From NCBI GenBank assembly GCA_022340905.1, contig JAJDNB010000040.1:9603-73602 (forward strand): a stretch of DNA of 64,000 bases, given 5' to 3'. Of this stretch, positions 1 through 64,000 are shown piece by piece (within the stretch, counting starts at the first letter, position 1; every line of letters starts with the position of its first letter). The DNA is from Deltaproteobacteria bacterium. GTDB taxonomy: Bacteria; Desulfobacterota; Syntrophobacteria; BM002. The notes below the pieces were generated by a model. That model saw nothing but the letters and a program-made list of their open reading frames with translations. It was not told where the DNA came from and ran no database searches. The translations under genes were made by a program, and so were the position numbers.

Positions 1-2
1 GC

Positions 3-281
3 CTGATGGTTCAGGCTGATATCGCTGAGTACGAGCAGGTGGGGGTGTATAACCTCTCCAACGGGGAACGCTTTGACACCTATGCCATAGCTGGGCCAGA
101 GGGATCCGGAGACATTTGCCTCAACGGCGCCGCTGCTCGCAAAGGCCAACCGGGTGATCTGATTATAGTAACCACCTACGCTTTGCTGAATGAAAAGGAA
201 TTGGCAAACCACCAGCCGAAAGTCATTCTTTTAGACGAGAACAACCGATCTCGGCCGGCGGTAGCGATGACCAGTAGATGA
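3..281 (+). CDS. panD: Aspartate 1-decarboxylase, 5' truncated by the window edge
   Basis: YNLSNGERFDTYAI...GDICLNGAAARK.QPGDLII matches PanD; the frame is open to the window start. Confidence 0.95.
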   Translation: MMVQADIAEYEQVGVYNLSNGERFDTYAIAGPEGSGDICLNGAAARKGQPGDLIIVTTYALLNEKELANHQPKVILLDENNRSRPAVAMTSR

Positions 282-288
282 CCAGAAC

Positions 289-1137
289 ATGAGATTTTTT
301 GCTTGGATTAAATCAACAATTCGTGGTTATTTTTTTGCCGGTCTCCTCGTCATCGTTCCGCTGGGCGTAACTTTGTTTGTGATAACAGCCATTCTCAGGC
401 TGATAGATCGTTTGCTCATCGTAATCCCTCCTAAGTTTCACCCTGATACCTATTTACCCTTCAAGATTCCAGGTCTCGGGCTTGTTCTTGCTTTGGCTCT
501 CATCATGATTACCGGGATTTTGGTCAAAAACTATATCGGTCGGCGGGTGGTGGACTTCGGTGAATCCATCCTTTCCGGTATTCCTCTGGTGCGACCGGTT
601 TATGTGGCGGTCAAACAGGTGATCCAGGCGATGTTCGGCGACACTCCCTATGCCTTTAAGCGGGCCATACTGGTTGAATACCCCCGCAAGGGCGTATGGG
701 CCCTTGCCTTTGTAACGGGAAAGACCTATAAAGAGATCGCTGAAAAGACCAAGAAGAAAATGATCAACGTTTTTTTGCCCACCACACCGAATCCTACCTC
801 AGGATTCTATCTGGTGATCCCCGAAGAAGATACCATTCCGCTGGATATCACTGTTGAAGATGCCTTCAAACTGCTGATCTCCGGTGGCGTCGTTGAACCG
901 GGAGGAAGGTTGCCCCAATTCCTCTTCGGCAGAAAGCAACGCAATGCGCGAATGGAGCAGATTCTGGCGCAAAGCGGACAGCCTGAAAACTCTGCTGCAG
1001 GCTCTGTCGAGTCTGATGACCAGTCTGAAAACGGTGAGGAAAATAGTACCCAATTAGAAGACAGGTCTATTTGCCATTCTGACAGCAGCCAGTCAGGAGC
1101 CGACAGTGAAGGGGAGAAAAATTTAACTGAAAACTAG
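289..1137 (+). CDS. DUF502 family membrane protein with acidic low-complexity tail
   Basis: N-terminal TM helices; LVEYPRKGVWALAFVTG and VFLPTTPNPTSGF are typical DUF502 motifs. Confidence 0.85.
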   Translation: MRFFAWIKSTIRGYFFAGLLVIVPLGVTLFVITAILRLIDRLLIVIPPKFHPDTYLPFKIPGLGLVLALALIMITGILVKNYIGRRVVDFGESILSGIPLVRPVYVAVKQVIQAMFGDTPYAFKRAILVEYPRKGVWALAFVTGKTYKEIAEKTKKKMINVFLPTTPNPTSGFYLVIPEEDTIPLDITVEDAFKLLISGGVVEPGGRLPQFLFGRKQRNARMEQILAQSGQPENSAAGSVESDDQSENGEENSTQLEDRSICHSDSSQSGADSEGEKNLTEN

Positions 1138-1226
1138 GCATTACCAGAAAGCCAGATAAGTAGGCTGGAAATCAAAGGTTCGGCTGAAGGCATATAGCTG
1201 GAAGCTAAAGTAAGGAGGCAGATTAC

Positions 1227-2396
1227 ATGTCTACAACCAACTATCTTTTCACTTCTGAGTCTGTTGCGGAAGGACATCCGGACAAGGTAGCCGACAAGAT
1301 TTCTGATTCGATTCTGGATGCCATCATGGCCGAGGACAAGCAGTGTCGTGTGGCTTGCGAAACCATGGTGACCACAGGGATGGCCATAATTGCCGGCGAA
1401 ATTACTACAAGCTGTTGGGTGGATATGCCGCAGATCGTTAGAGACACGATTAAGGAGATTGGTTACAACAATTCCGGCATGGGATTCGATTGGGAAACCT
1501 GTGCGGTCATGACCTCCATTGACAAACAATCGCCGGATATCTCCCAGGGAGTAACTGCAGGTGAGGGTCTTTTCGAAGACCAAGGCGCCGGAGACCAGGG
1601 GCTTATGTTCGGTTATGCCTGCAGTGAGACCCCCGTTTTAATGCCCATGCCAATCTACTATGCCCACCGGATAACCCGGAGGCTGGCGGAAGCTCGCAAA
1701 AGCGGGGTTTTGGACTTCCTTCGCCCTGACGGTAAGTCACAGGTGACGGTGGAATACGATAACGGTGTGCCCAAGAGAGTTCACACCGTAGTTGTAGCGG
1801 CTCAACATGTTCCCCAGGTGAAGTACGACACCATCCGGGAGGGGATCCTTGAAGAGGTGATCCGCAAGGCCATACCAGAGAATATGCTTGATGATCAAAC
1901 AAAGTACTTTATCAATGCCACAGGCCGGTTTGTAATCGGCGGCCCCATGGGAGATTGTGGCCTCACCGGCCGTAAGATAATCGTTGATACCTACGGCGGC
2001 CAGGGGAGCCACGGAGGCGGCTGTTTTTCCGGCAAGGATCCATCCAAGGTGGACCGGAGCGGCTCATACATGGCGCGATACGTAGCCAAGAATATTGTTG
2101 CCGCCGGATTGACAGAAAAATGCGAAGTCCAGGTCGCCTACTGCATTGGTGTTGCTGAGCCAGTGAGTTTGATGATTGACACTTTTGGTACTAGCAAGAT
2201 CTCTCCAGATCGAATTGCGGAAATAGTAAGGGAAACCTTCACTTTCAAGCCGGCCGAAATTATCAAACATCTAAAGTTGCTGAGGCCCATCTTTAAGAAG
2301 ACTGCCTGTTATGGACACTTTGGTCGCAATGATCCTGATTTTACCTGGGAGCACACTGACAAGGTGGATGAACTCAGGGAGAAGGCGGGGATCTAG
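1227..2396 (+). CDS. metK: S-adenosylmethionine synthetase
   Basis: [35 protein letters not shown]; AGGAGG RBS upstream. Confidence 0.99.
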
Positions 2397-2443
2397 TTCA
2401 GCTAGCAGCTTGCAACTGGCATCGGGCAGCGATTCATATTTGA

Positions 2444-3760
<1,317 letters not shown>

Positions 3761-3788
3761 GGATTGCGGATTGCGGATTGCGGATTTG
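3761..3788. repeat. Heptamer tandem repeat (GGATTGC)x3 + GGATTTG directly after the ahcY stop
   Basis: Read directly: ggattgc ggattgc ggattgc ggatttg. Confidence 0.95.
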
Positions 3789-3913
3789 GTAATAAACAAA
3801 GGAATCAGAAGATGTAACTTGCAGGATAGAGATCAATCCCTGAAGAATTCTGGCTCCCGACTTTCGACTCACGAAACCTGTCCCATCGAATAAGACAAGA
3901 CTGCCGGGATAGA

Positions 3914-5128
3914 GTGATGAATAACCATGTTGACAACCTATTGGTATTCATTTTGTCTCTAGCTTTAATGGTAGCTGCAGCATGTGCTCCCTCTAAGGTA
4001 GCCGCACCGATTACTGGCCAAGAGGAAGTACTCAGGATTGTCGATCCCTTTTCCGTACCGCTGGAAAGGGACGACCTGCCTCGAGATTTATTGGAAGAGG
4101 CACTTACTAATAGCCTGAGCTATTATGAACGGCTTCCCGAGGATACAACCTTCAAATTTGGTACCGAAGAAGTACAAGTCGACCGTATCAAGCGATCCTT
4201 GCGCACTTTTCTTTTTTTGCTCAGAGACACAACCTCCTGGACGGAACTGGCAGACAAGGTTAGAGAGAACTTTGTTATCTACCGGTCCGTCGGCCGGGAT
4301 GAGGAGGGGGAAGTGCTATTTACAGGGTACTTCGAGCCCACCATCCAGGGAAGCCTCACTCCGGACGAACACTACCGTTACCCTATCTATGGCGTTCCAG
4401 ACGATCTTCTCAATATCGATCTAGGACTTTTCAGGGATGAGTATCGGGGAGTGAGGCTGGTGGGACGGGCAGAGGGAAAACGGGTCGTTCCTTACTACAC
4501 CAGAGAAGAAATCGATCGCTACGGCAAGTTGGCCGGTAATGACTATGAGTTGGCGTGGGTGGCTGATCCAGTGGAACTTTTTTTTCTGCGGATACAAGGC
4601 TCCGGACGCATCCGCTTACTGAACGGAGAGTCGATTCGACTTGGATATGCTGCCCAAAATGGATGGCCATGGCGGCCTATCGGAAGATTAATGATCGAAG
4701 AAGGGCTCATACCAAAAGAGGCCATGTCCATGCAGGCCATTCGTCGTTATCTGAAGCAGAATCCTGAGAAAATGTCTGATATTTTTGCTTACGATCCGAG
4801 CTATGTATTTTTCCAAGCCGAAAAGGGAGGTCCTTTTGGCAATATAGCTGTGCCGCTTACGTCCGGGCGATCAATCGCAACCGATTCTTCTATTTTCCCC
4901 AAAGGAGCGCTCGCCTTTATTGAATGTCAGAAACCAGTTTTTGCCAAAGATGGCGTTATTTTAGGATGGGTTCCTTTCGGCCGTTATGTGCTTAATCAGG
5001 ATACCGGCGGCGCCATTCGTGGACCCGGACGGGTAGATCTTTTCTGGGGCAACGGTCCCTTCAGTCGCATTGCTGCCGGGCACCTCAAGCACACCGGCTC
5101 CCTTTATTTTCTCCTCCTTAAAGAGTGA
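3914..5128 (+). CDS. mltA: Membrane-bound lytic murein transglycosylase A (MltA/3D domain), probable lipoprotein
   Basis: Lipobox-like VAAAC, FTGYFEP, FFLRIQGSG, DPSYVFF, QDTGGAIRGPGRVDLFWG with the catalytic Asp. Confidence 0.92.
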   Translation: MMNNHVDNLLVFILSLALMVAAACAPSKVAAPITGQEEVLRIVDPFSVPLERDDLPRDLLEEALTNSLSYYERLPEDTTFKFGTEEVQVDRIKRSLRTFLFLLRDTTSWTELADKVRENFVIYRSVGRDEEGEVLFTGYFEPTIQGSLTPDEHYRYPIYGVPDDLLNIDLGLFRDEYRGVRLVGRAEGKRVVPYYTREEIDRYGKLAGNDYELAWVADPVELFFLRIQGSGRIRLLNGESIRLGYAAQNGWPWRPIGRLMIEEGLIPKEAMSMQAIRRYLKQNPEKMSDIFAYDPSYVFFQAEKGGPFGNIAVPLTSGRSIATDSSIFPKGALAFIECQKPVFAKDGVILGWVPFGRYVLNQDTGGAIRGPGRVDLFWGNGPFSRIAAGHLKHTGSLYFLLLKE

Positions 5129-5139
5129 GTAGGCTTATT

Positions 5140-5195
5140 AGGTTTCAGGTGCCAGGAGAAAAGACACAAGAGCTGAAACCTGAACACTGAAACCT
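5140..5195. repeat. Palindromic intergenic element (TTCAGGT/TCAGGTG family), copy 1
   Basis: Left arm aggtttcaggtgccagg, right arm ctgaaacctgaacactgaaacct; homologous to 32676-32745. Confidence 0.85.
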
Positions 5196-5206
5196 TCTTC
5201 ACTTTG

Positions 5207-5536
5207 TTATTTCTCCGTCTTTTCCCCCTGATCAGTCTGACCTACATCTGCCTCAACGACGGTCTGGATTATGAACTGGTTAATTACCCTAATCTCGTCA
5301 AATATGCGCGAAAGTTCCAGGAGCTTGTCTACTTCTCCTTCATTGATTACGGCGAAAAATTTTTGCTGTACGAGACGAAAACGGTCGATAAGAGCTGCCT
5401 CTCGCTGCTTGAGCTCGAGCAAGAACTCCTCCGGTGACTGCATTTGTTCATACCTGGATTCCAATGTCAGGTAGGTTTCGCGATAGTGATGGGCAAGTGT
5501 TTTGAGGTGTTCGGCAAAATGAGGCATATCATTCAT
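5207..5536 (-). CDS. Hypothetical all-alpha protein (109 aa)
   Basis: AGGAG RBS before ATG 5536; amphipathic helical sequence; no recognised family. Confidence 0.65.
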   Translation of the reverse strand: MNDMPHFAEHLKTLAHHYRETYLTLESRYEQMQSPEEFLLELKQREAALIDRFRLVQQKFFAVINEGEVDKLLELSRIFDEIRVINQFIIQTVVEADVGQTDQGEKTEK

Positions 5537-5953
5537 AAATAGTACTCCTGTCTTGTGGGCTCGGGCTGGAGGGCACAATGGACTGGATTGTAAATGGTCT
5601 AGGTTCAACAATAAAGTAGTTTTTACCCTTGAATTTCTCACTTTGCAATGCAATAATTAGCGAAGTTACGAAATTACAATCATTTTTTCTTTCCGGGTAT
5701 TTTTGGCCTAAAGTGTGATTTTCGGACGCGATTTCAGCTTTTTTCATCCTTTTACCCGTGGATCTTTTAGACACTGCCGGTGACTGAAAAGTGGACGGCT
5801 GTTTGCGACCAGTTTTGCTCAAAAAGGGCACAGGACGGAGGAGTTGCGACTGGGGCCCGGCGAGAAACACAATTTTTTGTTTCTTGGTCGAACTGGCAGG
5901 GTGCTTCTCTTGTCTGTACACGGGTTAAAGCCCCTAAAGGTAAGCACAACTTC

Positions 5954-7354
5954 ATGGAGAAGACCATAAACATAGTTGTCTCAGAGCGGATCAGAGTGCC
6001 TGCCGCATATCTACCTCCGATGCTCAAGAAGAAGCTCACCGAAAGGCTTGTCTTTACCAATCCAGAGTATGAGTTTCGCCAGAGTCGGGGTGAGTGGTTG
6101 GGAAGCATACCGCCCCAGATTCACTGTATGTATGAGCAAAGACGCAATTATTTTATACCTAAAGGATTTCTTCATCAATTGTTGGATCTCTGCCAGAGTT
6201 TTGGTGTCAAGTACCGACTGACTGACCGACAACGGGAGCTTGAACCGGTTGAGTTCCAATTCCACGGCGTATTGAAAGACTACCAGGAGCTGGCCTATGA
6301 GGAAATGACAACGAGAGATCACGGCACTTTGGTTGGCGGTGCAAAGAGCGGAAAAACAGTTATTGCCCTCTATCTTATGTCCCAACGTCAACAGCCAACA
6401 ATGATTGTTGTACCCAATGTTGCTCTGCTGGGCCACTGGAAGGAAAAGCTTGTTCGGTTCCTCCAGGTGTCTCCGGATGAAGTGGGCATCATAGGCGAAG
6501 GCAAGTTTGAGGTGGGGCCCCGTGTTTCAGTGGCACATGTGAGCGCTCTTTACCGCCGAGTACGTGAGGTGCGTGACAAGGTGGGGCATTTGGTGGTAGA
6601 TGAGTGCCACCGTACTCCCTCTCGTACTTTTACCCAGGTAGTTAGCAATTTTGACTGCCGCTTTTTGTTGGGATTATCTTCTACGAATCAGCGGCGAGAC
6701 CGGCTCTCACGTCTCATTTACTATTATGTGGGAGACATTCTTCATCAAATTGATGCTCGCAAAGCAACAGAGATAAGAGCAATATTCCAGGCCGACGTAG
6801 TGGTTCGTCAAACAGATTTCGAGTATCCCTACCAAAGCAGTGAGGATTATCCTGCCATGCTTGAGGCCCTGGCCAGAGATCCGGAGCGTAATCGGCTCAT
6901 TGCAGATGACGTCTCCAGCGAAATAAACGAAGGCGCTGGAGCCCCACTTCTGGTGTTAACCCAAGATGAGGACCAGGACCACACCTTGAAGGATATGCTG
7001 GACGAGGAGGGAGTCTCGAGCGTGTCGATAGACCCTGACCTGATTGCGAAAGGGGAAAAGGGGTTAGACAAACAATTGAAGAGCAAAGACATCCAGGTGG
7101 TGTTGGCCAACCGTCTTTTATTTCAGCAGGTGATTTCTGAGACAAAATTTAAAGCTCTCTTTCTTACTACTCCTCTCAATTTCAGGGGGAAGACAATAAG
7201 TTGGTTTCAGGAGATATTGAGACGCGATGATGGCCAGCGGCTGATAAAGGTATACGATTATGTGGATACTAAGATAAGCATCCTCGACAACTTCTTCCGC
7301 ATGCGCAGTTATGCTTATGGACTGCGGCTACCAAGAGCTGCTCCCCCCAAGTAA
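5954..7354 (+). CDS. SF2 DEAD/DEAH-like helicase (XPB/Res-III-like) with degenerate motifs IV-VI
   Basis: Q-motif LKDYQ, SGKT Walker A, DECH, GLSST, terminal VYDYVD; ATG 5954 preferred over the ORF-track start 5780. Confidence 0.85.
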   Translation: MEKTINIVVSERIRVPAAYLPPMLKKKLTERLVFTNPEYEFRQSRGEWLGSIPPQIHCMYEQRRNYFIPKGFLHQLLDLCQSFGVKYRLTDRQRELEPVEFQFHGVLKDYQELAYEEMTTRDHGTLVGGAKSGKTVIALYLMSQRQQPTMIVVPNVALLGHWKEKLVRFLQVSPDEVGIIGEGKFEVGPRVSVAHVSALYRRVREVRDKVGHLVVDECHRTPSRTFTQVVSNFDCRFLLGLSSTNQRRDRLSRLIYYYVGDILHQIDARKATEIRAIFQADVVVRQTDFEYPYQSSEDYPAMLEALARDPERNRLIADDVSSEINEGAGAPLLVLTQDEDQDHTLKDMLDEEGVSSVSIDPDLIAKGEKGLDKQLKSKDIQVVLANRLLFQQVISETKFKALFLTTPLNFRGKTISWFQEILRRDDGQRLIKVYDYVDTKISILDNFFRMRSYAYGLRLPRAAPPK

Positions 7355-7386
7355 CTCCCCTCCCTCCCATCTCTGGCAGGAAGAAA

Positions 7387-7500
7387 TCAGAGGTCAGAAA
7401 TCAGATGCCAGAGGTCAGGGAAAAACCTGATCTCTGATCTCCGGCTTCTGACGTCTGTGGCGGACGATTTCAACGATTTGAAGGATTTGTCTAATGGACT
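7387..7500. repeat. Composite intergenic repeat: TCAGAGG heptamers with inverted arm, then ACGATTT-type nonamers
   Basis: tcagagg tcagaaa tcagatg ccagagg tcaggg ... cctgatctctgatct ... acgatttca acgatttga aggatttg. Confidence 0.8.
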
Positions 7501-7556
7501 TAGAGAAAGCTGACCCCAATGCGCCTGGCGCTTTGCTGTGGCCATGAGGAGAACTG

Positions 7557-8336
7557 TTGAGTAAGTTGCGAGTCGCTATCGGCGAACACCTAGAGAACTG
7601 TTCCCAAGTGATTACTCTCGGTGTACGTTCTCAGATAAGTGATTACACCCGAGAGGAGCGGGAACTGCTCCGGACTGCAGATATTATATTTTTTCCAACA
7701 ACCAAATTTGCAGATCTCTTTGCAACCCTGGGAAAGGTAACGTATCCAAGCGTTAACTGTTACCGTTTGCGAGGTGAGAGGCTGAAACACGTAGCCTTGC
7801 TTCGTATGCTTAAAGTGCCCTATCCGCGCACGCGCGTCTATTATGGTCAAAAGCAGAAGCAAAAGATTCTCGAGGATTTTGCATTTCCATTCATTGCCAA
7901 GAATCCCCTGAGTTCAGCAATTGGGAAGGACGTTTTTCTTATAGATAACAGCCCCAAACTGCAATGGTACAACAAAAAATGCAACCCAGCCTACATTCAA
8001 GAGCAGGTAATACCGCAGATGGAATTGCGGGTGGCTGTAATCAACTACCAGAAGGTGTTCGGTTCCTACCGTTGGATAGTTGGTGAGGATTCTCGCGCAA
8101 GTTCCGATCATGGCACCGAATGGCAGACAAAAAATATGCCTAGTGAAGCAATTACCCTTGGAAAGAATATTGCCTGTCAGGGCAGTCTCTCTGAGGTGAC
8201 GGTGGAGATGATCTTCGACGGAAGTCAGTTTCAGGTTGTTGAACTCACCTTCCCATATGGTCAAACTGAAACGCTTCACACCGGACACGAACGGCTTAGG
8301 GCGATCTTGGAGATGATCGAAGGAGGAGAGCTTTAG
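7557..8336 (+). CDS. RimK-like ATP-grasp protein with degenerate catalytic motifs
   Basis: GAGGAG RBS with TTG start; VPYPRTRVYYG, FPFIAK, GKDVFLI, PAYIQEQ, ELRVAVI fit the RimK-like ATP-grasp fold. Confidence 0.75.
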   Translation: MSKLRVAIGEHLENCSQVITLGVRSQISDYTREERELLRTADIIFFPTTKFADLFATLGKVTYPSVNCYRLRGERLKHVALLRMLKVPYPRTRVYYGQKQKQKILEDFAFPFIAKNPLSSAIGKDVFLIDNSPKLQWYNKKCNPAYIQEQVIPQMELRVAVINYQKVFGSYRWIVGEDSRASSDHGTEWQTKNMPSEAITLGKNIACQGSLSEVTVEMIFDGSQFQVVELTFPYGQTETLHTGHERLRAILEMIEGGEL

Positions 8337-8370
8337 GCCCAGGCGCGCTGCCCCATGCCTTTTCGCTTTT

Positions 8371-8385
8371 CGCCTGGCGCTTTGC
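8371..8385 (+). repeat. 15-bp exact direct repeat CGCCTGGCGCTTTGC; other copy at 7522-7536
   Basis: Identical 15-mers lie on both sides of the ATP-grasp gene. Confidence 0.85.
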
Positions 8386-8401
8386 GCCAGGTGAAATAGC
8401 A

Positions 8402-8431
8402 TTGACACCTTAGAGCGCACCTCGTTATAAT
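8402..8431 (+). promoter_or_regulatory. Sigma70 promoter of tRNA-Leu
   Basis: TTGACA (8402-8407), 18 nt, TATAAT (8426-8431): perfect hexamers just upstream of the tRNA. Confidence 0.9.
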
Positions 8432-8445
8432 CACACCACTAATAT

Positions 8446-8533
8446 GCCGGAGTGGTGAAACTGGTAGACGCGCTGGACTCAAAATCCAGTGGGCCTTGTG
8501 CCCGTGGGAGTTCGACTCTCCCCTCCGGCACCA
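8446..8533 (+). tRNA. tRNA-Leu (anticodon CAA), CCA encoded
   Basis: GCCGGAG acceptor stem, D-loop TGGTAGAC, anticodon stem CTGGA-CTCAAAA-TCCAG, long variable arm, GTTCGAC T-loop, CTCCGGCACCA end. Confidence 0.98.
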
Positions 8534-8544
8534 AGCGACTGCAA

Positions 8545-8590
8545 GGGGGTTGGCGGGATAGCCGCTGACCCCAAAGTGTTTTGTTTTTTG
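8545..8590 (+). terminator. Intrinsic terminator after tRNA-Leu
   Basis: GGGGTTGGCGG-GATAG-CCGCTGACCCC hairpin followed by a T-rich run. Confidence 0.7.
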
Positions 8591-8923
8591 ACTATTTATC
8601 GTCTCCCACATACCATCCTCGTGTTTTTCGGCGGATCATTGTCCCAGTGAAAATGTGGGTTTTTGATCTGACACGCTTCTAGCTACTTTGATCCCATCAT
8701 GACTGATCATAGGCATTTTTAGATAGGAGGCTATTCAGGCTAACAGAATAATTTATCAGGCTTTGGGGCGAGGATTTCCACTTGGCAAATTTGTAGAAGT
8801 ATTCCGAGGAATTTGACCGACTGAGGCGAGCTGTAAAGAATAAGGGAGATGAGGTCGGCAGAATGCAAGGTAAGGCCAAAGACTTGGGGTATATTTGCAG
8901 TTTGAGTTGCCAGTTTTATGGCC

Positions 8924-8956
8924 TCGCGACCGCAATTCACGAAACGTCCGGGCTAG
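8924..8956. mobile_element. Solo right end of the TAGCCCGG-family MITE
   Basis: 27/32 identity by hand count to 31462-31493; ends in CCGGGCTAG. Confidence 0.7.
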
Positions 8957-9032
8957 AGGAAATAGCTTAGATATCTAGAGCTTTTGCGGGGCAGTCAATA
9001 GGTTTTGAGAAAATGAGACAGGAGAGTGGATT

Positions 9033-11246
9033 TTGAGCCTAAAAAGCATCCGCGACATTAGCCTAAAGTGGAAGTTATTGATCCCCTTTCTGTTTCTCTC
9101 CTTTGTGGGAACTAGCTCACTAATTCTTTTAGATTTGAATAACCAGAAAAGGCTAATCGAGTACCAGGAGAAGAAAAAGCTGTATGATTATTATCGAGCC
9201 TTTTCTGACCACATTGAGGATCTCGAACGTTCAGCATTGAGTCTGGCTTACCAAGTCGCAAAATCGCCGACAGTGCAAGAGGCATTTGCCCGCAGAGATA
9301 CCAAAGCGCTTATTGATTTACTGCTACCCTCCTACGAGGTTCTGGAAGATCAGTTCGATGTGAAACAGTTTCACTTTCACACCAAACCAGCCACCTCTTT
9401 TCTGCGACTGCATCGGATCTATCAGTCCGGCGAGGCGATGGCATCCTTTCGTCATACAATTACGAGGGTGGAGGAGACAGGCCAAGCCGTTGCCGGGTTA
9501 GAACGAGGTACTACTGGATTCGGAGTTAGGGGCGTCGTACCAGTGTTCTATAACACTGAATTTGTCGGAACCTTTGAGATCGGTTACGCTGTCGAGGGTC
9601 ATTTTCTAGATTCCCTCAAGCGTCGATACGACATGGATCTTGCCCTCCTCATTCCAATCCACGGAACTGGCGGCTTTTACACCCTGGCGGCCTCCTCGTC
9701 AAACTTACAGATATCAAGTGACGAGATCTGTAGGGATGTATTGCGAACTCAAAGCCCCCACATAATGATCAGCCCGCTTGCTGCCACCGGATTGGCTCTT
9801 TTCCTGGGCCCGCTGAAGAATTCTGCCGGGAAGAGCATTGGGGTGGTGGAGATCAGCGTTGACAGATCTGCCACTCTTGCCGAGTTGGCCGAAAACAGGA
9901 ATGAGATGTTTGCTGTTATGGTGGCAGCCCTGCTGTTTTCGTCTATTATTATTGTTTGGGTGGTGACGATCTTTCTTCGCCCTGTCCGGGATATTGTTTC
10001 AGCTGCTCGGGACATAGCTGCGGGCGATCGAGTCCGGGGAATTTTTGTGCCAGTCCGTGATGAGATCGGAACCCTGGCCGACTCTCTCAATGACATGCTC
10101 GAATCCCTCAACAGGGCAAGGCAGGAGATTCAAGAATATTGCATTACCTTGGAAGAGAGAGTAAAGGCGAGAACCCAGGAGCTCGTGGAAGAGAAGGAAA
10201 AATACGAGACATTAGTGGAAAATGCCCCTCTGGTTGTCTATCGCATTGAACCAGATGGAACGACCGTTTATGTTAACAGAGTTGTGGAGGACATACTTGG
10301 ATATACACCCACGGAGGTAATAGCTGACAGAGAATTCTGGACGAAAATCACACATCCCGATGATCAGCAGAACCTTGCCAAACAACTAAGGGCATGTCTC
10401 GCAGAGGGTAAGGAATTATTGCTTGAATACAGAGGCAATCGCAAGGACGGCCGTGAATTATTTCTGCTAAACCATGCAATACCCTTGACTGATAGTGGGG
10501 GCAGGGTGCAGGCGGTGGATGGTATCATTGTAGACGTGAGTGAGAGGAGACGGCTACAGGAGCAGATAATTCAGACCGAGGAACTCAAAACTCTAAGCAA
10601 TGTTTCTGCCAGGCTGGCACACGAAATACGTAACCCTCTCACCTCAGCTGGTGGCTTTGCCCGAAGGCTGCTTCTAGAGATGGATCAGGACAATGCTCAG
10701 AGGAAGAAGGTTGAGATTATTGTTCATGAGGTCCAGAGGCTCGAGCAAATTCTCAAGATGATCCTAACATACATTCGGCCAGTTCCCCTGGAATTTTCTT
10801 TAGTGGACTTGAACGGGCTTTTAGAAGGAGCTATACGCAAGTCCGCGGAAAAGTTTGACCAACGGGGGATCGAGGTTGAGGTTGAGCTGGATGAAAAACT
10901 TCCTTACATTCTTGCAGACCGCGGCCACTTGAGCAACGCGTTGGAAAGAATTCTGCGCCAGGCCTGCAAACACATGCCGGAAAGATCTCGCATGAAGATA
11001 ACTACCACGACAAATGGTAAAGCAGTGGTTCGACTCTCTTATCCTGCACTCCATCTGAAAGGTGATGATATGGAGCACTTTTTCTACCCCTTTGTGACCG
11101 AGGAACTGGCGGAAGCTGACCTCGAGTTGCCCATGACCAAAGTAGTGATTCATAAACATGGGGGGATTATTCATATTACCCGGGTAGATGATGACCAGAT
11201 TCTCGTCTCCATTACCTTTGTTCCCGTGGGGCAAGTGAGGACATGA
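9033..11246 (+). CDS. Membrane sensor (Cache-HAMP-PAS-HisKA) with degenerate HATPase domain; probable pseudokinase
   Basis: Two TM helices around a Cache-like region (FLRLHR, GLERG..GFGVRGVVPV), HAMP, PAS, H-box AHEIRNPL; N, G1 and G2 boxes not recognisable. Confidence 0.85.
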   Translation: MSLKSIRDISLKWKLLIPFLFLSFVGTSSLILLDLNNQKRLIEYQEKKKLYDYYRAFSDHIEDLERSALSLAYQVAKSPTVQEAFARRDTKALIDLLLPSYEVLEDQFDVKQFHFHTKPATSFLRLHRIYQSGEAMASFRHTITRVEETGQAVAGLERGTTGFGVRGVVPVFYNTEFVGTFEIGYAVEGHFLDSLKRRYDMDLALLIPIHGTGGFYTLAASSSNLQISSDEICRDVLRTQSPHIMISPLAATGLALFLGPLKNSAGKSIGVVEISVDRSATLAELAENRNEMFAVMVAALLFSSIIIVWVVTIFLRPVRDIVSAARDIAAGDRVRGIFVPVRDEIGTLADSLNDMLESLNRARQEIQEYCITLEERVKARTQELVEEKEKYETLVENAPLVVYRIEPDGTTVYVNRVVEDILGYTPTEVIADREFWTKITHPDDQQNLAKQLRACLAEGKELLLEYRGNRKDGRELFLLNHAIPLTDSGGRVQAVDGIIVDVSERRRLQEQIIQTEELKTLSNVSARLAHEIRNPLTSAGGFARRLLLEMDQDNAQRKKVEIIVHEVQRLEQILKMILTYIRPVPLEFSLVDLNGLLEGAIRKSAEKFDQRGIEVEVELDEKLPYILADRGHLSNALERILRQACKHMPERSRMKITTTTNGKAVVRLSYPALHLKGDDMEHFFYPFVTEELAEADLELPMTKVVIHKHGGIIHITRVDDDQILVSITFVPVGQVRT

Positions 11247-11324
11247 AATAGTTTGTTGGATTTCGATTTTCTGGTCACGAGGGTGAATGCTCATTGAGAA
11301 ATGAGCAAGGGGAAATGATCCCAG

Positions 11325-11834
11325 GTGAAGGCACTGGAGATTGACGTGACAGATATGATGAAAAGATCTGACCATGGCCAGGGAGAACTGACCAAGCTCC
11401 AGAAAGATGGAATCGCAGCTAAGCTGTCAAACAATCCCATAGTGAAGTTCATGTCCATCGGGCTGAGGGAGGTGCATAGAGGCGAGGCTACGCTCATTTT
11501 GAAAGACCGAGAGGAATTGCGCAACTCCATGGGGTTATTACAGGGCGGTATTTTGGGTGTACTGGCGGATGCGGCGGGCGGTGTTTCCCTCTACTCCGTA
11601 TTGTCTGATCCTCTGAAAGTGGTGATTCCAACGGTGGAGTTCAAGGTGAACTTTCTGAGGCCAGCCAAGGAAGGAGACGTGGTAGCCCGTGGCAGAGTGG
11701 TTCACAGTGGACGGCAAATCGCTGTTTGCCAGGTGGAGGTTTCTTCAGAAGGCGGGGTATTGCTGGCCACTGGGGTTTTTACTTACATGATAAAATATCT
11801 AGATGAAGAACAGGGCATAGAGCATAGAGCATAG
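11325..11834 (+). CDS. PaaI family hotdog-fold thioesterase
   Basis: RNSMGLLQGGILGVLADAAGG, TVEFKVNFLRPA, GRVVHSGRQIAVC. Confidence 0.9.
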   Translation: MKALEIDVTDMMKRSDHGQGELTKLQKDGIAAKLSNNPIVKFMSIGLREVHRGEATLILKDREELRNSMGLLQGGILGVLADAAGGVSLYSVLSDPLKVVIPTVEFKVNFLRPAKEGDVVARGRVVHSGRQIAVCQVEVSSEGGVLLATGVFTYMIKYLDEEQGIEHRA

Positions 11835-11839
11835 GGCAT
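11813..11839. repeat. Heptamer tandem repeat GCATAGA overlapping the PaaI-gene stop
   Basis: gggcataga gcataga gcatagg gcat; encodes the tail GIEHRA and the TAG stop. Confidence 0.85.
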
Positions 11840-11949
11840 TCAGTTCAGTCGTTGCAAACGCAAAACTCGTTTCTGCCGCTTACCGATTACCATTCACCAT
11901 TTCCTATTTCGTACCCATTTGAAAAGTAGCGATAGGGGAGAAGCAAGTA

Positions 11950-13866
11950 ATGAAACAAATTATCCTGGGCACTGCTGGACACATTGACCACGGGAAGACG
12001 ACTTTGATCAAAGCCATCTCTGGGATCGACACCGATCGCCTCAAGGAAGAAAAGGAAAGGGGTATAACCATTGAATTAGGTTTTGCCCACCTCACACTTC
12101 CCAACGGTCAAGAGCTCGGTATTGTTGATGTACCTGGTCACGAGAAATTCGTGCGACACATGGTGGCGGGAGCAACAGGAATAGATATAGTAGCTCTCGT
12201 TGTAGCGGCTGACGAGGGGGTTATGCCCCAGACCAGAGAGCACTTAGAGATATGTGAACTCCTCGAAGTTAAACAGGGGCTGGTGGTTCTGACCAAGACT
12301 GATCTCGTGGAAGATCGCGATTGGATAGATTTGGTGCAGGAAGATATCCATGATTTCTTGCAGGGGACGTTTCTCGCTTCTGCGCCCATAATAGCGGTTT
12401 CAGCTGTAAGCGGCGAAGGGCTAGGGGAGTTGCTGGAAAGTTTGCAGAAACTGAGCGAATCAGTGGAGGCCCGCCCGAGTAGCGGAGATTTCCGGCTAGC
12501 AGTAGACCGAGTTTTCACTATGAAAGGATTTGGCACGGTAGTGACAGGCACTGCCATCTCGGGCAAGACTGAGACAGGGGACACCCTTGTGGTCTATCCT
12601 CAGATGCTCAAAACCAAGGTGCGTGGAATTCAAGTGCACAATCGGGAGGTAAATGAAGCCGTCAGTGGGCAGCGTACAGCCATAAATTTACAAGGTCTAG
12701 AAAAGGCGGCTCTTGAGCGAGGAAATGTGTTGGCAACACCAGAGAGCCTTGTTTCCTCATATATGGTTGACGTGCGGTTGCATCATTTGGAAAACGCTCC
12801 CCGGGTGCTGAAAAACAGGGCTAAGATTCGCTTCCACACCGGAACCAGTGAGATAATCGGCACCTTGATACTTCTGGACACCGATGAGCTGAAACCAGGT
12901 GCCAGCGGTTATGCCCAGGTGAGATTAGACAAACAGGTGGCTGTTCGCAATGGGGATCGTTTTGTTCTCAGAAGCTATTCACCCATGCACACCATCGGTG
13001 GTGGCCAGATACTACATCCCAACCCGAAGAAGCGCAGGAGAATGGTGGGCAAGACTATAGAGGCCTTAGGAGTGCTCGAAAGAGGAGAGTCTCATAAAAT
13101 GGTAGAACTCTACCTCAAAGAAGCGGGATTTGACGGGGTTGGCGAGAGGGCTCTGACAATACTTGCCAATATCACCCAGAAGGAACTCCGTAGTCTACTT
13201 CAGGACATGATGAGCCGAGGCGAGGTGATTCAATTTGATCGGGAAACTCCCAGATTCGTGCACGAGGAAGCTTTCGGGAAGCTCAGACAACTACTGCTGG
13301 ACCACCTAGCTGAATTCCACCGCAAAGAGCCTTTGCGGGCAGGAATTAACAAGGAGGAATTGTTCGGGCGCTTGCCCCGAGGAGCTGACGGCAAGTTGTG
13401 TAATGAACTGATTCAGCGGTTGACTCGCCAAGGTGAAATCATTCAAGAAAGGGATCTGGTGAGACTCTCCTCTCATCAAATTGAGCTTGCGGGAAAGCAA
13501 GATGAGGTGCGAGAGAAGATAGAATCAATCTACCGAGATGCGGGCCTGCAACCCCCATTCTTTAGAGAGGTAGCCCGATCTCTTGGAGTCCCAGATAAGG
13601 AAACTCGCCAAATCCTTTCTTGGATGTTGGAGCAGGGGTTACTCGTCAAGGTTAAAGAGGATATGTATTTTCACTACGGAGCCCTTGATGGGCTTAAGCA
13701 ACAGCTACTGGATTTATTTGAGGAACGGGAGGAAATAACAACCCCCCAGTTCAAAGAACTCACGCAAACCAGTCGAAAATACACCATTCCCCTTCTCGAG
13801 TTTTTGGATGCCAGTCGATTTACCATACGAGTAGGAGATGTTCGCCGTTTGAGACAGAAAAAGTAG
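11950..13866 (+). CDS. selB: Selenocysteine-specific translation elongation factor
   Basis: [33 protein letters not shown]; C-terminal winged-helix region with [13 protein letters not shown]. Confidence 0.98.
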
Positions 13867-13886
13867 GCTACGCAGCGGACTACTCC

Positions 13887-14101
13887 TAACAACTAGGCAC
13901 TACGCACTAAGGACTAAGCACTAAAAAGATATTCTATTAATATTTGAAAATACTGGGAAAGTATACTTTTTACTAGAATTAACTTTAAATGTATACGTGA
14001 GAACAAAAAGCTTAAACATGGCACTTTTAAGGTCGACGATCACCCTCGGACAAATACTTTTGCCTGGTGCTTAGTGTCTAGTGCTCGGTGCCTACTTGTT
14101 A
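13887..14101. repeat. Long imperfect inverted repeat (37-bp arms) around an AT-rich ~140-bp core, between convergent selB and pyrD
   Basis: Arms 13887-13923 and 14065-14101, 29/37 matches by hand, built of GCACTA(A/G) units. Confidence 0.75.
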
Positions 14102-15031
14102 CCTGGCAACCTCAAGGGTGCCGATTATTTGGTTGATGTCTCTGAGCCCTTGCTGGCGGAGATAATCCTCTAACCCGGAGATAATATCTAGGGTAACCTG
14201 CGGATTGACGAAGTTGGCAGTGCCAACCTGAATAGCCTTGGCACCGATGATCAAAAATTCGAGAGCGTCTTCCACAGAGACTATTCCTCCGAGCCCGATA
14301 ACCGGCAGATTGCTTGCTTGGATTACTTGCCACACCATTCTCAGGGCGATGGGTTTGATGGCTGGGCCAGAAAGCCCTCCCACCACATTGCCCAGCCGAG
14401 GCCTTCGTGTTTGAGGATCAACGGCCATACCGGCAACTGTATTTATCAATGAGAGAATATCTGTGCCTGCATCCTCCGCAGCTTTTGCAGGAAGAGTTAT
14501 GTCAGTGACGTTTGGAGTAAGTTTGGTAATCACTGGTAGGTTAGTTCTAGATCTGACGGCGGATACAACCTGGAATACCATCTTAGGATCCGAACCAAAT
14601 GCCATTCCCCCAGCCTTGACATTTGGACAAGATATGTTGATCTCCAGTGCGTCTATACCCTCATGGCCATCTAGCCCTGCTGCCAACTCACCATACTCTT
14701 CCACGGTATTGCCGAATAGATTTACTATCACAGGTACTTGTAAAGGCCTGAGGTGGGGAAGTTTTTCCCGCAAGAAGGTCTGAAGACCGACATTTTGCAA
14801 GCCAATGGAATTAAGCATACCGCCGCACGTCTCCCATATGCGAGGAGGCGGATTACCTGACCGGGGTTCCAATGAGATGCCCTTTACCACGACCCCACCT
14901 AAATTTTCGAGTGGCACGAGAGCGGCGTATTCCTGCCCATAACCAAAGGTACCTGAGGCCACCATTACCGGGTTTTTCAACCTCAGGGGTCCAAGTTCAA
15001 CTGCTAGGATTACAGGGCTATTAATGGTCAT
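14099..15031 (-). CDS. pyrD: Dihydroorotate dehydrogenase B, catalytic subunit
   Basis: LKNPVMVASGTFGYG, MLNSIGLQN, EINISCPN, KLTPNVTDI, GGLSGPAIKP. Confidence 0.97.
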   Translation of the reverse strand: MTINSPVILAVELGPLRLKNPVMVASGTFGYGQEYAALVPLENLGGVVVKGISLEPRSGNPPPRIWETCGGMLNSIGLQNVGLQTFLREKLPHLRPLQVPVIVNLFGNTVEEYGELAAGLDGHEGIDALEINISCPNVKAGGMAFGSDPKMVFQVVSAVRSRTNLPVITKLTPNVTDITLPAKAAEDAGTDILSLINTVAGMAVDPQTRRPRLGNVVGGLSGPAIKPIALRMVWQVIQASNLPVIGLGGIVSVEDALEFLIIGAKAIQVGTANFVNPQVTLDIISGLEDYLRQQGLRDINQIIGTLEVAR

Positions 15032-15263
15032 GAGATAAAACCACCACCAGGTAAATCATAAACTGCCAGGATAGGCGTAAAAAATAAAGATTAATAAAGT
15101 AAAGAAAATCGATTGGTTAATTAAATATTATCGTATTTACTGCTTTTCTAGTATTTATAGCTTTTGTATACTTTATAGCTTTTTAGCGGTTCTTGCCATG
15201 GATGCAGATTTGCCACCAAATGAGTTGTGGCCCGTTGCAAGGTACCAAGCGTCTGCTTGAAGA

Positions 15264-16076
15264 TTATTCCCAGATTATCTCCTCTCCGTCGAATACCGGT
15301 CCATTCTGGCACACATTTGCGTAGTGAGGATCCGCAGCACCTTGAGGGGGGCGGCACCTGAGGGAACAGCTTAGGCAAGCCCCAACGCCACAGCCCATTA
15401 ACGCCTCCATGGAGAGTTGTGAGGATATTCGCAGTCGTGCAGCCATCTCTGCTATTGAACGTTGCATCGGGTAAGGACCGCACGAATAGATAACTTTAGG
15501 CAATTCATCCTGCTGGATCAACCACGGTTCAAGATGTTCAGTGACTAATCCTTTTCGCCCTATGCTTCCGTCTTCGGTGACTATTTCCACCGCAAAACCA
15601 AGATCCTTGAAGTGTTGGACACAGACGAGATCACCAGAGGTTTTACCGCCGAACCATAGTACAAATGGACCCTTGTGTTTATGTGCGGCAAGGGTTTCTG
15701 CCAGATAGGGCAGAGGGGCAATACCGATGCCTCCTGCAACCAGTAAGACAAATCCATTGTCGTTGGGAAAGCGGAAGCCTCGACCAAGAGGGCCGAGGAG
15801 GTTCACAGAATTACCCGGTTGCATTGTGGTAAGAAGCCGAGTGCCCTTACCAACTACTTTGTAGAGGATCTCGAGCGAGCCAGGAGGATCATTGGGGTAC
15901 AATCGGTGTATGGCAAAAGGACGACGGAGTAAGGGATCGAAGCTGTCTCGGATCCTAACCATAACGAACTGCCCCGGCTGGATGCTCACTGCAATGTCGG
16001 GGCATAGCAACCCCAGATGGTAGAGCTCAGTGCTCATGGGCTTGTTAAAGAGTATTTGTGCATTTCTCAAGATCAT
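15264..16076 (-). CDS. pyrK: Dihydroorotate dehydrogenase electron transfer subunit
   Basis: PGQFVM, LRRPF, GPLGRGF, AGGIGIAP, CGP, 2Fe-2S motif CGVGACLSC...VCQNGPVF. Confidence 0.95.
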   Translation of the reverse strand: MILRNAQILFNKPMSTELYHLGLLCPDIAVSIQPGQFVMVRIRDSFDPLLRRPFAIHRLYPNDPPGSLEILYKVVGKGTRLLTTMQPGNSVNLLGPLGRGFRFPNDNGFVLLVAGGIGIAPLPYLAETLAAHKHKGPFVLWFGGKTSGDLVCVQHFKDLGFAVEIVTEDGSIGRKGLVTEHLEPWLIQQDELPKVIYSCGPYPMQRSIAEMAARLRISSQLSMEALMGCGVGACLSCSLRCRPPQGAADPHYANVCQNGPVFDGEEIIWE

Positions 16077-16287
16077 AGAATAACAACATAAAAATAGAAA
16101 AAGTTAATAAAAATTCTTAATAAATGTTAGGACCAAGTTCATAGCAAGATCCCGGCTATTGGCACAAAGAAGTCAGAGGCCACAAAGAATAGAGCTAAAA
16201 TCTGATTCAACCACCCATGGGAGATCTGACATTCTATCCTCCTTAGTGCACTTTATGACCTCAATGATTTCGTCTATCCTTTGAATG

Positions 16288-17106
16288 CTAGCCGTCCTTG
16301 ATGCTTACGGCAACAGCGAAACGGCCTGTTTTGCCCTCACCCCGGTATGAATAAAAGACTTCAGGGTGACATTTGGTGCACAGCCCAGCAATCTCAATAT
16401 TTTTTCTCGGCACCCCAGATTCAGTAAGTTGGACCTCAGTAATTCCCCAGAAATCGAAGTAATTCGCCCTCACTTGGAATCGAGAAAAGGTAGGGGGGAG
16501 ATCTTGCTTCCAGTTGCGAAACTCCGAACAACATGGGCCTAGGGAAGGCCCAACCCCGGCAATGATATCAGGGGGGTTGCAGTTAAACTGTGACACCATA
16601 AGCTGAATAGCTTTACCTGCAATATTCTTGACGCTCCCACGCCAACCCGCATGGATGATGCCTGCCACTCTTTTAGCTGGATCGTAAAGGAGGATTGCCT
16701 GACAGTCAGCTACCTTGATCATCATCAGCAACCCTGGCAGCTGTGTGAAAAAGCCATCTTTACCGTGGAGGGGATAATCCACTCGCGAGTCCAAGTGAGG
16801 GTATTCACGCAGTACGACCAGGTTGCTGCTGTGGCTTTGTCTGGCATAGATGAAAGAAGAACACTCAGTTGCATTTCTTATCCGGTGAAGATTTTCTTGG
16901 ACCCTCAGGGCATCGTCCCCCGTGTCGTAGCTAACATTGAGGCTGGCAAAAGGTGGCAGGCTTGTCCCCCCCAGACGAGTGAAAACACGGTGTTCTAATT
17001 CTGCAAATCGACCGAGAAGATGAAATCTATAAAAGGGGATGGAGTTTTCTGCAAAGGGCTGTAAGGTTTCTGATACTGGAAGTACCGTATTGCCGAATGT
17101 GAACAT
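16288..17106 (-). CDS. pgeF: Peptidoglycan editing factor PgeF / YfiH-family purine nucleoside phosphorylase
   Basis: FTRLGG.S..PFASLN, VADCQAILL, HAGWRG, GPSLGPCC, CTKC...FYSYR; start uncertain. Confidence 0.9.
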   Translation of the reverse strand: MFTFGNTVLPVSETLQPFAENSIPFYRFHLLGRFAELEHRVFTRLGGTSLPPFASLNVSYDTGDDALRVQENLHRIRNATECSSFIYARQSHSSNLVVLREYPHLDSRVDYPLHGKDGFFTQLPGLLMMIKVADCQAILLYDPAKRVAGIIHAGWRGSVKNIAGKAIQLMVSQFNCNPPDIIAGVGPSLGPCCSEFRNWKQDLPPTFSRFQVRANYFDFWGITEVQLTESGVPRKNIEIAGLCTKCHPEVFYSYRGEGKTGRFAVAVSIKDG

Positions 17107-17110
17107 GGAG

Positions 17111-18061
17111 CTAAATTTCCAATTCCAAACCCTCCCGGGCCAGGATGATTTCAAGGTTGGAGTTGCCCTTTATGGTCTCATAGTAACGGATGGTTTTGTC
17201 GAAAATTTCTTCAAGCTTCTCATCACTGTAAGAGGGCTCGTGGTGGAAAAGGATTAACCGTTTAATCCTTGCTTTCAAGGCAATGTCAACTCCCACCATC
17301 GATGAACTGTGACCCCAGCCCTCTTTTTCCATAGCGTCCTCGAGAGTGAACTGGGCGTCGAATACGAGAGCCTCGCTCTCTGTGTAAAAATCGATATACT
17401 GCTCTAGTGCTTTGGGACGTAATCCCTTGTATTCAGCATCCGAGGCGTATATAAAAGCTCGACCGTCTTGCTCGATCTTGTAAGAGAAGGAGCCGCCGGG
17501 ATGTCGCAGAGGGAGACTGCTAACCGTAAATTCTCCAATATTTACCTTGGCTCCCTCGCCGAGTTGAACAAATTGAAGATCGGCTGACATGGTCTCCAAA
17601 CTCACGGGAAAATGGTCCGGATGATGCTGGTCCTGAAAACGTTCTTTAATACGGGGGTGGCGACCGTATATAATAATCTGGTTCCCAGGGGCGTATGCAG
17701 GGGTAAAAAAAGGAAAACCCATGATGTGATCCCAGTGAGTGTGGCTTATTAGCAAGTGAATTACTCCCTGTCCTTGTCCACACGGACCCTGCATGAGGTC
17801 GATACCAAGCTGGCGAATGCCGGACCCGGCGTCGAGAATGATCTCAGTATTTTCGCCTTGAACTTCCACGCAAGACGTGTTGCCACCAGTGGTAGCTCTC
17901 TGGTGACAGGGGAGGGATTTGACGTAGTTCCTTACTGATCGGGCATCATTTAGGTCTACGCCACTGGCCCCGCGTAGAGCCTGTACAATCTTTTCTTCAA
18001 TCTCTGGTGGAAGGATGGGTGCAGGCAATGATCCTCGCACACCCCAAAATTTAACCTTCAT
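17111..18061 (-). CDS. MBL-fold metallohydrolase (phosphodiesterase-like)
   Basis: VKFWGVRGS, GGNTSCVEV, DAGSG, HTHWDH, HPGG, DAQF, WGHSS, LFHHEP. Confidence 0.9.
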   Translation of the reverse strand: MKVKFWGVRGSLPAPILPPEIEEKIVQALRGASGVDLNDARSVRNYVKSLPCHQRATTGGNTSCVEVQGENTEIILDAGSGIRQLGIDLMQGPCGQGQGVIHLLISHTHWDHIMGFPFFTPAYAPGNQIIIYGRHPRIKERFQDQHHPDHFPVSLETMSADLQFVQLGEGAKVNIGEFTVSSLPLRHPGGSFSYKIEQDGRAFIYASDAEYKGLRPKALEQYIDFYTESEALVFDAQFTLEDAMEKEGWGHSSSMVGVDIALKARIKRLILFHHEPSYSDEKLEEIFDKTIRYYETIKGNSNLEIILAREGLELEI

Positions 18062-18442
18062 ATGAACCCCATTCTAACCATTTGATTCTCCTAACCTTTT
18101 ACCTTCCAATTCTTAAATTCCCGTAGTCTATCATAAAAATTTTTGCCGAATCAATTCAAAAAAACGGCTGGCTCTCGTCAACCTCCCACTAGAGAACATG
18201 CAAATCGTATTCCATGGGAGTGTCTTTACAGCTGGATCTTCACTGGTCGGGTCGAAGATCCAACCAAAGGAGTCAATTTGCATTGGCTCAGCGGGAAAAG
18301 ATGACGATCATTTTGGAAGTAGTAGAGTGGGCATCACGTATGATTTCAGATTACAGATTGAGCCTCCATGGATTTCTTCACCAGAGTCTCTAAGCTCTTA
18401 CATCTGAAATCTACATTCTAAAATATTGCATGGCTCATTTCG

Positions 18443-18871
18443 TTACTTATGTCGACGAAAGAACAGCTTGAGCAGCTCTTCCTGGATGATGTTTTTTTCG
18501 TCTGACTGAACAGATTTAGCAGGAACCGCTTGTTTGTCTGGAGTGGGTTGGCTGAATCCTTTTCTGGTTTTTGCCAGAGCAGTGTTCTCTCGACCAAAAA
18601 CTTCCTGCAGCTCTCTATCAATCTTTTTCTGTTCTCTGGCCTGGGTCTCCCTGAGGCTTTCGGTACTTCTCAAGGCTTCATAAGAGGACGGGCGAATTTT
18701 AGGGTCTATGGTAGTAGATTTTTTCTCAGCTGGCGCGCGGCGTGCAATATTGCGCAGAGCTATGAGAAGAAATAGGGGGATGATGAGGTAGACAACAGTC
18801 TTGAACATTTCTCTTCCCTTAGGATCGGCGAGCCATTTCATTACTTTTTCTAGAATTTTATTGGCGTCCAT
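18443..18871 (-). CDS. Hypothetical single-pass membrane protein
   Basis: One hydrophobic helix (VVYLIIPLFLLIAL), then a charged cytoplasmic region. Confidence 0.6.
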   Translation of the reverse strand: MDANKILEKVMKWLADPKGREMFKTVVYLIIPLFLLIALRNIARRAPAEKKSTTIDPKIRPSSYEALRSTESLRETQAREQKKIDRELQEVFGRENTALAKTRKGFSQPTPDKQAVPAKSVQSDEKNIIQEELLKLFFRRHK

Positions 18872-19146
18872 GGCAAGCTTCCCGCCCTTGTCACCACATC
18901 AGAAGCAGTGGCACGGGCACCTCTGTTAGTAGGAGTGCTACTTTTTGTACTACTGGAACCCATTTTTTGGCTCTATACATGCCATTCGAATGACATTCTA
19001 TGGGGAACTGTTTGGGGTGTCAAGGAGGTGGCGAATTAAGCCAGGCAGTAGGCAGATGATGGTGTGGACAAGAAAGGGGTCTCTTGTTATATGGAATCTT
19101 TCATGAAACTTTCCCAAGGGAACATCAGTTTGATCGGAGAGCAGCC

Positions 19147-19965
19147 ATGCTAGCACTACTTGTAGACCCAAAAGTCTGGATAAGCCTCTTTTCGGTAACC
19201 TTGGTGCAAATCGCCCTCGGCTCAGACAATCTCATTATTATCACCATCATCGCCAATAAACTGCCAACTGATCAACGCAAAAGGGCCATAAACCTGGGAT
19301 TATTGTTGGCAATGGTATTTCGTATCCTCTTTCTTCTGATAGTTAGCTACGTCCTTACATACTTTACGGGAGTCTTTTTCCAGTTCGACACTCATCAGCC
19401 CCCATGGGCTAGGCTGCATGCTGAGCTAAGTGGCAAGTCAGTTTTACTCTTCTGTGGTGGACTCTTTTTAATTTGGAAAGGGGTGAAAGAATTGCGACTT
19501 AAGTCAAAAGGCTGGGGACACGAGGTGGAGAAAACAGATCGATTCGGTCAGGTCGTTCTTCTCATTGTCGGCATGAATTTACTGTTTTCTGTGGATTCTG
19601 TTTTAACGGTTGTGGGAATGACTGACGTTTTTCTAGTTATGGCTGGATCGGTCATTATTTCGGTAGGACTGATGCTGTTATTTGCCGGGTACATTTCAGA
19701 CTACATGACAAGAAACCCTGACTTTGAGATCCTTGGACTGTTTGTGCTTTTGCTTATTGGGTTTGTTTTATTCTTAGAGGGAGGACACGTTGCCCACTTA
19801 ACCGTGAACGGGAATCTTTTTCCATACATTCCTCAGTGGATCGTCATATTCATTCTTCTCCTTATGTTCTCCGTCGACCTCTATCAGAATTGGCTGGAAC
19901 GGAAAGGCGAGAAGGATCCCATACATTTGCATCGGAGAAGGAAGGCAAGCGTGGTAAAGGGATAG
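19147..19965 (+). CDS. TerC family integral membrane protein
   Basis: LGSDNLIII, LAMVFRILFL, GGLFLIWK, FSVDSVLTVVGMT; GGAG RBS before ATG 19147. Confidence 0.9.
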   Translation: MLALLVDPKVWISLFSVTLVQIALGSDNLIIITIIANKLPTDQRKRAINLGLLLAMVFRILFLLIVSYVLTYFTGVFFQFDTHQPPWARLHAELSGKSVLLFCGGLFLIWKGVKELRLKSKGWGHEVEKTDRFGQVVLLIVGMNLLFSVDSVLTVVGMTDVFLVMAGSVIISVGLMLLFAGYISDYMTRNPDFEILGLFVLLLIGFVLFLEGGHVAHLTVNGNLFPYIPQWIVIFILLLMFSVDLYQNWLERKGEKDPIHLHRRRKASVVKG

Positions 19966-20011
19966 TTTAATGCTCAGCGCACCTTGTTAGTAGCCGACAG
20001 TCGAGAGAATT

Positions 20012-20677
20012 TTACTGAGTGGGAACCGCTTCCTGGCGCTCCACCCGCACTCCTTCTGGTACTTTTAAGGCAAACCAAGAGGGGTCCAATGGTGGATTCA
20101 ACTGAATATTACTGAAGGTTATCTCGTTGATGTTTCCCAATGGATCTTCGGTTTGGATCCCCACTACCTGGTAGGAACGGGGATCTACCCAGAGGGTAAT
20201 CTGGGAAACCGGCGATTCAGCTTCCCTAGGCAATAGCAGTAACCTGTAACGTGGTGGTGGCCCAGATTCACTTGGGAGTTGAGTGATGCTGAACATCTCT
20301 CCCAGCTGCCCCAAGCCAGAGAAGAAACTGAGTACTACAGGAGAATTGATGATCTGCGCAGCATCATAAAGGTATATTGTCTTTTCTTCCGGAACATACA
20401 ACCAGGCCTCATCTTCGTTTATGACAAATTGCTGCCTGGGCTGCTCATAGTCCCAGCGTATGGCACGAGGCTTGAGGAAAAAAAGTCTACCTCTGGCTAA
20501 TGTACCCATACTTGCAGCCTTGGAGCGGGTTTTCTGGGTAAAATCTGCTTCTAAAGAGCGGGTTTCCTCGTATTTTTTCTGTATTTTTTCAATAAGTTCG
20601 GAGGAGGATCCGGCAGAGGGAGCGGCAAGAGCGGAAGAAGTTACAAATGCAACAAAAGCGCAAAGAGCATAGCGCAT
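20012..20677 (-). CDS. lolA: Outer membrane lipoprotein carrier protein
   Basis: Signal peptide, LEADFTQ, KPRAIRWDY..P..Q, ITFSNIQLN; follows ftsK as in the common ftsK-lolA order. Confidence 0.88.
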   Translation of the reverse strand: MRYALCAFVAFVTSSALAAPSAGSSSELIEKIQKKYEETRSLEADFTQKTRSKAASMGTLARGRLFFLKPRAIRWDYEQPRQQFVINEDEAWLYVPEEKTIYLYDAAQIINSPVVLSFFSGLGQLGEMFSITQLPSESGPPPRYRLLLLPREAESPVSQITLWVDPRSYQVVGIQTEDPLGNINEITFSNIQLNPPLDPSWFALKVPEGVRVERQEAVPTQ

Positions 20678-20689
20678 AGCCCAGAAAGT

Positions 20690-20855
20690 TAATTGGTCAA
20701 ATAGTCGATTAGTCAAATGGTTACCACCTTCAAAAGCGTTCACGTCGTTCAAGTCGTAAAAATCGTAAAAAGCTTAGAAACGGTTAAAGACTTCGGAATC
20801 CGCAATCAGAAATTCCGACTTCTGACCTCTGATGTCTGCTCTCTGACCTCTGGGC
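20690..20855. repeat. Composite intergenic repeat, inverted relative to 7387-7500
   Basis: Reverse strand reads cagaggtcaga..cagaggtcaga, gattgcggatt, nonamers acgattttt acgacttga acgacgtga, then ttgactaatcgact. Confidence 0.8.
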
Positions 20856-20856
20856 T

Positions 20857-23010
20857 TCACTTCGGCGGCAGTACCTCCCGAGGCCTGATCCCATCCGTCT
20901 CACTTACCAGACCCTGGCGCTCCATCATCTCAATCATTCGTGCGGCCCGGTTGTATCCCACCCTCAACCTTCTCTGCAGCATGGAAATGGAAGCCTTCCT
21001 GGTTTCCATGACGATCTGGACCGCTTCGTCATACTTTTCATCGATTTCATCATCAATGTCCAGCTCCTCGGGCTTTTCAGCGTAGTTCAAAATCGTGTCG
21101 TCATAGTCGGGTTTTCGCTGTTTCCGCAGGAAGTCAGTCAGATGCTTAATTTCAGATTCCGAAGCAAAGGCACCATGAATGCGCTGTAACTTTGCGGTTC
21201 CCGGAGGTAAGAGGAGCATGTCGCCGGCTCCCAATAAAGCTTCGGCTCCGTTGGCATCGAGAATGGTGCGGGAGTCGGTCCTCGAAGAGACCTGGAAAGA
21301 TATGCGCGCCGGGATATTGGCCTTGATGATGCCGGTGAGTACATCCACCGAAGGCCTTTGGGTGGCAAGGATAAGATGAATCCCCGCAGCTCGTGCCATT
21401 TGAGCAAGACGAATGATGGACTCTTCCACTTCCCGAGAGGCGACCATCATTAAGTCGGCGAGTTCATCAATAATGATGACGAGATAGGGGAGGGGCCCCT
21501 CCTCGTCTCTCTCGAACTCTTCAGTTGATGATCGCCTCAGTTTAGGGATTTTCTCTTTCGATAACACCTGGTTGTAACGCTCTATGCTCCGTACTCCCCG
21601 GAGGGACAGGAGCTCATAACGTTTCTCCATCTCCGCCACCGCCCATTTGAGCGCGGTATTTGCCTTTTTGGGATCGGTAACCACGGGATGAAGCAAATGG
21701 GGTATGGCTTCATAGGAGGAAAGCTCGATCCGTTTGGGGTCTATGAGCAAGAGGCGAACTTCATCAGGGGTGGCTCGATAGAGAAGGCTGATGGTAATGG
21801 CGTTGAGGCAAACGCTTTTTCCGGTGCCGGTGGCACCAGCTATGAGCAGATGAGGCATTCGAGCGAGATCGGTTACCACCGGTTTTCCCATAGTGTCTTT
21901 GCCCAAGGCTAAAATCAACTTGCCTTGAGCATTCCTATACTCCGAGCTATTGACAACCTCCCTTATGACCACCTGTTGGCGGCTGACATTGGGAATTTCT
22001 ATACCCAAAGTCCCTTTCTTGGGAATCGGCGCCACAATTCGAATGCTTGCTGCTTTCAGAGCAAGGGCCAAGTCATCGGCTAAGCTCATAATTTTACTTA
22101 TCTTGACTCCCGGCGCCGGCTTGAATTCGTACATGGTAATAACCGGCCCGGGTGAGACCTCGGTGACTTCTCCCACCACCCCGAAGTCGGCAAGTTTTTT
22201 TTCCAGGAGCCGGGAGTTCATTACCAGGCTTTCTTGGTCCAGCGTCTCCACAGATTGCTCCGGCGGGTCCAGCAGGGCAATGCTTGGAAGCCGAAAATCA
22301 CCCTCCGCTTCCATAAACCTGAACTGAGCCTGTTCAGGTTTATGGTCCTCTGCCTTTTTCTCTTTTTGTTTCTTGACCAGGGGGGTTTTTGCAGGGGCTC
22401 TGAGGTTTGGCTCTCTTTTTAGCTGGCGCTGGTTTCTGATCTTCTGGATCACCTGCCAGAGTTTTGTTAGCCCTGCTTTTAGGGCAACGACCGTGCGGGC
22501 AAGTGAAATTGAAGTTGTCAACAGAATGGCCACTGTGGCTAACAACCAGAGGACCAGATATGCTCCCATGGGCTTGAGATAAAATTGGAGATATTTCCCC
22601 AGCACTAAGCCCAATATGCCTCCACTCCCTGGCAGAGGTTCACCCCAGAGTCTGAGCGTAGGCCAGTAAAGGGTGGCCAAGCCGCTCGAGGAAAGGATGA
22701 GCAAAGCACAACCAAAGGCGAGTAGAAGGGGGTGTGAACCTTCTCGGGGCTGAAAGAGCCAAATAGCTCCGAGAAGAAGGAAAATGGGCAGCCAATATGC
22801 GCTTATTCCCACTGTCACCAAGAGGATAGCCGCAATATTGGCACCAACAATTCCCACCGCATTCTGGATGGGACGCTGACCACCAGAAGCGGTAAATATG
22901 GTTGGATCACTGTTGTGATAGGTGACCAGACTGAGAAAGAGCAATAGCGCCAGCCCCAAAAGGCAGAGTGCGGTGATTTCCCTTGCTTTAGGGTCTAATT
23001 TGGACAACAT
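20857..23010 (-). CDS. ftsK: DNA translocase FtsK
   Basis: 4TM N-domain, MPHLLIAGATGTGKS, IIIDELADLMM, RLAQMARAAGIHL..ATQRPS, gamma domain SISMLQRRLRVGYNRAAR. Confidence 0.98.
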   Translation of the reverse strand: MLSKLDPKAREITALCLLGLALLLFLSLVTYHNSDPTIFTASGGQRPIQNAVGIVGANIAAILLVTVGISAYWLPIFLLLGAIWLFQPREGSHPLLLAFGCALLILSSSGLATLYWPTLRLWGEPLPGSGGILGLVLGKYLQFYLKPMGAYLVLWLLATVAILLTTSISLARTVVALKAGLTKLWQVIQKIRNQRQLKREPNLRAPAKTPLVKKQKEKKAEDHKPEQAQFRFMEAEGDFRLPSIALLDPPEQSVETLDQESLVMNSRLLEKKLADFGVVGEVTEVSPGPVITMYEFKPAPGVKISKIMSLADDLALALKAASIRIVAPIPKKGTLGIEIPNVSRQQVVIREVVNSSEYRNAQGKLILALGKDTMGKPVVTDLARMPHLLIAGATGTGKSVCLNAITISLLYRATPDEVRLLLIDPKRIELSSYEAIPHLLHPVVTDPKKANTALKWAVAEMEKRYELLSLRGVRSIERYNQVLSKEKIPKLRRSSTEEFERDEEGPLPYLVIIIDELADLMMVASREVEESIIRLAQMARAAGIHLILATQRPSVDVLTGIIKANIPARISFQVSSRTDSRTILDANGAEALLGAGDMLLLPPGTAKLQRIHGAFASESEIKHLTDFLRKQRKPDYDDTILNYAEKPEELDIDDEIDEKYDEAVQIVMETRKASISMLQRRLRVGYNRAARMIEMMERQGLVSETDGIRPREVLPPK

Positions 23011-23113
23011 ATATCTGTCTGTCGCTTTCTATATCTCAGCCCGGCTTTAGAACAAAAGACCCATTTTTCGCCTCTTTCTCGAGAGAGGCGCGAAGAGGAG
23101 GAATTTTCAACTC

Positions 23114-23142
23114 TTCATACTAGAGGTTACATTCGCTGTCAA
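23114..23142 (-). promoter_or_regulatory. Putative sigma70 promoter of ftsK
   Basis: Minus strand TTGACA, 17 nt, TATGAA. Confidence 0.45.
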
Positions 23143-23345
23143 CCGCGGCACCTTACACCCTAGACCCTATGAAGTAACCACCTGGAAGTAAACCTCAACA
23201 GGAGCAGTGGACAGAGGGGGGGCAGTACGGTCACAAAAAAGAGCTCCCAATTCAACCGTGGTTCGCTGAGACCGCCGAGGTCTATTTTCTGGTACTTCCG
23301 GAAGTGCCACGGGGTAAAAAGTCTGAATCCTTCATCACCTGTGGT

Positions 23346-24110
23346 TCATAAAACTTCTGCGTCCGCCACGAAAGGTTGGTTCCTTATGGGTTCGGGTTGG
23401 CCCTTCTCCTCGGGAGGCAGATTTTCTTGAATCCTCCGGCGAATTTCGGAGATCAACCAATCTCTATTTTTTGCAGTGATATCCTTGGTGGGTACAGGCT
23501 CGCCAATATATACCTTTACCAACTGAGGGCGAACCCTGAATCCCTTTTTGGGAAGAATTGCAAAAGCTCCGCTTATGCTCACCGGAACGATGGGACGCTT
23601 GGATTTGATGGCTAGGTGAAAACCTCCCTTCTTAAAAGATTGAAGTTTGCCGTCCAAGCTCCGGGTTCCTTCAGGGAAAATTACAACAGAGGTTCCTTCC
23701 CGAACTTTGGTGGCCGCTTGGTCAATACTTTTGAAGGCCTCTCTTCGGTTACTACGGTCAATGGAGATGTATCCAGCGGTTTTCATGGCAGTACCGAAGA
23801 TGGGAATGCGAAAGAGCTCTTTTTTAGCGAGCCAGCGAAACTGGGTGGGAAGGTGTCCGAGCAAGGTGAAGATATCGAATTGACTTTGATGGTTAGCAGC
23901 AAACACATACGCTTCTTGCGGGTTGATATTGTCCAGCCCCTCCACCTGGACTTTCACCCCTGCGGCAAAGAGCATGATCCGGGACCACAGCCGCCCTACC
24001 AGATGAGAAGCATTGCCACCGCGACTCACGAGAGCGGCACAGATACACATAAGACTGCAAAGTACAGTTACGAGAAACAGTGTAATATAGAACAGCAAAG
24101 AACGAAACAT
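23346..24110 (-). CDS. plsC: 1-acyl-sn-glycerol-3-phosphate acyltransferase
   Basis: ANHQSQFDI, LAKKELF, IFPEGTRS, FKKGGF. Confidence 0.9.
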   Translation of the reverse strand: MFRSLLFYITLFLVTVLCSLMCICAALVSRGGNASHLVGRLWSRIMLFAAGVKVQVEGLDNINPQEAYVFAANHQSQFDIFTLLGHLPTQFRWLAKKELFRIPIFGTAMKTAGYISIDRSNRREAFKSIDQAATKVREGTSVVIFPEGTRSLDGKLQSFKKGGFHLAIKSKRPIVPVSISGAFAILPKKGFRVRPQLVKVYIGEPVPTKDITAKNRDWLISEIRRRIQENLPPEEKGQPEPIRNQPFVADAEVL

Positions 24111-24127
24111 TTTCCAACCTGGACGCT

Positions 24128-24205
24128 TAGCCCGGGTATTTCACCAACCATTGTCCCCTCTATCCTTGGGGTCTGACGAGGCCATATGGCGATATATCCG
24201 AGCTG
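24128..24205. mobile_element. Degenerate short copy of the TAGCCCGG-family element
   Basis: Arms tagcccgggtatttcacca and tggcgatatatccgagctg, 14/19 complementary. Confidence 0.45.
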
Positions 24206-24430
24206 GGAAATTTCCAGGTATGTTAAAATGATTGGTACTCTTCGTCAAGCTTGTTGCTGTGTATTTCTTTGCTTGATTTGGCTTAACAGAATTGATAATT
24301 TTAAAGTTCACACGGCGCATGAAGAAGGTGTCGTTTTTATCTTAACTAATGGCTCTTGGGTATTTTGTGGGATAGGATGCCCCTCCCTCCGACCTGAGAG
24401 AGCTATTTTTTTGAATATGAGATCCTATTT

Positions 24431-25093
24431 GTGCGTTATTATCCTATTTTCCTCAAAGTAGAGAGCCAGATCTGTCTGGTTGTGGGTGGCGGAGAAGTGG
24501 GGGCACGCAAGGTTAAGACTCTCCTAAGCTGCGGGGCGTCGGTGGCCTTGGTCTCGCCTCAGGTAGTGGATTGGCTGGATGAGAAGATCCGAGAAGGGGT
24601 GGTTGAGCTTCGGGGAAAACATTATCAAGAAAAACATCTCGAAGGGTGCTTCCTGGTGATTGCTGCTACCGACGACCTGGAGCTCAACCGGAGAATTGCC
24701 AAAGATGCAGAAACACGTGGGCTTCTCTGTAACGTGGTCGACTATCCTCAAGAGGGCAATTTCATCCTCCCCGCCCTGATCCAACGGGGCGCTCTAACTG
24801 TGGCTATCTCCACTGCGGGTAAGAGCCCGGCTCTAGCGCGCCAAATCCGTGAGGAACTAGAGCTCCGTTTCGGGCCAGAATACGCTGACTTTCTTGAGAT
24901 AATGGGAGCGGTGCGGACTCGATTGCTCAGGGAGAGCCCTGATTCTGGAAGAAACAAGGAAAAATTCGATGGGCTGGTAAAATCAGACTTGCTTGAGATG
25001 GTGAGAAGACGAGACTTTGCGGCTGTGGATACCATTTTGCAGAAAGTTTTGGGAGCCGACTATTCGCTCGAAGGGTTGGAGGTTTCGCGGTGA
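24431..25093 (+). CDS. Precorrin-2 dehydrogenase/sirohydrochlorin ferrochelatase (CysG N-terminal, SirC/Met8-like)
   Basis: YYPIFL, VVGGGEVGARK, VIAATDD, CNVVD, VAISTAGKSPALAR. Confidence 0.92.
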   Translation: MRYYPIFLKVESQICLVVGGGEVGARKVKTLLSCGASVALVSPQVVDWLDEKIREGVVELRGKHYQEKHLEGCFLVIAATDDLELNRRIAKDAETRGLLCNVVDYPQEGNFILPALIQRGALTVAISTAGKSPALARQIREELELRFGPEYADFLEIMGAVRTRLLRESPDSGRNKEKFDGLVKSDLLEMVRRRDFAAVDTILQKVLGADYSLEGLEVSR

Positions 25094-25920
25094 ATGAGCC
25101 CCTTTTTCTTTTCTCAGTTATAACCACATTGCTTTATTCAGTAGGGACGGTTGGCTATCTCATTTACGTTGTTCGTACAGAATTGATTATACACCGAATT
25201 GCGTACGCTTTTCTTTTAGCAGGATTTATTAGTCACACTATTGGTTTTGCTATACTTATAGGGCAGACAAAGCAAATGCCGATAACCACCCTGCCCCAGA
25301 CTTTTTCATTTTTTGCCTGGGCCATTGTGGGGAGCTATCTCGCCTTCCAGTTGAAATTTAACATCCGCGTTTTTGGCACTTTCGTCTCACCATTGGCGGT
25401 AATTTTCATGATCCTTTCATCTGCCATTCCGAGCAAGATAATTCCCACAAGCCGACTGTTCAGTAGCTTCTGGTTGACCCTCCATGTGACGACAATCTTT
25501 ATTGGTAATGCCATTTTTGCCCTGGCTTTCTGCGCCGGCATTATGTACCTGCTCCAAGAACGACAGATTAAGACAAAAAGTTTTGGACTTCTCTATCGGC
25601 GACTGCCCTCTCTAGAAACGCTGGATTCACTCAACTCTGTTTGCCTCACTTTCGGTTTTCCTCTTATCACTGTCGGGCTTATATCAGGTTTCGTTTATGC
25701 CGGTGCTGTCTTGCGCTCCTTCTGGCATTGGGACCCCAAGGAAATTCTTGCCGTGATCACCTGGCTGATCTATGCGGTGTTACTCCATGAACGGTTGGCT
25801 GTGGGATGGCGCGGACGGCGGGCAGCGATCATGGCGATTGTGGGGTTCAGTGTTATTTTGGTGACCTTTGTAGGCGCCACTCTCCTCCTCAAGGGTCATC
25901 ACAGTTTTATGCGTGGTTAG
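25090..25920 (+). CDS. ccsA: Cytochrome c biogenesis protein (CcsA/CcsB family)
   Basis: About 8 TM helices, WLTLHV, WWD-like WHWDPKE, TWLIY; GTGA overlap with the upstream gene. Confidence 0.9.
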   Translation: MNEPLFLFSVITTLLYSVGTVGYLIYVVRTELIIHRIAYAFLLAGFISHTIGFAILIGQTKQMPITTLPQTFSFFAWAIVGSYLAFQLKFNIRVFGTFVSPLAVIFMILSSAIPSKIIPTSRLFSSFWLTLHVTTIFIGNAIFALAFCAGIMYLLQERQIKTKSFGLLYRRLPSLETLDSLNSVCLTFGFPLITVGLISGFVYAGAVLRSFWHWDPKEILAVITWLIYAVLLHERLAVGWRGRRAAIMAIVGFSVILVTFVGATLLLKGHHSFMRG

Positions 25921-25929
25921 TCAAACACT

Positions 25930-27258
25930 ATGGATCGTATTGTTCTCATAGGATTAAACCATAAAACCGCTCCAGTGGAGATCCGGGAGAGGTTCAATAT
26001 CGTTTGCGTTGATAGCACCGGGCCGCTGTCTGATCTTGCCCGAATTCGTTCACTGAAGGAGTCTTTTTATCTCTCCACCTGTAACCGTATGGAGGTGCTA
26101 TTCACCACCCCAAGATTGGATGAGGGCATTGGCAGTGTGGTGGGTTTGCTGGCGGAAATTTATGGTCAGACCGGAGCGGCGCTGAAGCCCTATCTCTACA
26201 TTCATATTGACCAAGACGCCGTTAAACACCTGTTTAGGGTTGCATGCAGTCTGGATTCCATGGTGGTAGGTGAACCTCAGATTCTGGGACAGATCAAGGA
26301 TGCCTATCGCCAGGCTACCGAAGCCAAAGCACCTGGAGTAGTCCTTAACCGACTTCTGCACAAGTCATTTTCTGTAGCCAAGCGAGTACGCACGGAGACC
26401 CGAATAGGAAGTAGCGCGGTTTCGATCAGCTATGCAGCAGTGGAGCTTGCCAAAAAGATATTCGGAGAACTGCAGGGAAAAACTGCACTGCTCATAGGGG
26501 CCGGAGAGATGGCTGAACTTGCTGCCGAACATCTCATTTCCAATGGGGTTGAGCGGATTGTCGTTGCCAACCGCACTCTCGAGAGGGCCCTCGCCTTGGC
26601 CAGAAGGTTTAGCGGCGCTACAGTACCCTGGGAGGAATTAGTGGAGGAGCTGAGAAAGACTGACATAATCGTCAGCTCCACCGGTTCACCCGACCTCATT
26701 TTGACTCGCGAGCAAGTGAGGAAGCGGATGAGGGCCAGGCGCAACCGGCCACTGTTTTTCATTGACATTGCTGTGCCCCGTGATATCGACCCCGAAGTAA
26801 ACCGCATAGACAACGTATATCTTTATAATATCGATGACTTGCAAGGTATCGTCGAGATTAATCGGGCCGAGCGCATTAAAGAGGCAGCGAGAGCAGAGCA
26901 CATTATTTCAGCTGAGGCACTGAAGTTTGATGCTTGGCTGCGAACCCTCGAGGTTGTTCCCACCATTGTGTCCTTGCGAGAGAAAGCGGAGCAGATTAGG
27001 GAGGCCGAAATTCACAAGACTCTGAGCAACCTCAATTCACTCTCTTCAGGGGAAGTTGAGGCCATTCATGTTTTGACTCGGTCCGTAGTCAACAAATTGC
27101 TTCATGACCCCATTCTTTTTCTTAAACGCATCAGCACCAGGTCTCGAAAAGACTTTTATTTGGATGTCACCCGTAAATTGTTTCATCTGGATAAAGACCA
27201 GTCAGAGACCAATGAGGGAGAGGATCAGCTATCGCTTGATTCGGACAAGGTGTCGTGA
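25930..27258 (+). CDS. hemA: Glutamyl-tRNA reductase
   Basis: GLNHKTAPVEIRE, STCNRME, SLDSMVVGEPQILGQ, IGAGEM, DIAVPRDI. Confidence 0.98.
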   Translation: MDRIVLIGLNHKTAPVEIRERFNIVCVDSTGPLSDLARIRSLKESFYLSTCNRMEVLFTTPRLDEGIGSVVGLLAEIYGQTGAALKPYLYIHIDQDAVKHLFRVACSLDSMVVGEPQILGQIKDAYRQATEAKAPGVVLNRLLHKSFSVAKRVRTETRIGSSAVSISYAAVELAKKIFGELQGKTALLIGAGEMAELAAEHLISNGVERIVVANRTLERALALARRFSGATVPWEELVEELRKTDIIVSSTGSPDLILTREQVRKRMRARRNRPLFFIDIAVPRDIDPEVNRIDNVYLYNIDDLQGIVEINRAERIKEAARAEHIISAEALKFDAWLRTLEVVPTIVSLREKAEQIREAEIHKTLSNLNSLSSGEVEAIHVLTRSVVNKLLHDPILFLKRISTRSRKDFYLDVTRKLFHLDKDQSETNEGEDQLSLDSDKVS

Positions 27259-27312
27259 TAGTGTGGAAATTACCACAACCTTTGAACTCTAATCGAAGAG
27301 CGGAGGGCGGGC

Positions 27313-27702
27313 TTGGCAGACATCATTGAATTGGAAAAGAGGCGCCAACGGCAACAAAGAGAGAAAACCCACGGGCTGAACGAAGAAAAGCTCGAGGTAC
27401 TGAAAAAGGTCCTGCAATGCACCCGTTGTCAGCTAAAATGTGCTAGGTGTGGCAGCCAAATGATGGAAGTTGAGGATACAAGGCATTCCTCCTTGCCTTA
27501 TCCACTGTGCGCAGGCTGTGGTGACGAATATAAGGTTTATCTCGAACTCGCTGCGGGAAAGTCGGGAGGCGGTCGCTACTGGCATAATCAGGAATGGATG
27601 GAAATCTGGCGTACCTGGTTGCAGCATCAAAAAGCTCTGGACCAGTACCGCGACTCTAAAGAGTTCATCAAACTATTGCATGAGTTCGAGGCTTTGTGGT
27701 AG
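27313..27702 (+). CDS. Hypothetical Cys-rich putative metal-binding protein
   Basis: GGAGG RBS with TTG start; three CxxC pairs (CTRC, CARC, CAGC); Trp-rich C-terminus. Confidence 0.75.
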   Translation: MADIIELEKRRQRQQREKTHGLNEEKLEVLKKVLQCTRCQLKCARCGSQMMEVEDTRHSSLPYPLCAGCGDEYKVYLELAAGKSGGGRYWHNQEWMEIWRTWLQHQKALDQYRDSKEFIKLLHEFEALW

Positions 27703-27735
27703 GAACCGGTAGTCGACCATAAGAAGGAGCAAAAT

Positions 27736-27936
27736 ATGATTGGTGGAATCGGTATGCCAGAACTGCTGGTGATCCTGGTGATTATCTTAATAATTTTTGG
27801 TGCTGGCAAGCTACCAGAAATTGGTGCAGGTCTCGGCAAGGGTATCAAGAATTTCAAGAAGGCATCATCTGGCACGGATGAGGTAGAAAACAAAAGCGAA
27901 AAACCTAAGATCGAGGAGAAGCAGGAAGAGGTCTAA
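27736..27936 (+). CDS. tatA: Twin-arginine translocase subunit TatA/E
   Basis: [39 protein letters not shown]; AAGGAG RBS. Confidence 0.97.
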
Positions 27937-28190
27937 CTACATCAGCAAAAGCAACTGCGGCTAGACTGAAGGTCTAGCTGGATCTGACCTAATTACCCCA
28001 AGCAGGACTTTGCCCAGTCCCAGGCGCAAACCTACCAACCTATCTTGGAAGCCCAAAATCTTCACCCCGATGTCAGATGAATAGCGATTATCCACTTCCC
28101 GTCGCTGCGCTCTGGAATAGTGGTCTGATCCTCAGGCCCACACCGCATGGGGTACTGGAAACAAGTAGACTCCCAGCTCAGCGGCCTGAT

Positions 28191-28219
28191 GACAGCAATT
28201 CATGAAATATCCGGGCTAG
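28191..28219. mobile_element. Right end of the TAGCCCGG-family MITE, abutting the ssb stop codon
   Basis: 24/28 identity to 31466-31493; the terminal CTA (28216-28218) is the ssb TAG stop on the minus strand. Confidence 0.7.
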
Positions 28220-28632
28220 AAGGGAATATCGTCATCCGGTTCAGGTAGGTCTGGTGCGCCCACATCGGCCGGGGACAAATCCGGTTCGGAGGAGGTTTCG
28301 CGGGGACCACCCAGCATTTGCATACCGGAAGCGACAATTTCCGTGGTCCAACGCTTGTTACCGTCTCGGTCTTCCCAAGAACGGGTTTGCAGGCGCCCCT
28401 CAATGAATATCTGCCTGCCTTTAGTCAAATACTCTCCGCAAATTTCTGCCAGCCGTCCCCAGGCAATGATCCGATGCCACTCGGTCCTTTCTCCCTTTTC
28501 TCCTTCTTTGTTGGTCCAAACCTCGTGGGTAGCCAACCTTATAGTAGCTTTGGCAGTCCCGCTAGGAGTGTAACTGAGCTCTGGATCTGCACCCAAGTTC
28601 CCAATCAAAAGCACACGATTTAATGACGCCAT
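28216..28632 (-). CDS. ssb: Single-stranded DNA-binding protein
   Basis: [31 protein letters not shown], acidic DDDIPF tail; GGGAGG RBS before ATG 28632. Confidence 0.98.
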
Positions 28633-28769
28633 TTTCACCCTCCCTTTGCGCTGTGACGATTCTACCATATATAATCAGGAGAACAAGGAGGAAATGGGAC
28701 TGGGGTTGGCAGAATTCTTGCTTATACAGATAGGGGTTTCCGCAGAAATGAAATGACGGCAGGGAGGGT

Positions 28770-30152
28770 GTGATGTTCGGTCGTGTCCGTAAATTTACTG
28801 ACACTGATGTGTGGGTGGTTGAAGTTGAAAAGCTGCCGCGATTGAAAAGTATGCTTTACAGACAACTGCAGTTGGCGCTCTACGTCTGGCGAGAGTTCTG
28901 GAAGGATAATAGTCTGCTTCGGGCTTCCGGCCTCACCTATACCACCCTTCTAACTCTCGTGCCTCTCTTGGCCCTCATGTTTGCTCTCCTGAAAGGACTG
29001 GGCGTGCAAAAAGCGCTAGAGCCCTTTTTTCTCGAAAGGCTTACCGGCGGATCCCACCCAATAACTGAGCGTATAATGGAATATGTTTCCCACATCCATG
29101 TGGGCTCCCTAGGGACTCTGGGAATAACCTTTCTTTTTCTGACGATGATACTGGTGCTTACCAACGTTGAAATGGCCTTCAATCAGATCTGGCAAGTGGA
29201 TCGAGGGAGACCCTGGTTGAGGAAATGCAGTGACTATCTGGGCCTGGTGGTGATTTTGCCAGTGGCCATGTTCGTATCCTTGAGCTTGATGACCTTTGTG
29301 AAAAGTCACCTGGTAACCCAGGAACTCCTAAGCATAGATCTCTTGGGGAGAATATATGTATACCTACTCAAAATAGCGCCGTTCTTCGTCATGTGGTTGG
29401 CCTTTTCTTTTATCTACCTTTTCATGCCCAACACGCGGGTTAATCCCATCTCTGCTTCTGCAGGCGGAATTATAGGTGGAACTCTTTGGCAGTTTTGTCA
29501 ATGGGCCTATATCCATTATCAGTTCGGCTTCAGGACTTACGGAGCAATCTACGGGGCACTTTCACAACTTCCAATGCTGCTTATCTGGATATTTGTCAGC
29601 TGGATTATTTTACTGTTAGGGGCGGAAATTGCTTTTGCCCACCAAAATCTAGCGCGGTTCCGCATAAAGCAGCGCTGGCAAGCTCAACCCACGGTGAACC
29701 GGAGCTACTGGGGGCTGCAGTTGCTCCTGTTAGTATGTGAGCGGTTCGAGGCGGGCAAGTCCCCCCCAACAATAAAAGAGCTTGCGGAGGAGCTGGAAAT
29801 ACCAGCAGATGAAACAAGAGCACTGCTAGACATTATGGAAACAATAGGGGCTTTGAAAGCCAGTGGCGAGAATGGGCACGAAGTTCTTCCAGCTAAGGAC
29901 ATGAAGCACCTTATGGTTTTTGATTTGGTGGAAGGATTGGAGCAGAGAGAGTCCTTTCCCGAAACCATAGTACCCGAAGGATACGGAAATATTATTTTGG
30001 AGGTGCTAAAACGTGTTCGTGAACAGGGTAAAAAGGGGATTAAGGAGCTCAGCCTTGCCGACTTACTGGCCAGAGCAAAAAAGGAAATTGTCAGTGCAGA
30101 AGCCGAGACCGACGAAGTCGAGGAAGCCAGGCAATTAACGGACGCAATCTAA
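28770..30152 (+). CDS. YihY/BrkB family inner membrane protein with C-terminal winged-helix-like domain
   Basis: RASGLTYTTLLTLVPLLA, VEMAFNQIW, YGAIYGALSQLP..LIWIFVSW..LLLGAE. Confidence 0.9.
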   Translation: MMFGRVRKFTDTDVWVVEVEKLPRLKSMLYRQLQLALYVWREFWKDNSLLRASGLTYTTLLTLVPLLALMFALLKGLGVQKALEPFFLERLTGGSHPITERIMEYVSHIHVGSLGTLGITFLFLTMILVLTNVEMAFNQIWQVDRGRPWLRKCSDYLGLVVILPVAMFVSLSLMTFVKSHLVTQELLSIDLLGRIYVYLLKIAPFFVMWLAFSFIYLFMPNTRVNPISASAGGIIGGTLWQFCQWAYIHYQFGFRTYGAIYGALSQLPMLLIWIFVSWIILLLGAEIAFAHQNLARFRIKQRWQAQPTVNRSYWGLQLLLLVCERFEAGKSPPTIKELAEELEIPADETRALLDIMETIGALKASGENGHEVLPAKDMKHLMVFDLVEGLEQRESFPETIVPEGYGNIILEVLKRVREQGKKGIKELSLADLLARAKKEIVSAEAETDEVEEARQLTDAI

Positions 30153-30199
30153 AATTTAACCTAAAAGCTTGGTAAAATCCCTTGGCAGCAAGAGCTAAA

Positions 30200-31231
30200 T
30201 CACCCGGAAAAATGAGTGGCCACAGCTTCGGCATCAGCAAAACTGATGGGTTCTAGGTATTCTTCCCTGAGCTTTTCCACCCTACCCAGAGACAGAGTCA
30301 AGCCATCGGGATCAAGGAGGCCGCGGTCGAGACCATGACTCAGTGCTTCGGCGGTCTGTGACATTTTTTCCAGGTCATTACACACCAAAAGGAGATCTGC
30401 GCCCGCGTTGAGAGCCGCGATTGATGCAGTTTCTTGCGAATATTTCTCACCAACCGCACCCATTTCCAGGTCGTCAGTGATAATCACGCCACTGAAGCCC
30501 AGTTGATCCCGTAACAGGCCATGGAGAATGTCCCTGGAAAATGTTCCTGGATATTCCGGATCAAGAGTTGGATAAATGGTGTGAGCAGTCATCACGCAGG
30601 CCACCTTGGCCTGGACCGCAGCTCTAAAGGGTGGCAGATCGAAATGGTCGAGTTCATCTCTCTCCGCTGATATAATGGGTAAATCGTGATGTGGATCCCT
30701 GTGGGTGCGTCCCAAACCGGGGAAATGTTTGGCGGTGGCTATGACACCTTCAGACTGAATCGCCTCAATTGCTGCTATCCCGCACTGGCAAACCAGAGAT
30801 GGGTCCGAGGCAAAGGAACGGCGCTCCATGACCTCTCCTAAATTGACGTCAAGAACGGGTGCCAGGTTCAGATTAAGACCTACGAGATTCATCTCATGGG
30901 CAATAAGTCTGTAATAGTTGCCCACCAGCTGAGAACCGCTCATACCAAGGACGGCGGCATGGGGAATTTGAGTGAACGGTGGTCCCATTCTGGCAACACT
31001 GCCTCCTTCCTGATCCACTGCCAAGAAAAGAGGACGTCCGAGCTCCTGCACTGCCAGCTCTTGAATATCCGAGGTAAGCTGAGCTAGTTGTTTTGGATTC
31101 CTGATGTTTCTGCTGAAAAATATGAGGCCGGCTGGCTGCAAGGTGAGTATGTGAGCGGCAAGAGCCCTATTCATTTCCTGTCCCATGAAGCCAATCATCA
31201 ACAGTTCGCCTAGACGTTCACGAAGATCCAT
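30200..31231 (-). CDS. nagZ: Beta-N-acetylhexosaminidase (GH3)
   Basis: FFSRN, VDQEGG.VAR, LNLAPVLD, KHFPGLG, D-x-H dyad (DPH), ITDDLEM. Confidence 0.93.
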   Translation of the reverse strand: MDLRERLGELLMIGFMGQEMNRALAAHILTLQPAGLIFFSRNIRNPKQLAQLTSDIQELAVQELGRPLFLAVDQEGGSVARMGPPFTQIPHAAVLGMSGSQLVGNYYRLIAHEMNLVGLNLNLAPVLDVNLGEVMERRSFASDPSLVCQCGIAAIEAIQSEGVIATAKHFPGLGRTHRDPHHDLPIISAERDELDHFDLPPFRAAVQAKVACVMTAHTIYPTLDPEYPGTFSRDILHGLLRDQLGFSGVIITDDLEMGAVGEKYSQETASIAALNAGADLLLVCNDLEKMSQTAEALSHGLDRGLLDPDGLTLSLGRVEKLREEYLEPISFADAEAVATHFSG

Positions 31232-31283
31232 TACCCTAGAGCCCTTTCTTTGGAAGCATGGAGATTGAAGTTGACTTAACCAG

Positions 31284-31352
31284 GTGACGAAGGTCACTAA
31301 AAAAATATACTATATAACCCTTCTTCGTGCTCTTGGTGCTTTTCATGGTGAA
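31284..31352. repeat. Nonamer-type palindromic repeat (CTTCGTGCT-like)
   Basis: ggtgacgaaggtcactaaaa ... cttcgtgct cttggtgct tttcatggtgaa; imperfect inverted arms. Confidence 0.55.
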
Positions 31353-31359
31353 ATACACC

Positions 31360-31493
31360 TAGCCCGGATGTCTCATGCATTACCTCCTGCGACGTACCGT
31401 TCAGGTACGCCTCGGAACCGACACCCTGTGGTTGCCAGGTGGCACGCCCATCTTCACGGTCTCGCGACTGCAATGCATGAGACATCCGGGCTA
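31360..31493. mobile_element. MITE: 130-bp element with perfect 20-bp TIRs, flanked by TA on both sides (IS630/Tc1-mariner-like)
   Basis: GCCCGGATGTCTCATGCATT (31362-31381) and AATGCATGAGACATCCGGGC (31472-31491) are exact reverse complements; TA at 31360-61 and 31492-93; too short to encode a transposase. Confidence 0.88.
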
Positions 31494-31624
31494 TAAATTG
31501 CACATTTGCTCCAGTGGACAACATCTGCTATATGACGCAGAGAATCATTATATACAAGAAAATATTTGTCCAATGGTAACATTTAATTTTACCGTACCCT
31601 ATCTCTTCTCTTTTTAGGAGACCA

Positions 31625-32602
31625 ATGAAACCCTTCAAGGCAATGATCTTGGCGGCAGGATTGGCGACTCGCCTCCGGCCTTTGACGCACAGCAGACCGA
31701 AGGTACTGATTCCCGTACAGAACCGGCCTCTCTTATACTGGCTGGTAGAATTTCTCTATTCCGCCGGAGCTAAGGAAGTGATAGTTAATGGCTATCACCT
31801 CAGTGATAAACTGGTTGATTCGGTTAAGAAGGGGGCTTTCCCTATTCCTGTGCATGTACGGGTGGAAGAGGTTCTTCTGGGTACAGGGGGGGGCATCCGC
31901 AATGTTGCTGATTTCTGGGATGAGCACCCTTTTGTGGTAGTAAATGGTGACATCCTGACTTCCATCGATCTCAAGGAGGTTTGGCTTAAGCACAAAAATT
32001 CCGGTGCCATGGCAACCCTGGTGCTGAAGGATGAACCTCGGTTCAATAGGGTCGAGGTGGACGAAAACGGGCGTATTCTCAGCTTTACCGGTGGACCGGG
32101 AAAACACCTGGCATTTACCGGCATTCAGGTGCTAAACCCAGAGATCCTCGCCGCCATTCCAACTCACGTTCCCATGTCCATAATCGACTGTTACCTACAG
32201 CTCATTTCGGAGAGCAAGAAAGTAATGGCACATATTGTAAAGAACCAATACTGGCGAGAGTTGGGTAGTTTGGAGGGATACCTTCAGGTTCATCAGGAGC
32301 TTTTCAATCTGGCAAAAACTCCCCTGCAAGGACTTCAAACAAGTAAAAACCCGATTGTGCACGAGTCAGCTCGTCTTGGATGTCAGGGCAGGCTTGAGGG
32401 CATGGTTTGTATCGGCCAGGAGTGTGAACTGGATACAGATGTAGTAATTGAGGAAAGCGTTATCTGGGATCAGGTAAGGGTTGGGACTGGTTGCACCATC
32501 CGTAACAGCATCGTCGGTGACGGAGTGGTGGTGACAGAGTCCCTTGCGGGAGTTGCTATCGGGACAGAGGGAAGGGTAGAGCTTAATCCGGGCAGAGAAT
32601 AG
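31625..32602 (+). CDS. NDP-sugar pyrophosphorylase, MurU-like (MurNAc-1-P uridylyltransferase), with C-terminal hexapeptide region
   Basis: AMILAAGLATRLRPLT..RPKVL.PV, LLGTGGG, FVVVNGDIL, AFTGIQV; context next to nagZ and amgK-like. Confidence 0.75.
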   Translation: MKPFKAMILAAGLATRLRPLTHSRPKVLIPVQNRPLLYWLVEFLYSAGAKEVIVNGYHLSDKLVDSVKKGAFPIPVHVRVEEVLLGTGGGIRNVADFWDEHPFVVVNGDILTSIDLKEVWLKHKNSGAMATLVLKDEPRFNRVEVDENGRILSFTGGPGKHLAFTGIQVLNPEILAAIPTHVPMSIIDCYLQLISESKKVMAHIVKNQYWRELGSLEGYLQVHQELFNLAKTPLQGLQTSKNPIVHESARLGCQGRLEGMVCIGQECELDTDVVIEESVIWDQVRVGTGCTIRNSIVGDGVVVTESLAGVAIGTEGRVELNPGRE

Positions 32603-32675
32603 CTGGAGTAATAGAGTACTGAGGTGATGGACTATGGCAAAATGTCAGATTAGAAGCACCAAACATCAGATTTTC

Positions 32676-32745
32676 GGTTTCAGGTGTCAGGTGTCAGGAA
32701 GAGGAGAAACAGAGGGTGAAACCTGACACCTGAACACTGAAACCT
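32676..32745. repeat. Palindromic intergenic element (TCAGGTG family), copy 2
   Basis: ggtttcaggtgtcaggtgtcagg ... tgaaacctgacacctgaacactgaaacct; shares an exact 17-mer and 11-mer with 5140-5195. Confidence 0.88.
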
Positions 32746-32767
32746 ATAGAAAAAGGAGTATTTAGTT

Positions 32768-33859
32768 TTGCCAAGGCCAACGAGTTTCCCGAAAAGCTCA
32801 GCGGAAAAGCTGATCCTAGAAAACACCCAAATTAGAGGGCCTTTCCTCTGGGAGCAGCTTTACGGAGACGGTTCTGAGCGCGTTTTCCACCGGGTCTCCC
32901 ATGGCAAAGGAAGCTTGGTAGTAGTGTGGAGTCCACTTAAGGATCAGCGGTTTCCCAATGAGAACGACTCCTACGTATACATGGGGCAACACCTCCTTAA
33001 TAAAGGAATCCCTGTACCAGAGATCTATGGCTATTCGCGTCCCGAGGGATTGACTCTCTTGGAAGACTTGGGTTCGGTGCATCTCCAACAAGCAGCGCGA
33101 TCAGCTGGTGAAAACGTGACTGCTTTATATCACCAAGCGATCGAATTGCTTTTCAGGATGCAAATACACGCCACAGAGGATCTGGACACCAGGAATTGCT
33201 TCGACACGCCTTTTTACGACCCACCGTTTATTTTCAAGCGAGAGCTACAATACTTTCAGTGGAGTTTTTTGGAAGGGGCTCTGCAACTCGAGATAGATCA
33301 AGCTTATCTTGAGAGTGACTTTTCCCTTTTGGCAACAAGGGCAGGGCAGATTGGGGACCAAGTTTTTTTTGTGCACCGAGATTTTCAGTCCCGCAATCTC
33401 ATAGTGAAGGGTAATCTTCTGTACCTCATCGACTTTCAGGGGGCTCGCTTGGGCCCTCCCCAGTATGATTTGGCGTCGCTCCTTTTAGATCCCTACGTGC
33501 AGCTGCCCGATTCCATGCAAGCTGAGTTATTGAGAATACACGGCAAGAAGCTTAGTGAATTGACTGGAATATCAGTGGAAGATTTTCTCTGCGGGTTTTT
33601 CCATGTGGCATTGTGCCGGAACCTACAGGTTCTTGCCGCCTTTTCCTTTCTCAGCAAAAGGAAAAAGAGGTCACATTTTGCCCAATATATCATGCCCGCT
33701 TGGAGGAGCCTGAGGCGGCTATTGACAGATGCAAGGGTTTCGGAATACGAAAGTTTGGCAAACTTGGTGAATAACCAGAGCGACGAGATGGTCGCCAAAG
33801 CGGCGGCTCGGTTAGAGAGGGAGGCCCGAAGCGCAGAGTGCAAAGAGAAACAAAGATAG
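32768..33859 (+). CDS. APH-fold sugar kinase, AmgK-like (anomeric MurNAc/GlcNAc kinase)
   Basis: GDGSERVFHR, LLEDLG, HRDFQSRNL, IDFQGA, YDLASLL.DPY. Confidence 0.8.
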   Translation: MPRPTSFPKSSAEKLILENTQIRGPFLWEQLYGDGSERVFHRVSHGKGSLVVVWSPLKDQRFPNENDSYVYMGQHLLNKGIPVPEIYGYSRPEGLTLLEDLGSVHLQQAARSAGENVTALYHQAIELLFRMQIHATEDLDTRNCFDTPFYDPPFIFKRELQYFQWSFLEGALQLEIDQAYLESDFSLLATRAGQIGDQVFFVHRDFQSRNLIVKGNLLYLIDFQGARLGPPQYDLASLLLDPYVQLPDSMQAELLRIHGKKLSELTGISVEDFLCGFFHVALCRNLQVLAAFSFLSKRKKRSHFAQYIMPAWRSLRRLLTDARVSEYESLANLVNNQSDEMVAKAAARLEREARSAECKEKQR

Positions 33860-33978
33860 CGTCGTTCCTCATTTATCATGTCTCATTGGTCATAGGTGAT
33901 CGAACATTTGGCGACGAGACCAGAGCTTGCTATTCATATAAATGAAAAGTGATAAATGTGAAATGTGACATAAGTAAT

Positions 33979-35352
33979 ATGGAAGAGGCACAAATAGATA
34001 CCGTCGGTTCTGGCGTTGTTCCTATCGTTGCCATAGTGGGTCGTCCCAATGTGGGAAAATCGACCTTATTCAATCGGCTCTGCAGGGATCGCCGGGCGAT
34101 AGTAGATGACACACCTGGAATCACTCGTGATCGAATCATTGCCCGTGTTATCTGGGGGGATCGACCGTTCTGCCTGGTGGACACGGGTGGAATTGAAGAA
34201 CAAGCAGGCCAGCCCACCCTTCAGATGCAGGTTCGTCAGCAAGCACAAATGGCGCTTGAGGCTGCGGATTTGGTGATTTTCCTGGCTGACGGCAAAGAGG
34301 GGTTGCATTCTGGTGATGCAGCGGTTGTGGATCTCTTGAGACGGTCCGGCAAGCCAGTTCTTTTTGGAGTCAACAAAATAGATGGTCCAGAACAAGAAGA
34401 CGCTCTGTATGATTTCTACAGACTTGGGGTAGAGAAGTTTTTCCCCATTTCTGCTGCTCACGGATACGGTATCAGGGATTTAATGGATACTTTACTGGAG
34501 ATGCTTCCTCCAGAGACTGCCGGAGAAGAAGAGGCGAAAGGGATCAGAGTGGCGATAATCGGTAGGCCCAACGTGGGGAAGTCTTCTCTATTCAACTGTA
34601 TTATGGGTTCCGAGCGTGTTCTCGTGAGCGACCTGCCTGGCACCACCAGGGACGCTATCGACGTGAGTGTCACCCTTAATGACCAGGCATACTTGCTCAT
34701 TGACACGCCTGGAATCCGGAGGCGTAGCAAGACTCGGGATAAAATTGAGAAATTTAGTGTAATCAAGTCCTTGAGGAGTATTGACCGGTGTCAGATTGCG
34801 GTGTTGCTCCTTGACGGATCAGAGGGTGTTACCGCACAGGATGTGCGTATTGCCGGATATATTCATGAAAGAAGCCGCGGCGCGGTTGCGGCGATTAACA
34901 AATGGGATCTCGTGCAACGGGACCCGAGGAGGATGGGCGAGATCAGCAAATCTGTAGATGATGGGTTACGGTTCATGCCCTATGCTCCTCAATTGAAGGT
35001 CTCTGCCCTGACGGGAAAGGGGGTGCCAACCCTTTTACCCACCGTGAACATGGTGTTCTCTCAATATTGCACAAGGGTACAGACCTCGGCGGTAAACGAC
35101 GCTCTGGCGCAAGCAGTTTCCCGCCACGAACCGCCCATGCATGGTGGGCGCCGAACCAAGATTCTCTATGGTGCCCAGGTGTCCTCTCAACCACCAACCT
35201 TTGTGGTGTTCGTGAGTTACCCAGAAGCAATTCACTTTTCCTACCAACGCTATCTAACCAACCAGATCCGCAAAGCATTTTCGTTAGACCTGACTCCCAT
35301 ACGATTGGTGTTTCGCCGAAGAGGAAGCGACAAACGCAGGAGGAAAAGGTGA
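33979..35352 (+). CDS. der: Ribosome biogenesis GTPase Der (EngA)
   Basis: Two GTPase domains (GRPNVGKST, DTGG, NKID; GRPNVGKSS, DTPG, NKWD) and a KH-like C-terminus. Confidence 0.97.
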   Translation: MEEAQIDTVGSGVVPIVAIVGRPNVGKSTLFNRLCRDRRAIVDDTPGITRDRIIARVIWGDRPFCLVDTGGIEEQAGQPTLQMQVRQQAQMALEAADLVIFLADGKEGLHSGDAAVVDLLRRSGKPVLFGVNKIDGPEQEDALYDFYRLGVEKFFPISAAHGYGIRDLMDTLLEMLPPETAGEEEAKGIRVAIIGRPNVGKSSLFNCIMGSERVLVSDLPGTTRDAIDVSVTLNDQAYLLIDTPGIRRRSKTRDKIEKFSVIKSLRSIDRCQIAVLLLDGSEGVTAQDVRIAGYIHERSRGAVAAINKWDLVQRDPRRMGEISKSVDDGLRFMPYAPQLKVSALTGKGVPTLLPTVNMVFSQYCTRVQTSAVNDALAQAVSRHEPPMHGGRRTKILYGAQVSSQPPTFVVFVSYPEAIHFSYQRYLTNQIRKAFSLDLTPIRLVFRRRGSDKRRRKR

Positions 35353-36542
35353 GGGGTGATCGTCCTTTTTTTTCGGCTCGACTAGCCCTCATCGTAGTGA
35401 TAAGTGGGCTCCTTTTATGCTGCGGTTCTCAAGAAGAAAAGATCAATTGGAGCGGTCCGGCGCGGATTGGGGTAGTGGTCCCGGGAAATGGTCCCTTGCA
35501 GGATGAGGGAGAAATGCTGCGATTCGGGGCGTCATTGGCAATCGAGGAGGCTAAGGGGCGAGTAGCCGGCCATAAAGTAGAAATAATCGTCTACCACTCT
35601 CCTTGTGATGCTGGCGGGGCTGTTCCCCTTGCCGAGCGAATTGTTGCCGACGACTCGATAAACGCGGTAATCGGCTATTTATGCCCAGAGCCTATTCGCG
35701 CCGTATTGCCGATTTATGAGAATGCACATCTGGCGTTGATCAATCCCACTGTCTCCGCCGAGGACATAAGGAGAACAGGAGGCAGATATCTATTCCCTTT
35801 ACTATATGGGGATGGAGAGCAAGGGAAGTTTCTTGCTGTCTATGTGAAAAGAGGCCTCGGCCTCAGCCGAATTGCAATCTTTAGTGACGGCTCCAACTTC
35901 GGTAACCTTGTGGGCGGCTCTTTTCTTAATGAAGCCAATCGTCTAGGCTTGGAGTTGGTTGCAAATATTTCTGCCAATCCTGGGGAGAAAGAAGCGGCAC
36001 GGGCTGTGAGACTTTTAGAGAGTAAAAGACCTGAAGCTATTTTCCTGGCAGCTTTGCCAAAAGCAGCTAGTTTATTCTTGATCGAACATCGTCGCCAGAA
36101 CTCAGGTGGCGTGGTCTTGGGAACGGATAAGTTAGCAGGCCTCGATTTCTATGAAACGGCTGGCCGGGCAGCCGAGGGGTTACTTGTATGCCAGCCGATT
36201 CTCCTTGATAGAGGGAATCCGGAGATTGCCGAGTTCATTAAAAGGTTCGAGCAATTCAGTAAGCGAAGTCCCAACTGGATCGCTGTGGCTGGTTATGACT
36301 CTATGCGGTTGGCTTTGGAAGTGTTGAGCCGCTCAGGACCTGAGAGAACAGTGTTTTTTAGCGCACTTAGGAAAATTTGTCAGTCAGGCAGATCGTTTCG
36401 TGGACTAGGCGGTCCGGTTTTTTTTCGAGCGAATGGCACGAGTCAAAGACCTCTCTTTGTAGCCGAGATCCATAATGGACAGCTGAGACCGGCAAAGCCG
36501 CCGACTGTAACCTTTCCCGTTGCACTCAAGGGTGAGAGATAA
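35349..36542 (+). CDS. LivK-type ABC substrate-binding lipoprotein 1 (divergent ligand site)
   Basis: GTG start overlapping the der TGA; lipobox-like LLLCC; RIGVVVPGNG, AIEE, AVIGYLC; periplasmic binding protein type 1 pattern. Confidence 0.8.
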   Translation: MRGDRPFFSARLALIVVISGLLLCCGSQEEKINWSGPARIGVVVPGNGPLQDEGEMLRFGASLAIEEAKGRVAGHKVEIIVYHSPCDAGGAVPLAERIVADDSINAVIGYLCPEPIRAVLPIYENAHLALINPTVSAEDIRRTGGRYLFPLLYGDGEQGKFLAVYVKRGLGLSRIAIFSDGSNFGNLVGGSFLNEANRLGLELVANISANPGEKEAARAVRLLESKRPEAIFLAALPKAASLFLIEHRRQNSGGVVLGTDKLAGLDFYETAGRAAEGLLVCQPILLDRGNPEIAEFIKRFEQFSKRSPNWIAVAGYDSMRLALEVLSRSGPERTVFFSALRKICQSGRSFRGLGGPVFFRANGTSQRPLFVAEIHNGQLRPAKPPTVTFPVALKGER

Positions 36543-36596
36543 CTCTGTAAGGCTGGGAACGAGCTACCAGGAACTAACCAGCGGGCAGACTATCGA

Positions 36597-36686
36597 GGTT
36601 CAAAGTTCCAGGTTTCAGGTTTCAAGTTTCTGGCTAGTTTATGGAAAATCTCTGAACTTGAGACTTGGGGCTTGAAACTTTGAACT
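36597..36686. repeat. Palindromic heptamer element (TTCAAAG/TTTCAGG family)
   Basis: Left ggttcaaagttccaggtttcaggtttcaagttt; right aacttgagacttggggcttgaaactttgaact. Confidence 0.8.
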
Positions 36687-36707
36687 AAACGCTAGGAGTT
36701 GAGCAGA

Positions 36708-36735
36708 TTGACACCATCGCGCCGCCTGTGATAAT
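36708..36735 (+). promoter_or_regulatory. Putative sigma70 promoter (extended -10) for binding protein 2
   Basis: TTGACA, 16 nt, TGn-GATAAT. Confidence 0.55.
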
Positions 36736-36957
36736 TTTACTTATTTTTATTGCAGAAAGCGCTCTGGTTAACTCTAATCTGAGCCTTCTTGCCTATCGAT
36801 CGTCCATCTCTTAATGGATTACTTATGGGGTGGGGAGAACCAACCCTTTTCTGCCTTTGTCTTTCTCAGGAGATATTGCCATTTTACGCTGGAGAAGTTG
36901 GCAAGGATTTGGTTTTGGCTAGTGCTTTCTCCCATCCGAATTGACGGATATAGGAAA

Positions 36958-38082
36958 ATGAAAAGAGCGATCCATTTTGCTCTGCTCTTGGCTCTGTTAA
37001 CTTTTCAGAATCTTACGGTTACTGCACAAGAGCCCATCAGAATCGGCGTTTATTTGCCCATGACCGGTAGTGCTGCTGTTTTTGGCCAGATGGAATGGCT
37101 TGGTATTCAGACAGCGCATGCCATGACCGACGAGGTCTTGGGACGGAAAGTCAAACTGGTACTGAAAGACAGCAAAAGCGACCCAACTGAAGCAGCAGGT
37201 GCTGTGGAGAGTTTGGTTAAAGAGCATAAAGTGGTGGGCATCGTAGGTGGAGCAACAAGTGCAGAAGCTCTAGCTGGAGGCTCAATAGCAGAGAAGTACG
37301 GGATACCAATGATTTCACCTTCTGCCACAAATCTCCTGGTTACGCGAGATAAAAAATACGTGTTTCGAGCTTGCTTCGACGATTCTTTCCAAAGCCAGGT
37401 CGCCGCCAGGCAGGCCAGAATAGCCATGGGTGCCGAGACTGCGGCGGTGATCGTTGATATCGCTAAGGCAGATTATAGCGTCGGCTTGGGGAATCTTTTC
37501 CTGAAGGCCTTTGGAGAGATGGGCGGCAAGGTGGTTATCACAGCATACATCCAAACGGGTGACCGAGATTTTAAAAGTCAACTTTCAGAGGTGAATGGAG
37601 CTAATCCAGAGATTATTTATGCACCGAACTACTATAAGGAAAATGCTCTTTTGGCCAAACAGGCCAGGGAACTGGGGATAAAGGCGCCTATTCTCATGGC
37701 CGATGGAGCTCATGTGCCAGAACTCATACAAGATGGTGGGAAGGCCGTGGAAGGGGTTTACCTTACCGCTCATTTCAGTCTGGAGGCGGTGAATACCAAT
37801 TTGGGTCAAAGGTTTGTTGCCAAATTCAAGAAGAAATATCAGAGGGACGCCGATGGTTTTGGTGCTCTGGGAGCGGATGCCTATTTTATTCTCACCGGGG
37901 CGATTGGCAGGGCTGAGTCCTCAAAGGGATCCACGATACGAACCGCTTTAACTCAAATGAGAAATTTCAAAGGGGTTACCGGTGCGATCAAGATTGAAGA
38001 GAATGGCAAGACGGTTAAGAGCCTCGTGGTTACCAGAGTGAACAATGGTAAATTCGATTACGTAGCCACAGTGAATCCTTAA
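36958..38082 (+). CDS. Branched-chain amino acid ABC substrate-binding protein 2
   Basis: Signal peptide, IRIGVYLPMTG, SPSATN, FRACFDDSFQ, ADG; ATG 36958. Confidence 0.9.
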   Translation: MKRAIHFALLLALLTFQNLTVTAQEPIRIGVYLPMTGSAAVFGQMEWLGIQTAHAMTDEVLGRKVKLVLKDSKSDPTEAAGAVESLVKEHKVVGIVGGATSAEALAGGSIAEKYGIPMISPSATNLLVTRDKKYVFRACFDDSFQSQVAARQARIAMGAETAAVIVDIAKADYSVGLGNLFLKAFGEMGGKVVITAYIQTGDRDFKSQLSEVNGANPEIIYAPNYYKENALLAKQARELGIKAPILMADGAHVPELIQDGGKAVEGVYLTAHFSLEAVNTNLGQRFVAKFKKKYQRDADGFGALGADAYFILTGAIGRAESSKGSTIRTALTQMRNFKGVTGAIKIEENGKTVKSLVVTRVNNGKFDYVATVNP

Positions 38083-38117
38083 GGTGCGAGTACTTTGCCT
38101 CCGTGGCCCATTCGCGC

Positions 38118-38147
38118 TTGACAGACAAGTTTTCTTTTACCTATACT
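38118..38147 (+). promoter_or_regulatory. Putative sigma70 promoter for binding protein 3
   Basis: TTGACA, 18 nt, TATACT. Confidence 0.6.
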
Positions 38148-38207
38148 CCCTCACCAAAAAATGGAGTTAAACATATTATTTTATCTTCTTTTGAGGAGGC
38201 AGTTATT

Positions 38208-39338
38208 ATGAAAAATCTTCTTGCAAAGCTGTTCGTTGCTTCCGTAGTTGGCCTGTTTATCGTTGCTGGAGTGGTTGGGGTCGGCCATGCCGCCGACACG
38301 ATCAAACTGGGTGTGGCTGGACCGCATAGCGGCGATCTTGCCTCTTATGGAATCCCAACCGTAAAAGCAGCCGAGCTTGTGGTTAAAGAAATCAATGCAA
38401 AGGGCGGAGTCCTTGGCAAACAGGTTGAGTTGCTCGTAGAAGATGACGTCTGCAAACCTGAGGTGGCCACCAACACGGCGACCAAGCTGGTATCGGAAAA
38501 AGTTGATGTGGTTCTGGGTCACATCTGCAGCGGTGCCACTAAAGCGGCCCTGGGCATCTATAAAGATTCGAATATCATCGCCATGTCACCTTCGGCCACC
38601 AACCCGGCCTTGACCCAGAGCGGCGATTATCCAAACTTCTTCCGCACCATTGCCTCTGACGATGCCCAGGCAAAACTTGAAGTGGATTTCGCCCTTAATG
38701 TGTTGAAGGTCAAGAAGATAGCCGTGCTTCATGACAAGGGCGACTATGGTAAGGGACTGGCCGAGTTCGCCAAGGCTTTTCTGGAGAATGCCCCTCAGGC
38801 CAAGGTTGTCTTGTACGAGGGCATTACCCCGGGAGCCGTCGATTATTCTGCAGTTGTTCAGAAGATCAGACGCTCGGGAGCCGAAGCGGTCATATTCGGC
38901 GGTTATCATCCGGAGGCGTCCAAGATTGTCAGCCAGATGCGCAAAAAAAGAATGAAAACCATCTTCATTTCTGATGACGGCGTAAAGGATGACACCTTCA
39001 TCAAGGTTGCCAAAGAGTATGCTGAAGGAGTTTATGCCACCGGGCCCAAAGATACATCAAAGAATCCCATGGCGATTGCAGCGGAAGAGGCGCATAAGAA
39101 GGCATACGGTGAAGATCCCGGGGCGTTTTTTCTCAACGCCTATGCCGCTACGTTGGCCCTTCTTAACGGAATCGAAAAGGCCGGTTCAACTGACTACGGT
39201 GCAGTGGAAAAGGCACTGAGAACCCAATTCGTTGACACACCCCTTGGAAAGATCCGTTTTGACGAGAAAGGAGATGCAACGGGTATAGGCTTCTCCATGT
39301 ATCAGGTACAAAACGGAGTATATGTTGAGTTGAAATAG
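38208..39338 (+). CDS. livK: Branched-chain amino acid ABC substrate-binding protein 3 (LivJ/LivK-like)
   Basis: GAGGAGG RBS, DDVCKP, GHICSGAT, SPSATNP, FFRT, GGYHPE. Confidence 0.92.
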   Translation: MKNLLAKLFVASVVGLFIVAGVVGVGHAADTIKLGVAGPHSGDLASYGIPTVKAAELVVKEINAKGGVLGKQVELLVEDDVCKPEVATNTATKLVSEKVDVVLGHICSGATKAALGIYKDSNIIAMSPSATNPALTQSGDYPNFFRTIASDDAQAKLEVDFALNVLKVKKIAVLHDKGDYGKGLAEFAKAFLENAPQAKVVLYEGITPGAVDYSAVVQKIRRSGAEAVIFGGYHPEASKIVSQMRKKRMKTIFISDDGVKDDTFIKVAKEYAEGVYATGPKDTSKNPMAIAAEEAHKKAYGEDPGAFFLNAYAATLALLNGIEKAGSTDYGAVEKALRTQFVDTPLGKIRFDEKGDATGIGFSMYQVQNGVYVELK

Positions 39339-39537
39339 CATATTGAGCAGCTCACTGGAGTCCAGATCTAAGATTAGGGTCAGGCACGGGCGAGAGAGGA
39401 TACCTGCTTACTGCAACTCTTGCGGCCTGGACCATTTATCTGCGACATTTCGAAAAACGATTAGGCCTGCCTAGAAAGCCTCCCACCGGGGGTGAAAGCT
39501 GGAATGTTCCAAGTGAAGGTAATGACTAACTGTTTCT

Positions 39538-39574
39538 TCAGGGGGCAGGCTGCCAAGCCTGCCCCCTGATTTTT
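39538..39574 (+). terminator. Strong intrinsic terminator between livK and livH
   Basis: 14-bp perfect stem TCAGGGGGCAGGCT-GCCA-AGCCTGCCCCCTGA followed by TTTTT. Confidence 0.8.
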
Positions 39575-39646
39575 CAACCCCACCAACTTTGGGAAAATAT
39601 CGGTAACGATCACTAGAATCAATTTAGGGAGCCTCAGTAGCCAGAC

Positions 39647-40549
39647 ATGGAATATTTCCTTGAACTTTTTCTCGGAGGGCTGACCCGGGGGAGCATCTAT
39701 GCCCTCATAGCCCTTGGCTACACCATGGTGTATGGCATTATCGAGCTGATAAACTTTGCCCATGGTGAAATTTACATGATTGGAGGATTCACAGCTCTGA
39801 TCATCGCAGGCGTCCTAACTATGCTGGGATGGAATGTGATTGCAATCCTGGTTATAGCCTCGATTGCGGCGGTAGTCTACTCGTCAGCATACGGTTACAC
39901 AATTGAAAAGATGGCATACAAACCCCTGCGCCAGGCCCCGCGTCTTTCTGCTCTGATCAGCGCCATCGGCATGTCACTGTTCCTGCAAAATTATGTACTT
40001 CTGGCCCAAACTTCTGACTTTCTGCCATTTCCGAGGTTGATTCCGGATTTTGAGTTCTGGGAACCCTATGCCCATATTATCAGTTCTCAGGAAATTGTTA
40101 TCATCATCAGCACGACAATTGTCATGATTCTGCTCACCTTTTTGATTAAGTTCACCAAAATTGGTAAAGCCATGCGCGCAACCGCCCAGGACAGGAAGAT
40201 GGCCATGTTGGTGGGCATTGATGTGGACCGGGTTATCTCGGTCACATTTCTCGTTGGGTCGGCAACGGCCGGTTTGGGTGGGGTACTCATTGCCTCGCAC
40301 ATCGGCCAGATAAATTTTTACGTGGGATTCATTGCTGGCATAAAGGCATTTGTTGCGGCAGTACTAGGTGGAATCGGCAGTATGCCGGGTGCTGTTCTGG
40401 GAAGCCTTGTTCTAGGCTGGACAGAAAGCTTTTTTACTGGTTACGTCTCCAGTGACTACGAGGACCTTTTTGCCTTTTTATTTTTGGTCTTTATCCTCAT
40501 CTTCAGGCCCGCAGGAATTCTCGGACGCTCCGAAGAGGAAAAGGTGTAG
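39647..40549 (+). CDS. livH: BCAA ABC transporter permease LivH
   Basis: GSIYALIALGYTMVYGIIELINFAHGEIYM, GKAMRATAQD, KAFVAAVLGGIGS. Confidence 0.96.
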   Translation: MEYFLELFLGGLTRGSIYALIALGYTMVYGIIELINFAHGEIYMIGGFTALIIAGVLTMLGWNVIAILVIASIAAVVYSSAYGYTIEKMAYKPLRQAPRLSALISAIGMSLFLQNYVLLAQTSDFLPFPRLIPDFEFWEPYAHIISSQEIVIIISTTIVMILLTFLIKFTKIGKAMRATAQDRKMAMLVGIDVDRVISVTFLVGSATAGLGGVLIASHIGQINFYVGFIAGIKAFVAAVLGGIGSMPGAVLGSLVLGWTESFFTGYVSSDYEDLFAFLFLVFILIFRPAGILGRSEEEKV

Positions 40550-40635
40550 GATCAAGAGATAATTTGCCACGGTTTGGCGGTCATTAGAGATGGGGCCATG
40601 ACATCGATCAATGAAGCTTTGTTGGGATTTGAGAA

Positions 40636-41865
40636 TTGATTACTTTTGAAGAAATCAAAAGGTCTTTTCTGGTTTGCCTGTGGTTCATGTTTCTGACCTT
40701 CCCAATTATGGTCATCAGGGTCAATACCGTTGAAGACGTGATTGAGTGGCGTTGGTTTAACTTGCTAATCGTTGGGCTCGGCAGTTTTTTCCTCAGTTTT
40801 GTTTGGCGTTACTTCATAAGAAAACAGGAAAGGGGCAAGAAAAAGGCTCAGGCGGGTGAGATTGGCGAAATAGCTATCAGCCGGAGGCTCCTTAGAGAGC
40901 CAAAGATTTATGTGCCAGCCCTGGTAGTGCTTTCAATTTTCGCCGTGGTGTTTCCTTTCATATTCTCCATGTATCAGATCAATATTATGATCACCGGTCT
41001 CATATATGTCATGCTCGGCCTGGGACTGAACATAGTCGTTGGACTTGCCGGTCTGTTGGATCTGGGATATGTGGCCTTTTATGCGGTGGGAGCATACTCC
41101 TATGCACTCTTGAACTATCATTTTGGCATAAACTTCTGGATCGCGCTTCCCATCGGTGCTGGTCTGGGAGCATTCTTCGGCATTCTTCTGGGATTTCCAG
41201 TGCTGCGTTTGCGGGGAGACTACTTGGCTATCGTAACTCTCGGTTTTGGGGAAATCATACGGCTCATCCTGGAAAACTGGAATGAATTTTCTTTCGGTCC
41301 CAGCGGTATTGCAAATATACCGCGCCCACCGTTTTTCGGGGTTCAACTTTCTCTGCAGAATGCAACCATATATATTTACTACCTGATGATTCTTCTGGTG
41401 ATTTTCACCATTTTTGTTGTCCAACGGTTGCAGAATTCCAGAATCGGCAGGGCCTGGATCGCCTTAAGGGAGGATGAGGTCGCCTGTGAGGCCATGGGCA
41501 TCGACAAGAGGAAGACGAAGCTGACCGCCTTCGCTTTGGGCGCAACCTGGGCGGGGATGGCAGGTGTTATCTTTGCGGCCAAGACTACCTTCATAAATCC
41601 AGCAAGTTTTACCATTTGGGAATCGATTATCATTCTCTGTATTGTGGTGCTGGGTGGGATGGGCTCCATCGTCGGGGTTGTTATCGGAGCATTTATCTTG
41701 ATTCTGCTGCCGGAATATCTAAGGGTGTTCTCCGAATACCGGATGCTGGTTTTCGGGGCTATGCTGGTGCTCATGATGGTCTTTCGTCCCGGCGGAATCG
41801 TCAGCGATGTCCGACGAACATACAAGTTTGAAGGGTTGCAAAACAGAAACGGAGAGAATCTCTAG
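40636..41865 (+). CDS. livM: BCAA ABC transporter permease LivM
   Basis: LGLNIVVGLAGLLDLGYVAFY, LRLRGDYLAIVTLGFGEI, GRAWIALREDE. Confidence 0.96.
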   Translation: MITFEEIKRSFLVCLWFMFLTFPIMVIRVNTVEDVIEWRWFNLLIVGLGSFFLSFVWRYFIRKQERGKKKAQAGEIGEIAISRRLLREPKIYVPALVVLSIFAVVFPFIFSMYQINIMITGLIYVMLGLGLNIVVGLAGLLDLGYVAFYAVGAYSYALLNYHFGINFWIALPIGAGLGAFFGILLGFPVLRLRGDYLAIVTLGFGEIIRLILENWNEFSFGPSGIANIPRPPFFGVQLSLQNATIYIYYLMILLVIFTIFVVQRLQNSRIGRAWIALREDEVACEAMGIDKRKTKLTAFALGATWAGMAGVIFAAKTTFINPASFTIWESIIILCIVVLGGMGSIVGVVIGAFILILLPEYLRVFSEYRMLVFGAMLVLMMVFRPGGIVSDVRRTYKFEGLQNRNGENL

Positions 41866-41869
41866 GCAA

Positions 41870-42658
41870 ATGGCACCAATACTTGACGTAAAAGGTCTGA
41901 GTATGGACTTTGGCGGCCTGCGGGCGCTGGATCGATTGGATCTAGATGTTGATGAGGGGGAAATCGTTGCTATAATCGGGCCCAACGGTGCCGGGAAAAC
42001 CACTTTTTTTAACTGTATAACCGGGATTCACCCTCCGACTGAAGGAGAGATGCTCATATCACCCCCCGGAAAGAAGCCAAAAAGTTTAAAGGGTCTGAAG
42101 CCCAACCAGGTAACCGAACGGGGTTTGGCTCGGACATTTCAGAATATCCGGTTGTTTCCTAATATGACGGTCCTAGAGAATGTCATGATCGGTCGCCACT
42201 GCCGAATGTCAGCAGGCATCCTGGGAGCAATTTTGCGGGGTTCATCAACCGTCAAAGAAGAAAAGGAAGTGGTGGGAGAGAGCTACGTCATCCTCGAAAA
42301 GGTCGGCCTCACAGACTTCGTCAATGAGTTCGCCATGAATCTTCCTTACGGGGCTCAGAGGCGTCTTGAAATCGCCAGGGCCATGGCGACAGAGCCGTTC
42401 CTACTCTTGCTTGATGAACCGGCTGCTGGTATGAACATCAGGGAAACCAAGGAGCTTGACGAGCTGATCATATGGATCCGCGACAATGAGAAGATGTCCA
42501 TTCTGCTGATCGAACATGATATGAAGCTCGTTATGAGTCTGTCCGATCGCATTTTTGTGGTGGATTACGGAAGGAAAATCGCCCAGGGTACACCCTCAGA
42601 GATAAAACATAATCCGGCCGTGATCAAAGCATATCTCGGGGAAGAGATTGATGCTTGA
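41870..42658 (+). CDS. livG: BCAA ABC transporter ATPase LivG
   Basis: GPNGAGKTT, RTFQNIRLF, LPYGAQRRLEIARA, LLLDEPAAG, LIEHDM. Confidence 0.96.
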   Translation: MAPILDVKGLSMDFGGLRALDRLDLDVDEGEIVAIIGPNGAGKTTFFNCITGIHPPTEGEMLISPPGKKPKSLKGLKPNQVTERGLARTFQNIRLFPNMTVLENVMIGRHCRMSAGILGAILRGSSTVKEEKEVVGESYVILEKVGLTDFVNEFAMNLPYGAQRRLEIARAMATEPFLLLLDEPAAGMNIRETKELDELIIWIRDNEKMSILLIEHDMKLVMSLSDRIFVVDYGRKIAQGTPSEIKHNPAVIKAYLGEEIDA

Positions 42659-43358
42659 GCTAAGGAATTTGCAAACTTTCTACGGCGGCATTCATGCCTT
42701 GAAAGATGTCAGCATGAAGGTCTCGGAGGGAGAGATAATTACCCTGATAGGTGCGAACGGAGCAGGGAAAACCACGACGCTCATGTCCATTTGTGGAATA
42801 GTACCACCGAGGTCGGGCGAAATACTGTTCATGGGTAAACCGATTCATCATTTAACTCCCAATGAAATTGTCTCCCTAGGAATCTCCCAGGTTCCTGAAG
42901 GGAGAAGAATTTTTCCCTACTTAACCGTGATAGAAAACCTGGACATGGGAGCTTTTTTGCGCACTGACAAAGACGGGATAAAGCAGGATATGGAGTACAT
43001 CTTCGAGCTTTTTCCGATTCTTGCAGAAAGGCGCCAACAGGCTGGTGGCACACTCAGTGGTGGTGAACAACAGATGCTCGCCATTTCTCGTGCACTGATG
43101 GCCAGACCGATGCTCCTGTTGATGGATGAGCCCTCCCTGGGACTAGCACCCCTTATAGTCAAGCAGATTTTCGAAATCATCAGGAAGGTGAACAGTGAAA
43201 ATAACACCACCATTTTCCTTGTGGAGCAGAATGCAAACTTGGCCCTCAAAGTGGCCCACAGGGGTTATGTAATAGAAACCGGCCGGATAACACTTGCAAA
43301 TTCTGCAAAAAAACTCCTTGCCGACGAAAAGGTAAAGAAGGCATATTTGGGGTTGTGA
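42651..43358 (+). CDS. livF: BCAA ABC transporter ATPase LivF
   Basis: GANGAGKTT, VPEGRRIF, LSGGEQQMLAI, MDEPSLGLAP, LVEQNA. Confidence 0.96.
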   Translation: MLELRNLQTFYGGIHALKDVSMKVSEGEIITLIGANGAGKTTTLMSICGIVPPRSGEILFMGKPIHHLTPNEIVSLGISQVPEGRRIFPYLTVIENLDMGAFLRTDKDGIKQDMEYIFELFPILAERRQQAGGTLSGGEQQMLAISRALMARPMLLLMDEPSLGLAPLIVKQIFEIIRKVNSENNTTIFLVEQNANLALKVAHRGYVIETGRITLANSAKKLLADEKVKKAYLGL

Positions 43359-43586
43359 GTTACTTGGCACAACGACAAGTGGCGACGAAGCAACCTTAGA
43401 TACCTAGAAACTCATTCAATCCTACCTCTCTCAAAGCAAAACACCATCTTGTAGTCAGCAACTCCCTCCAGGTCATGGGGCGTATCGCTTTTTCTTCTTT
43501 TAGCCACATGAGCGTGAGGAAACTTGGGTTTGTTGACGACCACCACCCAGGTGAAGGAGAAGGTGAATTTGGGATAACCGCCTTCA

Positions 43587-43615
43587 TTGACAAACCATAA
43601 CGCTTACGTTAATCT
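43587..43615 (+). promoter_or_regulatory. Putative sigma70 promoter for binding protein 4
   Basis: TTGACA, 17 nt, TAATCT; the ORF-track TTG start at 43587 is this -35 box. Confidence 0.55.
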
Positions 43616-43694
43616 TCCAGCTTATTACACGAAATTGCTAATGATACCGCATAGAGAGAATCAAACAGTAAGACCTTCTGGGACGGTGGGTGAT

Positions 43695-44813
43695 ATGAAG
43701 AAGTTCTTATGTTTTATCCTTGCTTTGGGGTTAATGACTGGCGTTGCGTGGGCAGATATAATCACGATCCCAGTGGTTTCACCCTTCAGTGGCCAGTTGG
43801 CCTCATTCGGTGAAGGCGTGAAAAATGGAGCTGCCCTTAAGGCTTCTGAGATAAATGCTGCCGGAGGAATTAGCGGCCATAAAGTGAAGGTAGTTTTGGA
43901 AGACGACGGCTGCGACCCGAACGAGGCGGCGATTGTGGCCACCAAGTTAGCCAAAGATCCAGAGGTGGTTGTGGTTGTTGGCCACCTTTGCAGTTCAGCT
44001 ACGTTAGCTGCCCTGCCAATTTACCGTGAGGCAAAACTGCCGGCTATCTCTCCAGCCTCCACCAATGCGGCTATCGGCATGATGAGCCCATACTACTTTC
44101 GCAACATATATAGAGATGACTTCCAGGGGACCTTTCTCGCCCGATATGTGGATGAAGTGAAAGGTTTCAAACGTATAGCCATATTCTATGAGGTCAACGA
44201 TTACTCCTTGGGGTTGATGAGCTCTTTTATGAAGGAAGCGGTAAGGCGGGGCATTAAAATCCTTGGAACCGAACCCTATACTTCAGACACCACTGACTTC
44301 AAACCCCAGCTGATCAAGTTCAAGATGATGAGACCTGATGCCATTTTTAATCCCGGCTATGCGCCCCAGGGGACCCTAATCGCTTCCCAGGCTGCTAGTC
44401 TTGGTCTGAAGGTCAAACTTTTCGGGGCTGATGGTCTTGACAACGACCTTATGCTCCAGAATCCCGACGCCGAGGGTCTATTCGTCACTACCCCATTTTT
44501 AGCGGACAAGGCAGGACCGCAGGCCGCTCAGTTCATCGAGGCTTATAAGCGAGTTTTTGGCAAAGACCCAAACTGGTTTGCCGCAAACACTTACGATGCG
44601 GTGGGCATGGCAGCGGAAGCCATCAAGGCAGTCGGCATGGACCGAGAAAGGATACGAGACTATCTGGCAGGGATCAACTCCCCAGACAAGGCATATGCAG
44701 GAGTTGCGGGCAAGACATACTTTGATGAAAACGGTGATTGCCTTAAGGCCGCTTACATTAAAGAGATTAAAGGCGGCAAATGGATCAGCGCGAAAGAACA
44801 GTTGCAACAGTAG
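43695..44813 (+). CDS. Branched-chain amino acid ABC substrate-binding protein 4
   Basis: Signal MKKFLCFILALG, DDGCDP, GHLCSSAT, SPASTN, PGYAPQ, GADG. Confidence 0.9.
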   Translation: MKKFLCFILALGLMTGVAWADIITIPVVSPFSGQLASFGEGVKNGAALKASEINAAGGISGHKVKVVLEDDGCDPNEAAIVATKLAKDPEVVVVVGHLCSSATLAALPIYREAKLPAISPASTNAAIGMMSPYYFRNIYRDDFQGTFLARYVDEVKGFKRIAIFYEVNDYSLGLMSSFMKEAVRRGIKILGTEPYTSDTTDFKPQLIKFKMMRPDAIFNPGYAPQGTLIASQAASLGLKVKLFGADGLDNDLMLQNPDAEGLFVTTPFLADKAGPQAAQFIEAYKRVFGKDPNWFAANTYDAVGMAAEAIKAVGMDRERIRDYLAGINSPDKAYAGVAGKTYFDENGDCLKAAYIKEIKGGKWISAKEQLQQ

Positions 44814-44975
44814 TTCTAGATTCCGACCAAATGCTGAATTGATTACAATATAATGTAATTATTTTGTTAAATAAGCTAGAATTATTTATCAACTAAAGAA
44901 ATTTTTGTTATTGTCCATTTCCTTTCTAATCAGTTTTAACTTTAAAAACCTCATCTCTCCAGCAATCAACCTCCA

Positions 44976-45004
44976 TTGACAAACCAATCTGCTTGGGGTA
45001 AGGT
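44976..45004 (+). promoter_or_regulatory. Putative sigma70 promoter of rarA
   Basis: TTGACA, 17 nt, TAAGGT. Confidence 0.45.
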
Positions 45005-45083
45005 TTCGCTCAAATCCATTGAAATCATTTGAAATCATTAGTGATAGTGGAGCTGTCAACTATCAGCTAATTGCTTTCCAATA

Positions 45084-46475
45084 TTGACGGATGGGGCTTT
45101 GAGACAAGAGGATTTTTTTGCAACTGCTGGCAGGGAGTCAAAAGCACCACTGGCAGAGCGAATGCGGCCCATCACCGTGGCTGAGTTTGTGGGGCAGGAG
45201 CAAATCATGGCTGCCCATAAGCTTTTGGGCCGTCTGCTCAAGCATGGTCGGATGCAATCTCTAATCTTTTGGGGACCGCCAGGTTGCGGTAAAACCACGT
45301 TGGCCCGGTTGATAGCGCAAGAGAGCAACGCTCACCTCATACACCTTTCCGCTGTCACTGCTGGAGTCAAGGACGTTCGGGCGGCCATAGATGAAGCCAG
45401 GCACAAAGGAGGCAGGTCCACAATTTTGTTCGTGGATGAGATTCATCGTTTCAACAAGGCCCAGCAGGACTTACTCCTCCCGTATGTGGAAAACGGCACA
45501 GTAACTTTCTTCGGGGCAACGACCGAGAATCCTTCCTTCGAAGTCATTTCCCCACTGCTTTCGAGAGCACCAGTAGTGTTGCTGGAGCCTTTGAATGAGT
45601 CCGATCTAGAACATATTCTCCGTCGAGCCCTGGCCGATAGGGAGAGGGGATTAGGAGGTTTGAGACCCAAGGTTGACGATGACGCTCTGAAGTATTTGAT
45701 CGGAGCGGCACAAGGAGATGCCCGCTTGGCCCTCAGCGGCTTGGAGGCGGCTGTGCACACCACTGCCGAGGATGAGAGTGGTTATCGTCGCGTAGACCGC
45801 CAGTCAATGGAAGATGCTATCCTGAAGAAATCTCTTATTTATGACAAAGGCGGTGAGGAACACTACAACCTGATTTCGGCTCTGCACAAAAGTTTGCGCG
45901 GCAGCGACCCGGACGGCGCCCTTTACTGGCTCGCTCGAATGCTGGAGGCTGGAGAAGATCCTCTGTACATCGCCCGCAGAATGGTTCGTTTTGCCTCGGA
46001 AGATGTGGGTTTAGCCGATCCGCGGGCTCTCATGGTAGCAGTGGCAGCACAGCAGGCCTTTCATTTAGTGGGCCGGCCTGAAGGGGATCTAGCCCTGGCA
46101 GAAGCAGCAATCTATCTGGCGACGGCGCCGAAGAGCAATGCTCTCTATAAAGCTTACTCCGAAGCCCGGCGACAGGCTGAGGAAAGGGGTAGCTTGCCAG
46201 TACCCTTGGAGATGCGCAACGCACCGACGGCCTTGATGCGGAACCTGGGTTATGGCCGCGACTACCGTTATCCTCATGATTTCCCAGAGGCCCACGTACC
46301 CATGAGTTACCTACCGGAAGCTTTGCAGGACTTGAAATTTTACCAACCTACAAACCGAGGCTATGAGGTGACCCTGACAGAACGTTTAAAGTACTGGCGC
46401 CACCGGGTTCGGCAAGAACGAGGAAAGCAGAGGAGAGAAAGAACCAGCGAGACTGGCGAGACGAGCGAGACGTGA
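45084..46475 (+). CDS. rarA: Replication-associated recombination protein A (MgsA)
   Basis: PLAERMRP, WGPPGCGKTT, FVDEIHRFNKAQQD, GATTENPSFEV, SALHKSLRGSDPD, YRYPHD. Confidence 0.97.
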   Translation: MTDGALRQEDFFATAGRESKAPLAERMRPITVAEFVGQEQIMAAHKLLGRLLKHGRMQSLIFWGPPGCGKTTLARLIAQESNAHLIHLSAVTAGVKDVRAAIDEARHKGGRSTILFVDEIHRFNKAQQDLLLPYVENGTVTFFGATTENPSFEVISPLLSRAPVVLLEPLNESDLEHILRRALADRERGLGGLRPKVDDDALKYLIGAAQGDARLALSGLEAAVHTTAEDESGYRRVDRQSMEDAILKKSLIYDKGGEEHYNLISALHKSLRGSDPDGALYWLARMLEAGEDPLYIARRMVRFASEDVGLADPRALMVAVAAQQAFHLVGRPEGDLALAEAAIYLATAPKSNALYKAYSEARRQAEERGSLPVPLEMRNAPTALMRNLGYGRDYRYPHDFPEAHVPMSYLPEALQDLKFYQPTNRGYEVTLTERLKYWRHRVRQERGKQRRERTSETGETSET

Positions 46476-46538
46476 AACACAAGAGAATTTAAATGATTTT
46501 GACTCGACTTCCCTTCTCGCCCGACCTCCCGTCTCGCC
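46446..46538. repeat. Nonamer repeat palindrome overlapping the rarA 3' end
   Basis: agcgagact ggcgagacg agcgagacg then TGA; inverted unit cgtctcgcc at 46530-46538. Confidence 0.75.
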
Positions 46539-47158
46539 GCACGGTGCTCCACCACAAGTACAGGAAGACAGAAGGCGTTTTGACTCGCATAACCATTATT
46601 AACATAGTGATTTTGTTGGTGTTTATGAGTGCCGTGCACGGGTTGGCGGAGGAGGGCGAGTTGTCCTCAGCACGAGGTATTGAACGTTACCAAAAGCTCG
46701 TGCAGGCTAATCCGCAGAAAGCTCCCTATTGGAATGCCCTGGGCTACTACTATCTCAAGTCCGGAGATCTACAAACAGCGAAAACAAACTTTGCAAAAGC
46801 AATTGAACTCGACGGGACTTACCCGATTCCCCACAACAATCTAGGAGTTGTCTATCTGAAGCAAAAACTCCCCGAGCAGGCAGAAAGCGAGTTTCGCCAG
46901 GCTGTCAGACTAAATCCCCATTACTGCAAGGCTCAATACAACTTGGCAGTCGCTCTCTTCCACCAGAAACGTTACATGGATGCAGGCAAAGCCTATATGA
47001 AAGCTCGGGATTTAGACAGTAAGTATGTTGAGCGGAGGAATAGCCGAGAAAATCTAGAAAGGAAGATAGAGAAGGTTTTGGACGACAAGGTAGATGAGGA
47101 CGATAAATCCACTCAAGAGTTAAAACGGATGAGGCAATGGTTCGCTCCCTCCTACTAG
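46493..47158 (+). CDS. Exported tetratricopeptide repeat protein (true start may be TTG 46580)
   Basis: Signal-like hydrophobic stretch, then TPRs (YWNALGYYY, PHNNLGVVY, AQYNLAVAL). Confidence 0.85.
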   Translation: MILTRLPFSPDLPSRRTVLHHKYRKTEGVLTRITIINIVILLVFMSAVHGLAEEGELSSARGIERYQKLVQANPQKAPYWNALGYYYLKSGDLQTAKTNFAKAIELDGTYPIPHNNLGVVYLKQKLPEQAESEFRQAVRLNPHYCKAQYNLAVALFHQKRYMDAGKAYMKARDLDSKYVERRNSRENLERKIEKVLDDKVDEDDKSTQELKRMRQWFAPSY

Positions 47159-48069
47159 GCAGATTTGGCTGGTGCTGGATTTTTCTTCTTCCCCTAGCGG
47201 TTCTGGTCCAGCCGGTGGCGGCCGGGGAAAGGGCGGATCGTTTATGGGACCTGGCAAATCATCTCTACGACAAGCAAGACTACTACCGGGCCTTGACCGA
47301 GTACCAACGTTTTGTTTTTCTCTTTTCCGAAGATCAAAGAAATGACCAGGCAAAGCTTCAAATCGGCAGGTGCTATCGACGGGAGGGTGAGACTAATAAG
47401 GCTTTCAGCTACCTGATCAGATTGTATAAAAGCACGGCGGAAAAACCGATTGGGCCTGAAATCTTGTTGGAGATGATAGCCATCCGGCAGGATCAAGGAC
47501 GGAATTCCAGGGCCGTCTATTGGACGAAACAGTTCATTGAGAGGTATCCTGACTGTAAGGATCTCGATACCGTCTACCTGAGCCTCGCGTGGCTCCAAAT
47601 CGACAGCGGTAAGTATGATTCAGCAGTGGCCACCCTTGAGCGGATTCAGCCGGAGAGTGCTCACTACTCCACGGCAAGATCACTGCGTGGGGCATTGCAG
47701 CAGCGGCCGGAAGTAGGGCAGAGGTCTCCTACAATGGCAGGAGCCCTGTCCGCAGTCTTGCCAGGTTCAGGCCACCTTTATGCTGGTCGCCCAGCTCAGG
47801 CTGCCTCATCGTTTTTACTCAACGCACTATTTATTACGGGGGCGGTTCTGGCCTTTGAACATGACAGCCCGGCCCTTGGTGGAATTCTGGTATTTTTTGA
47901 AATGGGCTGGTATGTGGGGGGAATCCGCAGTGCTGTGCAAGCGGTCCGGGAGGAGAACCAGAAAGAAGAAATTCACTACCGCCGGGAGCTTAAGGAAAAA
48001 TACCGGCTTTCTTTTGGCCTGGAGCCCAGGAAAGATCGACTAGCGCTCTACCTACGTCTGAGCTTTTAG
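47137..48069 (+). CDS. TPR / BamD-like protein with C-terminal membrane segment
   Basis: YYRALTEYQRF, AKLQIGRCY, FIERYP; C-terminal ALSAVLPGSGHLYAG and TM helices. Confidence 0.7.
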   Translation: MVRSLLLGRFGWCWIFLLPLAVLVQPVAAGERADRLWDLANHLYDKQDYYRALTEYQRFVFLFSEDQRNDQAKLQIGRCYRREGETNKAFSYLIRLYKSTAEKPIGPEILLEMIAIRQDQGRNSRAVYWTKQFIERYPDCKDLDTVYLSLAWLQIDSGKYDSAVATLERIQPESAHYSTARSLRGALQQRPEVGQRSPTMAGALSAVLPGSGHLYAGRPAQAASSFLLNALFITGAVLAFEHDSPALGGILVFFEMGWYVGGIRSAVQAVREENQKEEIHYRRELKEKYRLSFGLEPRKDRLALYLRLSF

Positions 48070-48131
48070 GGATAGACAGTAAATATTTCCCAGGTAGTGT
48101 ACAATACATCAAGCGAGTAGGGATTGCCTAC

Positions 48132-49592
48132 ATGCAATTAAGAGCCGATGCCAGGGAAAGCATTAAACCTTTTAGATTGGTGAAGTATTTTTCATTGACC
48201 AGCCTGGTGGTGATTCTCATTCCGACCCTGTTGCTCTCCATCTTCATATCTCAGCGTGCCAAGAACGAACTTCTCAGAAAGAGCGAGCAGTACGCCCTCC
48301 TTGTTGCCACAAATTTGAACCATCAAGTTTTCACCCAATTCGTCCTGCCCACTGTGCTCAAATACGGCCAGATCCGACTTGGCGACCCTAAACAGTATGA
48401 GCGCATGGACAAGGTTGTTCGTAATACCATTCACGGATTCAATCTCTACCGGGTGGATGTGTATGACTTACATGAGATGGTTGCCTATAGTACAGACAGT
48501 TCCTTGGTTGGGCTCGCAGGCTTGGGGGGAATCGATTTCAAGTTGGCCCGCGAAGGCAAGTCTTCATCACAGCTAATCTCCCGTGGAAGTTTCCTTGGTT
48601 TCGAATTGGGCGCAGTAGCAAAGCAGAGGCAGCTGAAGACTTACATTCCATTTCGGATGGAAAGACCATTAGGGCGGGGCTATGGTCGAATATTGGGGGT
48701 TTTTGAAATTACCCAGGATATCTCTGAGGATTATTCAGCCATTACTCGTTTTCAAAACATAATTATAGCGAGCTTGATTGGGGTGATGAGCCTTCTGTTT
48801 TTTGTCTTGCGTTTCATTGTAAAACGAGGCGAAAAAATCATCGCCAAAAGAGCCGAAGAGAAACGTCGTTTAGAGGATCAACTGCATCAGGCTGAGAGGA
48901 TGGCAGTCCTAGGCAAAATGGTAGCCGGCATAAGCCATGAAATCCGGAATCCACTTGGGATCATTGGCTCTACTGCCCAGCTTCTCCATGATAAAATGGA
49001 TGAGAGCGATCCCAAAAAACAACTGGGTGAGATAATTATGGAGGAGGCGACCCGTCTCAACTCGATCGTTACAGATTTTCTGGATTTTGCCCGACCCACT
49101 ACTCCAAACTACTCCGAGTGCAGAGTAGATATGGTACTGAGAAGAAACCTGAAGTTTCTCGAAGTTGAACTGGAGCGGCGAGGCATTAGCGTGGAAGTTC
49201 TCTTTGCCGAAAATGGAAGTCCAGTTGTCGCCGATGGCGACCTTCTGTATCGCGCCTTCCTCAACATTTTCGTTAACGCCATGGAGGCGTTGGACGACGG
49301 GGGTACTATCCGGGTAGTTACTCGGTATCGAGATCACCTAGAAGATACCTTGGAGGTAATTATAATGGACACGGGCTCCGGTATTTCTCGGAATGATATA
49401 GGGAAAATATTCGATCCCTTTTATACCACCCGCAAGACCGGAACCGGCTTGGGACTTGCCATAGTCCGAAACATAATCGAGAGCCACGGTGGTACAGTCG
49501 ATATCAAGAGTCCACCACCAGAAGAGCTGGCGCAGCTAGAAAAAAAGGGAACGGCTATTATCATTTCTTTGCCTGTATACCCAGAGCTTTAG
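48132..49592 (+). CDS. Sensor histidine kinase with intact catalytic boxes
   Basis: Two TMs; H-box SHEIRNPL, N-box NIFVNAMEA, G1 DTGSGI, F-box FDPFYTT, G2 GTGLGLAI. Confidence 0.95.
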   Translation: MQLRADARESIKPFRLVKYFSLTSLVVILIPTLLLSIFISQRAKNELLRKSEQYALLVATNLNHQVFTQFVLPTVLKYGQIRLGDPKQYERMDKVVRNTIHGFNLYRVDVYDLHEMVAYSTDSSLVGLAGLGGIDFKLAREGKSSSQLISRGSFLGFELGAVAKQRQLKTYIPFRMERPLGRGYGRILGVFEITQDISEDYSAITRFQNIIIASLIGVMSLLFFVLRFIVKRGEKIIAKRAEEKRRLEDQLHQAERMAVLGKMVAGISHEIRNPLGIIGSTAQLLHDKMDESDPKKQLGEIIMEEATRLNSIVTDFLDFARPTTPNYSECRVDMVLRRNLKFLEVELERRGISVEVLFAENGSPVVADGDLLYRAFLNIFVNAMEALDDGGTIRVVTRYRDHLEDTLEVIIMDTGSGISRNDIGKIFDPFYTTRKTGTGLGLAIVRNIIESHGGTVDIKSPPPEELAQLEKKGTAIIISLPVYPEL

Positions 49593-49684
49593 GAACTACG
49601 AACAGCTGACAGTTGCCAGCGAGCAGCAAAGGATTAGTATCAGGGTATCTTGAATTACTTAGAGCAGCAGGATAGTAGATAATC

Positions 49685-51175
49685 ATGGAAACCGTTCTGA
49701 TCGTTGACGACGAAAAGAATTACCTATTGGTTTTAGAAGCTCTCCTTACCGACGCGGGTTATGAGGTGATTACCTGTGACAACGCCGGTGAGGCTCTTGA
49801 GATTACTACGAGTCATGACCTGGATCTGGTCATAACTGACATGAGGATGCCAGGTGTAGACGGGATGGAGTTTCTGGTTCAATTGAGGGGTCGTCTACCG
49901 GAGATCCCGGTGATCATGATGACCGCATATGCCACGGTGGAAAAGGCTGTAGAAGCCATGAAGAGAGGCGCCTTTGACTATATTACCAAGCCTTTCAAGA
50001 ATGAAGAACTTATACTAACCATTCGTAAAGCCCTAGAGATGCACCGCCTCAAGCGAGAGAACCGTTTGCTCAGCCAGGAACTGCAAGAGCGCTTTAAATT
50101 CGGCAACATTGTTGGTAAGAGCAAGGTTATGCAGCAGGTCTATGAGATTATCGAAAAGGTGGCTCAAACCCGGGCATCAGTGCTGGTGACTGGTGAGTCA
50201 GGTACAGGCAAGGAGCTTATCGCCAGAGCAATACATTTCAACAGCCCCAGAAGTGATAAACCGTTCATTACGGTTAACTGTTCAGCCTTACCGGAAACCC
50301 TGCTGGAAAGCGAACTCTTTGGCCACGAAAGGGGTGCCTTTACCGGGGCTGTAACCAGGCGAAAAGGTCGTTTTGAATTGGCTCATAACGGAACCTTATT
50401 CTTGGACGAAGTGGGCGATATGTCTCCTGCTCTGCAAGTGAAGTTGTTGAGAGTTCTGCAAGAAATGAGATTTGAGCGTGTGGGCGGTACTGCCACCTTG
50501 CAGGTAGATGCCCGCCTGGTAGCCGCTTCTAACCGCGATCTCAAGCGGGAGGTGGATCTCGGACGGTTCAGGGAGGATCTGTATTATCGGTTGAAAGTTG
50601 TTCATATACATGTACCCCCGCTCAGAGAACGGCGTGATGACATACCACTTTTGGTTCACCATTTTTTAAGAAAGGTGGCCAAGGCCAACGAGCTTCCAGT
50701 AAAAAATGTAAGCCATGAGGCAATTAAGTGTCTGTACCAGTATGACTGGGTTGGTAACGTCCGCGAACTAGAGAATGTCATAGAACGGGCAGTAATTCTA
50801 TGCGACGGTGATGATATTAGGACCCAGGATTTGCCTGAGGAGCTGTTCCAACATCGACTGCCAGGTATTACAGAAGGGGCCACGGCTCAAACTGAAAGTA
50901 TCTCAGACCTGGTGGGAGAGGGCGAATTTCTGCCCTATCTCGGGCTCAATCAACGGCAAATGAAAGCAATTAATTTTATAAAAAAGAACGGATTCATCAC
51001 GAACAAATACTACACGCAAATCAACTCGGTGATGAAAACGCAAGCGAAAACCGAACTGAGACAGCTCTTAGATCAGGGGCTGATCAGACGAGTTGGTAAG
51101 GGGCGAAACGTGCGCTATCTACTTCCATCACCGACCAATCGCCGACCGATTACCGACCGATTACCGACCGATTGA
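49685..51175 (+). CDS. Sigma-54-dependent response regulator (NtrC family) with atypical winged-helix C-terminus
   Basis: Receiver (VDDE, TDMRMP, TAYA, KPF), AAA+ GESGTGKE, ESELFGHERGAFTGA, FLDEVG, GNVRELEN; no Fis-type HTH. Confidence 0.95.
   Translation: METVLIVDDEKNYLLVLEALLTDAGYEVITCDNAGEALEITTSHDLDLVITDMRMPGVDGMEFLVQLRGRLPEIPVIMMTAYATVEKAVEAMKRGAFDYITKPFKNEELILTIRKALEMHRLKRENRLLSQELQERFKFGNIVGKSKVMQQVYEIIEKVAQTRASVLVTGESGTGKELIARAIHFNSPRSDKPFITVNCSALPETLLESELFGHERGAFTGAVTRRKGRFELAHNGTLFLDEVGDMSPALQVKLLRVLQEMRFERVGGTATLQVDARLVAASNRDLKREVDLGRFREDLYYRLKVVHIHVPPLRERRDDIPLLVHHFLRKVAKANELPVKNVSHEAIKCLYQYDWVGNVRELENVIERAVILCDGDDIRTQDLPEELFQHRLPGITEGATAQTESISDLVGEGEFLPYLGLNQRQMKAINFIKKNGFITNKYYTQINSVMKTQAKTELRQLLDQGLIRRVGKGRNVRYLLPSPTNRRPITDRLPTD
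51131..51174. repeat. 11-bp tandem repeat x4 (CCGACCGATTA consensus) at the regulator 3' end
   Basis: ccgaccaatcg ccgaccgatta ccgaccgatta ccgaccgattg; stop TGA at 51173-51175. Confidence 0.9.
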
Positions 51176-51466
51176 TTGCTGCCAGTCCATGCTCCTTTGA
51201 TATTAATTCTCGTGATATCAGCATATTAGAGTACTTTGCGGGGTTGGGCTATGATTCCAAGGTTCAACGAATGATTCACTCGCTCGGCAAGAGGTTCTAT
51301 GGTATTGTTATTATTTGATAATTATTTTTTTCGGTGCTCCTTGTTGAATAAAGTCAAAGCTGGTAAGAAATTTGCTAATCTAGTTAGACCGAGTAAGGAT
51401 GGTAAGGTTACCAGAATAATGAATGCCCTGCCTTCTTGACTCTTCAACTCTTTTTCTCCTTTCTCC

Positions 51467-51506
51467 GACCGTCTGGATGTGGCCCCGTCCAGACGGTCTT
51501 TTTTTT
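51467..51506 (+). terminator. Intrinsic terminator upstream of the hrcA promoter
   Basis: GACCGTCTGGA, 10-nt loop, TCCAGACGGTC, then T8. Confidence 0.85.
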
Positions 51507-51587
51507 GACTCTCGCACTCCATTGCTCTCTCGGAGCAAAAGACTCAGTTCACTCTTTGCATTTAGTCAGTTGCCCACTATTTGTTTC

Positions 51588-51616
51588 TTGACAAAGGATG
51601 TAGTGATTGCTAATTT
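51588..51616 (+). promoter_or_regulatory. Sigma70 promoter of hrcA-grpE-dnaK
   Basis: TTGACA, 17 nt, TGc-TAATTT, immediately upstream of CIRCE. Confidence 0.6.
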
Positions 51617-51617
51617 T

Positions 51618-51644
51618 TTGGCACTCTTTAGAAAGGAGTGCTAA
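51618..51644 (+). promoter_or_regulatory. CIRCE operator (HrcA binding site)
   Basis: TTGGCACTC-N9-GAGTGCTAA, one mismatch to TTAGCACTC-N9-GAGTGCTAA, 12 nt before hrcA. Confidence 0.95.
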
Positions 51645-51656
51645 TATATCTAGGCC

Positions 51657-52700
51657 ATGCCCCAATTAGTGCGAGGTGAAAGAGCTCGACGAGTACTTGA
51701 GGCGATCATTCTCGAGTACATCCGAGGTGGAGTGCCGGTAGGTTCTCGAGCCATAGCGAAACGATACGGCCTGAGTGTGAGTCCGGCTACAATCCGTAAT
51801 GTCATGGCAGACCTTGAAGAACTCGGTCTTCTCTATCAACCTCATACTTCAGCAGGGAGGATTCCCACCGAGCTTGGCCTTCGGGTCTATATTGATTCGA
51901 TCTTAAAGATTAAACAACTCAGTAACGCAGATAGAGAAAGGATAAGACGGTCCTTTAGGGGGGGAGTGGCTCAAGTTGAGGGGTTGCTCAAAGAAACCTC
52001 CAAAGTTCTTTCATCTTTCTCTAAACAGGCCGGGGTAGTTCTCACACCCAGACTGTCTCTGACGGTATTTAAGCGCATTGAGTTTGTACGGCTGAGGGCA
52101 AAGATGGTGATGACCATTCTGGTTTCTCAGGCCGGGATAGTGCATAACACGATTTTCGAAGTCGATGCAGATATTTCCCAGGAAGAGCTGGATAAGTATA
52201 GCCGCTACCTAAATGATCTGTTGCAGGATCTCACTCTCCACCAAGTTAAAGCGAGGCTTCTGGATGAGATGAGAAAAGAAAAAGTGCTGTTTGACCGCTT
52301 ATTGGCCAAGGCCTTGGAATTAAGCCAGAAAGCTTTGCAGGAGAATATAGAAGATAGCGAGATCTACATAGAGGGCAGGACAAATCTCCTTGATAATCCG
52401 GAATTTGCTGATGTTGAACAGATGAGACGCATCTTCAGTGCCTTTGAGGAAAAGAGCAAGATAATAGATCTTTTGGACAAAAGTATGTCGGCTGGGGGAG
52501 TAAACATTTTTATTGGCTCTGAGAGTGAATTGCTGGACATGGAAAGTGTGAGCTTTATTACTTCTCCCTACACGAGCGGTGATGAAATTCTGGGCACTCT
52601 CGGAGTGATTGGTCCGACGAGAATGGACTATTCTCGGATTATTCCACTCGTGGACTACACTGCCAAGCTCTTGAGCAAGATGCTGGGAGAAACGTTATAA
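51657..52700 (+). CDS. hrcA: Heat-inducible transcription repressor
   Basis: PVGSRAI, SPATIRNVMADLEELG.L.QPHTSAGRIPT..G.R.YID, GVIGPTRMDY. Confidence 0.98.
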   Translation: MPQLVRGERARRVLEAIILEYIRGGVPVGSRAIAKRYGLSVSPATIRNVMADLEELGLLYQPHTSAGRIPTELGLRVYIDSILKIKQLSNADRERIRRSFRGGVAQVEGLLKETSKVLSSFSKQAGVVLTPRLSLTVFKRIEFVRLRAKMVMTILVSQAGIVHNTIFEVDADISQEELDKYSRYLNDLLQDLTLHQVKARLLDEMRKEKVLFDRLLAKALELSQKALQENIEDSEIYIEGRTNLLDNPEFADVEQMRRIFSAFEEKSKIIDLLDKSMSAGGVNIFIGSESELLDMESVSFITSPYTSGDEILGTLGVIGPTRMDYSRIIPLVDYTAKLLSKMLGETL

Positions 52701-52823
52701 ATCTGGTTAAAGAATTTTCATATTTCTGAGCTCCTCATTTTGAGGGAATTTTATGTTGATCAGGGGGAAAGGGTCTTGACTGAACGCTAATCGTTATTAT
52801 CAGAACAAATGGGAGGTTAGAGA

Positions 52824-53528
52824 GTGGTTTCGGAAAAAGAGCGAACAGCAGAGACTCAAGAAAAGGGGAGGGAAGTACAAGAAGAGCAGAAGGAATTCAC
52901 TGCCGAGAACGTTGATAAGAATACCACGGCAGAGGATTCAGTAGAGTTTTTCGATCCCGAGAGTGCAGACAGAGATGATCTCCTGTCAAAGTACAGAGAG
53001 TTGGAGTATCAACTGAGGCAGACTGAAGAGCGGGTACTTCGCACTGCTGCTGACGCAGAAAATTTCAAAAAAAGGCTCCAGCGAGAGAAGGAGGAACAAA
53101 CTCGTTATGCCAATGAAACCCTCATGCGAGAGCTGCTACCAGTTATAGACAACCTAGAGCGGGCCCTCGAGCACTCAGCAAGCGTACCAAACCAGGAGGG
53201 GTTGCTCGAGGGACTAAAGATGACTCTCAAGGGTTTTGCTGACGCTTTGGCTAGATTTGGCTGTACACCACTTGAGACCATAGGAAAAATTTTCGACCCC
53301 AACTTCCACGAGGCGGTGTCTCAGGAGGAGAGTTCAGAAGTAGAACCTAACACCGTGCTGAGGGAGCTTCAAAAAGGTTACCTTCTAAAAGAACGTTTGC
53401 TGCGACCCGCCATGGTAATTGTCGCAAGGCCCCCCAGTAAGGCGGCCAAACATTCAGAAGAGCAAAAAGCTACCGGGACCACAAGAGCGAAACGCGGTGA
53501 GGTGAAAATACCAGTAAGGAAGGCTTAA
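52824..53528 (+). CDS. grpE: Nucleotide exchange factor GrpE
   Basis: ADAENFKKRL, LLPVIDNLERAL, FDPNFHEAV, QKGYLLKERLLRPAMV.V. Confidence 0.98.
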   Translation: MVSEKERTAETQEKGREVQEEQKEFTAENVDKNTTAEDSVEFFDPESADRDDLLSKYRELEYQLRQTEERVLRTAADAENFKKRLQREKEEQTRYANETLMRELLPVIDNLERALEHSASVPNQEGLLEGLKMTLKGFADALARFGCTPLETIGKIFDPNFHEAVSQEESSEVEPNTVLRELQKGYLLKERLLRPAMVIVARPPSKAAKHSEEQKATGTTRAKRGEVKIPVRKA

Positions 53529-53583
53529 TAAAACGGGAGATTACTAGTAAACAAAATTTGGATGGGAGATCAAGGAGGAAACA

Positions 53584-55506
53584 ATGGGAAAGATTGTCGG
53601 CATTGATTTGGGGACCACAAATTCAGTCGTTGCGGTGATGGAAGGAAAAGAGGCAAAGGTCCTCACAAATGCCGAAGGAAGCCGCACGACCCCTTCTATT
53701 GTTGCTTTCACTGAAAGTGGAGAACGTCTCTTGGGTCAAGTGGCAAAACGGCAGGCCATCACCAACCCGGAAAATACTGTCTATGCAGTAAAACGATTGA
53801 TAGGCAGAAAATACGAATCTGCCGAGGTGAAACACGACATCACTATCTGTCCCTATAAAATCGTCAGGGCCAAAAATGGAGATGCCCATATTGAAATACG
53901 CGGTAAAGAATACAGCCCGGCGGAAATCTCTGCCATGGTTCTCCAGAAGATGAAGCAGACCGCTGAAGACTATCTCGGGGAAAAAATTACCGATGCTGTT
54001 ATCACAGTCCCTGCTTACTTCAACGATAGTCAGCGCCAAGCCACCAAGGATGCAGGGAAAATTGCCGGACTGAACGTTTTGAGGATAATCAACGAGCCCA
54101 CCGCAGCGTCACTGGCCTACGGTCTGGACAAGAAAAGGGACGAGAAGATAGCCGTCTTTGACTTGGGTGGCGGAACCTATGATATTTCCATTCTGGAGAT
54201 CGGCGACGGCGTATTCGAGGTAAAGGCGACCAATGGTGACACCCATCTCGGTGGCGAGGATTTTGACCAGAGAATTATCGATTGGTTGGCCGATGAGTTT
54301 CGCAAAGACCAGGGAATCGATTTGCGAAGTGACAAGATGGCCCTGCAGCGGCTGAAGGAGGCTGCGGAGAAGGCAAAAATGGAGCTTTCCACCTCCATGG
54401 AAACCGACGTCAACCTGCCCTTTGTTACTGCCGACGCCAGCGGTCCAAAGCACCTGAACATCAAGTTGAGCAGGTCCAAAATGGAATCGATGGTGGAAGA
54501 CCTGATTGAAAAATTAGTACCCCCCATGCAAACCGCTCTCAAGGATGCTGGATTGAAGACTTCCGACATTGACGAAGTCATACTGGTAGGCGGCATGACT
54601 CGTATGCCGCGGGTGCAGCAGAAAGTGAAAGATTTCTTTGGCAAAGAGCCACACAAGGGCGTAAATCCCGACGAGGTGGTTGCCGTAGGGGCTGCCATCC
54701 AAGGCGGTGTGCTCAAAGGCGACGTGAAAGATGTTCTGCTTCTAGACGTTACCCCCTTGTCGCTGGGCATTGAAACCCTTGGCGGAGTGATGACTAGACT
54801 CATCGACAAGAACACCACCATCCCAACTCGCAAGAGCCAGATCTTTTCCACTGCCGCTGACAATCAACCGGCTGTTTCTATCCACGTTTTGCAGGGGGAA
54901 CGGGAAATGGCAGCCAACAATAAAACGCTGGGGCGCTTTGAATTAGTGGGCATTCCGCCCGCTCCGAGGGGAGTACCACAAATCGAGGTGACCTTCGACA
55001 TTGATGCAAATGGTATTGTGAACGTCTCGGCTAAGGATCTGGGTACGGGGAAAGAGCAGTCAATCCGCATAACCGCTTCCAGTGGCTTGAGTGAGGAGGA
55101 GATCGAGCAAGCCGTCAAGGAAGCGGAAATGCATGCCGAAGATGACAAGAAGAAGAGAGAACTGGTTGAGGCCAGGAACCAAGCAGACTCACTAGTTTAT
55201 CAAACCGAGAAAACGCTCAAAGAGATGGGAGACAAGGTTGATGGAGCAACCAGACAGAACATCGAGGAGCACATTCAACGGTTGAAGACGGCAATGGAAG
55301 GAGATGATGCCGAAGCCATCAAGCGGAGCTCGGAGGAATTGATGCAGGCTTCTCACAAAGTAGCGGAGGCCATGTATCAGCAGGCGACTCAGGCCGGAGC
55401 AGGTGCGGCTCAGCAGCAAACCGGTGAGGCTGCCTCGACCGCTGCTGGTAGTGAGGAAGACGTGGTGGAGGCTGAATTTGAGGAAGTTGACGACGAAAAG
55501 AAGTAA
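53584..55506 (+). CDS. dnaK: Molecular chaperone DnaK
   Basis: [42 protein letters not shown]. Confidence 0.99.
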
Positions 55507-55535
55507 TCGGCATTAGGCACTTGCTTAATTCCGCC

Positions 55536-55585
55536 AAAGGGTGCTACAAAGACCTGGTTTCAGAGGTTTCAAGCACCCTTTTTTA
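55536..55585 (+). terminator. Intrinsic terminator after dnaK
   Basis: AAAGGGTGCT...AGCACCCTTT stem with an inner AGACCT/AGGTTT stem, then TTTT. Confidence 0.7.
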
Positions 55586-55635
55586 TTTTATGGGTAGAGG
55601 GCATGGGGTTTGATATTCAGCAACGGGAAGAACCG

Positions 55636-57744
55636 ATGCAACACAGGGTAAAGATTCTCCGGGGGATAGCTCTCTGGTTGTTGCCATTCATTATCATAGG
55701 CTGCGCCCTGTTACCGCCGAAAAAAGAGGTGGCAGTTGAGGCTCCAGCTGAGGTAGGAGAAAAAGAGGCTATCCTGCAACTGGCCATGGCCGAAGAGGCC
55801 TTCAAGGCGGGCAATCTGGAGGAGGCATCCCAGCGGTACCGAGAGCTGGCTATGGCCTTTCCAGGCAGTCCTCAGGCAGCGCAGGCTTTGCTTCGACAAG
55901 GAGAAATCGACTATAGCCTGGAGAAATATGAAAAGGCTGCCTCTTGGTTTCAACAGGTAATCAAAGAGTTCCCTCTTAGATCGGAGGGAAATGAAGCCCG
56001 TCTCCGGCTGCTTCGTTGCTATCTGAAGCTGGAGCGTTTCAATGACGCAGTGGAAACAGGTAGACCTTTGATAAAATATTTGCCTGAGAAATCTCAAAAA
56101 GCTCTGGCTGCCGAGATTGTAGGTGATGCTGAGGCGGCGCGACTCAACTATGCCAAGGCACTAAAGTGGTATGTCACATCAGACGAACTTGCCGAGGGTG
56201 ACAAACGTATATTTTTGGCGGCGAAGGTGGACATCGTCCTTAAACACCTCGGCAGAGACGAGGTAGTAGCGCTGCTGGCGGAGTATCCAGAGACCTTTCC
56301 CAATCTTCAACTGCAGACCCGGCTGGTGGAAATAGACATGGAGAGCGGGCAATTTGGTGTGGCGCAGAAAAAATTACAGTCTCTCATCGAAAGGTGGCCT
56401 GAGCATCCACTTGTCGACACCTGGAAAGGGATGAGCGCAAAAATTGACGAGTGGATGCAAGTGGATATGACCGCTGTCGGCTGTGTACTACCTCTGAGTG
56501 GTCGCTATCAAGCCTATGGTGACAGGATCTTGCGGGGACTAGTAATGGCGGCCCAGGACTTTAAGAATGTTGGTGGCGATATTCAGTTGATTATCAAAGA
56601 TAGTGGCGGCGACCCAGGTGTTGCCGTTGCTGCAGTGCGTGATCTTGTCATGGATAACAAGGTTGCTGCCATCATCGGGCCCCTTAGCCGGGTTGCTGCG
56701 GAGGCCGCTGCTGAGGAAGCAGAGAAACTCTGGGTTCCCATAATAACTCTCACTCAAAAAGAGGGTGTAAGCCACATTGGCAGTTACGTATTCCGCTACT
56801 TTCTTAGCAATGAGGAACAAACAAGGGCACTGGTGGAATATGCTGTACTTGGCCTTGACTACAAACGTTTCGCCATTCTTTATCCTGATGACAGTTACGG
56901 CACCCGGCTGATGAATCTCTTTTGGGATGAACTGGATCGCTTGGGTGCAGAGGTCAGAGGAGTAGAAACCTATGATCCCTCTCAAACAGATTTTGCCGAG
57001 CAGATTAAAAAGCTGGTGGGTCTTTACTATCCTCGAGTGGAAGATGAAACCAGCGAATGGACAGAGGGAGTAAAAACTGACAAAGGCTCCTCAGCTGGCT
57101 TGAAGGGACAAGCGCCTGGAGGTCCGGGGGAGGAGGAGCTGACACCCATTGTTGATTTTGATGCCATCTTTATTCCGGACGGCTACAGTCAAGTGGGTCT
57201 CATTGCACCCCAGTTGGCATATCACGACGTCACAGGTGTGAAACTATTGGGGACGAACCTGTGGAACTCTCAGAAGTTAGTCGAGATGGCTGGACCCTAT
57301 CTTCAGGACGCTGTTTTCGTGGATGGTTTCTTCTCAGGAAGCGGCTTACCATTGACCGGCCGGTTTGTCGAAAGCTATGAGAAAACTTTTGGGGGGAAGC
57401 CTGGGTATCCTGAGGCACAGGCCTATGATACTGTGCGTCTGCTTATGGAGGCCCTCCGTCAGCCTGGGGTGACATCTCGACCTATGCTCCGCGACGCTCT
57501 CTTGGGAATACGGGCGTTGCCGGGAGTGGCGGGTATTGCCTCGGTCAGTCCAGATGGAGAGGTGAGTAAGCCCCCTTTTCTCATTACTATTTATCGGAGG
57601 CGGATGGAGGAGATCCAAGTGGATTTTGAGATGTTAGAGCAGCAGCGGCGGAGATACCTTGAATACTCCACAGGTAAAGATTTGCAGTCTACCCAAAGAC
57701 TTTCGCCTGCCTACAGTTCGCCCATGTCGTCGACTGGTCGGTAG
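55636..57744 (+). CDS. Penicillin-binding protein activator LpoA-like lipoprotein (TPR + periplasmic-binding fold)
   Basis: Lipobox IIGC, N-terminal TPRs, VGCVLPLSGRY, IIGPL, FDAIFIPD, QLAYHDV, AQAYD. Confidence 0.8.
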   Translation: MQHRVKILRGIALWLLPFIIIGCALLPPKKEVAVEAPAEVGEKEAILQLAMAEEAFKAGNLEEASQRYRELAMAFPGSPQAAQALLRQGEIDYSLEKYEKAASWFQQVIKEFPLRSEGNEARLRLLRCYLKLERFNDAVETGRPLIKYLPEKSQKALAAEIVGDAEAARLNYAKALKWYVTSDELAEGDKRIFLAAKVDIVLKHLGRDEVVALLAEYPETFPNLQLQTRLVEIDMESGQFGVAQKKLQSLIERWPEHPLVDTWKGMSAKIDEWMQVDMTAVGCVLPLSGRYQAYGDRILRGLVMAAQDFKNVGGDIQLIIKDSGGDPGVAVAAVRDLVMDNKVAAIIGPLSRVAAEAAAEEAEKLWVPIITLTQKEGVSHIGSYVFRYFLSNEEQTRALVEYAVLGLDYKRFAILYPDDSYGTRLMNLFWDELDRLGAEVRGVETYDPSQTDFAEQIKKLVGLYYPRVEDETSEWTEGVKTDKGSSAGLKGQAPGGPGEEELTPIVDFDAIFIPDGYSQVGLIAPQLAYHDVTGVKLLGTNLWNSQKLVEMAGPYLQDAVFVDGFFSGSGLPLTGRFVESYEKTFGGKPGYPEAQAYDTVRLLMEALRQPGVTSRPMLRDALLGIRALPGVAGIASVSPDGEVSKPPFLITIYRRRMEEIQVDFEMLEQQRRRYLEYSTGKDLQSTQRLSPAYSSPMSSTGR

Positions 57745-57746
57745 CA

Positions 57747-57824
57747 GGTGATAGGCAAGAGGTGATGGGTAATGGGTTGTTGCTAACCTATGACCCATAA
57801 CCCATCAGCCCCTCATCTATTCCC
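57747..57824. repeat. Palindromic heptamer element (ATGGGT(A/T) family)
   Basis: gtgatgggtaatgggtt mirrored by aacctatgacccataacccatca. Confidence 0.75.
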
Positions 57825-57866
57825 ATTTTAGACATTTTAGGCATTGAATATACTGAGGGATATCCA

Positions 57867-58151
57867 ATGAAGATTACCATTGAAGAGGTAGAACACGTTG
57901 CAAGACTTGCTCGTTTGGAAGTCAGCCCAGAGGAAAAAGAGAATCTCACCGAGCAGATGAACCGGATTTTGGACTACATGGAAAAGCTCAACGAGCTGGA
58001 TACTACGGGGGTCGATCCTACCTCACACGTGGTTGATCTGCACAATGCTTTTCGGGTAGATGCTGTCAAGAAATCCTTGCCCAGAGACCAAACACTTGAA
58101 AATGCTCCAGAGGCCAATGAAGGAGAGTTTGTCGTACCCCGAGTTATTTAG
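57867..58151 (+). CDS. gatC: Asp/Glu-tRNA amidotransferase subunit C
   Basis: EVEHVARLARL, ILDYMEKLNELDT.GV.PT, NAP...EGEFVVPRVI. Confidence 0.97.
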   Translation: MKITIEEVEHVARLARLEVSPEEKENLTEQMNRILDYMEKLNELDTTGVDPTSHVVDLHNAFRVDAVKKSLPRDQTLENAPEANEGEFVVPRVI

Positions 58152-58404
58152 GAGTACTATAGGCTATGCACTGTGCACCATTTAAGCAGGCCAGGTAAAA
58201 GCTCAGCGACTAAGCTTCAACATCCCCAGGATGGATCTCAAATCTACAGACATTTTATTTAAGGTAACTTCTTAAATATGATATATTTTCATAATCTTTT
58301 AAAATATTTATCTTTTCTATTTATATGTTCAGTGGTTGGTGCATAGCTGACAATCTAGAGGTGATTTGCCGGATGTTACTTGCACAGCGTGTTGAAGGCT
58401 AAAC

Positions 58405-59868
58405 ATGCAATTATATGAATTAACAATACACGAACTTCGCAAACTTTTGGACACAGGCGAGACTACCGCCGTAGAGGTGACAGAATCCATCTACAACCGT
58501 ATCAAGAAGGTGGAGCCCAAGGTTGCCGCCTACCTGTCCCTGGCCGAAGAAAGGGCAATGGAAGAGGCACACGGTTGGGACAAACAGGGTTTCGGCGACA
58601 GGACAAAACCTCTGGCCGGAGTGCCATTGGCGGTTAAGGATGTCATTTGTACCAGGGGAATTCGCACTAGCTGCGGTTCAAAAATTCTAGCCAATTTTGT
58701 ACCGCCCTACGACGCCACCGTTGTCCTGAGGCTTAAAGAGGCAGGCTGTATTCTTTTGGGCAAAACGAACATGGATGAATTTGCCATGGGATCCTCGAAT
58801 GAGAATTCGGCCTTCGGGCCAACGCGAAATCCTTGGAATGTCAAATACATACCTGGCGGCTCTAGCGGTGGATCAGCAGCAGCCGTAGCAGCAGATGAGT
58901 GCATAGGGGCTGTGGGATCGGACACGGGAGGGTCGATACGGCAGCCTGCTTCACATTGTGGGGTGGTAGGTTTTAAGCCCACCTATGGGCGTGTATCCCG
59001 ATATGGCTTGGTGGCCTTTGCCTCTTCTCTCGATCAGATTGGTCCCATTACCAAAGATGTGAGAGACGCTGCTTTGCTGTTGCAGGCAATCGCAGGTTAT
59101 GATCAGAACGACTCCACTTCGGTTCCCAGGGACGTTCCGAACTATGCCCAGAACCTTTTGGAAGGCCTGAAGGGCGTAACTTTCGGAATCCCCCGTGAGT
59201 ACTTCATCGAAGGGTTGGATCCAGAGGTGGAGAGGGCTGTCCAGAATGGTATCAGGACCTTGGAAGGGCTGGGTGCAAAGTCTGTCGAGGTTACCCTTCC
59301 CCATACCGAATACGGGGTAGCAGCCTACTACATAATCGCTCCGGCAGAAGCCAGTTCCAACCTAGCACGCTACGACGGGGTGAAATACGGCCATCGTAAC
59401 AGGGAAGGTAAGACCCTGATGGAGATGTACCGCAGAAGCCGATCGCAGGGTTTTGGCGCCGAGGTGAAAAGAAGAATTATGCTTGGAACGTATGTGTTGT
59501 CAGCTGGCTATTACGACGCCTATTACAAAAAAGCCCTGCAGGTGCGTACCCTTATTCGCCGGGATTTCCTGAAAGTTTTTGAACAGTGCCAGGTGCTGGT
59601 TGCTCCAGTGGCACCTACTGCGGCATTTCCCCTGGGAGAGAAGGTGAACGACCCCTTGCAAATGTATCTCTCAGATGTCTTTACCTTGCCGGCCAGTTTG
59701 GCCGGCATTCCAGGTATTTCTATTCCGTGCGGCTTCACCAGTGCGGGGTTACCCATTGGCTTGCAGATAATGGCTCCCCATTTTGAGGAGGGTTTGGCTC
59801 TGCGAGTGGCTTACAACTTGGAGCAGAATACCGATTTCCACCACCACCGTCCACCGTTAGATTCCTAA
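58405..59868 (+). CDS. gatA: Asp/Glu-tRNA amidotransferase subunit A
   Basis: KDVICT, GKTNMDEFAMGSS, PGGSSGGS, GSDTGGSIRQPAS, RRIMLGTY. Confidence 0.98.
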   Translation: MQLYELTIHELRKLLDTGETTAVEVTESIYNRIKKVEPKVAAYLSLAEERAMEEAHGWDKQGFGDRTKPLAGVPLAVKDVICTRGIRTSCGSKILANFVPPYDATVVLRLKEAGCILLGKTNMDEFAMGSSNENSAFGPTRNPWNVKYIPGGSSGGSAAAVAADECIGAVGSDTGGSIRQPASHCGVVGFKPTYGRVSRYGLVAFASSLDQIGPITKDVRDAALLLQAIAGYDQNDSTSVPRDVPNYAQNLLEGLKGVTFGIPREYFIEGLDPEVERAVQNGIRTLEGLGAKSVEVTLPHTEYGVAAYYIIAPAEASSNLARYDGVKYGHRNREGKTLMEMYRRSRSQGFGAEVKRRIMLGTYVLSAGYYDAYYKKALQVRTLIRRDFLKVFEQCQVLVAPVAPTAAFPLGEKVNDPLQMYLSDVFTLPASLAGIPGISIPCGFTSAGLPIGLQIMAPHFEEGLALRVAYNLEQNTDFHHHRPPLDS

Positions 59869-60219
59869 CACAAAGGTTACCCAAGGCACGCCTCGGCTTG
59901 ACCGCAGATATGGTCGTACCCTAGGCTAGATCACTTTTCAGCAGCGAGAATTTGAAATTCTCAACCTGTTTTGTGTTTTGATCGGGCTTGCTTTTCTGGA
60001 ACCGGTTCTTGATCACATCTAGGATCTACTCAGCTAAAGTCTCACATTCCTTGAGAAGAAAACTTCTTCAAGCCACAGCATATTCAATCTTTTAATAATC
60101 TATAAATACTGTCTAAATATATCAATAGTTAAAGTAAATTATTGCTTTTTTAAAGGGGGGTTGTGGTATCTACCTGCTTACTAACGGCAGTCCTGCACCA
60201 AAGGGATGACCTAGATTAA

Positions 60220-61098
60220 TTATGAGCGATTTACCAAATATATTCCAACACCCACGAGAGCCATCCCGATCCACACCATGGGGGTTACAGGCTCAGATAA
60301 AACCACTGCCCCCAAAACCGTCCCAAAAAGAGGGGCAAAGAAGGTGAATGCTGTGAGCCTGCTTACGGAGAAACGGCTGATCATCCAGAACCACAAGATA
60401 TAACTAAAGAAGGCTACCACCAAACACTGATAACCGAAGGCTGTCAGCACCACCGTATTCAGGTGCGGGCCCTCTAGCTTCTCAAATATGGCCCAACCGG
60501 CCGCCAAAATGGGGATGGAATAAAAAAGCTGAGCAAAGAGAGTCTGATAGTGACTAATGTGTCGGGTTTGGGACATTTTTTTTATATAGAGTGTAGTGCT
60601 CGCCCAGAGGAAAGCAGCCGCCAATTCCATCAGATCGCCAATCCAATAACCGGAAGGCAACTGCTCTGAGTGGCTTCGGAAGACAGATACAATGCCGGCA
60701 AAGGCAAGAAACAAGCCGGCCATCTTTTTTGGGGTGAGACGATCATCATTGAATATGAAGTGTGCTCCCAGAGCCACCCAGAACGGATGAGTGTAGAGAA
60801 AGATAACTGATCTGGAAGCGGTGGTGAAGGCCAGCCCCCAATAAATGAAGAGAAACTCAGTTCCGAAAAGACAGCCAATGATGATGCCGTGGATTGTGTC
60901 CTTTCGCTCTAAGGAAAGGGACAAGCCATTCAAACGAGCATAAGACCACAACAGACAGCCGGCTATAACTGATCTGCTGGCAGCGGCCAGCATCGGTGGG
61001 ATACCTTGATTGCTTATGCGAATACTTACGAGATTTGCGCCCCAGAGGAAGCATAGAGAGATCTGCAACATACCGTAGGGTAGTGGGAGGGAGTTCAT
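60220..61098 (-). CDS. DMT/EamA family transporter
   Basis: About 10 TM helices in two EamA repeats; LWGANLV, LYTHPFWV, FFAPLFG. Confidence 0.9.
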   Translation of the reverse strand: MNSLPLPYGMLQISLCFLWGANLVSIRISNQGIPPMLAAASRSVIAGCLLWSYARLNGLSLSLERKDTIHGIIIGCLFGTEFLFIYWGLAFTTASRSVIFLYTHPFWVALGAHFIFNDDRLTPKKMAGLFLAFAGIVSVFRSHSEQLPSGYWIGDLMELAAAFLWASTTLYIKKMSQTRHISHYQTLFAQLFYSIPILAAGWAIFEKLEGPHLNTVVLTAFGYQCLVVAFFSYILWFWMISRFSVSRLTAFTFFAPLFGTVLGAVVLSEPVTPMVWIGMALVGVGIYLVNRS

Positions 61099-62375
61099 TC
61101 CTCCTCCCTGAAATACCCTTTCGGTATCACCACGATACCCCGCGGGGTCACGGTGAAACGCTTTCGGTCTTCGCTCGGGTTGTAGCCGATTGTGGTTTTG
61201 GCAGGAATTACGTTGTTTTTATCAATAATTGCTTTCTTGATCCTGCAGTGGCGCCCTACCACCACTCTATCCATAATGACTGACTCGTCAACTTGTGCCC
61301 AACTTCGCACTACCACATTGGGAGAAAGCACAGAATTTCTCACTATGCCACTTACGATGCACCCGGGAGAGACCAGGGAATCAAGGGCTTTACCCACCCG
61401 GAAACCGTCGGCCCGTTCGGTGGCGAAGACAAACTTGGCGGGCGGCGCAGCAACCTGATAGGTGTGAAGGGGCCACTTTTGCCCGTAGAGGTTGAAATAA
61501 GGATCAACTCCAGTGAGGTCCATGTTGGCGTTCCAATAGGCATCCAAGTTGCCCACGTCACGCCAATAGGCAGAATCTCGGGTATGTGCTTCTAGTTGCA
61601 ACCTTCGCTCGCCGTCCTCCATGGTCATGTAGATATAGTCTTCAATTTTGTTCTGCTTTCGGTAAGGATAGGCATAGATTCGATAGGAATTCAGTAGCTT
61701 AGGAATTATGTCACGGCCGAAGTCGTCTTCATTACCGGATTTTAGGATGTCAATGAGAACCTCGGTCTGGAATATGTAGATACCCATAGAGGCAAGGATA
61801 TGGTTGGGATCCCCAGGAATTGTTTTGGGGTCTTTTTTGGGTTTTTCTTGAAAGCCAAGAATGCGAAATTCTTCATCCACTTCGGCCACGCCAAACTGAT
61901 AGGCTAGTTCGGTTCCCACCTCGAGAAGGGAGATGGTGATATGGGCCTCCTTTTCTTTATGGTACTTCAGGAATTGGCTATAATCCATCTTGTAAATGTG
62001 GTCACCTGAAAGAATCAAGACATGACTCGACCTATGGCGCTCAACGAGATAGAGATTCTGGCGAATGGAGTCAGCGGTACCCCGATACCAGTCGAGACCT
62101 ATCCGCTGCTGAGGGTGGACGATTTTGAGAAAATGGCTCAGCTCCTGACTGAATATGTTCCAGCCGTCTTCCAGATGATCGTGGAGGGACTGGGATTTGT
62201 ACTGGGGCAGCACAATGATCTTGTATATTTGTGAATTGATACAGTTACTCAAGGGCAGATCTATGAGCCGATAAATGCCACCAAAAGGAACCGCTGGTTT
62301 GGTGCGGTCCTCGGTAAGTGGCATAAGCCTTTCCCCTCTACCACCTGCCATAACAAAGGCTAAAACGTCCTTCAT
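61095..62375 (-). CDS. glgC: Glucose-1-phosphate adenylyltransferase
   Basis: MAGGRGERLMPLT..RTKPAVPFGGIYRLID, YRGTAD, SGDHIYKMDY, SMGIYIF, YWRDVG, left-handed beta-helix C-terminus. Confidence 0.97.
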   Translation of the reverse strand: MKDVLAFVMAGGRGERLMPLTEDRTKPAVPFGGIYRLIDLPLSNCINSQIYKIIVLPQYKSQSLHDHLEDGWNIFSQELSHFLKIVHPQQRIGLDWYRGTADSIRQNLYLVERHRSSHVLILSGDHIYKMDYSQFLKYHKEKEAHITISLLEVGTELAYQFGVAEVDEEFRILGFQEKPKKDPKTIPGDPNHILASMGIYIFQTEVLIDILKSGNEDDFGRDIIPKLLNSYRIYAYPYRKQNKIEDYIYMTMEDGERRLQLEAHTRDSAYWRDVGNLDAYWNANMDLTGVDPYFNLYGQKWPLHTYQVAAPPAKFVFATERADGFRVGKALDSLVSPGCIVSGIVRNSVLSPNVVVRSWAQVDESVIMDRVVVGRHCRIKKAIIDKNNVIPAKTTIGYNPSEDRKRFTVTPRGIVVIPKGYFREEE

Positions 62376-62750
62376 GGAACTATCCTTTGAGTGAATTTGC
62401 TGTTATGTAGCTTATGATTGCGAACAAGAGGTAGAATGCCATCTTAATCATGGTAGTGCTTTTTGTCTATGGTTTTAGAACAGGAGTTATATTAAAAACA
62501 TTCCCGTCGTTTGCGCCACGGGGGAGTTACTCCACAATGTGCAGACCGTGAGTCCTGGAGCGCTAGGAGGGGCATCAGTAAGGCTTCTTTCATTTGCACA
62601 CCCAGGTAACTCTCTCTTGAATCAAGATGAGAAGAATGATCCACTCATTGTGGGAAGAACTCTTATTTAAAACATATGTAGAAAGTGAAGTCTTAAGGGA
62701 AACGAGACCTGTCGAGGACTGAAGAAATAGGTTGATTGGAAAAAGTCGGA

Positions 62751-63809
62751 TCAGAAAAGAGCGTCCACAAACTGTTCGGGATTGAATTCCTTGAGGTCAT
62801 CCAATCCCTCACCTAACCCGATATAGCGAATAGGTATTTGAAATTCCTGGCAAACCCCAACTACGATGCCACCCTTGGCAGTGCCGTCCAATTTAGTGAG
62901 AACAAGTCCTGAGACTCCCAGTTCCTGTTGGAATAACCTTGTTTGGGAAATTGCATTCTGTCCAGTAGTGGCGTCAAGAATCAACAGAACCTCATGGGGT
63001 GCGGAGTCTATCTGCCTGCTAATGACCCGCTTAACCTTTTTGAGTTCCTCCATGAGATTCACCTTAGTGTGAAGACGGCCTGCCGTATCTATCAAGACAA
63101 CGTCTGTGCCACGGGCCTGAGCAGCCGTCATCGCATCGTAAACGACTGCGGCGGGGTCAGCACCACTGCTCTGTTTGACCAGATCCGCACCCACTCGTTC
63201 AGCCCAGCGCATGAGCTGTTCTATTGCCGCTGCCCTAAAAGTATCGGCCGCGACCAGCATCACTCGCAAACCTGCCTCCTGGAAGTGAGCGGCTAGCTTG
63301 GCCAGGGTTGTTGTCTTGCCTACGCCATTCACACCAACGGCCATTACCACGAAAGGCCGGTGGGCTTTAAGGTCCAGGGGAGGTGCCTCAACCTTCAAAA
63401 ATCTACGGATATCCTCTTTGAGATGGATAAGCAAGCGATCGGTATCGGTGAGTTCATTCCTATGCAGTCTCTCTTCTAAAGAGGCAATAAGTCTTCGGGT
63501 GGTTTCAACTCCGAGATCCGAGGTAATCAAGGCCTCTTCCAATTCCTCCAGTACATCCTGGTCGATTTCTTTTTTGCCATGCACGATGCGATCGAGCTGA
63601 CCGATGAAGGCCTGTCGCGTTTTTTGCAAACGGGAGCGCATATGAGGGAAAAACCCCAAAGATTTCTCAGGATCTGTTGCCGAGGATTTGGGGGTCGCGA
63701 GATCTGGGGTCGAAGTCGAGGGTACACCCGTGTTGTGGTTTCCAGCTTCATTCTCACTGATGCTGTCGGGTGCGGCCTCCTTAGATTTCTTACTGAACCA
63801 TCTGGCCAT
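62751..63809 (-). CDS. ftsY: Signal recognition particle receptor FtsY
   Basis: GVNGVGKTTT, AADTFRAAAIEQL, DTAGRL, DATTGQNA, TKLDGTAKGG. Confidence 0.98.
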   Translation of the reverse strand: MARWFSKKSKEAAPDSISENEAGNHNTGVPSTSTPDLATPKSSATDPEKSLGFFPHMRSRLQKTRQAFIGQLDRIVHGKKEIDQDVLEELEEALITSDLGVETTRRLIASLEERLHRNELTDTDRLLIHLKEDIRRFLKVEAPPLDLKAHRPFVVMAVGVNGVGKTTTLAKLAAHFQEAGLRVMLVAADTFRAAAIEQLMRWAERVGADLVKQSSGADPAAVVYDAMTAAQARGTDVVLIDTAGRLHTKVNLMEELKKVKRVISRQIDSAPHEVLLILDATTGQNAISQTRLFQQELGVSGLVLTKLDGTAKGGIVVGVCQEFQIPIRYIGLGEGLDDLKEFNPEQFVDALF

Positions 63810-64000
63810 AACTTTCAGGTAATCCTTGGAAATCCACCGACATTATTTTGGAGATACCAGGCTCTTCCATGGTTACACCGAGAAGAGTATCGGAGATCTC
63901 CATGGTTCTCTTGTTGTGCGTAACCAAGATAATCTGGGATTCCTGACTAATTTTTTTGAGCACCTCGATGAAGCGGTCTATGTTGGCCTCGTCCAGGGGA
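63790..64000 (-). CDS. smc: Chromosome segregation protein SMC, C-terminal fragment (not in the ORF track)
   Basis: My translation: PLDEANIDRFIEVLKKISQESQIILVTHNKRTMEISDTLLGVTMEEPGISKIMSV; D-loop and H-loop of SMC; smc-ftsY order. Confidence 0.93.
   Translation of the reverse strand, partial: PLDEANIDRFIEVLKKISQESQIILVTHNKRTMEISDTLLGVTMEEPGISKIMSVDFQGLPESYGQMVQ

What the first reader, a model, noticed from the sequence alone, without database searches (positions are those of the whole stretch)
10590..11246. Sensor kinase with intact phospho-His but no ATP-binding boxes
Seen: H-box AHEIRNPLTSAGGF is intact. The N box reads ERILRQACKHM, G1 (DxGxG) reads SYPALHL, the F box FFYPF is kept, and G2 (GxGLGL) reads EADLEL. 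Established: the N and G boxes are needed for ATP binding, and ChpT and DivL are precedents for pseudokinases acting as phosphotransferase or allosteric sensor. No response regulator is adjacent. Inference: a Cache/PAS-gated phosphatase, phosphotransfer acceptor or heterodimer partner in an unknown relay.
Basis: partly seen in the sequence, partly recalled or inferred. Interest (0 to 1): 0.62.

Follow-up and report, generated by a model that had tools for sequence, protein, structure and literature searches.

The report
Conserved sensor pseudo-histidine-kinase, no ATP site
This gene encodes a membrane sensor that keeps the phospho-histidine helix of a bacterial histidine kinase but has lost every ATP-binding residue. 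The same design is conserved under selection in hundreds of sulfate-reducing and syntrophic species, so it is a working non-kinase signalling protein and not a broken gene.

Summary
ORF 9033-11246 (+, 737 aa) reads dCache_3-HAMP-PAS-HisKA, followed by a C-terminal domain that scores 15.7 bits on HATPase_c (cut-off 26.4). A normal kinase in the same window scores 85.7 bits. H530, E531 and N534 are intact. The N-box Asn is Gln, the G1 Asp is Tyr, and the G1 and G2 glycines are gone.

This is not decay or an assembly error:
- At least 561 relatives occur in Desulfobacterota genomes, and none of the 85 I read has DxGxG or GxGxG.
- The gene turns up without indels in independent sediment metagenomes.
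- dN/dS of the degenerate domain is 0.17-0.27.
- The domain still models as a GHKL-type alpha/beta sandwich (best match ZraS).

Conservation runs opposite to a normal kinase. The phospho-acceptor helix is nearly invariant even between same-genome paralogs whose sensor regions are about 20% identical. The ex-ATPase domain is the fastest-evolving part. No response regulator is a recurrent neighbour.

Best reading (inferred, not shown): an ATP-independent, signal-gated phosphatase or reverse-phosphotransfer module. Many different sensors would act on one shared partner encoded elsewhere, in the functional manner of PhyT and RedE. It is a new variant of a known kind, of moderate interest.

The parts
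9033..11246 (+). Whole gene: 737-aa sensor pseudo-histidine-kinase (TTG start; stop included)
   Evidence: ORF. The start matches the N-termini of orthologs (M/V-x-L-R-x-I-H-DISLKWKLL).
9069..9131 (+). First hydrophobic (transmembrane) segment, aa 13-33
   Evidence: Sequence WKLLIPFLFLSFVGTSSLILL. Read as transmembrane from hydrophobicity and its position before the Cache domain (inference).
9165..9872 (+). dCache_3 double Cache sensor domain, aa 45-280 (presumed periplasmic)
   Evidence: Pfam PF14827, E = 4.2e-37.
9906..9974 (+). Second hydrophobic (transmembrane) segment, aa 292-314
   Evidence: Sequence MFAVMVAALLFSSIIIVWVVTIF. Inference.
9963..10112 (+). HAMP domain, aa 311-360
   Evidence: Pfam PF00672, E = 4.8e-11.
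10197..10553 (+). Cytoplasmic PAS domain, aa 389-507. It is part of the conserved PAS-DHp-CA* module that paralogs with other sensors share.
   Evidence: PAS_4 8.8e-17 and PAS_3 2.3e-16. Conserved across paralogs.
10554..10787 (+). DHp (HisKA) helical hairpin, aa 508-585. It is the most conserved part of the family.
   Evidence: HisKA 6.6e-11. The AF2 model has helices 2-42 and 50-74. Helix alpha-1 entropy is 0.67 bits over 79 sequences. dN/dS is 0.04-0.08.
10620..10634 (+). H530-E-I-R-N534: phospho-acceptor His, the acidic residue at H+1, and Asn at H+4 (the HisKA phosphatase position)
   Evidence: Invariant in alignments A1 and A2 and in the 85 genome ORFs, which were retrieved and detected by this motif. 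Residue roles are taken from PMC3510030.
10788..11243 (+). CA* domain, aa 586-737: GHKL-like fold with the ATP-binding residues lost
   Evidence: HATPase_c 15.7 bits, below the cut-off. AF2 gives an alpha/beta sandwich and Foldseek's best match is ZraS at 2.1e-16. dN/dS is 0.17-0.27.
10944..10976 (+). N-box equivalent ERILRQACKHM. Gln643 stands where the Mg-ATP Asn should be, and this position varies across the family (Q/N/T/K/A).
   Evidence: Alignment to ZraS, family alignments and alignment to the window's own canonical kinase.
11037..11057 (+). G1-box equivalent SYPALHL. Tyr670 replaces the adenine-binding Asp and His674 replaces a Gly.
   Evidence: Y670 is invariant and H674 nearly invariant in the subfamily. 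Neither is kept in the most distant members.
11064..11093 (+). DDMEHFFYPF: retained F-box region (conserved signature DDxEHFFYPF)
   Evidence: Found in 115 of 121 proteins and in 67 of 85 genome ORFs by the strict pattern. Most of the other 18 carry a near variant of it; two (L086, L088) end before the CA* domain.
11112..11165 (+). G2/lid equivalent EADLELPMTKVVIHKHGG. The GxGxG glycines are lost. K703 and H709-G-G711 are conserved.
   Evidence: AF2 confidence falls below 50 for aa 685-697, the former ATP lid.

Best explanation
The gene encodes a member of an old, conserved family of Desulfobacterota sensor proteins. The family descends from ZraS/AtoS/ThkA-type HisKA kinases.

Shown: the catalytic domain keeps its fold but has lost the ATP-binding residues, so the protein should not be able to autophosphorylate with ATP.

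Inferred mechanism: a signal at the periplasmic double-Cache domain passes through HAMP and the cytoplasmic PAS domain to the DHp helices. The DHp keeps His530, Glu531 and the phosphatase-position Asn534. It acts without ATP on a response regulator encoded elsewhere. It would do this either as a phosphatase or by taking the phosphoryl group back onto His530, acting as a sink or relay as PhyT and RedE do.

The DHp alpha-1 helix is almost identical in paralogs that carry quite different sensors, including paralogs within one genome. I therefore infer that many sensors converge on the same partner.

My confidence that this is a conserved, functional, non-ATP-binding pseudokinase is about 0.9. My confidence in the phosphatase/back-transfer mechanism is about 0.45. 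The confidence number of this field is for the whole statement.
For: 1. Domain architecture, with HATPase_c below threshold. Internal control: the canonical kinase in the same window scores 85.7 bits.
2. Residue mapping onto ZraS-ADP and the window's own kinase: N-box Asn to Gln, G1 Asp to Tyr, G1 and G2 glycines lost.
3. Fold retained: AF2 mean pLDDT 78. Foldseek best match ZraS (2.1e-16, TM 0.64), followed by DivL and RetS.
4. Family breadth:
   - 1088 homologs of the C-terminal region.
   - At least 561 loci in species genomes of Syntrophobacterales, Syntrophorhabdus, Desulfatiglandales, Desulfobacterales, Desulfarculaceae, Desulfacinum and Desulforhabdus.
   - 0 of 85 ORFs read has DxGxG or GxGxG.
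   - 0 of 31 representatives with the family DHp motif has a canonical CA domain.
5. Purifying selection: dN/dS of CA* is 0.17-0.27, of DHp 0.04-0.08, and of the whole gene about 0.15.
6. Not an artefact: independent sediment metagenomes carry the gene with substitutions only and no indels.
7. Inverted conservation: DHp alpha-1 entropy is 0.67 bits, against 1.81 for PAS and 2.28 for CA*. Same-genome paralogs have DHp 61-66% identical and alpha-1 nearly identical, while their sensor regions are 7-21% identical.
8. H530, E531 and N534 are invariant. The H+4 Thr/Asn is the HisKA phosphatase residue (PMC3510030).
9. Orphan status: Response_reg is not among the recurrent families in 77 downstream and 72 upstream neighbours.
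10. Precedents with biochemistry: PhyT (PMC5898713) and RedE (PMC2755868).
Against: No biochemical or genetic data exist for any member, so phosphatase or back-transfer activity is inferred only from conserved residues.

An invariant H-box could also be kept for partner binding alone. DivL keeps the motif around its Tyr.

Glu531 is the residue needed specifically for kinase activity in other HisKA proteins. Its invariance fits phosphorylation of His530 by someone else at least as well as it fits a pure phosphatase.

RedE needs ADP as a cofactor for its phosphatase activity, and this protein probably cannot bind ADP.

No partner was identified. The genome-search tools were shut, so neither co-occurrence nor the number of paralogs per genome could be measured.
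Confidence: 0.5

Rival explanations
1. Substrate or heterodimer partner of a true kinase. His530 is phosphorylated in trans by the ATP-binding domain of a canonical kinase, either within a heterodimer or a higher-order complex. The pseudokinase then passes the phosphoryl group on, adding a second sensory input to another kinase's pathway.
For: Glu531, the residue needed for kinase but not phosphatase activity in HisKA proteins, is invariant even though the protein has no ATP site of its own. The nearly identical DHp helices of paralogs would allow mixed dimers. A canonical relative exists with a similar DHp (P0172, MAHEIRNPLTAVRGFAQRL, full N/G1/F/G2 boxes). One paralog sits next to a receiver plus a real PAS kinase (L011).
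Against: The real kinase next to the L011 paralog has an unrelated DHp (VHELNNPVAVIGEIAGWI). The window's own canonical kinase also differs in the specificity region. No canonical kinase is a recurrent neighbour. None of the proteins carrying the family DHp has a working CA domain, so a mixed dimer would need a partner from outside the family.
Confidence: 0.2
2. Pure allosteric or scaffold regulator, in the manner of DivL or NifL. The DHp-CA* surface binds a partner (a receiver, a sigma-54 activator or another kinase) depending on the signal, and no phosphoryl group ever sits on His530.
For: DivL and RetS are among the best structural matches. DivL uses its kinase domains as an input sensor for a phosphorylated regulator (PMC4211667, abstract). 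Strong conservation of a whole helix face is what a fixed protein-protein interface would produce.
Against: His is retained in every sequence examined, more than 200 in all, although these searches selected on the H-box motif. In DivL the His is Tyr. In NifL, from my own knowledge, the His is dispensable and the GHKL domain still binds nucleotide. H+1 Glu and H+4 Asn are also invariant.
Confidence: 0.15
3. Still an autokinase. The remodelled pocket (Tyr670, His674, Asp678/679, His682, Lys703) binds ATP unconventionally, or binds another phosphodonor.
For: Within the subfamily several polar residues in and around the former pocket are invariant. The domain is under purifying selection.
Against: All three conserved ATP-contact elements of the GHKL fold are gone. 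The N-box position varies freely (Q/N/T/K/A). Tyr670, His674 and His682 are not kept in more distant members that share the same DHp, so no family-wide new site exists. CA* is the fastest-evolving domain.
Confidence: 0.07
4. Recent decay, a pseudogene or an assembly error in this one genome.
For: None found.
Against: Hundreds of intact relatives share the same substitutions. dN/dS is well below 1. Independent metagenome contigs show no indels.
Confidence: 0.01

Closest known systems
ZraS / AtoS / ThkA-type HisKA histidine kinases (NtrB-like group; PDB 9jfj, 3a0r)
   Same: These are the closest relatives by sequence and fold. Profile E-values are 7.7e-39 (ZraS) and 5.4e-37 (ThkA), and Foldseek gives 2.1e-16. 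AtoS and ZraS are the best NCBIfam models. The HEIRNPL H-box, the F-x-P-F box, the xHGG motif and the PAS-DHp-CA order (as in ThkA) are shared.
   Different: The N-box Asn, the G1 DxGxG and the G2 GxGLGL are all lost. HATPase_c falls below threshold. All NCBIfam kinase models score far below their cut-offs. No paired regulator gene is present.
PhyT (PhyP) of Sphingomonas melonis and related alphaproteobacterial regulators
   Same: A membrane-anchored, sensor-bearing kinase-like protein with an intact phospho-His and a degenerated ATPase domain. It works as a phosphotransferase/phosphatase on a regulator that several true kinases feed (PMC5898713).
   Different: [quoted passage not shown] It is a different DHp family (HisKA_2/HWE type, from my own knowledge). 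The protein here is HisKA-type, an orphan, and occurs as many paralogs with different sensors. No sequence relationship to PhyT was detected here.
RedE of Myxococcus xanthus
   Same: A kinase-like protein that does not autophosphorylate, accepts a phosphoryl group on its His from a receiver (RedD), and dephosphorylates another receiver (RedF) (PMC2755868).
   Different: RedE has no sensor region, is encoded in an operon with its partners, and needs ADP or ATP as a phosphatase cofactor. The protein here has lost the nucleotide-binding residues and stands alone.
DivL of Caulobacter crescentus (PDB 4q20)
   Same: A pseudokinase whose DHp-CA core is kept as a regulatory module. It is one of the top structural matches (PMC4211667).
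   Different: DivL has Tyr in place of the phospho-His. The protein here keeps His, Glu and Asn.
ChpT / Spo0B dimeric histidine phosphotransferases
   Same: A four-helix bundle with a phospho-His plus a CA-like domain that does not bind ATP. The precedent is cited in PMC5898713.
   Different: They are small soluble proteins with no sensor domains. Neither appeared among the 59 PDB sequence matches.

Membership tests
Class I (HisKA-type) histidine kinase | DHp/HisKA domain with a phospho-acceptor His in an H-box | tested here: met
   Pfam HisKA 6.6e-11. H530 lies in AHEIRNPL and is invariant in the family.
Class I (HisKA-type) histidine kinase | HATPase_c domain scoring above the curated threshold | tested here: not met
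   15.7 bits against a cut-off of 26.4. The canonical kinase in the same window scores 85.7 bits.
Class I (HisKA-type) histidine kinase | N-box Asn (Mg-ATP ligand) | tested here: not met
   Gln643 in this protein. The position varies (Q/N/T/K/A) across the family.
Class I (HisKA-type) histidine kinase | G1 box DxGxG (adenine-binding Asp) | tested here: not met
   Y670-P-A-L-H674 aligns to D-S-G-K-G of ZraS. 0 of 85 genome ORFs have DxGxG.
Class I (HisKA-type) histidine kinase | G2 box GxGLGL (ATP lid) | tested here: not met
   A-D-L-E-L-P aligns to G-T-G-L-G-L. 0 of 85 ORFs have GxGxG.
Class I (HisKA-type) histidine kinase | GHKL (Bergerat) alpha/beta sandwich fold after the DHp | tested here: met
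   AF2 model with pLDDT 78. The top 50 Foldseek matches are almost all histidine-kinase DHp-CA cores or close relatives (DivL, RetS, phytochromes), led by ZraS at 2.1e-16. This rests on a predicted, not a solved, structure.
Class I (HisKA-type) histidine kinase | ATP-dependent autophosphorylation | not testable with these tools
   Needs purified protein and gamma-32P-ATP. Predicted to be absent.
Degenerate-kinase phosphotransferases/phosphatases (PhyT, RedE, ChpT, Spo0B) as a functional class | Conserved phospho-His on a DHp-like bundle plus a CA-like domain without ATP-binding residues | tested here: met
Degenerate-kinase phosphotransferases/phosphatases (PhyT, RedE, ChpT, Spo0B) as a functional class | Phosphoryl transfer to or from receiver domains, or receiver dephosphorylation, without its own ATP use | not testable with these tools
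   Only supporting residues were seen: H530, and N534 at the phosphatase position.
Degenerate-kinase phosphotransferases/phosphatases (PhyT, RedE, ChpT, Spo0B) as a functional class | Sequence homology to a characterised member | tested here: not met
   ChpT and Spo0B are absent from the 59 PDB sequence matches. The closest relatives are active kinases of the ZraS/ThkA type. I treat this as an independent origin.
DivL-type pseudokinase | Phospho-acceptor His replaced (Tyr) | tested here: not met
   His530 is present and invariant.

The most novel reading that the evidence does not exclude
In Syntrophobacterales, Desulfatiglandales and related Desulfobacterota, a whole layer of sensing is done by non-kinases. 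Numerous paralogs with different input domains (double Cache, GAF, PAS) share one nearly identical phospho-His helix. They all draw phosphoryl groups from, or gate, a single master regulator that some true kinase charges. Mixed dimers between paralogs are possible. Environmental signals would then be integrated by regulated dephosphorylation and not by regulated kinase activity.
Probability: 0.25. Interest if true: 0.7.

Novelty: new variant of a known kind. Interest (0 to 1): 0.5.

Why it matters
Automatic annotation calls these proteins 'PAS domain S-box protein' or 'cache domain-containing protein'. Domain counts would score them as incomplete kinases.

The evidence here shows a large, selected family that keeps the phospho-His chemistry and has discarded ATP binding. 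That changes how the signalling networks of syntrophic and sulfate-reducing sediment bacteria should be read: some 'orphan kinases' are probably signal-controlled phosphatases or phosphoryl sinks.

The shared DHp helix gives a concrete, testable prediction of many sensors converging on one partner. The family also has cultured hosts (Desulfatiglans anilini, Syntrophorhabdus aromaticivorans, Desulfacinum infernum, Desulforhabdus sp. TSK), whose proteins could be assayed directly.

Tried and rejected
tRNA-Leu(CAA) at 8446-8533 lies between them with its own 12/12 promoter match and terminator-like hairpin. Orthologs have other upstream genes.
- A conserved adjacent partner: not found. Pfam tallies of 149 neighbours show housekeeping genes only (4HBT 7, GltX-type tRNA synthetase 12, LMWPc 7).
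- The receiver-plus-kinase pair beside one paralog (L011): its DHp is unrelated to the family.
- The window's own canonical kinase/NtrC pair at 48-51 kb as partner: only 26% identity, with different residues after the His. Nothing links them.
- A specific NCBIfam or Pfam family for the degenerate domain: none exists. Only the generic PAS model passes its cut-off.
- Literature searches for this family found only the general precedents.
- P0162, a 1148-aa hit in the representative search, is an acidic repeat protein and a composition artefact.
Paralog number per genome and co-occurrence with candidate partners could not be measured.
Full report
**1. What is there**

The finding lies in the 3' third of one ORF, 9033-11246 on the + strand (737 aa, TTG start). 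Orthologs begin at the same residue.

Pfam gives these domains:
- dCache_3, aa 45-280, E = 4e-37, flanked by two hydrophobic segments
- HAMP, aa 311-360
- one PAS domain, aa 389-507
- HisKA, aa 522-580, E = 6.6e-11
- a region, aa 629-718, that reaches only 15.7 bits on HATPase_c (cut-off 26.4)

The window supplies its own control. The kinase at 48132-49592 scores 85.7 bits on HATPase_c, carries DTGSG and GTGLGL, and is followed by an NtrC-type regulator. Aligned side by side, the control reads 'VNAMEAL ... [43 protein letters not shown]'. The finding's protein reads 'LRQACKHM ... LSYPALHLKGDDMEHFFYPFVTEELAEADLELPMTKVVIHKHGG'.

**2. Which ATP residues are gone**

A profile of the C-terminal 230 residues finds ADP-bound ZraS (9jfj, 7.7e-39) and ThkA (3a0r, 5.4e-37) as the closest solved relatives. 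The ZraS alignment has no gap through the lid. It maps as follows:
- Gln643 falls on the N-box Asn.
- Tyr670 falls on the G1 Asp.
- His674 falls on a G1 Gly.
- A-D-L-E-L-P falls on G-T-G-L-G-L.

From established knowledge of GHKL ATPases, the Asn holds Mg-ATP, the Asp reads the adenine and the glycines form the lid. With all three gone, ATP binding is very unlikely. The F-x-P-F box and the xHGG motif, which are structural, remain.

**3. The fold is kept**

An AlphaFold2 model of aa 508-737, built from a 21-sequence alignment, has mean pLDDT 78. It shows a two-helix DHp hairpin followed by an alpha/beta sandwich. Only the former lid (aa 685-697) falls below 50. Foldseek against the PDB returns histidine-kinase cores and close relatives almost exclusively. 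ZraS comes first (2.1e-16, TM 0.64), and the pseudokinase DivL and RetS are also high.

**4. It is not decay or an artefact**

- The C-terminal region has 1088 homologs in the protein collection, from 98% down to 44% identity among those listed. All 121 sequences examined have the H-box, 118 match the DDxxHFFxPF pattern, 118 match the K...HGG pattern, and 115 match all three.
- A scan of one genome per prokaryote species found at least 561 relatives. The 80 loci returned are essentially all Desulfobacterota: Syntrophobacterales, Syntrophorhabdus, Desulfatiglandales, Desulfobacterales, Desulfarculaceae, Desulfacinum and Desulforhabdus. None of the 85 ORFs I read from the loci held then contains DxGxG or GxGxG.
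- The degenerate domain alone was searched against 1.84 billion representative proteins. It gives only 1792 hits at E <= 1e-3 and 61 at E <= 1e-10. The first 48 hits checked lack both boxes, and canonical kinases appear from about E = 1e-11. Thirty-one hits carry the family's DHp motif, and none of these has a canonical catalytic domain.
- The nearest canonical relative (P0172) has a similar H-box helix (MAHEIRNPLTAVRGFAQRL) with full N, G1, F and G2 boxes. That fits an origin from an ordinary kinase of this branch.
- Against three orthologs, dN/dS of the degenerate domain is 0.17, 0.20 and 0.27. The whole gene gives about 0.15 and the DHp 0.04-0.08.
- The gene's 31-mers occur in at least 20 sediment, tidal-flat, marsh and mangrove metagenome runs. 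Contigs from three of them span most or all of the domain (X1 in one contig), with substitutions only and no indels; a fourth run covers only its ends.

**5. An unusual conservation pattern**

In ordinary kinases the ATP-binding domain is usually the best conserved part. The DHp residues after the His differ between paralogs, which keeps pathways apart (established knowledge; compare PMC3892784, listed).

Here the pattern is reversed. Over 79 family sequences, DHp helix alpha-1 has an entropy of 0.67 bits, against 1.81 for the PAS domain and 2.28 for the degenerate domain. Median identity to this protein is 66% for the DHp, 41% for PAS and 30% for the degenerate domain.

The conserved unit is PAS-DHp-CA*. 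The sensor region in front of it varies: double Cache plus HAMP in this protein, GAF and PAS in others.

Four assemblies each contributed two loci. Their N-terminal regions are 7-21% identical, yet alpha-1 reads SARLAHEIRNPLVxAGGFARRLL in both copies. I infer that the paralogs are not insulated from one another and address the same partner, or one another.

**6. Orphan status**

In the window the gene is bounded by two features:
- Upstream: tRNA-Leu(CAA) at 8446-8533, with a perfect sigma-70 consensus match and a terminator-like hairpin of its own.
- Downstream: a 4HBT thioesterase, SelB and dihydroorotate dehydrogenase. Several orthologs share this downstream block.

Seven homologs looked up individually are also orphans, except one that lies beside a receiver and a real kinase with an unrelated DHp.

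Pfam tallies over 77 downstream and 72 upstream neighbours list thioesterases, a Glu/Gln-type tRNA synthetase, LMW phosphatases and other housekeeping genes. Response_reg is not among the recurrent families.

**7. How it most likely works**

Shown: the architecture, the loss of ATP-binding residues, the retained fold, selection, spread, orphan status and the shared DHp.

Inferred: a signal received by the double-Cache domain is relayed through HAMP and PAS to the DHp, which acts on a regulator encoded elsewhere without using ATP. His530, Glu531 and Asn534 are invariant. In HisKA proteins the H+4 Thr/Asn is required for phosphatase activity and the H+1 acidic residue for kinase activity (PMC3510030). 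So the phosphatase residue is in place.

The retained Glu suggests that His530 itself still gets phosphorylated, either by back-transfer from a receiver or in trans. Both behaviours have biochemical precedent:
- PhyT is a sensor-bearing kinase with a degenerated ATPase domain that works as a phosphotransferase/phosphatase (PMC5898713).
- RedE does not autophosphorylate, accepts phosphoryl from RedD and dephosphorylates RedF (PMC2755868).

I put about 0.45 on phosphatase/back-transfer, 0.2 on trans-phosphorylation by or heterodimerisation with a true kinase, 0.15 on a purely allosteric DivL/NifL-like role, and under 0.1 on residual kinase activity.

The residual-kinase option is weakened further because Tyr670, His674 and His682, invariant in the close subfamily, are not kept in distant members that share the same DHp. 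No family-wide new binding site has replaced the ATP site.

**8. Comparison with what is known**

By descent this is a HisKA kinase of the ZraS/AtoS/ThkA branch. It fails four defining features of an active kinase: the HATPase_c score, the N-box Asn, G1 and G2. It should not be filed as a histidine kinase in the enzymatic sense.

By function it belongs with the degenerate kinases (PhyT, RedE, ChpT, Spo0B, DivL), but it shows no detectable sequence relationship to them. It also differs from each one. It keeps His, unlike DivL. It carries elaborate sensors, unlike ChpT, Spo0B and RedE. It is HisKA-type, an orphan and multi-paralogous, unlike PhyT.

I found no paper or curated model describing the family. 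Public annotations call members 'PAS domain S-box protein' or 'cache domain-containing protein'.

**9. Verdict**

Novelty: a new variant of a known kind.

Interest: 0.5. Pseudo-histidine-kinases are known, so a specialist would not be astonished. The size of the family, the inverted conservation pattern and the prediction of many sensors sharing one phospho-His interface are new and can be tested directly with simple biochemistry.

Noticed in passing
window 8402-8572: tRNA-Leu(CAA) at 8446-8533 has a perfect 12/12 sigma-70 consensus match (8402-8431) just upstream and an 11-bp terminator-like hairpin (8546-8572) just downstream. It separates the ATP-grasp gene from the sensor gene.
   Followed up: partly
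window 5780-8336; L003 13257-15558: A ResIII helicase-like gene and a RimK-like ATP-grasp gene sit side by side. The same pair occurs next to 4HBT-SelB in a distant ortholog's locus, so the pair is conserved on its own. I did not test that.
   Followed up: no
window 46493-52700: Two TPR proteins, a canonical HisKA/HATPase_c kinase (48132-49592), an NtrC-type sigma-54 activator (49685-51175) and HrcA (51657-52700) lie in a row. This is the only complete two-component pair seen in the window.
   Followed up: partly
window 11325-15031; L001 10444-14103; L092; L093: The block 4HBT thioesterase, SelB (selenocysteine elongation factor) and dihydroorotate dehydrogenase lies downstream of the sensor gene and is syntenic in close orthologs. 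There is no terminator-like site on the + strand in the 79-nt gap before the thioesterase, so co-transcription is possible.
   Followed up: no
L094 155-2108: The nearest relative that still has a canonical ATP-binding domain (P0172) overlaps a 121-aa single-domain receiver gene. This hints that the ancestral partner type was a stand-alone receiver. It is a single instance.
   Followed up: no
loci L012-L091, upstream neighbours: Among 72 upstream neighbours of family members, 12 are class I Glu/Gln-type tRNA synthetases and 7 are low-molecular-weight phosphotyrosine phosphatase/ArsC-type proteins. Whether this reflects shared ancestry of the loci or a functional link is unknown.
   Followed up: no
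L001 2108-2725 and 4834-5145; L003 3685-4383: PilZ-domain genes lie a few kb upstream of two orthologs of the sensor gene. I did not check the window for them.
   Followed up: no

Follow-up and report, generated by a model that had tools for sequence, protein, structure and literature searches.

Among bacterial enhancer-binding proteins (bEBPs), sigma-54 activators are the textbook case, and nearly everything known about their enhancers comes from Fis-type helix-turn-helix (HTH) dimers bound to dyad sites. What does such a protein read when its C-terminus is of another kind, and what does it then control? An activator gene at 49685–51175 on the forward strand of a 64-kb window raises this question, the window being the whole stretch of DNA analysed (64,000 nucleotides). 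The explanation we favor, at a probability of roughly 60%, is that a C-terminal winged helix reads an array of 11-bp repeats at the 3' end of its own gene and activates a downstream sigma-54 promoter, from which a small RNA would be made. The argument is comparative throughout: from sequence conservation and modelled structure we infer binding to the repeats, dependence on sigma-54, and production of the RNA and its action in trans.

The activator and its C-terminal domain

The 496-residue product is a response regulator composed of receiver (REC), AAA+ domain, lid, linker, winged helix and short tail. The receiver (aa 4–113, 49694–50023; Pfam PF00072, E 1.7e-32) carries the phospho-acceptor D52. 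The sigma-54 interaction AAA+ domain (aa 142–309; PF00158 Sigma54_activat, E 1e-74) and its lid (aa 314–391; PF25601 AAA_lid_14, E 3.9e-30) span 50108–50857, with the GAFTGA motif at aa 217–222 (50333–50350). Receiver residues D8, D9, D52, T80 and K102 are invariant across 45 homologues, as are Walker A (GESGTGKE) and Walker B (D241-E242), bearing out a preliminary description, made from the sequence alone, that called both domains intact. Immediately upstream on the same strand lies a cognate sensor histidine kinase of 486 aa (48132–49592; HisKA and HATPase_c by Pfam), which adjoins the activator gene in every related locus examined. The activator is thus probably a working NtrC-class response regulator and the two-component partner of this kinase.

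The C-terminus departs from this family. A Pfam scan found no HTH_8/Fis match (PF02954) at E<=1 in the whole protein or its tail, and no match to the OmpR/PhoB output domain Trans_reg_C (PF00486) in the protein. NCBIfam models for AtoC, the top equivalog, and NtrC cover aa 2–398 (E 1e-152 and 1e-142), both below their equivalog cut-offs (507.7 bits against 714 and 474.9 against 558.6). The AtoC, NtrC and ZraR alignments stop at aa ~389–398 while the models continue to 441–469 positions, which places the Fis-to-winged-helix junction at nt ~50860. The preliminary description had set the junction at this same point, and both the absence of a Fis-type HTH and the C-terminal peptide it quoted stand as given.

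Beyond the junction, a disordered and poorly conserved linker (aa 393–417, 50861–50935; AF2 pLDDT <50), 10–60% identical to orthologues against 65–97% in the domains by domain-wise protein comparison, leads to a winged helix-turn-helix domain at aa 418–481 (50936–51127), identified with AF2, Foldseek and Pfam. AF2 modelled the tail together with 21 homologues as a canonical winged helix, H1-b-H2-H3-b-wing-b, at a mean pLDDT of 94.4, and gave the domain 80–86 in the full-length model. H1 spans aa 423–435, H2 440–447 and the recognition helix H3 451–463 (51035–51073), and the wing lies around G471-K-G473-R. Ten residues are invariant: R424, Q425, F431, G436, T439, Y443, L458, G471, G473 and Y478. 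The modelled beta-wing and the lack of PF02954 at E<=1 rule out a Fis-type HTH hidden below threshold.

The fold resembles domains found on quite different proteins. Foldseek returned DIP2311 (3lmm) as the best PDB match (TM 0.83, rmsd 1.1 A) and Coxiella Fic2 (8cil) at TM 0.81, with AspA-DNA, MarR and SmtB as further DNA-binding structural neighbors. In sequence, the tail alone gave only weak winged-helix Pfam matches, the top one to DIP2311-like_C at E 3e-3 and under the Pfam cut-off. Among 21 aligned winged helices of the family, DIP2311-like_C was matched in 19 and HTH_DeoR in 6, with relatives reaching E 7e-6 for PF22168 and 4e-8 for PF08220. The window's domain scores 18–19 bits against a gathering cut-off of 27 for either, and is therefore a divergent relative of these families rather than a curated member.

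A profile search named SLFN_AlbA_2+HATPase_c_4, Fic and TPR proteins as the nearest non-activator carriers. It found the domain in 4364 proteins at E<=1e-3 in a 50%-identity representative library, a count that informs on the domain's other hosts and not on the number of activators, because full-length activators are clustered there with ordinary NtrC proteins and so hidden. A further protein search with the domain profile yielded only 24 short fragments and is no census. The closest neighbors in both structure and sequence are the C-terminal winged helices of DIP2311 (3lmm; AlbA_2 plus HATPase_c_4) and Fic proteins (8cil, 7xux), at TM 0.81–0.83, rmsd 0.9–1.9 A and 24–29% identity. Those domains sit on Schlafen/AlbA_2 or Fic modules, whereas the activator's sits on a sigma-54 motor; to our knowledge their DNA targets are largely uncharacterised. 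The resemblance to Fic and AlbA_2/RecG-C winged helices that the preliminary description pointed out therefore holds. The models support the replacement, in this protein family, of the ancestral Fis-type DNA-binding domain by a DIP2311/Fic-type winged helix on a flexible tether of ~25 residues.

This architecture is widely shared. All of the best 120 protein clusters, down to 60% identity, end in the winged helix and none of the 120 matches PF02954, so at least 120 clusters have the architecture. At least 64 species-representative genomes have it too, within a conserved mgsA-kinase-activator synteny. The carriers are uncultured Desulfobacterota, plus Nitrospirota by label, and most orthologues are 481 aa long. 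A domain swap particular to this genome, as first proposed, is thus not borne out: the architecture is fixed clade-wide.

A winged-helix sigma-54 activator is also not new as such, because one is already in print. The only printed precedent we found, Desulfovibrio vulgaris Hildenborough DVU0151 with its orthologues, lacks a Fis HTH; the orthologues match the SUPERFAMILY winged-helix entry SSF46785, and binding was predicted beside a sigma-54 promoter, where ~14-bp sites resembling TTTTTCGCGCAAAA precede a transporter operon (Kazakov 2015, PMC4641369). DVU0151 itself is one-component, carrying GAFSEA and a long N-terminal part of unknown type, whereas the window's protein has a receiver and GAFTGA; the winged helices are compared by description only.

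The repeat array and the recognition helix

A direct-repeat array with core GACCGATTA lies at the 3' end of the gene (51130–51173, forward strand). It comprises 4.0 copies of the 11-bp unit ACCGACCGATT and is, with a TRF score of 67, the top-scoring tandem repeat of the 64-kb window; we regard it as a candidate enhancer (UAS). No second GACCGATTA array that might mark an extra regulon member occurs elsewhere in the window. The preliminary description was right that the repeat is real and wrong that it follows the gene. In the closest type-A relative (P0008/L084) a TGA stop follows ...RYLLP; here the codon reads TCA (51128–51130), which puts the array inside the last 15 codons. The resulting C-terminal extension, SPTNRRPITDRLPTD (51128–51172), is translated across the repeats and predicted to be disordered (aa 484–496, AF2 pLDDT <50). 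By this comparison, the extension arose when the ancestral TGA stop became TCA.

Arrays recur in the window's subclade, about 50 related loci. Of the 48 tabulated loci in which the recognition helix could be read, 46 have an array with a period of exactly 11, 2.7–5 copies and constant orientation. One of the two exceptions, L086, has a degenerate array as seen by eye. The array starts no more than 6 nt from the stop codon, or 47–70 nt past it in a subclade with a C-terminal extension, and is followed 75–300 bp downstream by a conserved predicted sigma-54 promoter and then a candidate small RNA of roughly 120 nt. Units within one array stay homogeneous, and the remaining intergenic spacer is unalignable between classes. 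Elsewhere in the window, other short tandem repeats also lie directly after stop codons.

Repeat sequence and recognition helix covary. Eight H3 classes pair one-to-one with repeat cores, without a discordant locus among those tabulated: SVM[KQ]TQAK.EL goes with GACCGATTA (type A), SVRKTHAVTEL with GTCCGATTA, SVTNRHAVTEL with TTC[CT]CGAT[CT]A, and [QH]ISDRHARRDL with GTCCGGATTAT (type B). Differences between classes fall in the core of the unit and in the base-contacting start of H3. This pattern suggests that the array is an enhancer read by the winged helix, and the N-terminal half of H3 probably sets its specificity.

Helix and array also appear to travel together. Sliding identity against L001, segment identities against 19 loci and domain-wise protein identities delimit a mosaic block at 50850–51385, comprising linker, winged helix, repeat array and spacer, whose lineage affinity is unlike that of its flanks. 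The window's linker, winged helix and repeats are 95–96% identical to lineage L084, whose flanks reach only 83–87%. Lineage L001 matches the window's flanks at 91–96% identity and barely aligns in the winged helix. By these identities the window is a recombinant: its linker, winged helix and repeats came jointly from a lineage other than that of the flanks. This swap, far more recent than the loss of the Fis domain, is one between two alleles of one winged helix.

Comparison with known regulators sharpens what would be unusual here. Group-I bEBPs such as NtrC, AtoC and ZraR share with the window's protein the REC phospho-acceptor set, the GAFTGA AAA+ domain, the lid and an adjacent kinase, but they have a Fis HTH where this protein has a winged helix and no HTH_8, and their enhancers are dyad sites where its putative enhancer is a direct-repeat array. 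OmpR/PhoB winged helices occupy direct repeats in head-to-tail order, at a spacing of about one helical turn, and these regulators activate sigma-70 holoenzyme through direct contact. The likeness to them is limited to the proposed binding geometry, as the window's protein lacks Trans_reg_C and has a sigma-54 AAA+ motor. The idea of a new DNA-recognition mode, raised in the preliminary description, thus gains comparative support, with 3–5 head-to-tail 11-bp direct repeats in place of the dyad sites of Fis dimers; its attribution to a swap in this genome does not survive.

The predicted promoter and the candidate RNA

A predicted sigma-54 (-24/-12) promoter, TGGTAAGAAATTTGCT, starts 187 bp past the last array base (51361–51376, forward strand). 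Relatives mostly have TGGCAAGAAATTTGCT. Across 46 distinct sequences, TGGCA and TTGC stand out as information peaks amid unconserved flanks. Wherever a locus offers sufficient sequence, TGGCA-N7-TTGC and the RNA core are separated by a fixed 57–71 nt, and conserved sequence returns at the predicted transcription start site. The window's own -24 element is TGGTAA rather than TGGCAC or TGGCAA, and is therefore a weaker promoter match. Inspection by eye found no convincing IHF consensus in the spacer between array and promoter, and rpoN was not seen within the 64-kb window, which is only part of the genome.

Downstream lies a candidate sigma-54-dependent small RNA of ~120 nt (51386–51507, forward strand), defined by fold, covariation and a covariance model. 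It consists of a 5' stem-loop, a single-stranded pyrimidine tract, UUCAACUCUUUUUCUCCUUUCUC (51443–51466), that is anti-Shine-Dalgarno-like, a terminator hairpin (51467–51498) and a U-run. The window's RNA folds at -42.3 kcal/mol with a z-score of -5.47 (-2.5 to -5.5 overall), eight divergent homologues share the three-part fold, and compensatory changes across 24 sequences affect 7 of the 12 base pairs of the terminator hairpin. The covariance model finds a single copy in the window, at 138.7 bits.

RNA and activator are closely associated. Scanning for the RNA core as an exact pattern gave 29 metagenome contigs; among these, 25 have both a promoter and enough upstream DNA, and in all 25 the winged-helix activator lies directly upstream. 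Where activator and promoter are missing, in two RNA copies, the CU tract and U-run are lost too. Metatranscriptome contigs with homologues of the RNA gave no discrete transcript, since they extend into the promoter and flanks.

Other identities for the element were considered. Rfam returned nothing at threshold (best suhB/mmgR, 17.1 bits against 41), so the element has no match to Qrr, GlmY or another family there. A small protein was rejected: the element holds only 6-codon ORFs, in a region that varies between loci, and it is the non-coding CU tract that is conserved. The 46-aa gene predicted across the L084 repeats also lacks conservation. These comparisons suggest a previously undescribed small RNA family of uncultured relatives of sulfate reducers and syntrophs.

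Two-component sigma-54 activators that drive small RNAs are known, LuxO-Qrr in Vibrio and GlrK/GlrR-GlmY in enterobacteria. LuxO and GlrR carry Fis-type HTH domains, and qrr1 is encoded beside luxO. The proposed logic here is the same, running from kinase through NtrC-type regulator and sigma-54 promoter to a short terminator-ended RNA by the regulator gene. The candidate RNA matches neither Qrr nor GlmY in sequence or structure and, unlike theirs, its gene is co-directional with the regulator gene and immediately 3' of it.

Competing explanations and implications

In the mechanism that we favor, one winged helix would occupy each 11-bp unit at the gene's 3' end. One unit per helical turn would set 3–5 sites on one face of the DNA, and protomers gathered side by side there would help the phosphorylated protein to assemble its AAA+ ring. 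The ring would loop across the AT-rich spacer to sigma-54 holoenzyme at 51361–51376, ~190 bp downstream, and open-complex formation would lead to transcription of the terminator-ended RNA, whose exposed CU-rich tract would then probably base-pair with target mRNAs at their ribosome-binding sites. Winged helix and array would evolve and recombine as one cassette.

The most serious competitor, though an unlikely one in our estimate, grants that the winged helix binds DNA and denies that the array is its site. The repeats would be slippage products or another factor's sites, and the true enhancer would lie elsewhere or the protein would act from solution, as FlgR or CtcC does. Helix and repeats are less than 60 nt apart, so physical linkage, rather than function, could account for the way they covary and move together. 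Slippage could seed arrays, as the last codons of type-B loci (..TATGTCCTCAAG) resemble the unit, and short tandem repeats just past other stop codons in the window fit such an origin. The distant Syntrophobacteraceae half of the family keeps the winged helix and the mgsA-kinase-activator synteny with a convergent gene directly next, and in these orthologues no adjacent repeat, sigma-54 promoter or RNA was found. Yet period 11, copy number, orientation and place upstream of the promoter have been kept while the spacer diverged beyond alignment, units remain homogeneous within arrays, and what separates the classes is the core of the unit and the first, base-contacting part of H3. Where the array lies 47–70 nt past the stop, an origin from the coding end is impossible.

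Somewhat less probable still is that the element past the promoter is a sigma-54-driven leader or attenuator, giving regulated read-through into hrcA-grpE-dnaK rather than a free-standing RNA. These genes lie downstream in the window and in most related loci, and the best in-window duplex of the CU tract is with the dnaK ribosome-binding site (-24.2 kcal/mol), but that pairing is generic anti-Shine-Dalgarno pairing. A strong covarying hairpin and U-run close the element, the sequence from terminator to hrcA is not conserved, and a TTGACA -35 element and CIRCE operator belonging to hrcA itself lie at 51588–51644, 80–140 nt past the RNA element. A third possibility, an artefact or decaying gene in which an NtrC gene was joined to foreign sequence by misassembly or ends in a pseudogene tail, is already refuted. 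The C-terminus has no curated family match above threshold and the reading frame passes through a tandem repeat; against this, contigs from four independent runs cover 50500–51700 with 0–3 mismatches each, one of them spanning 50500–51362, and a contig from a different metagenome (L115) is 100% identical. The assembly chimera that could have undone the preliminary description is thereby ruled out, and an architecture found in >120 clusters, with its ten invariant winged-helix residues and confident fold model, also speaks against an artefact or decay.

A bolder version of the favored reading is one we advance tentatively, as a possibility that we consider somewhat doubtful. It holds that this is a new enhancer architecture, in which tethered monomeric winged helices, head-to-tail on the 11-bp array and one per turn, would template the AAA+ ring. 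At least eight orthogonal helix/repeat specificities would be swapped as cassettes of DNA-binding domain and enhancer, each in control of a new sigma-54-dependent family of regulatory RNAs next to the hrcA-grpE-dnaK heat-shock operon.

Beyond the printed precedent, what appears to be new here is the array at or after the stop codon, the conserved sigma-54 promoter, the candidate small RNA and the helix-repeat covariation. The findings also correct database names: these proteins are entered as 'sigma-54-dependent Fis family transcriptional regulator', yet they contain no Fis domain. A widespread natural clade appears to read tandem direct repeats with a winged helix. Its eight helix-repeat pairs and a natural recombinant offer a ready-made test of whether enhancer geometry templates AAA+ ring assembly, and the same system suits the study of the DNA specificity code in a poorly studied DIP2311/Fic-type winged helix and of the co-evolution of regulators with their sites.

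Domain architecture of the activator

The activator gene (ORF 49685..51175, forward strand) lies immediately downstream of a histidine kinase gene (48132–49592) and encodes a 496 aa protein in which Pfam recognizes a receiver domain (aa 4–113), a sigma-54 interaction AAA+ domain (aa 142–309, GAFTGA at aa 217–222) and an AAA lid (aa 314–391). The receiver quintet D8, D9, D52, T80 and K102 and the Walker A and B motifs are invariant across 45 homologues, and the protein very probably functions as an activator of the NtrC class. The curated NCBIfam models for AtoC, NtrC, ZraR and NtrX give strong alignments, with none of their equivalog cut-offs reached. These alignments end at aa ~389–398, so ordinary NtrC homology stops at nt ~50860, the start of the feature flagged in the preliminary description, which fills the final 105 codons. 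A Pfam scan found no Fis/HTH_8-type domain in the activator even at E≤1; because this defining feature was looked for and is lacking, the protein lies outside the curated Fis-HTH NtrC equivalogs. Relatives P0057, P0084, P0086 and others are publicly named 'sigma-54-dependent Fis family transcriptional regulator' and lack a Fis-type domain.

The isolated tail gave only sub-threshold winged-helix matches in Pfam (DIP2311-like_C, AbiEi_4, ScpB) and a weak best PDB sequence match (Fic protein 8cil, E 0.29). Modeled by AlphaFold2 with a 21-homologue alignment (A1), it forms a canonical winged helix with mean pLDDT 94.4. Within the full-length model the winged helix (aa 423–479) scores 80–86, and the linker (aa 393–417) and final 13 residues fall below 50. 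Among PDB structures, Foldseek placed it nearest to DIP2311, an AlbA_2/HATPase_c_4 protein (3lmm; TM 0.83, rmsd 1.1 Å), then Coxiella Fic2 (8cil; TM 0.81), with DNA-bound AspA, MarR and SmtB ranking lower. These results bear out the earlier proposals that a winged helix replaces the Fis-type HTH and that it resembles Fic and AlbA_2/RecG-C proteins. Searched with a profile, 1.84 billion representative sequences yielded 4364 proteins with the domain at E≤1e-3, the sampled carriers being SLFN_AlbA_2+HATPase_c_4 proteins, Fic proteins, TPR proteins and winged-helix arrays. Two giant proteins in the representative library, P0127 (2918 aa) and P0136 (1085 aa), hold 4–7 tandem copies of this winged-helix type, and P0127 also has duplicated AlbA_2/HATPase_c_4 modules.

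The architecture is clade-wide. All of the best 120 protein clusters (99% -> 60% identity) cover about 97% of the query and carry LNxRQxKAxNFIKKNGFITNKYYxQINxISxRxAxRELxxxVxxGxLxRxGKGRxxRYVL, and PF02954 occurs in none of them. Scanning one genome per GTDB species recovered 64 loci with the same C-terminus, all in MAGs labeled Syntrophobacterales, Syntrophobacteraceae, Desulfarculales, Desulfobacterales or 'Deltaproteobacteria'; their complete ORFs span 475–532 aa and contain GAFTGA, GAFSGA, GSFTGA or GSFSGA. One fragment of the family bears a Nitrospirota label. That scan also found 15 more loci, mostly Patescibacteria, encoding ~343-aa proteins with a 27–43% identical terminal domain; their length and layout match P0212, a Fic protein in the representative library. 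The preliminary description had seen a genuine peculiarity, but its interpretation holds only in part: a swap specific to one protein is contradicted by the same architecture in 120/120 clusters and 64 species loci. An assembly chimera is ruled out by independent assemblies covering 50500–51700 with 0–3 mismatches per contig, one contig spanning 50500–51362, and by L115, a 100% identical contig from a second metagenome.

Gene order in the closer subclade is mgsA-(TPR-TPR)-kinase-activator, as a rule with hrcA-grpE-dnaK next; in the Syntrophobacteraceae half it is mgsA-kinase-activator. Upstream of mgsA in the window runs a series of branched-chain amino-acid ABC transporter genes (36814–44813: several Peripla_BP_6 binding proteins, one permease, two ATPases), and a TPR+Peripla_BP_6 fusion protein is encoded downstream of dnaK (55603–57744).

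An 11-bp array that covaries with the recognition helix

The strongest tandem repeat of the window (TRF score 67) is a four-copy 11-bp array at 51130–51173, the sole cluster there of its core, GACCGATTA. The repeat noted earlier is thus real, but it falls within the ORF rather than after the gene, because the TGA stop (after ...RYLLP) of L084/P0008, the closest type-A relative, reads TCA here; this stop loss adds 15 disordered residues. We surveyed loci from 15 species genomes, 9 contigs reached by way of protein identity and 25 metagenome contigs identified by the RNA core described below. Among the 48 tabulated loci whose recognition helix could be read, TRF called an array of period exactly 11, with 2.7–5 copies in constant orientation, in 46; of the remaining two, L086 has a degenerate 11-bp array by eye. 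Related arrays start ≤6 nt from the stop codon, or 47–70 nt past it in a subclade with a C-terminally extended protein, and the spacer beyond is AT-rich and unalignable between classes. In the family's distant half the winged helix is retained, with no array adjacent to it. Elsewhere in the window, 7-bp repeats sit at or just past the stops of three unrelated genes (3761–3786, GGATTGC x3.7; 11815–11839, GCATAGA x3.6; 13892–13924, ACTAAGC x4.7), and related contig L007 bears AGATTGT x12.9 beyond the small RNA, about 305–394 nt past the activator stop; these genomes may more generally carry tandem repeats next to stop codons.

When loci are classified by how recognition helix H3 begins, eight classes result; every class has a repeat core of its own, and no tabulated locus is discordant. 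Helix [QH]ISDRHARRDL (27 loci) accompanies GTCCGGATTAT, with GGCC... in one locus; KVSDRHGRREL (one locus), GGCCGGATTAT; SISGRHARRDL (one locus), GTCCGGTTTAT; SVM[KQ]TQAK.EL (six loci including the window), GACCGATTA; SVRKTHA[VI]TEL (three loci), GTCCGATTA; SVTNRHAVTEL (four loci), TTC[CT]CGAT[CT]A; SVTERHALREL (six loci), TGTC[GT]GGATT; and SVMKTHAVTEL (one locus), a degenerate GG[TC]CG[AT]TTT.

Helix and array also moved together. We compared window DNA by segment with L001 (a type B locus) and L084 (type A). Identity to L001 versus L084 is 92% versus 83% in the kinase, 96% versus 87% in REC, 91% versus 87% in AAA+ and lid, and 96% versus 91% in the small RNA. Between these segments the linker (95% to L084) and the spacer from array to promoter (83%) are not alignable to L001, and the winged helix is 96% identical to L084 versus 77% over 40% of its length to L001. 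Identity to L001 drops sharply at ~50850 and recovers at ~51389, and the linker, winged helix, array and spacer were therefore replaced as one recombination block. The domain swap proposed at 50860 survives in altered form: it was an exchange between two alleles of the same winged helix, with the candidate binding site carried along.

Promoter and candidate small RNA

A -24/-12 element lies 75–300 bp past the array, reading TGGCAAGAAATTTGCT in most loci and TGGTAAGAAATTTGCT in the window (51361–51376), whose -24 box is a weaker variant. Across 46 distinct sequences, TGGCA and TTGC form sharp information peaks with unconserved flanks; conservation restarts at the predicted start site and continues for ~120 nt, up to a hairpin rich in GC and a U-run. 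Compensatory double changes occur at seven of the hairpin's 12 pairs (24 sequences). Sigma-54-like matches in the window are no more numerous than chance expects; one, TGGCAGAATTCTTGCT (28707–28722), is found 48 nt ahead of a gene for a BrkB-family membrane protein (28770–30152).

The candidate small RNA (51388–51507; -42.3 kcal/mol, z -5.47) folds into a 5' stem-loop, a 24-nt single-stranded tract, UUCAACUCUUUUUCUCCUUUCUC, and a terminator. Eight divergent homologues share this three-part fold, some pairing a different 5' arm with the conserved CCUUCUUGACUCUUC. Rfam has no family for the element at threshold. Searched with a covariance model, the window yields a single copy and the distant clade's 10-kb loci yield none. 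Metatranscriptome contigs holding the RNA do not delimit a transcript.

An exact scan for the RNA core returned 29 metagenome contigs. The winged-helix activator lies directly upstream in all 25 that have the promoter and enough upstream DNA; two are too short to judge. Two decayed copies (76–87 bits), in L095 (4895–5015, minus strand) and L108 (1585–1706, minus strand), have no upstream activator or sigma-54 promoter, a mutated CU tract and no U-run, and appear embedded in or beside coding sequence. In L100, counted among the 25, the activator gene preceding the RNA core (position 1856 in the reoriented contig) is frameshifted, by either sequencing error or recent pseudogenization, and the 11-bp repeats, promoter TGGCAGGGAAGTTGCA and RNA are kept.

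A proposed regulatory circuit

The anatomy of the locus and its conservation suggest a mechanism to which we assign a probability of about 0.6. The kinase would phosphorylate D52; tethered winged helices would bind head-to-tail along the array, each taking up one helical turn; assembly of the AAA+ ring would follow, and DNA looping would bring it into contact with sigma-54 holoenzyme at the -24/-12 promoter. The resulting small RNA could then pair through its CU-rich tract with ribosome-binding sites. We infer array binding, sigma-54 dependence and RNA expression from these conserved arrangements. Among 49 window ORF starts, the tract (51443–51466) pairs most stably with the dnaK ribosome-binding site (53544–53604), at -24.2 kcal/mol; this may be generic anti-Shine-Dalgarno pairing.

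Physical linkage alone could account for the covariation and co-transfer of helix and array, which lie <60 nt apart. Less probably, the RNA element serves as a read-through leader for hrcA-grpE-dnaK, but hrcA has its own upstream signals (51588–51644): a sigma-70-type -35 element, TTGACA (51588–51593), and a CIRCE operator, TTGGCACTC-N9-GAGTGCTAA (51618–51644), both a short way ahead of hrcA (51657). Most related loci likewise show CIRCE.

Our literature search found a sole precedent for a winged-helix sigma-54 activator, DVU0151, a one-component EBP with GAFSEA and without a Fis HTH whose orthologues match a SUPERFAMILY winged-helix model (Kazakov et al. 2015, PMC4641369); it found the REC-AAA-winged-helix family, its array, promoter and RNA nowhere described. 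Sigma-54 response regulators with a DIP2311/Fic-type winged helix constitute a clade-wide, essentially undescribed group. To this the window's subclade adds two elements: direct repeats, a candidate enhancer, covarying with the recognition helix, and a small RNA that is a new candidate for sigma-54-dependent transcription.
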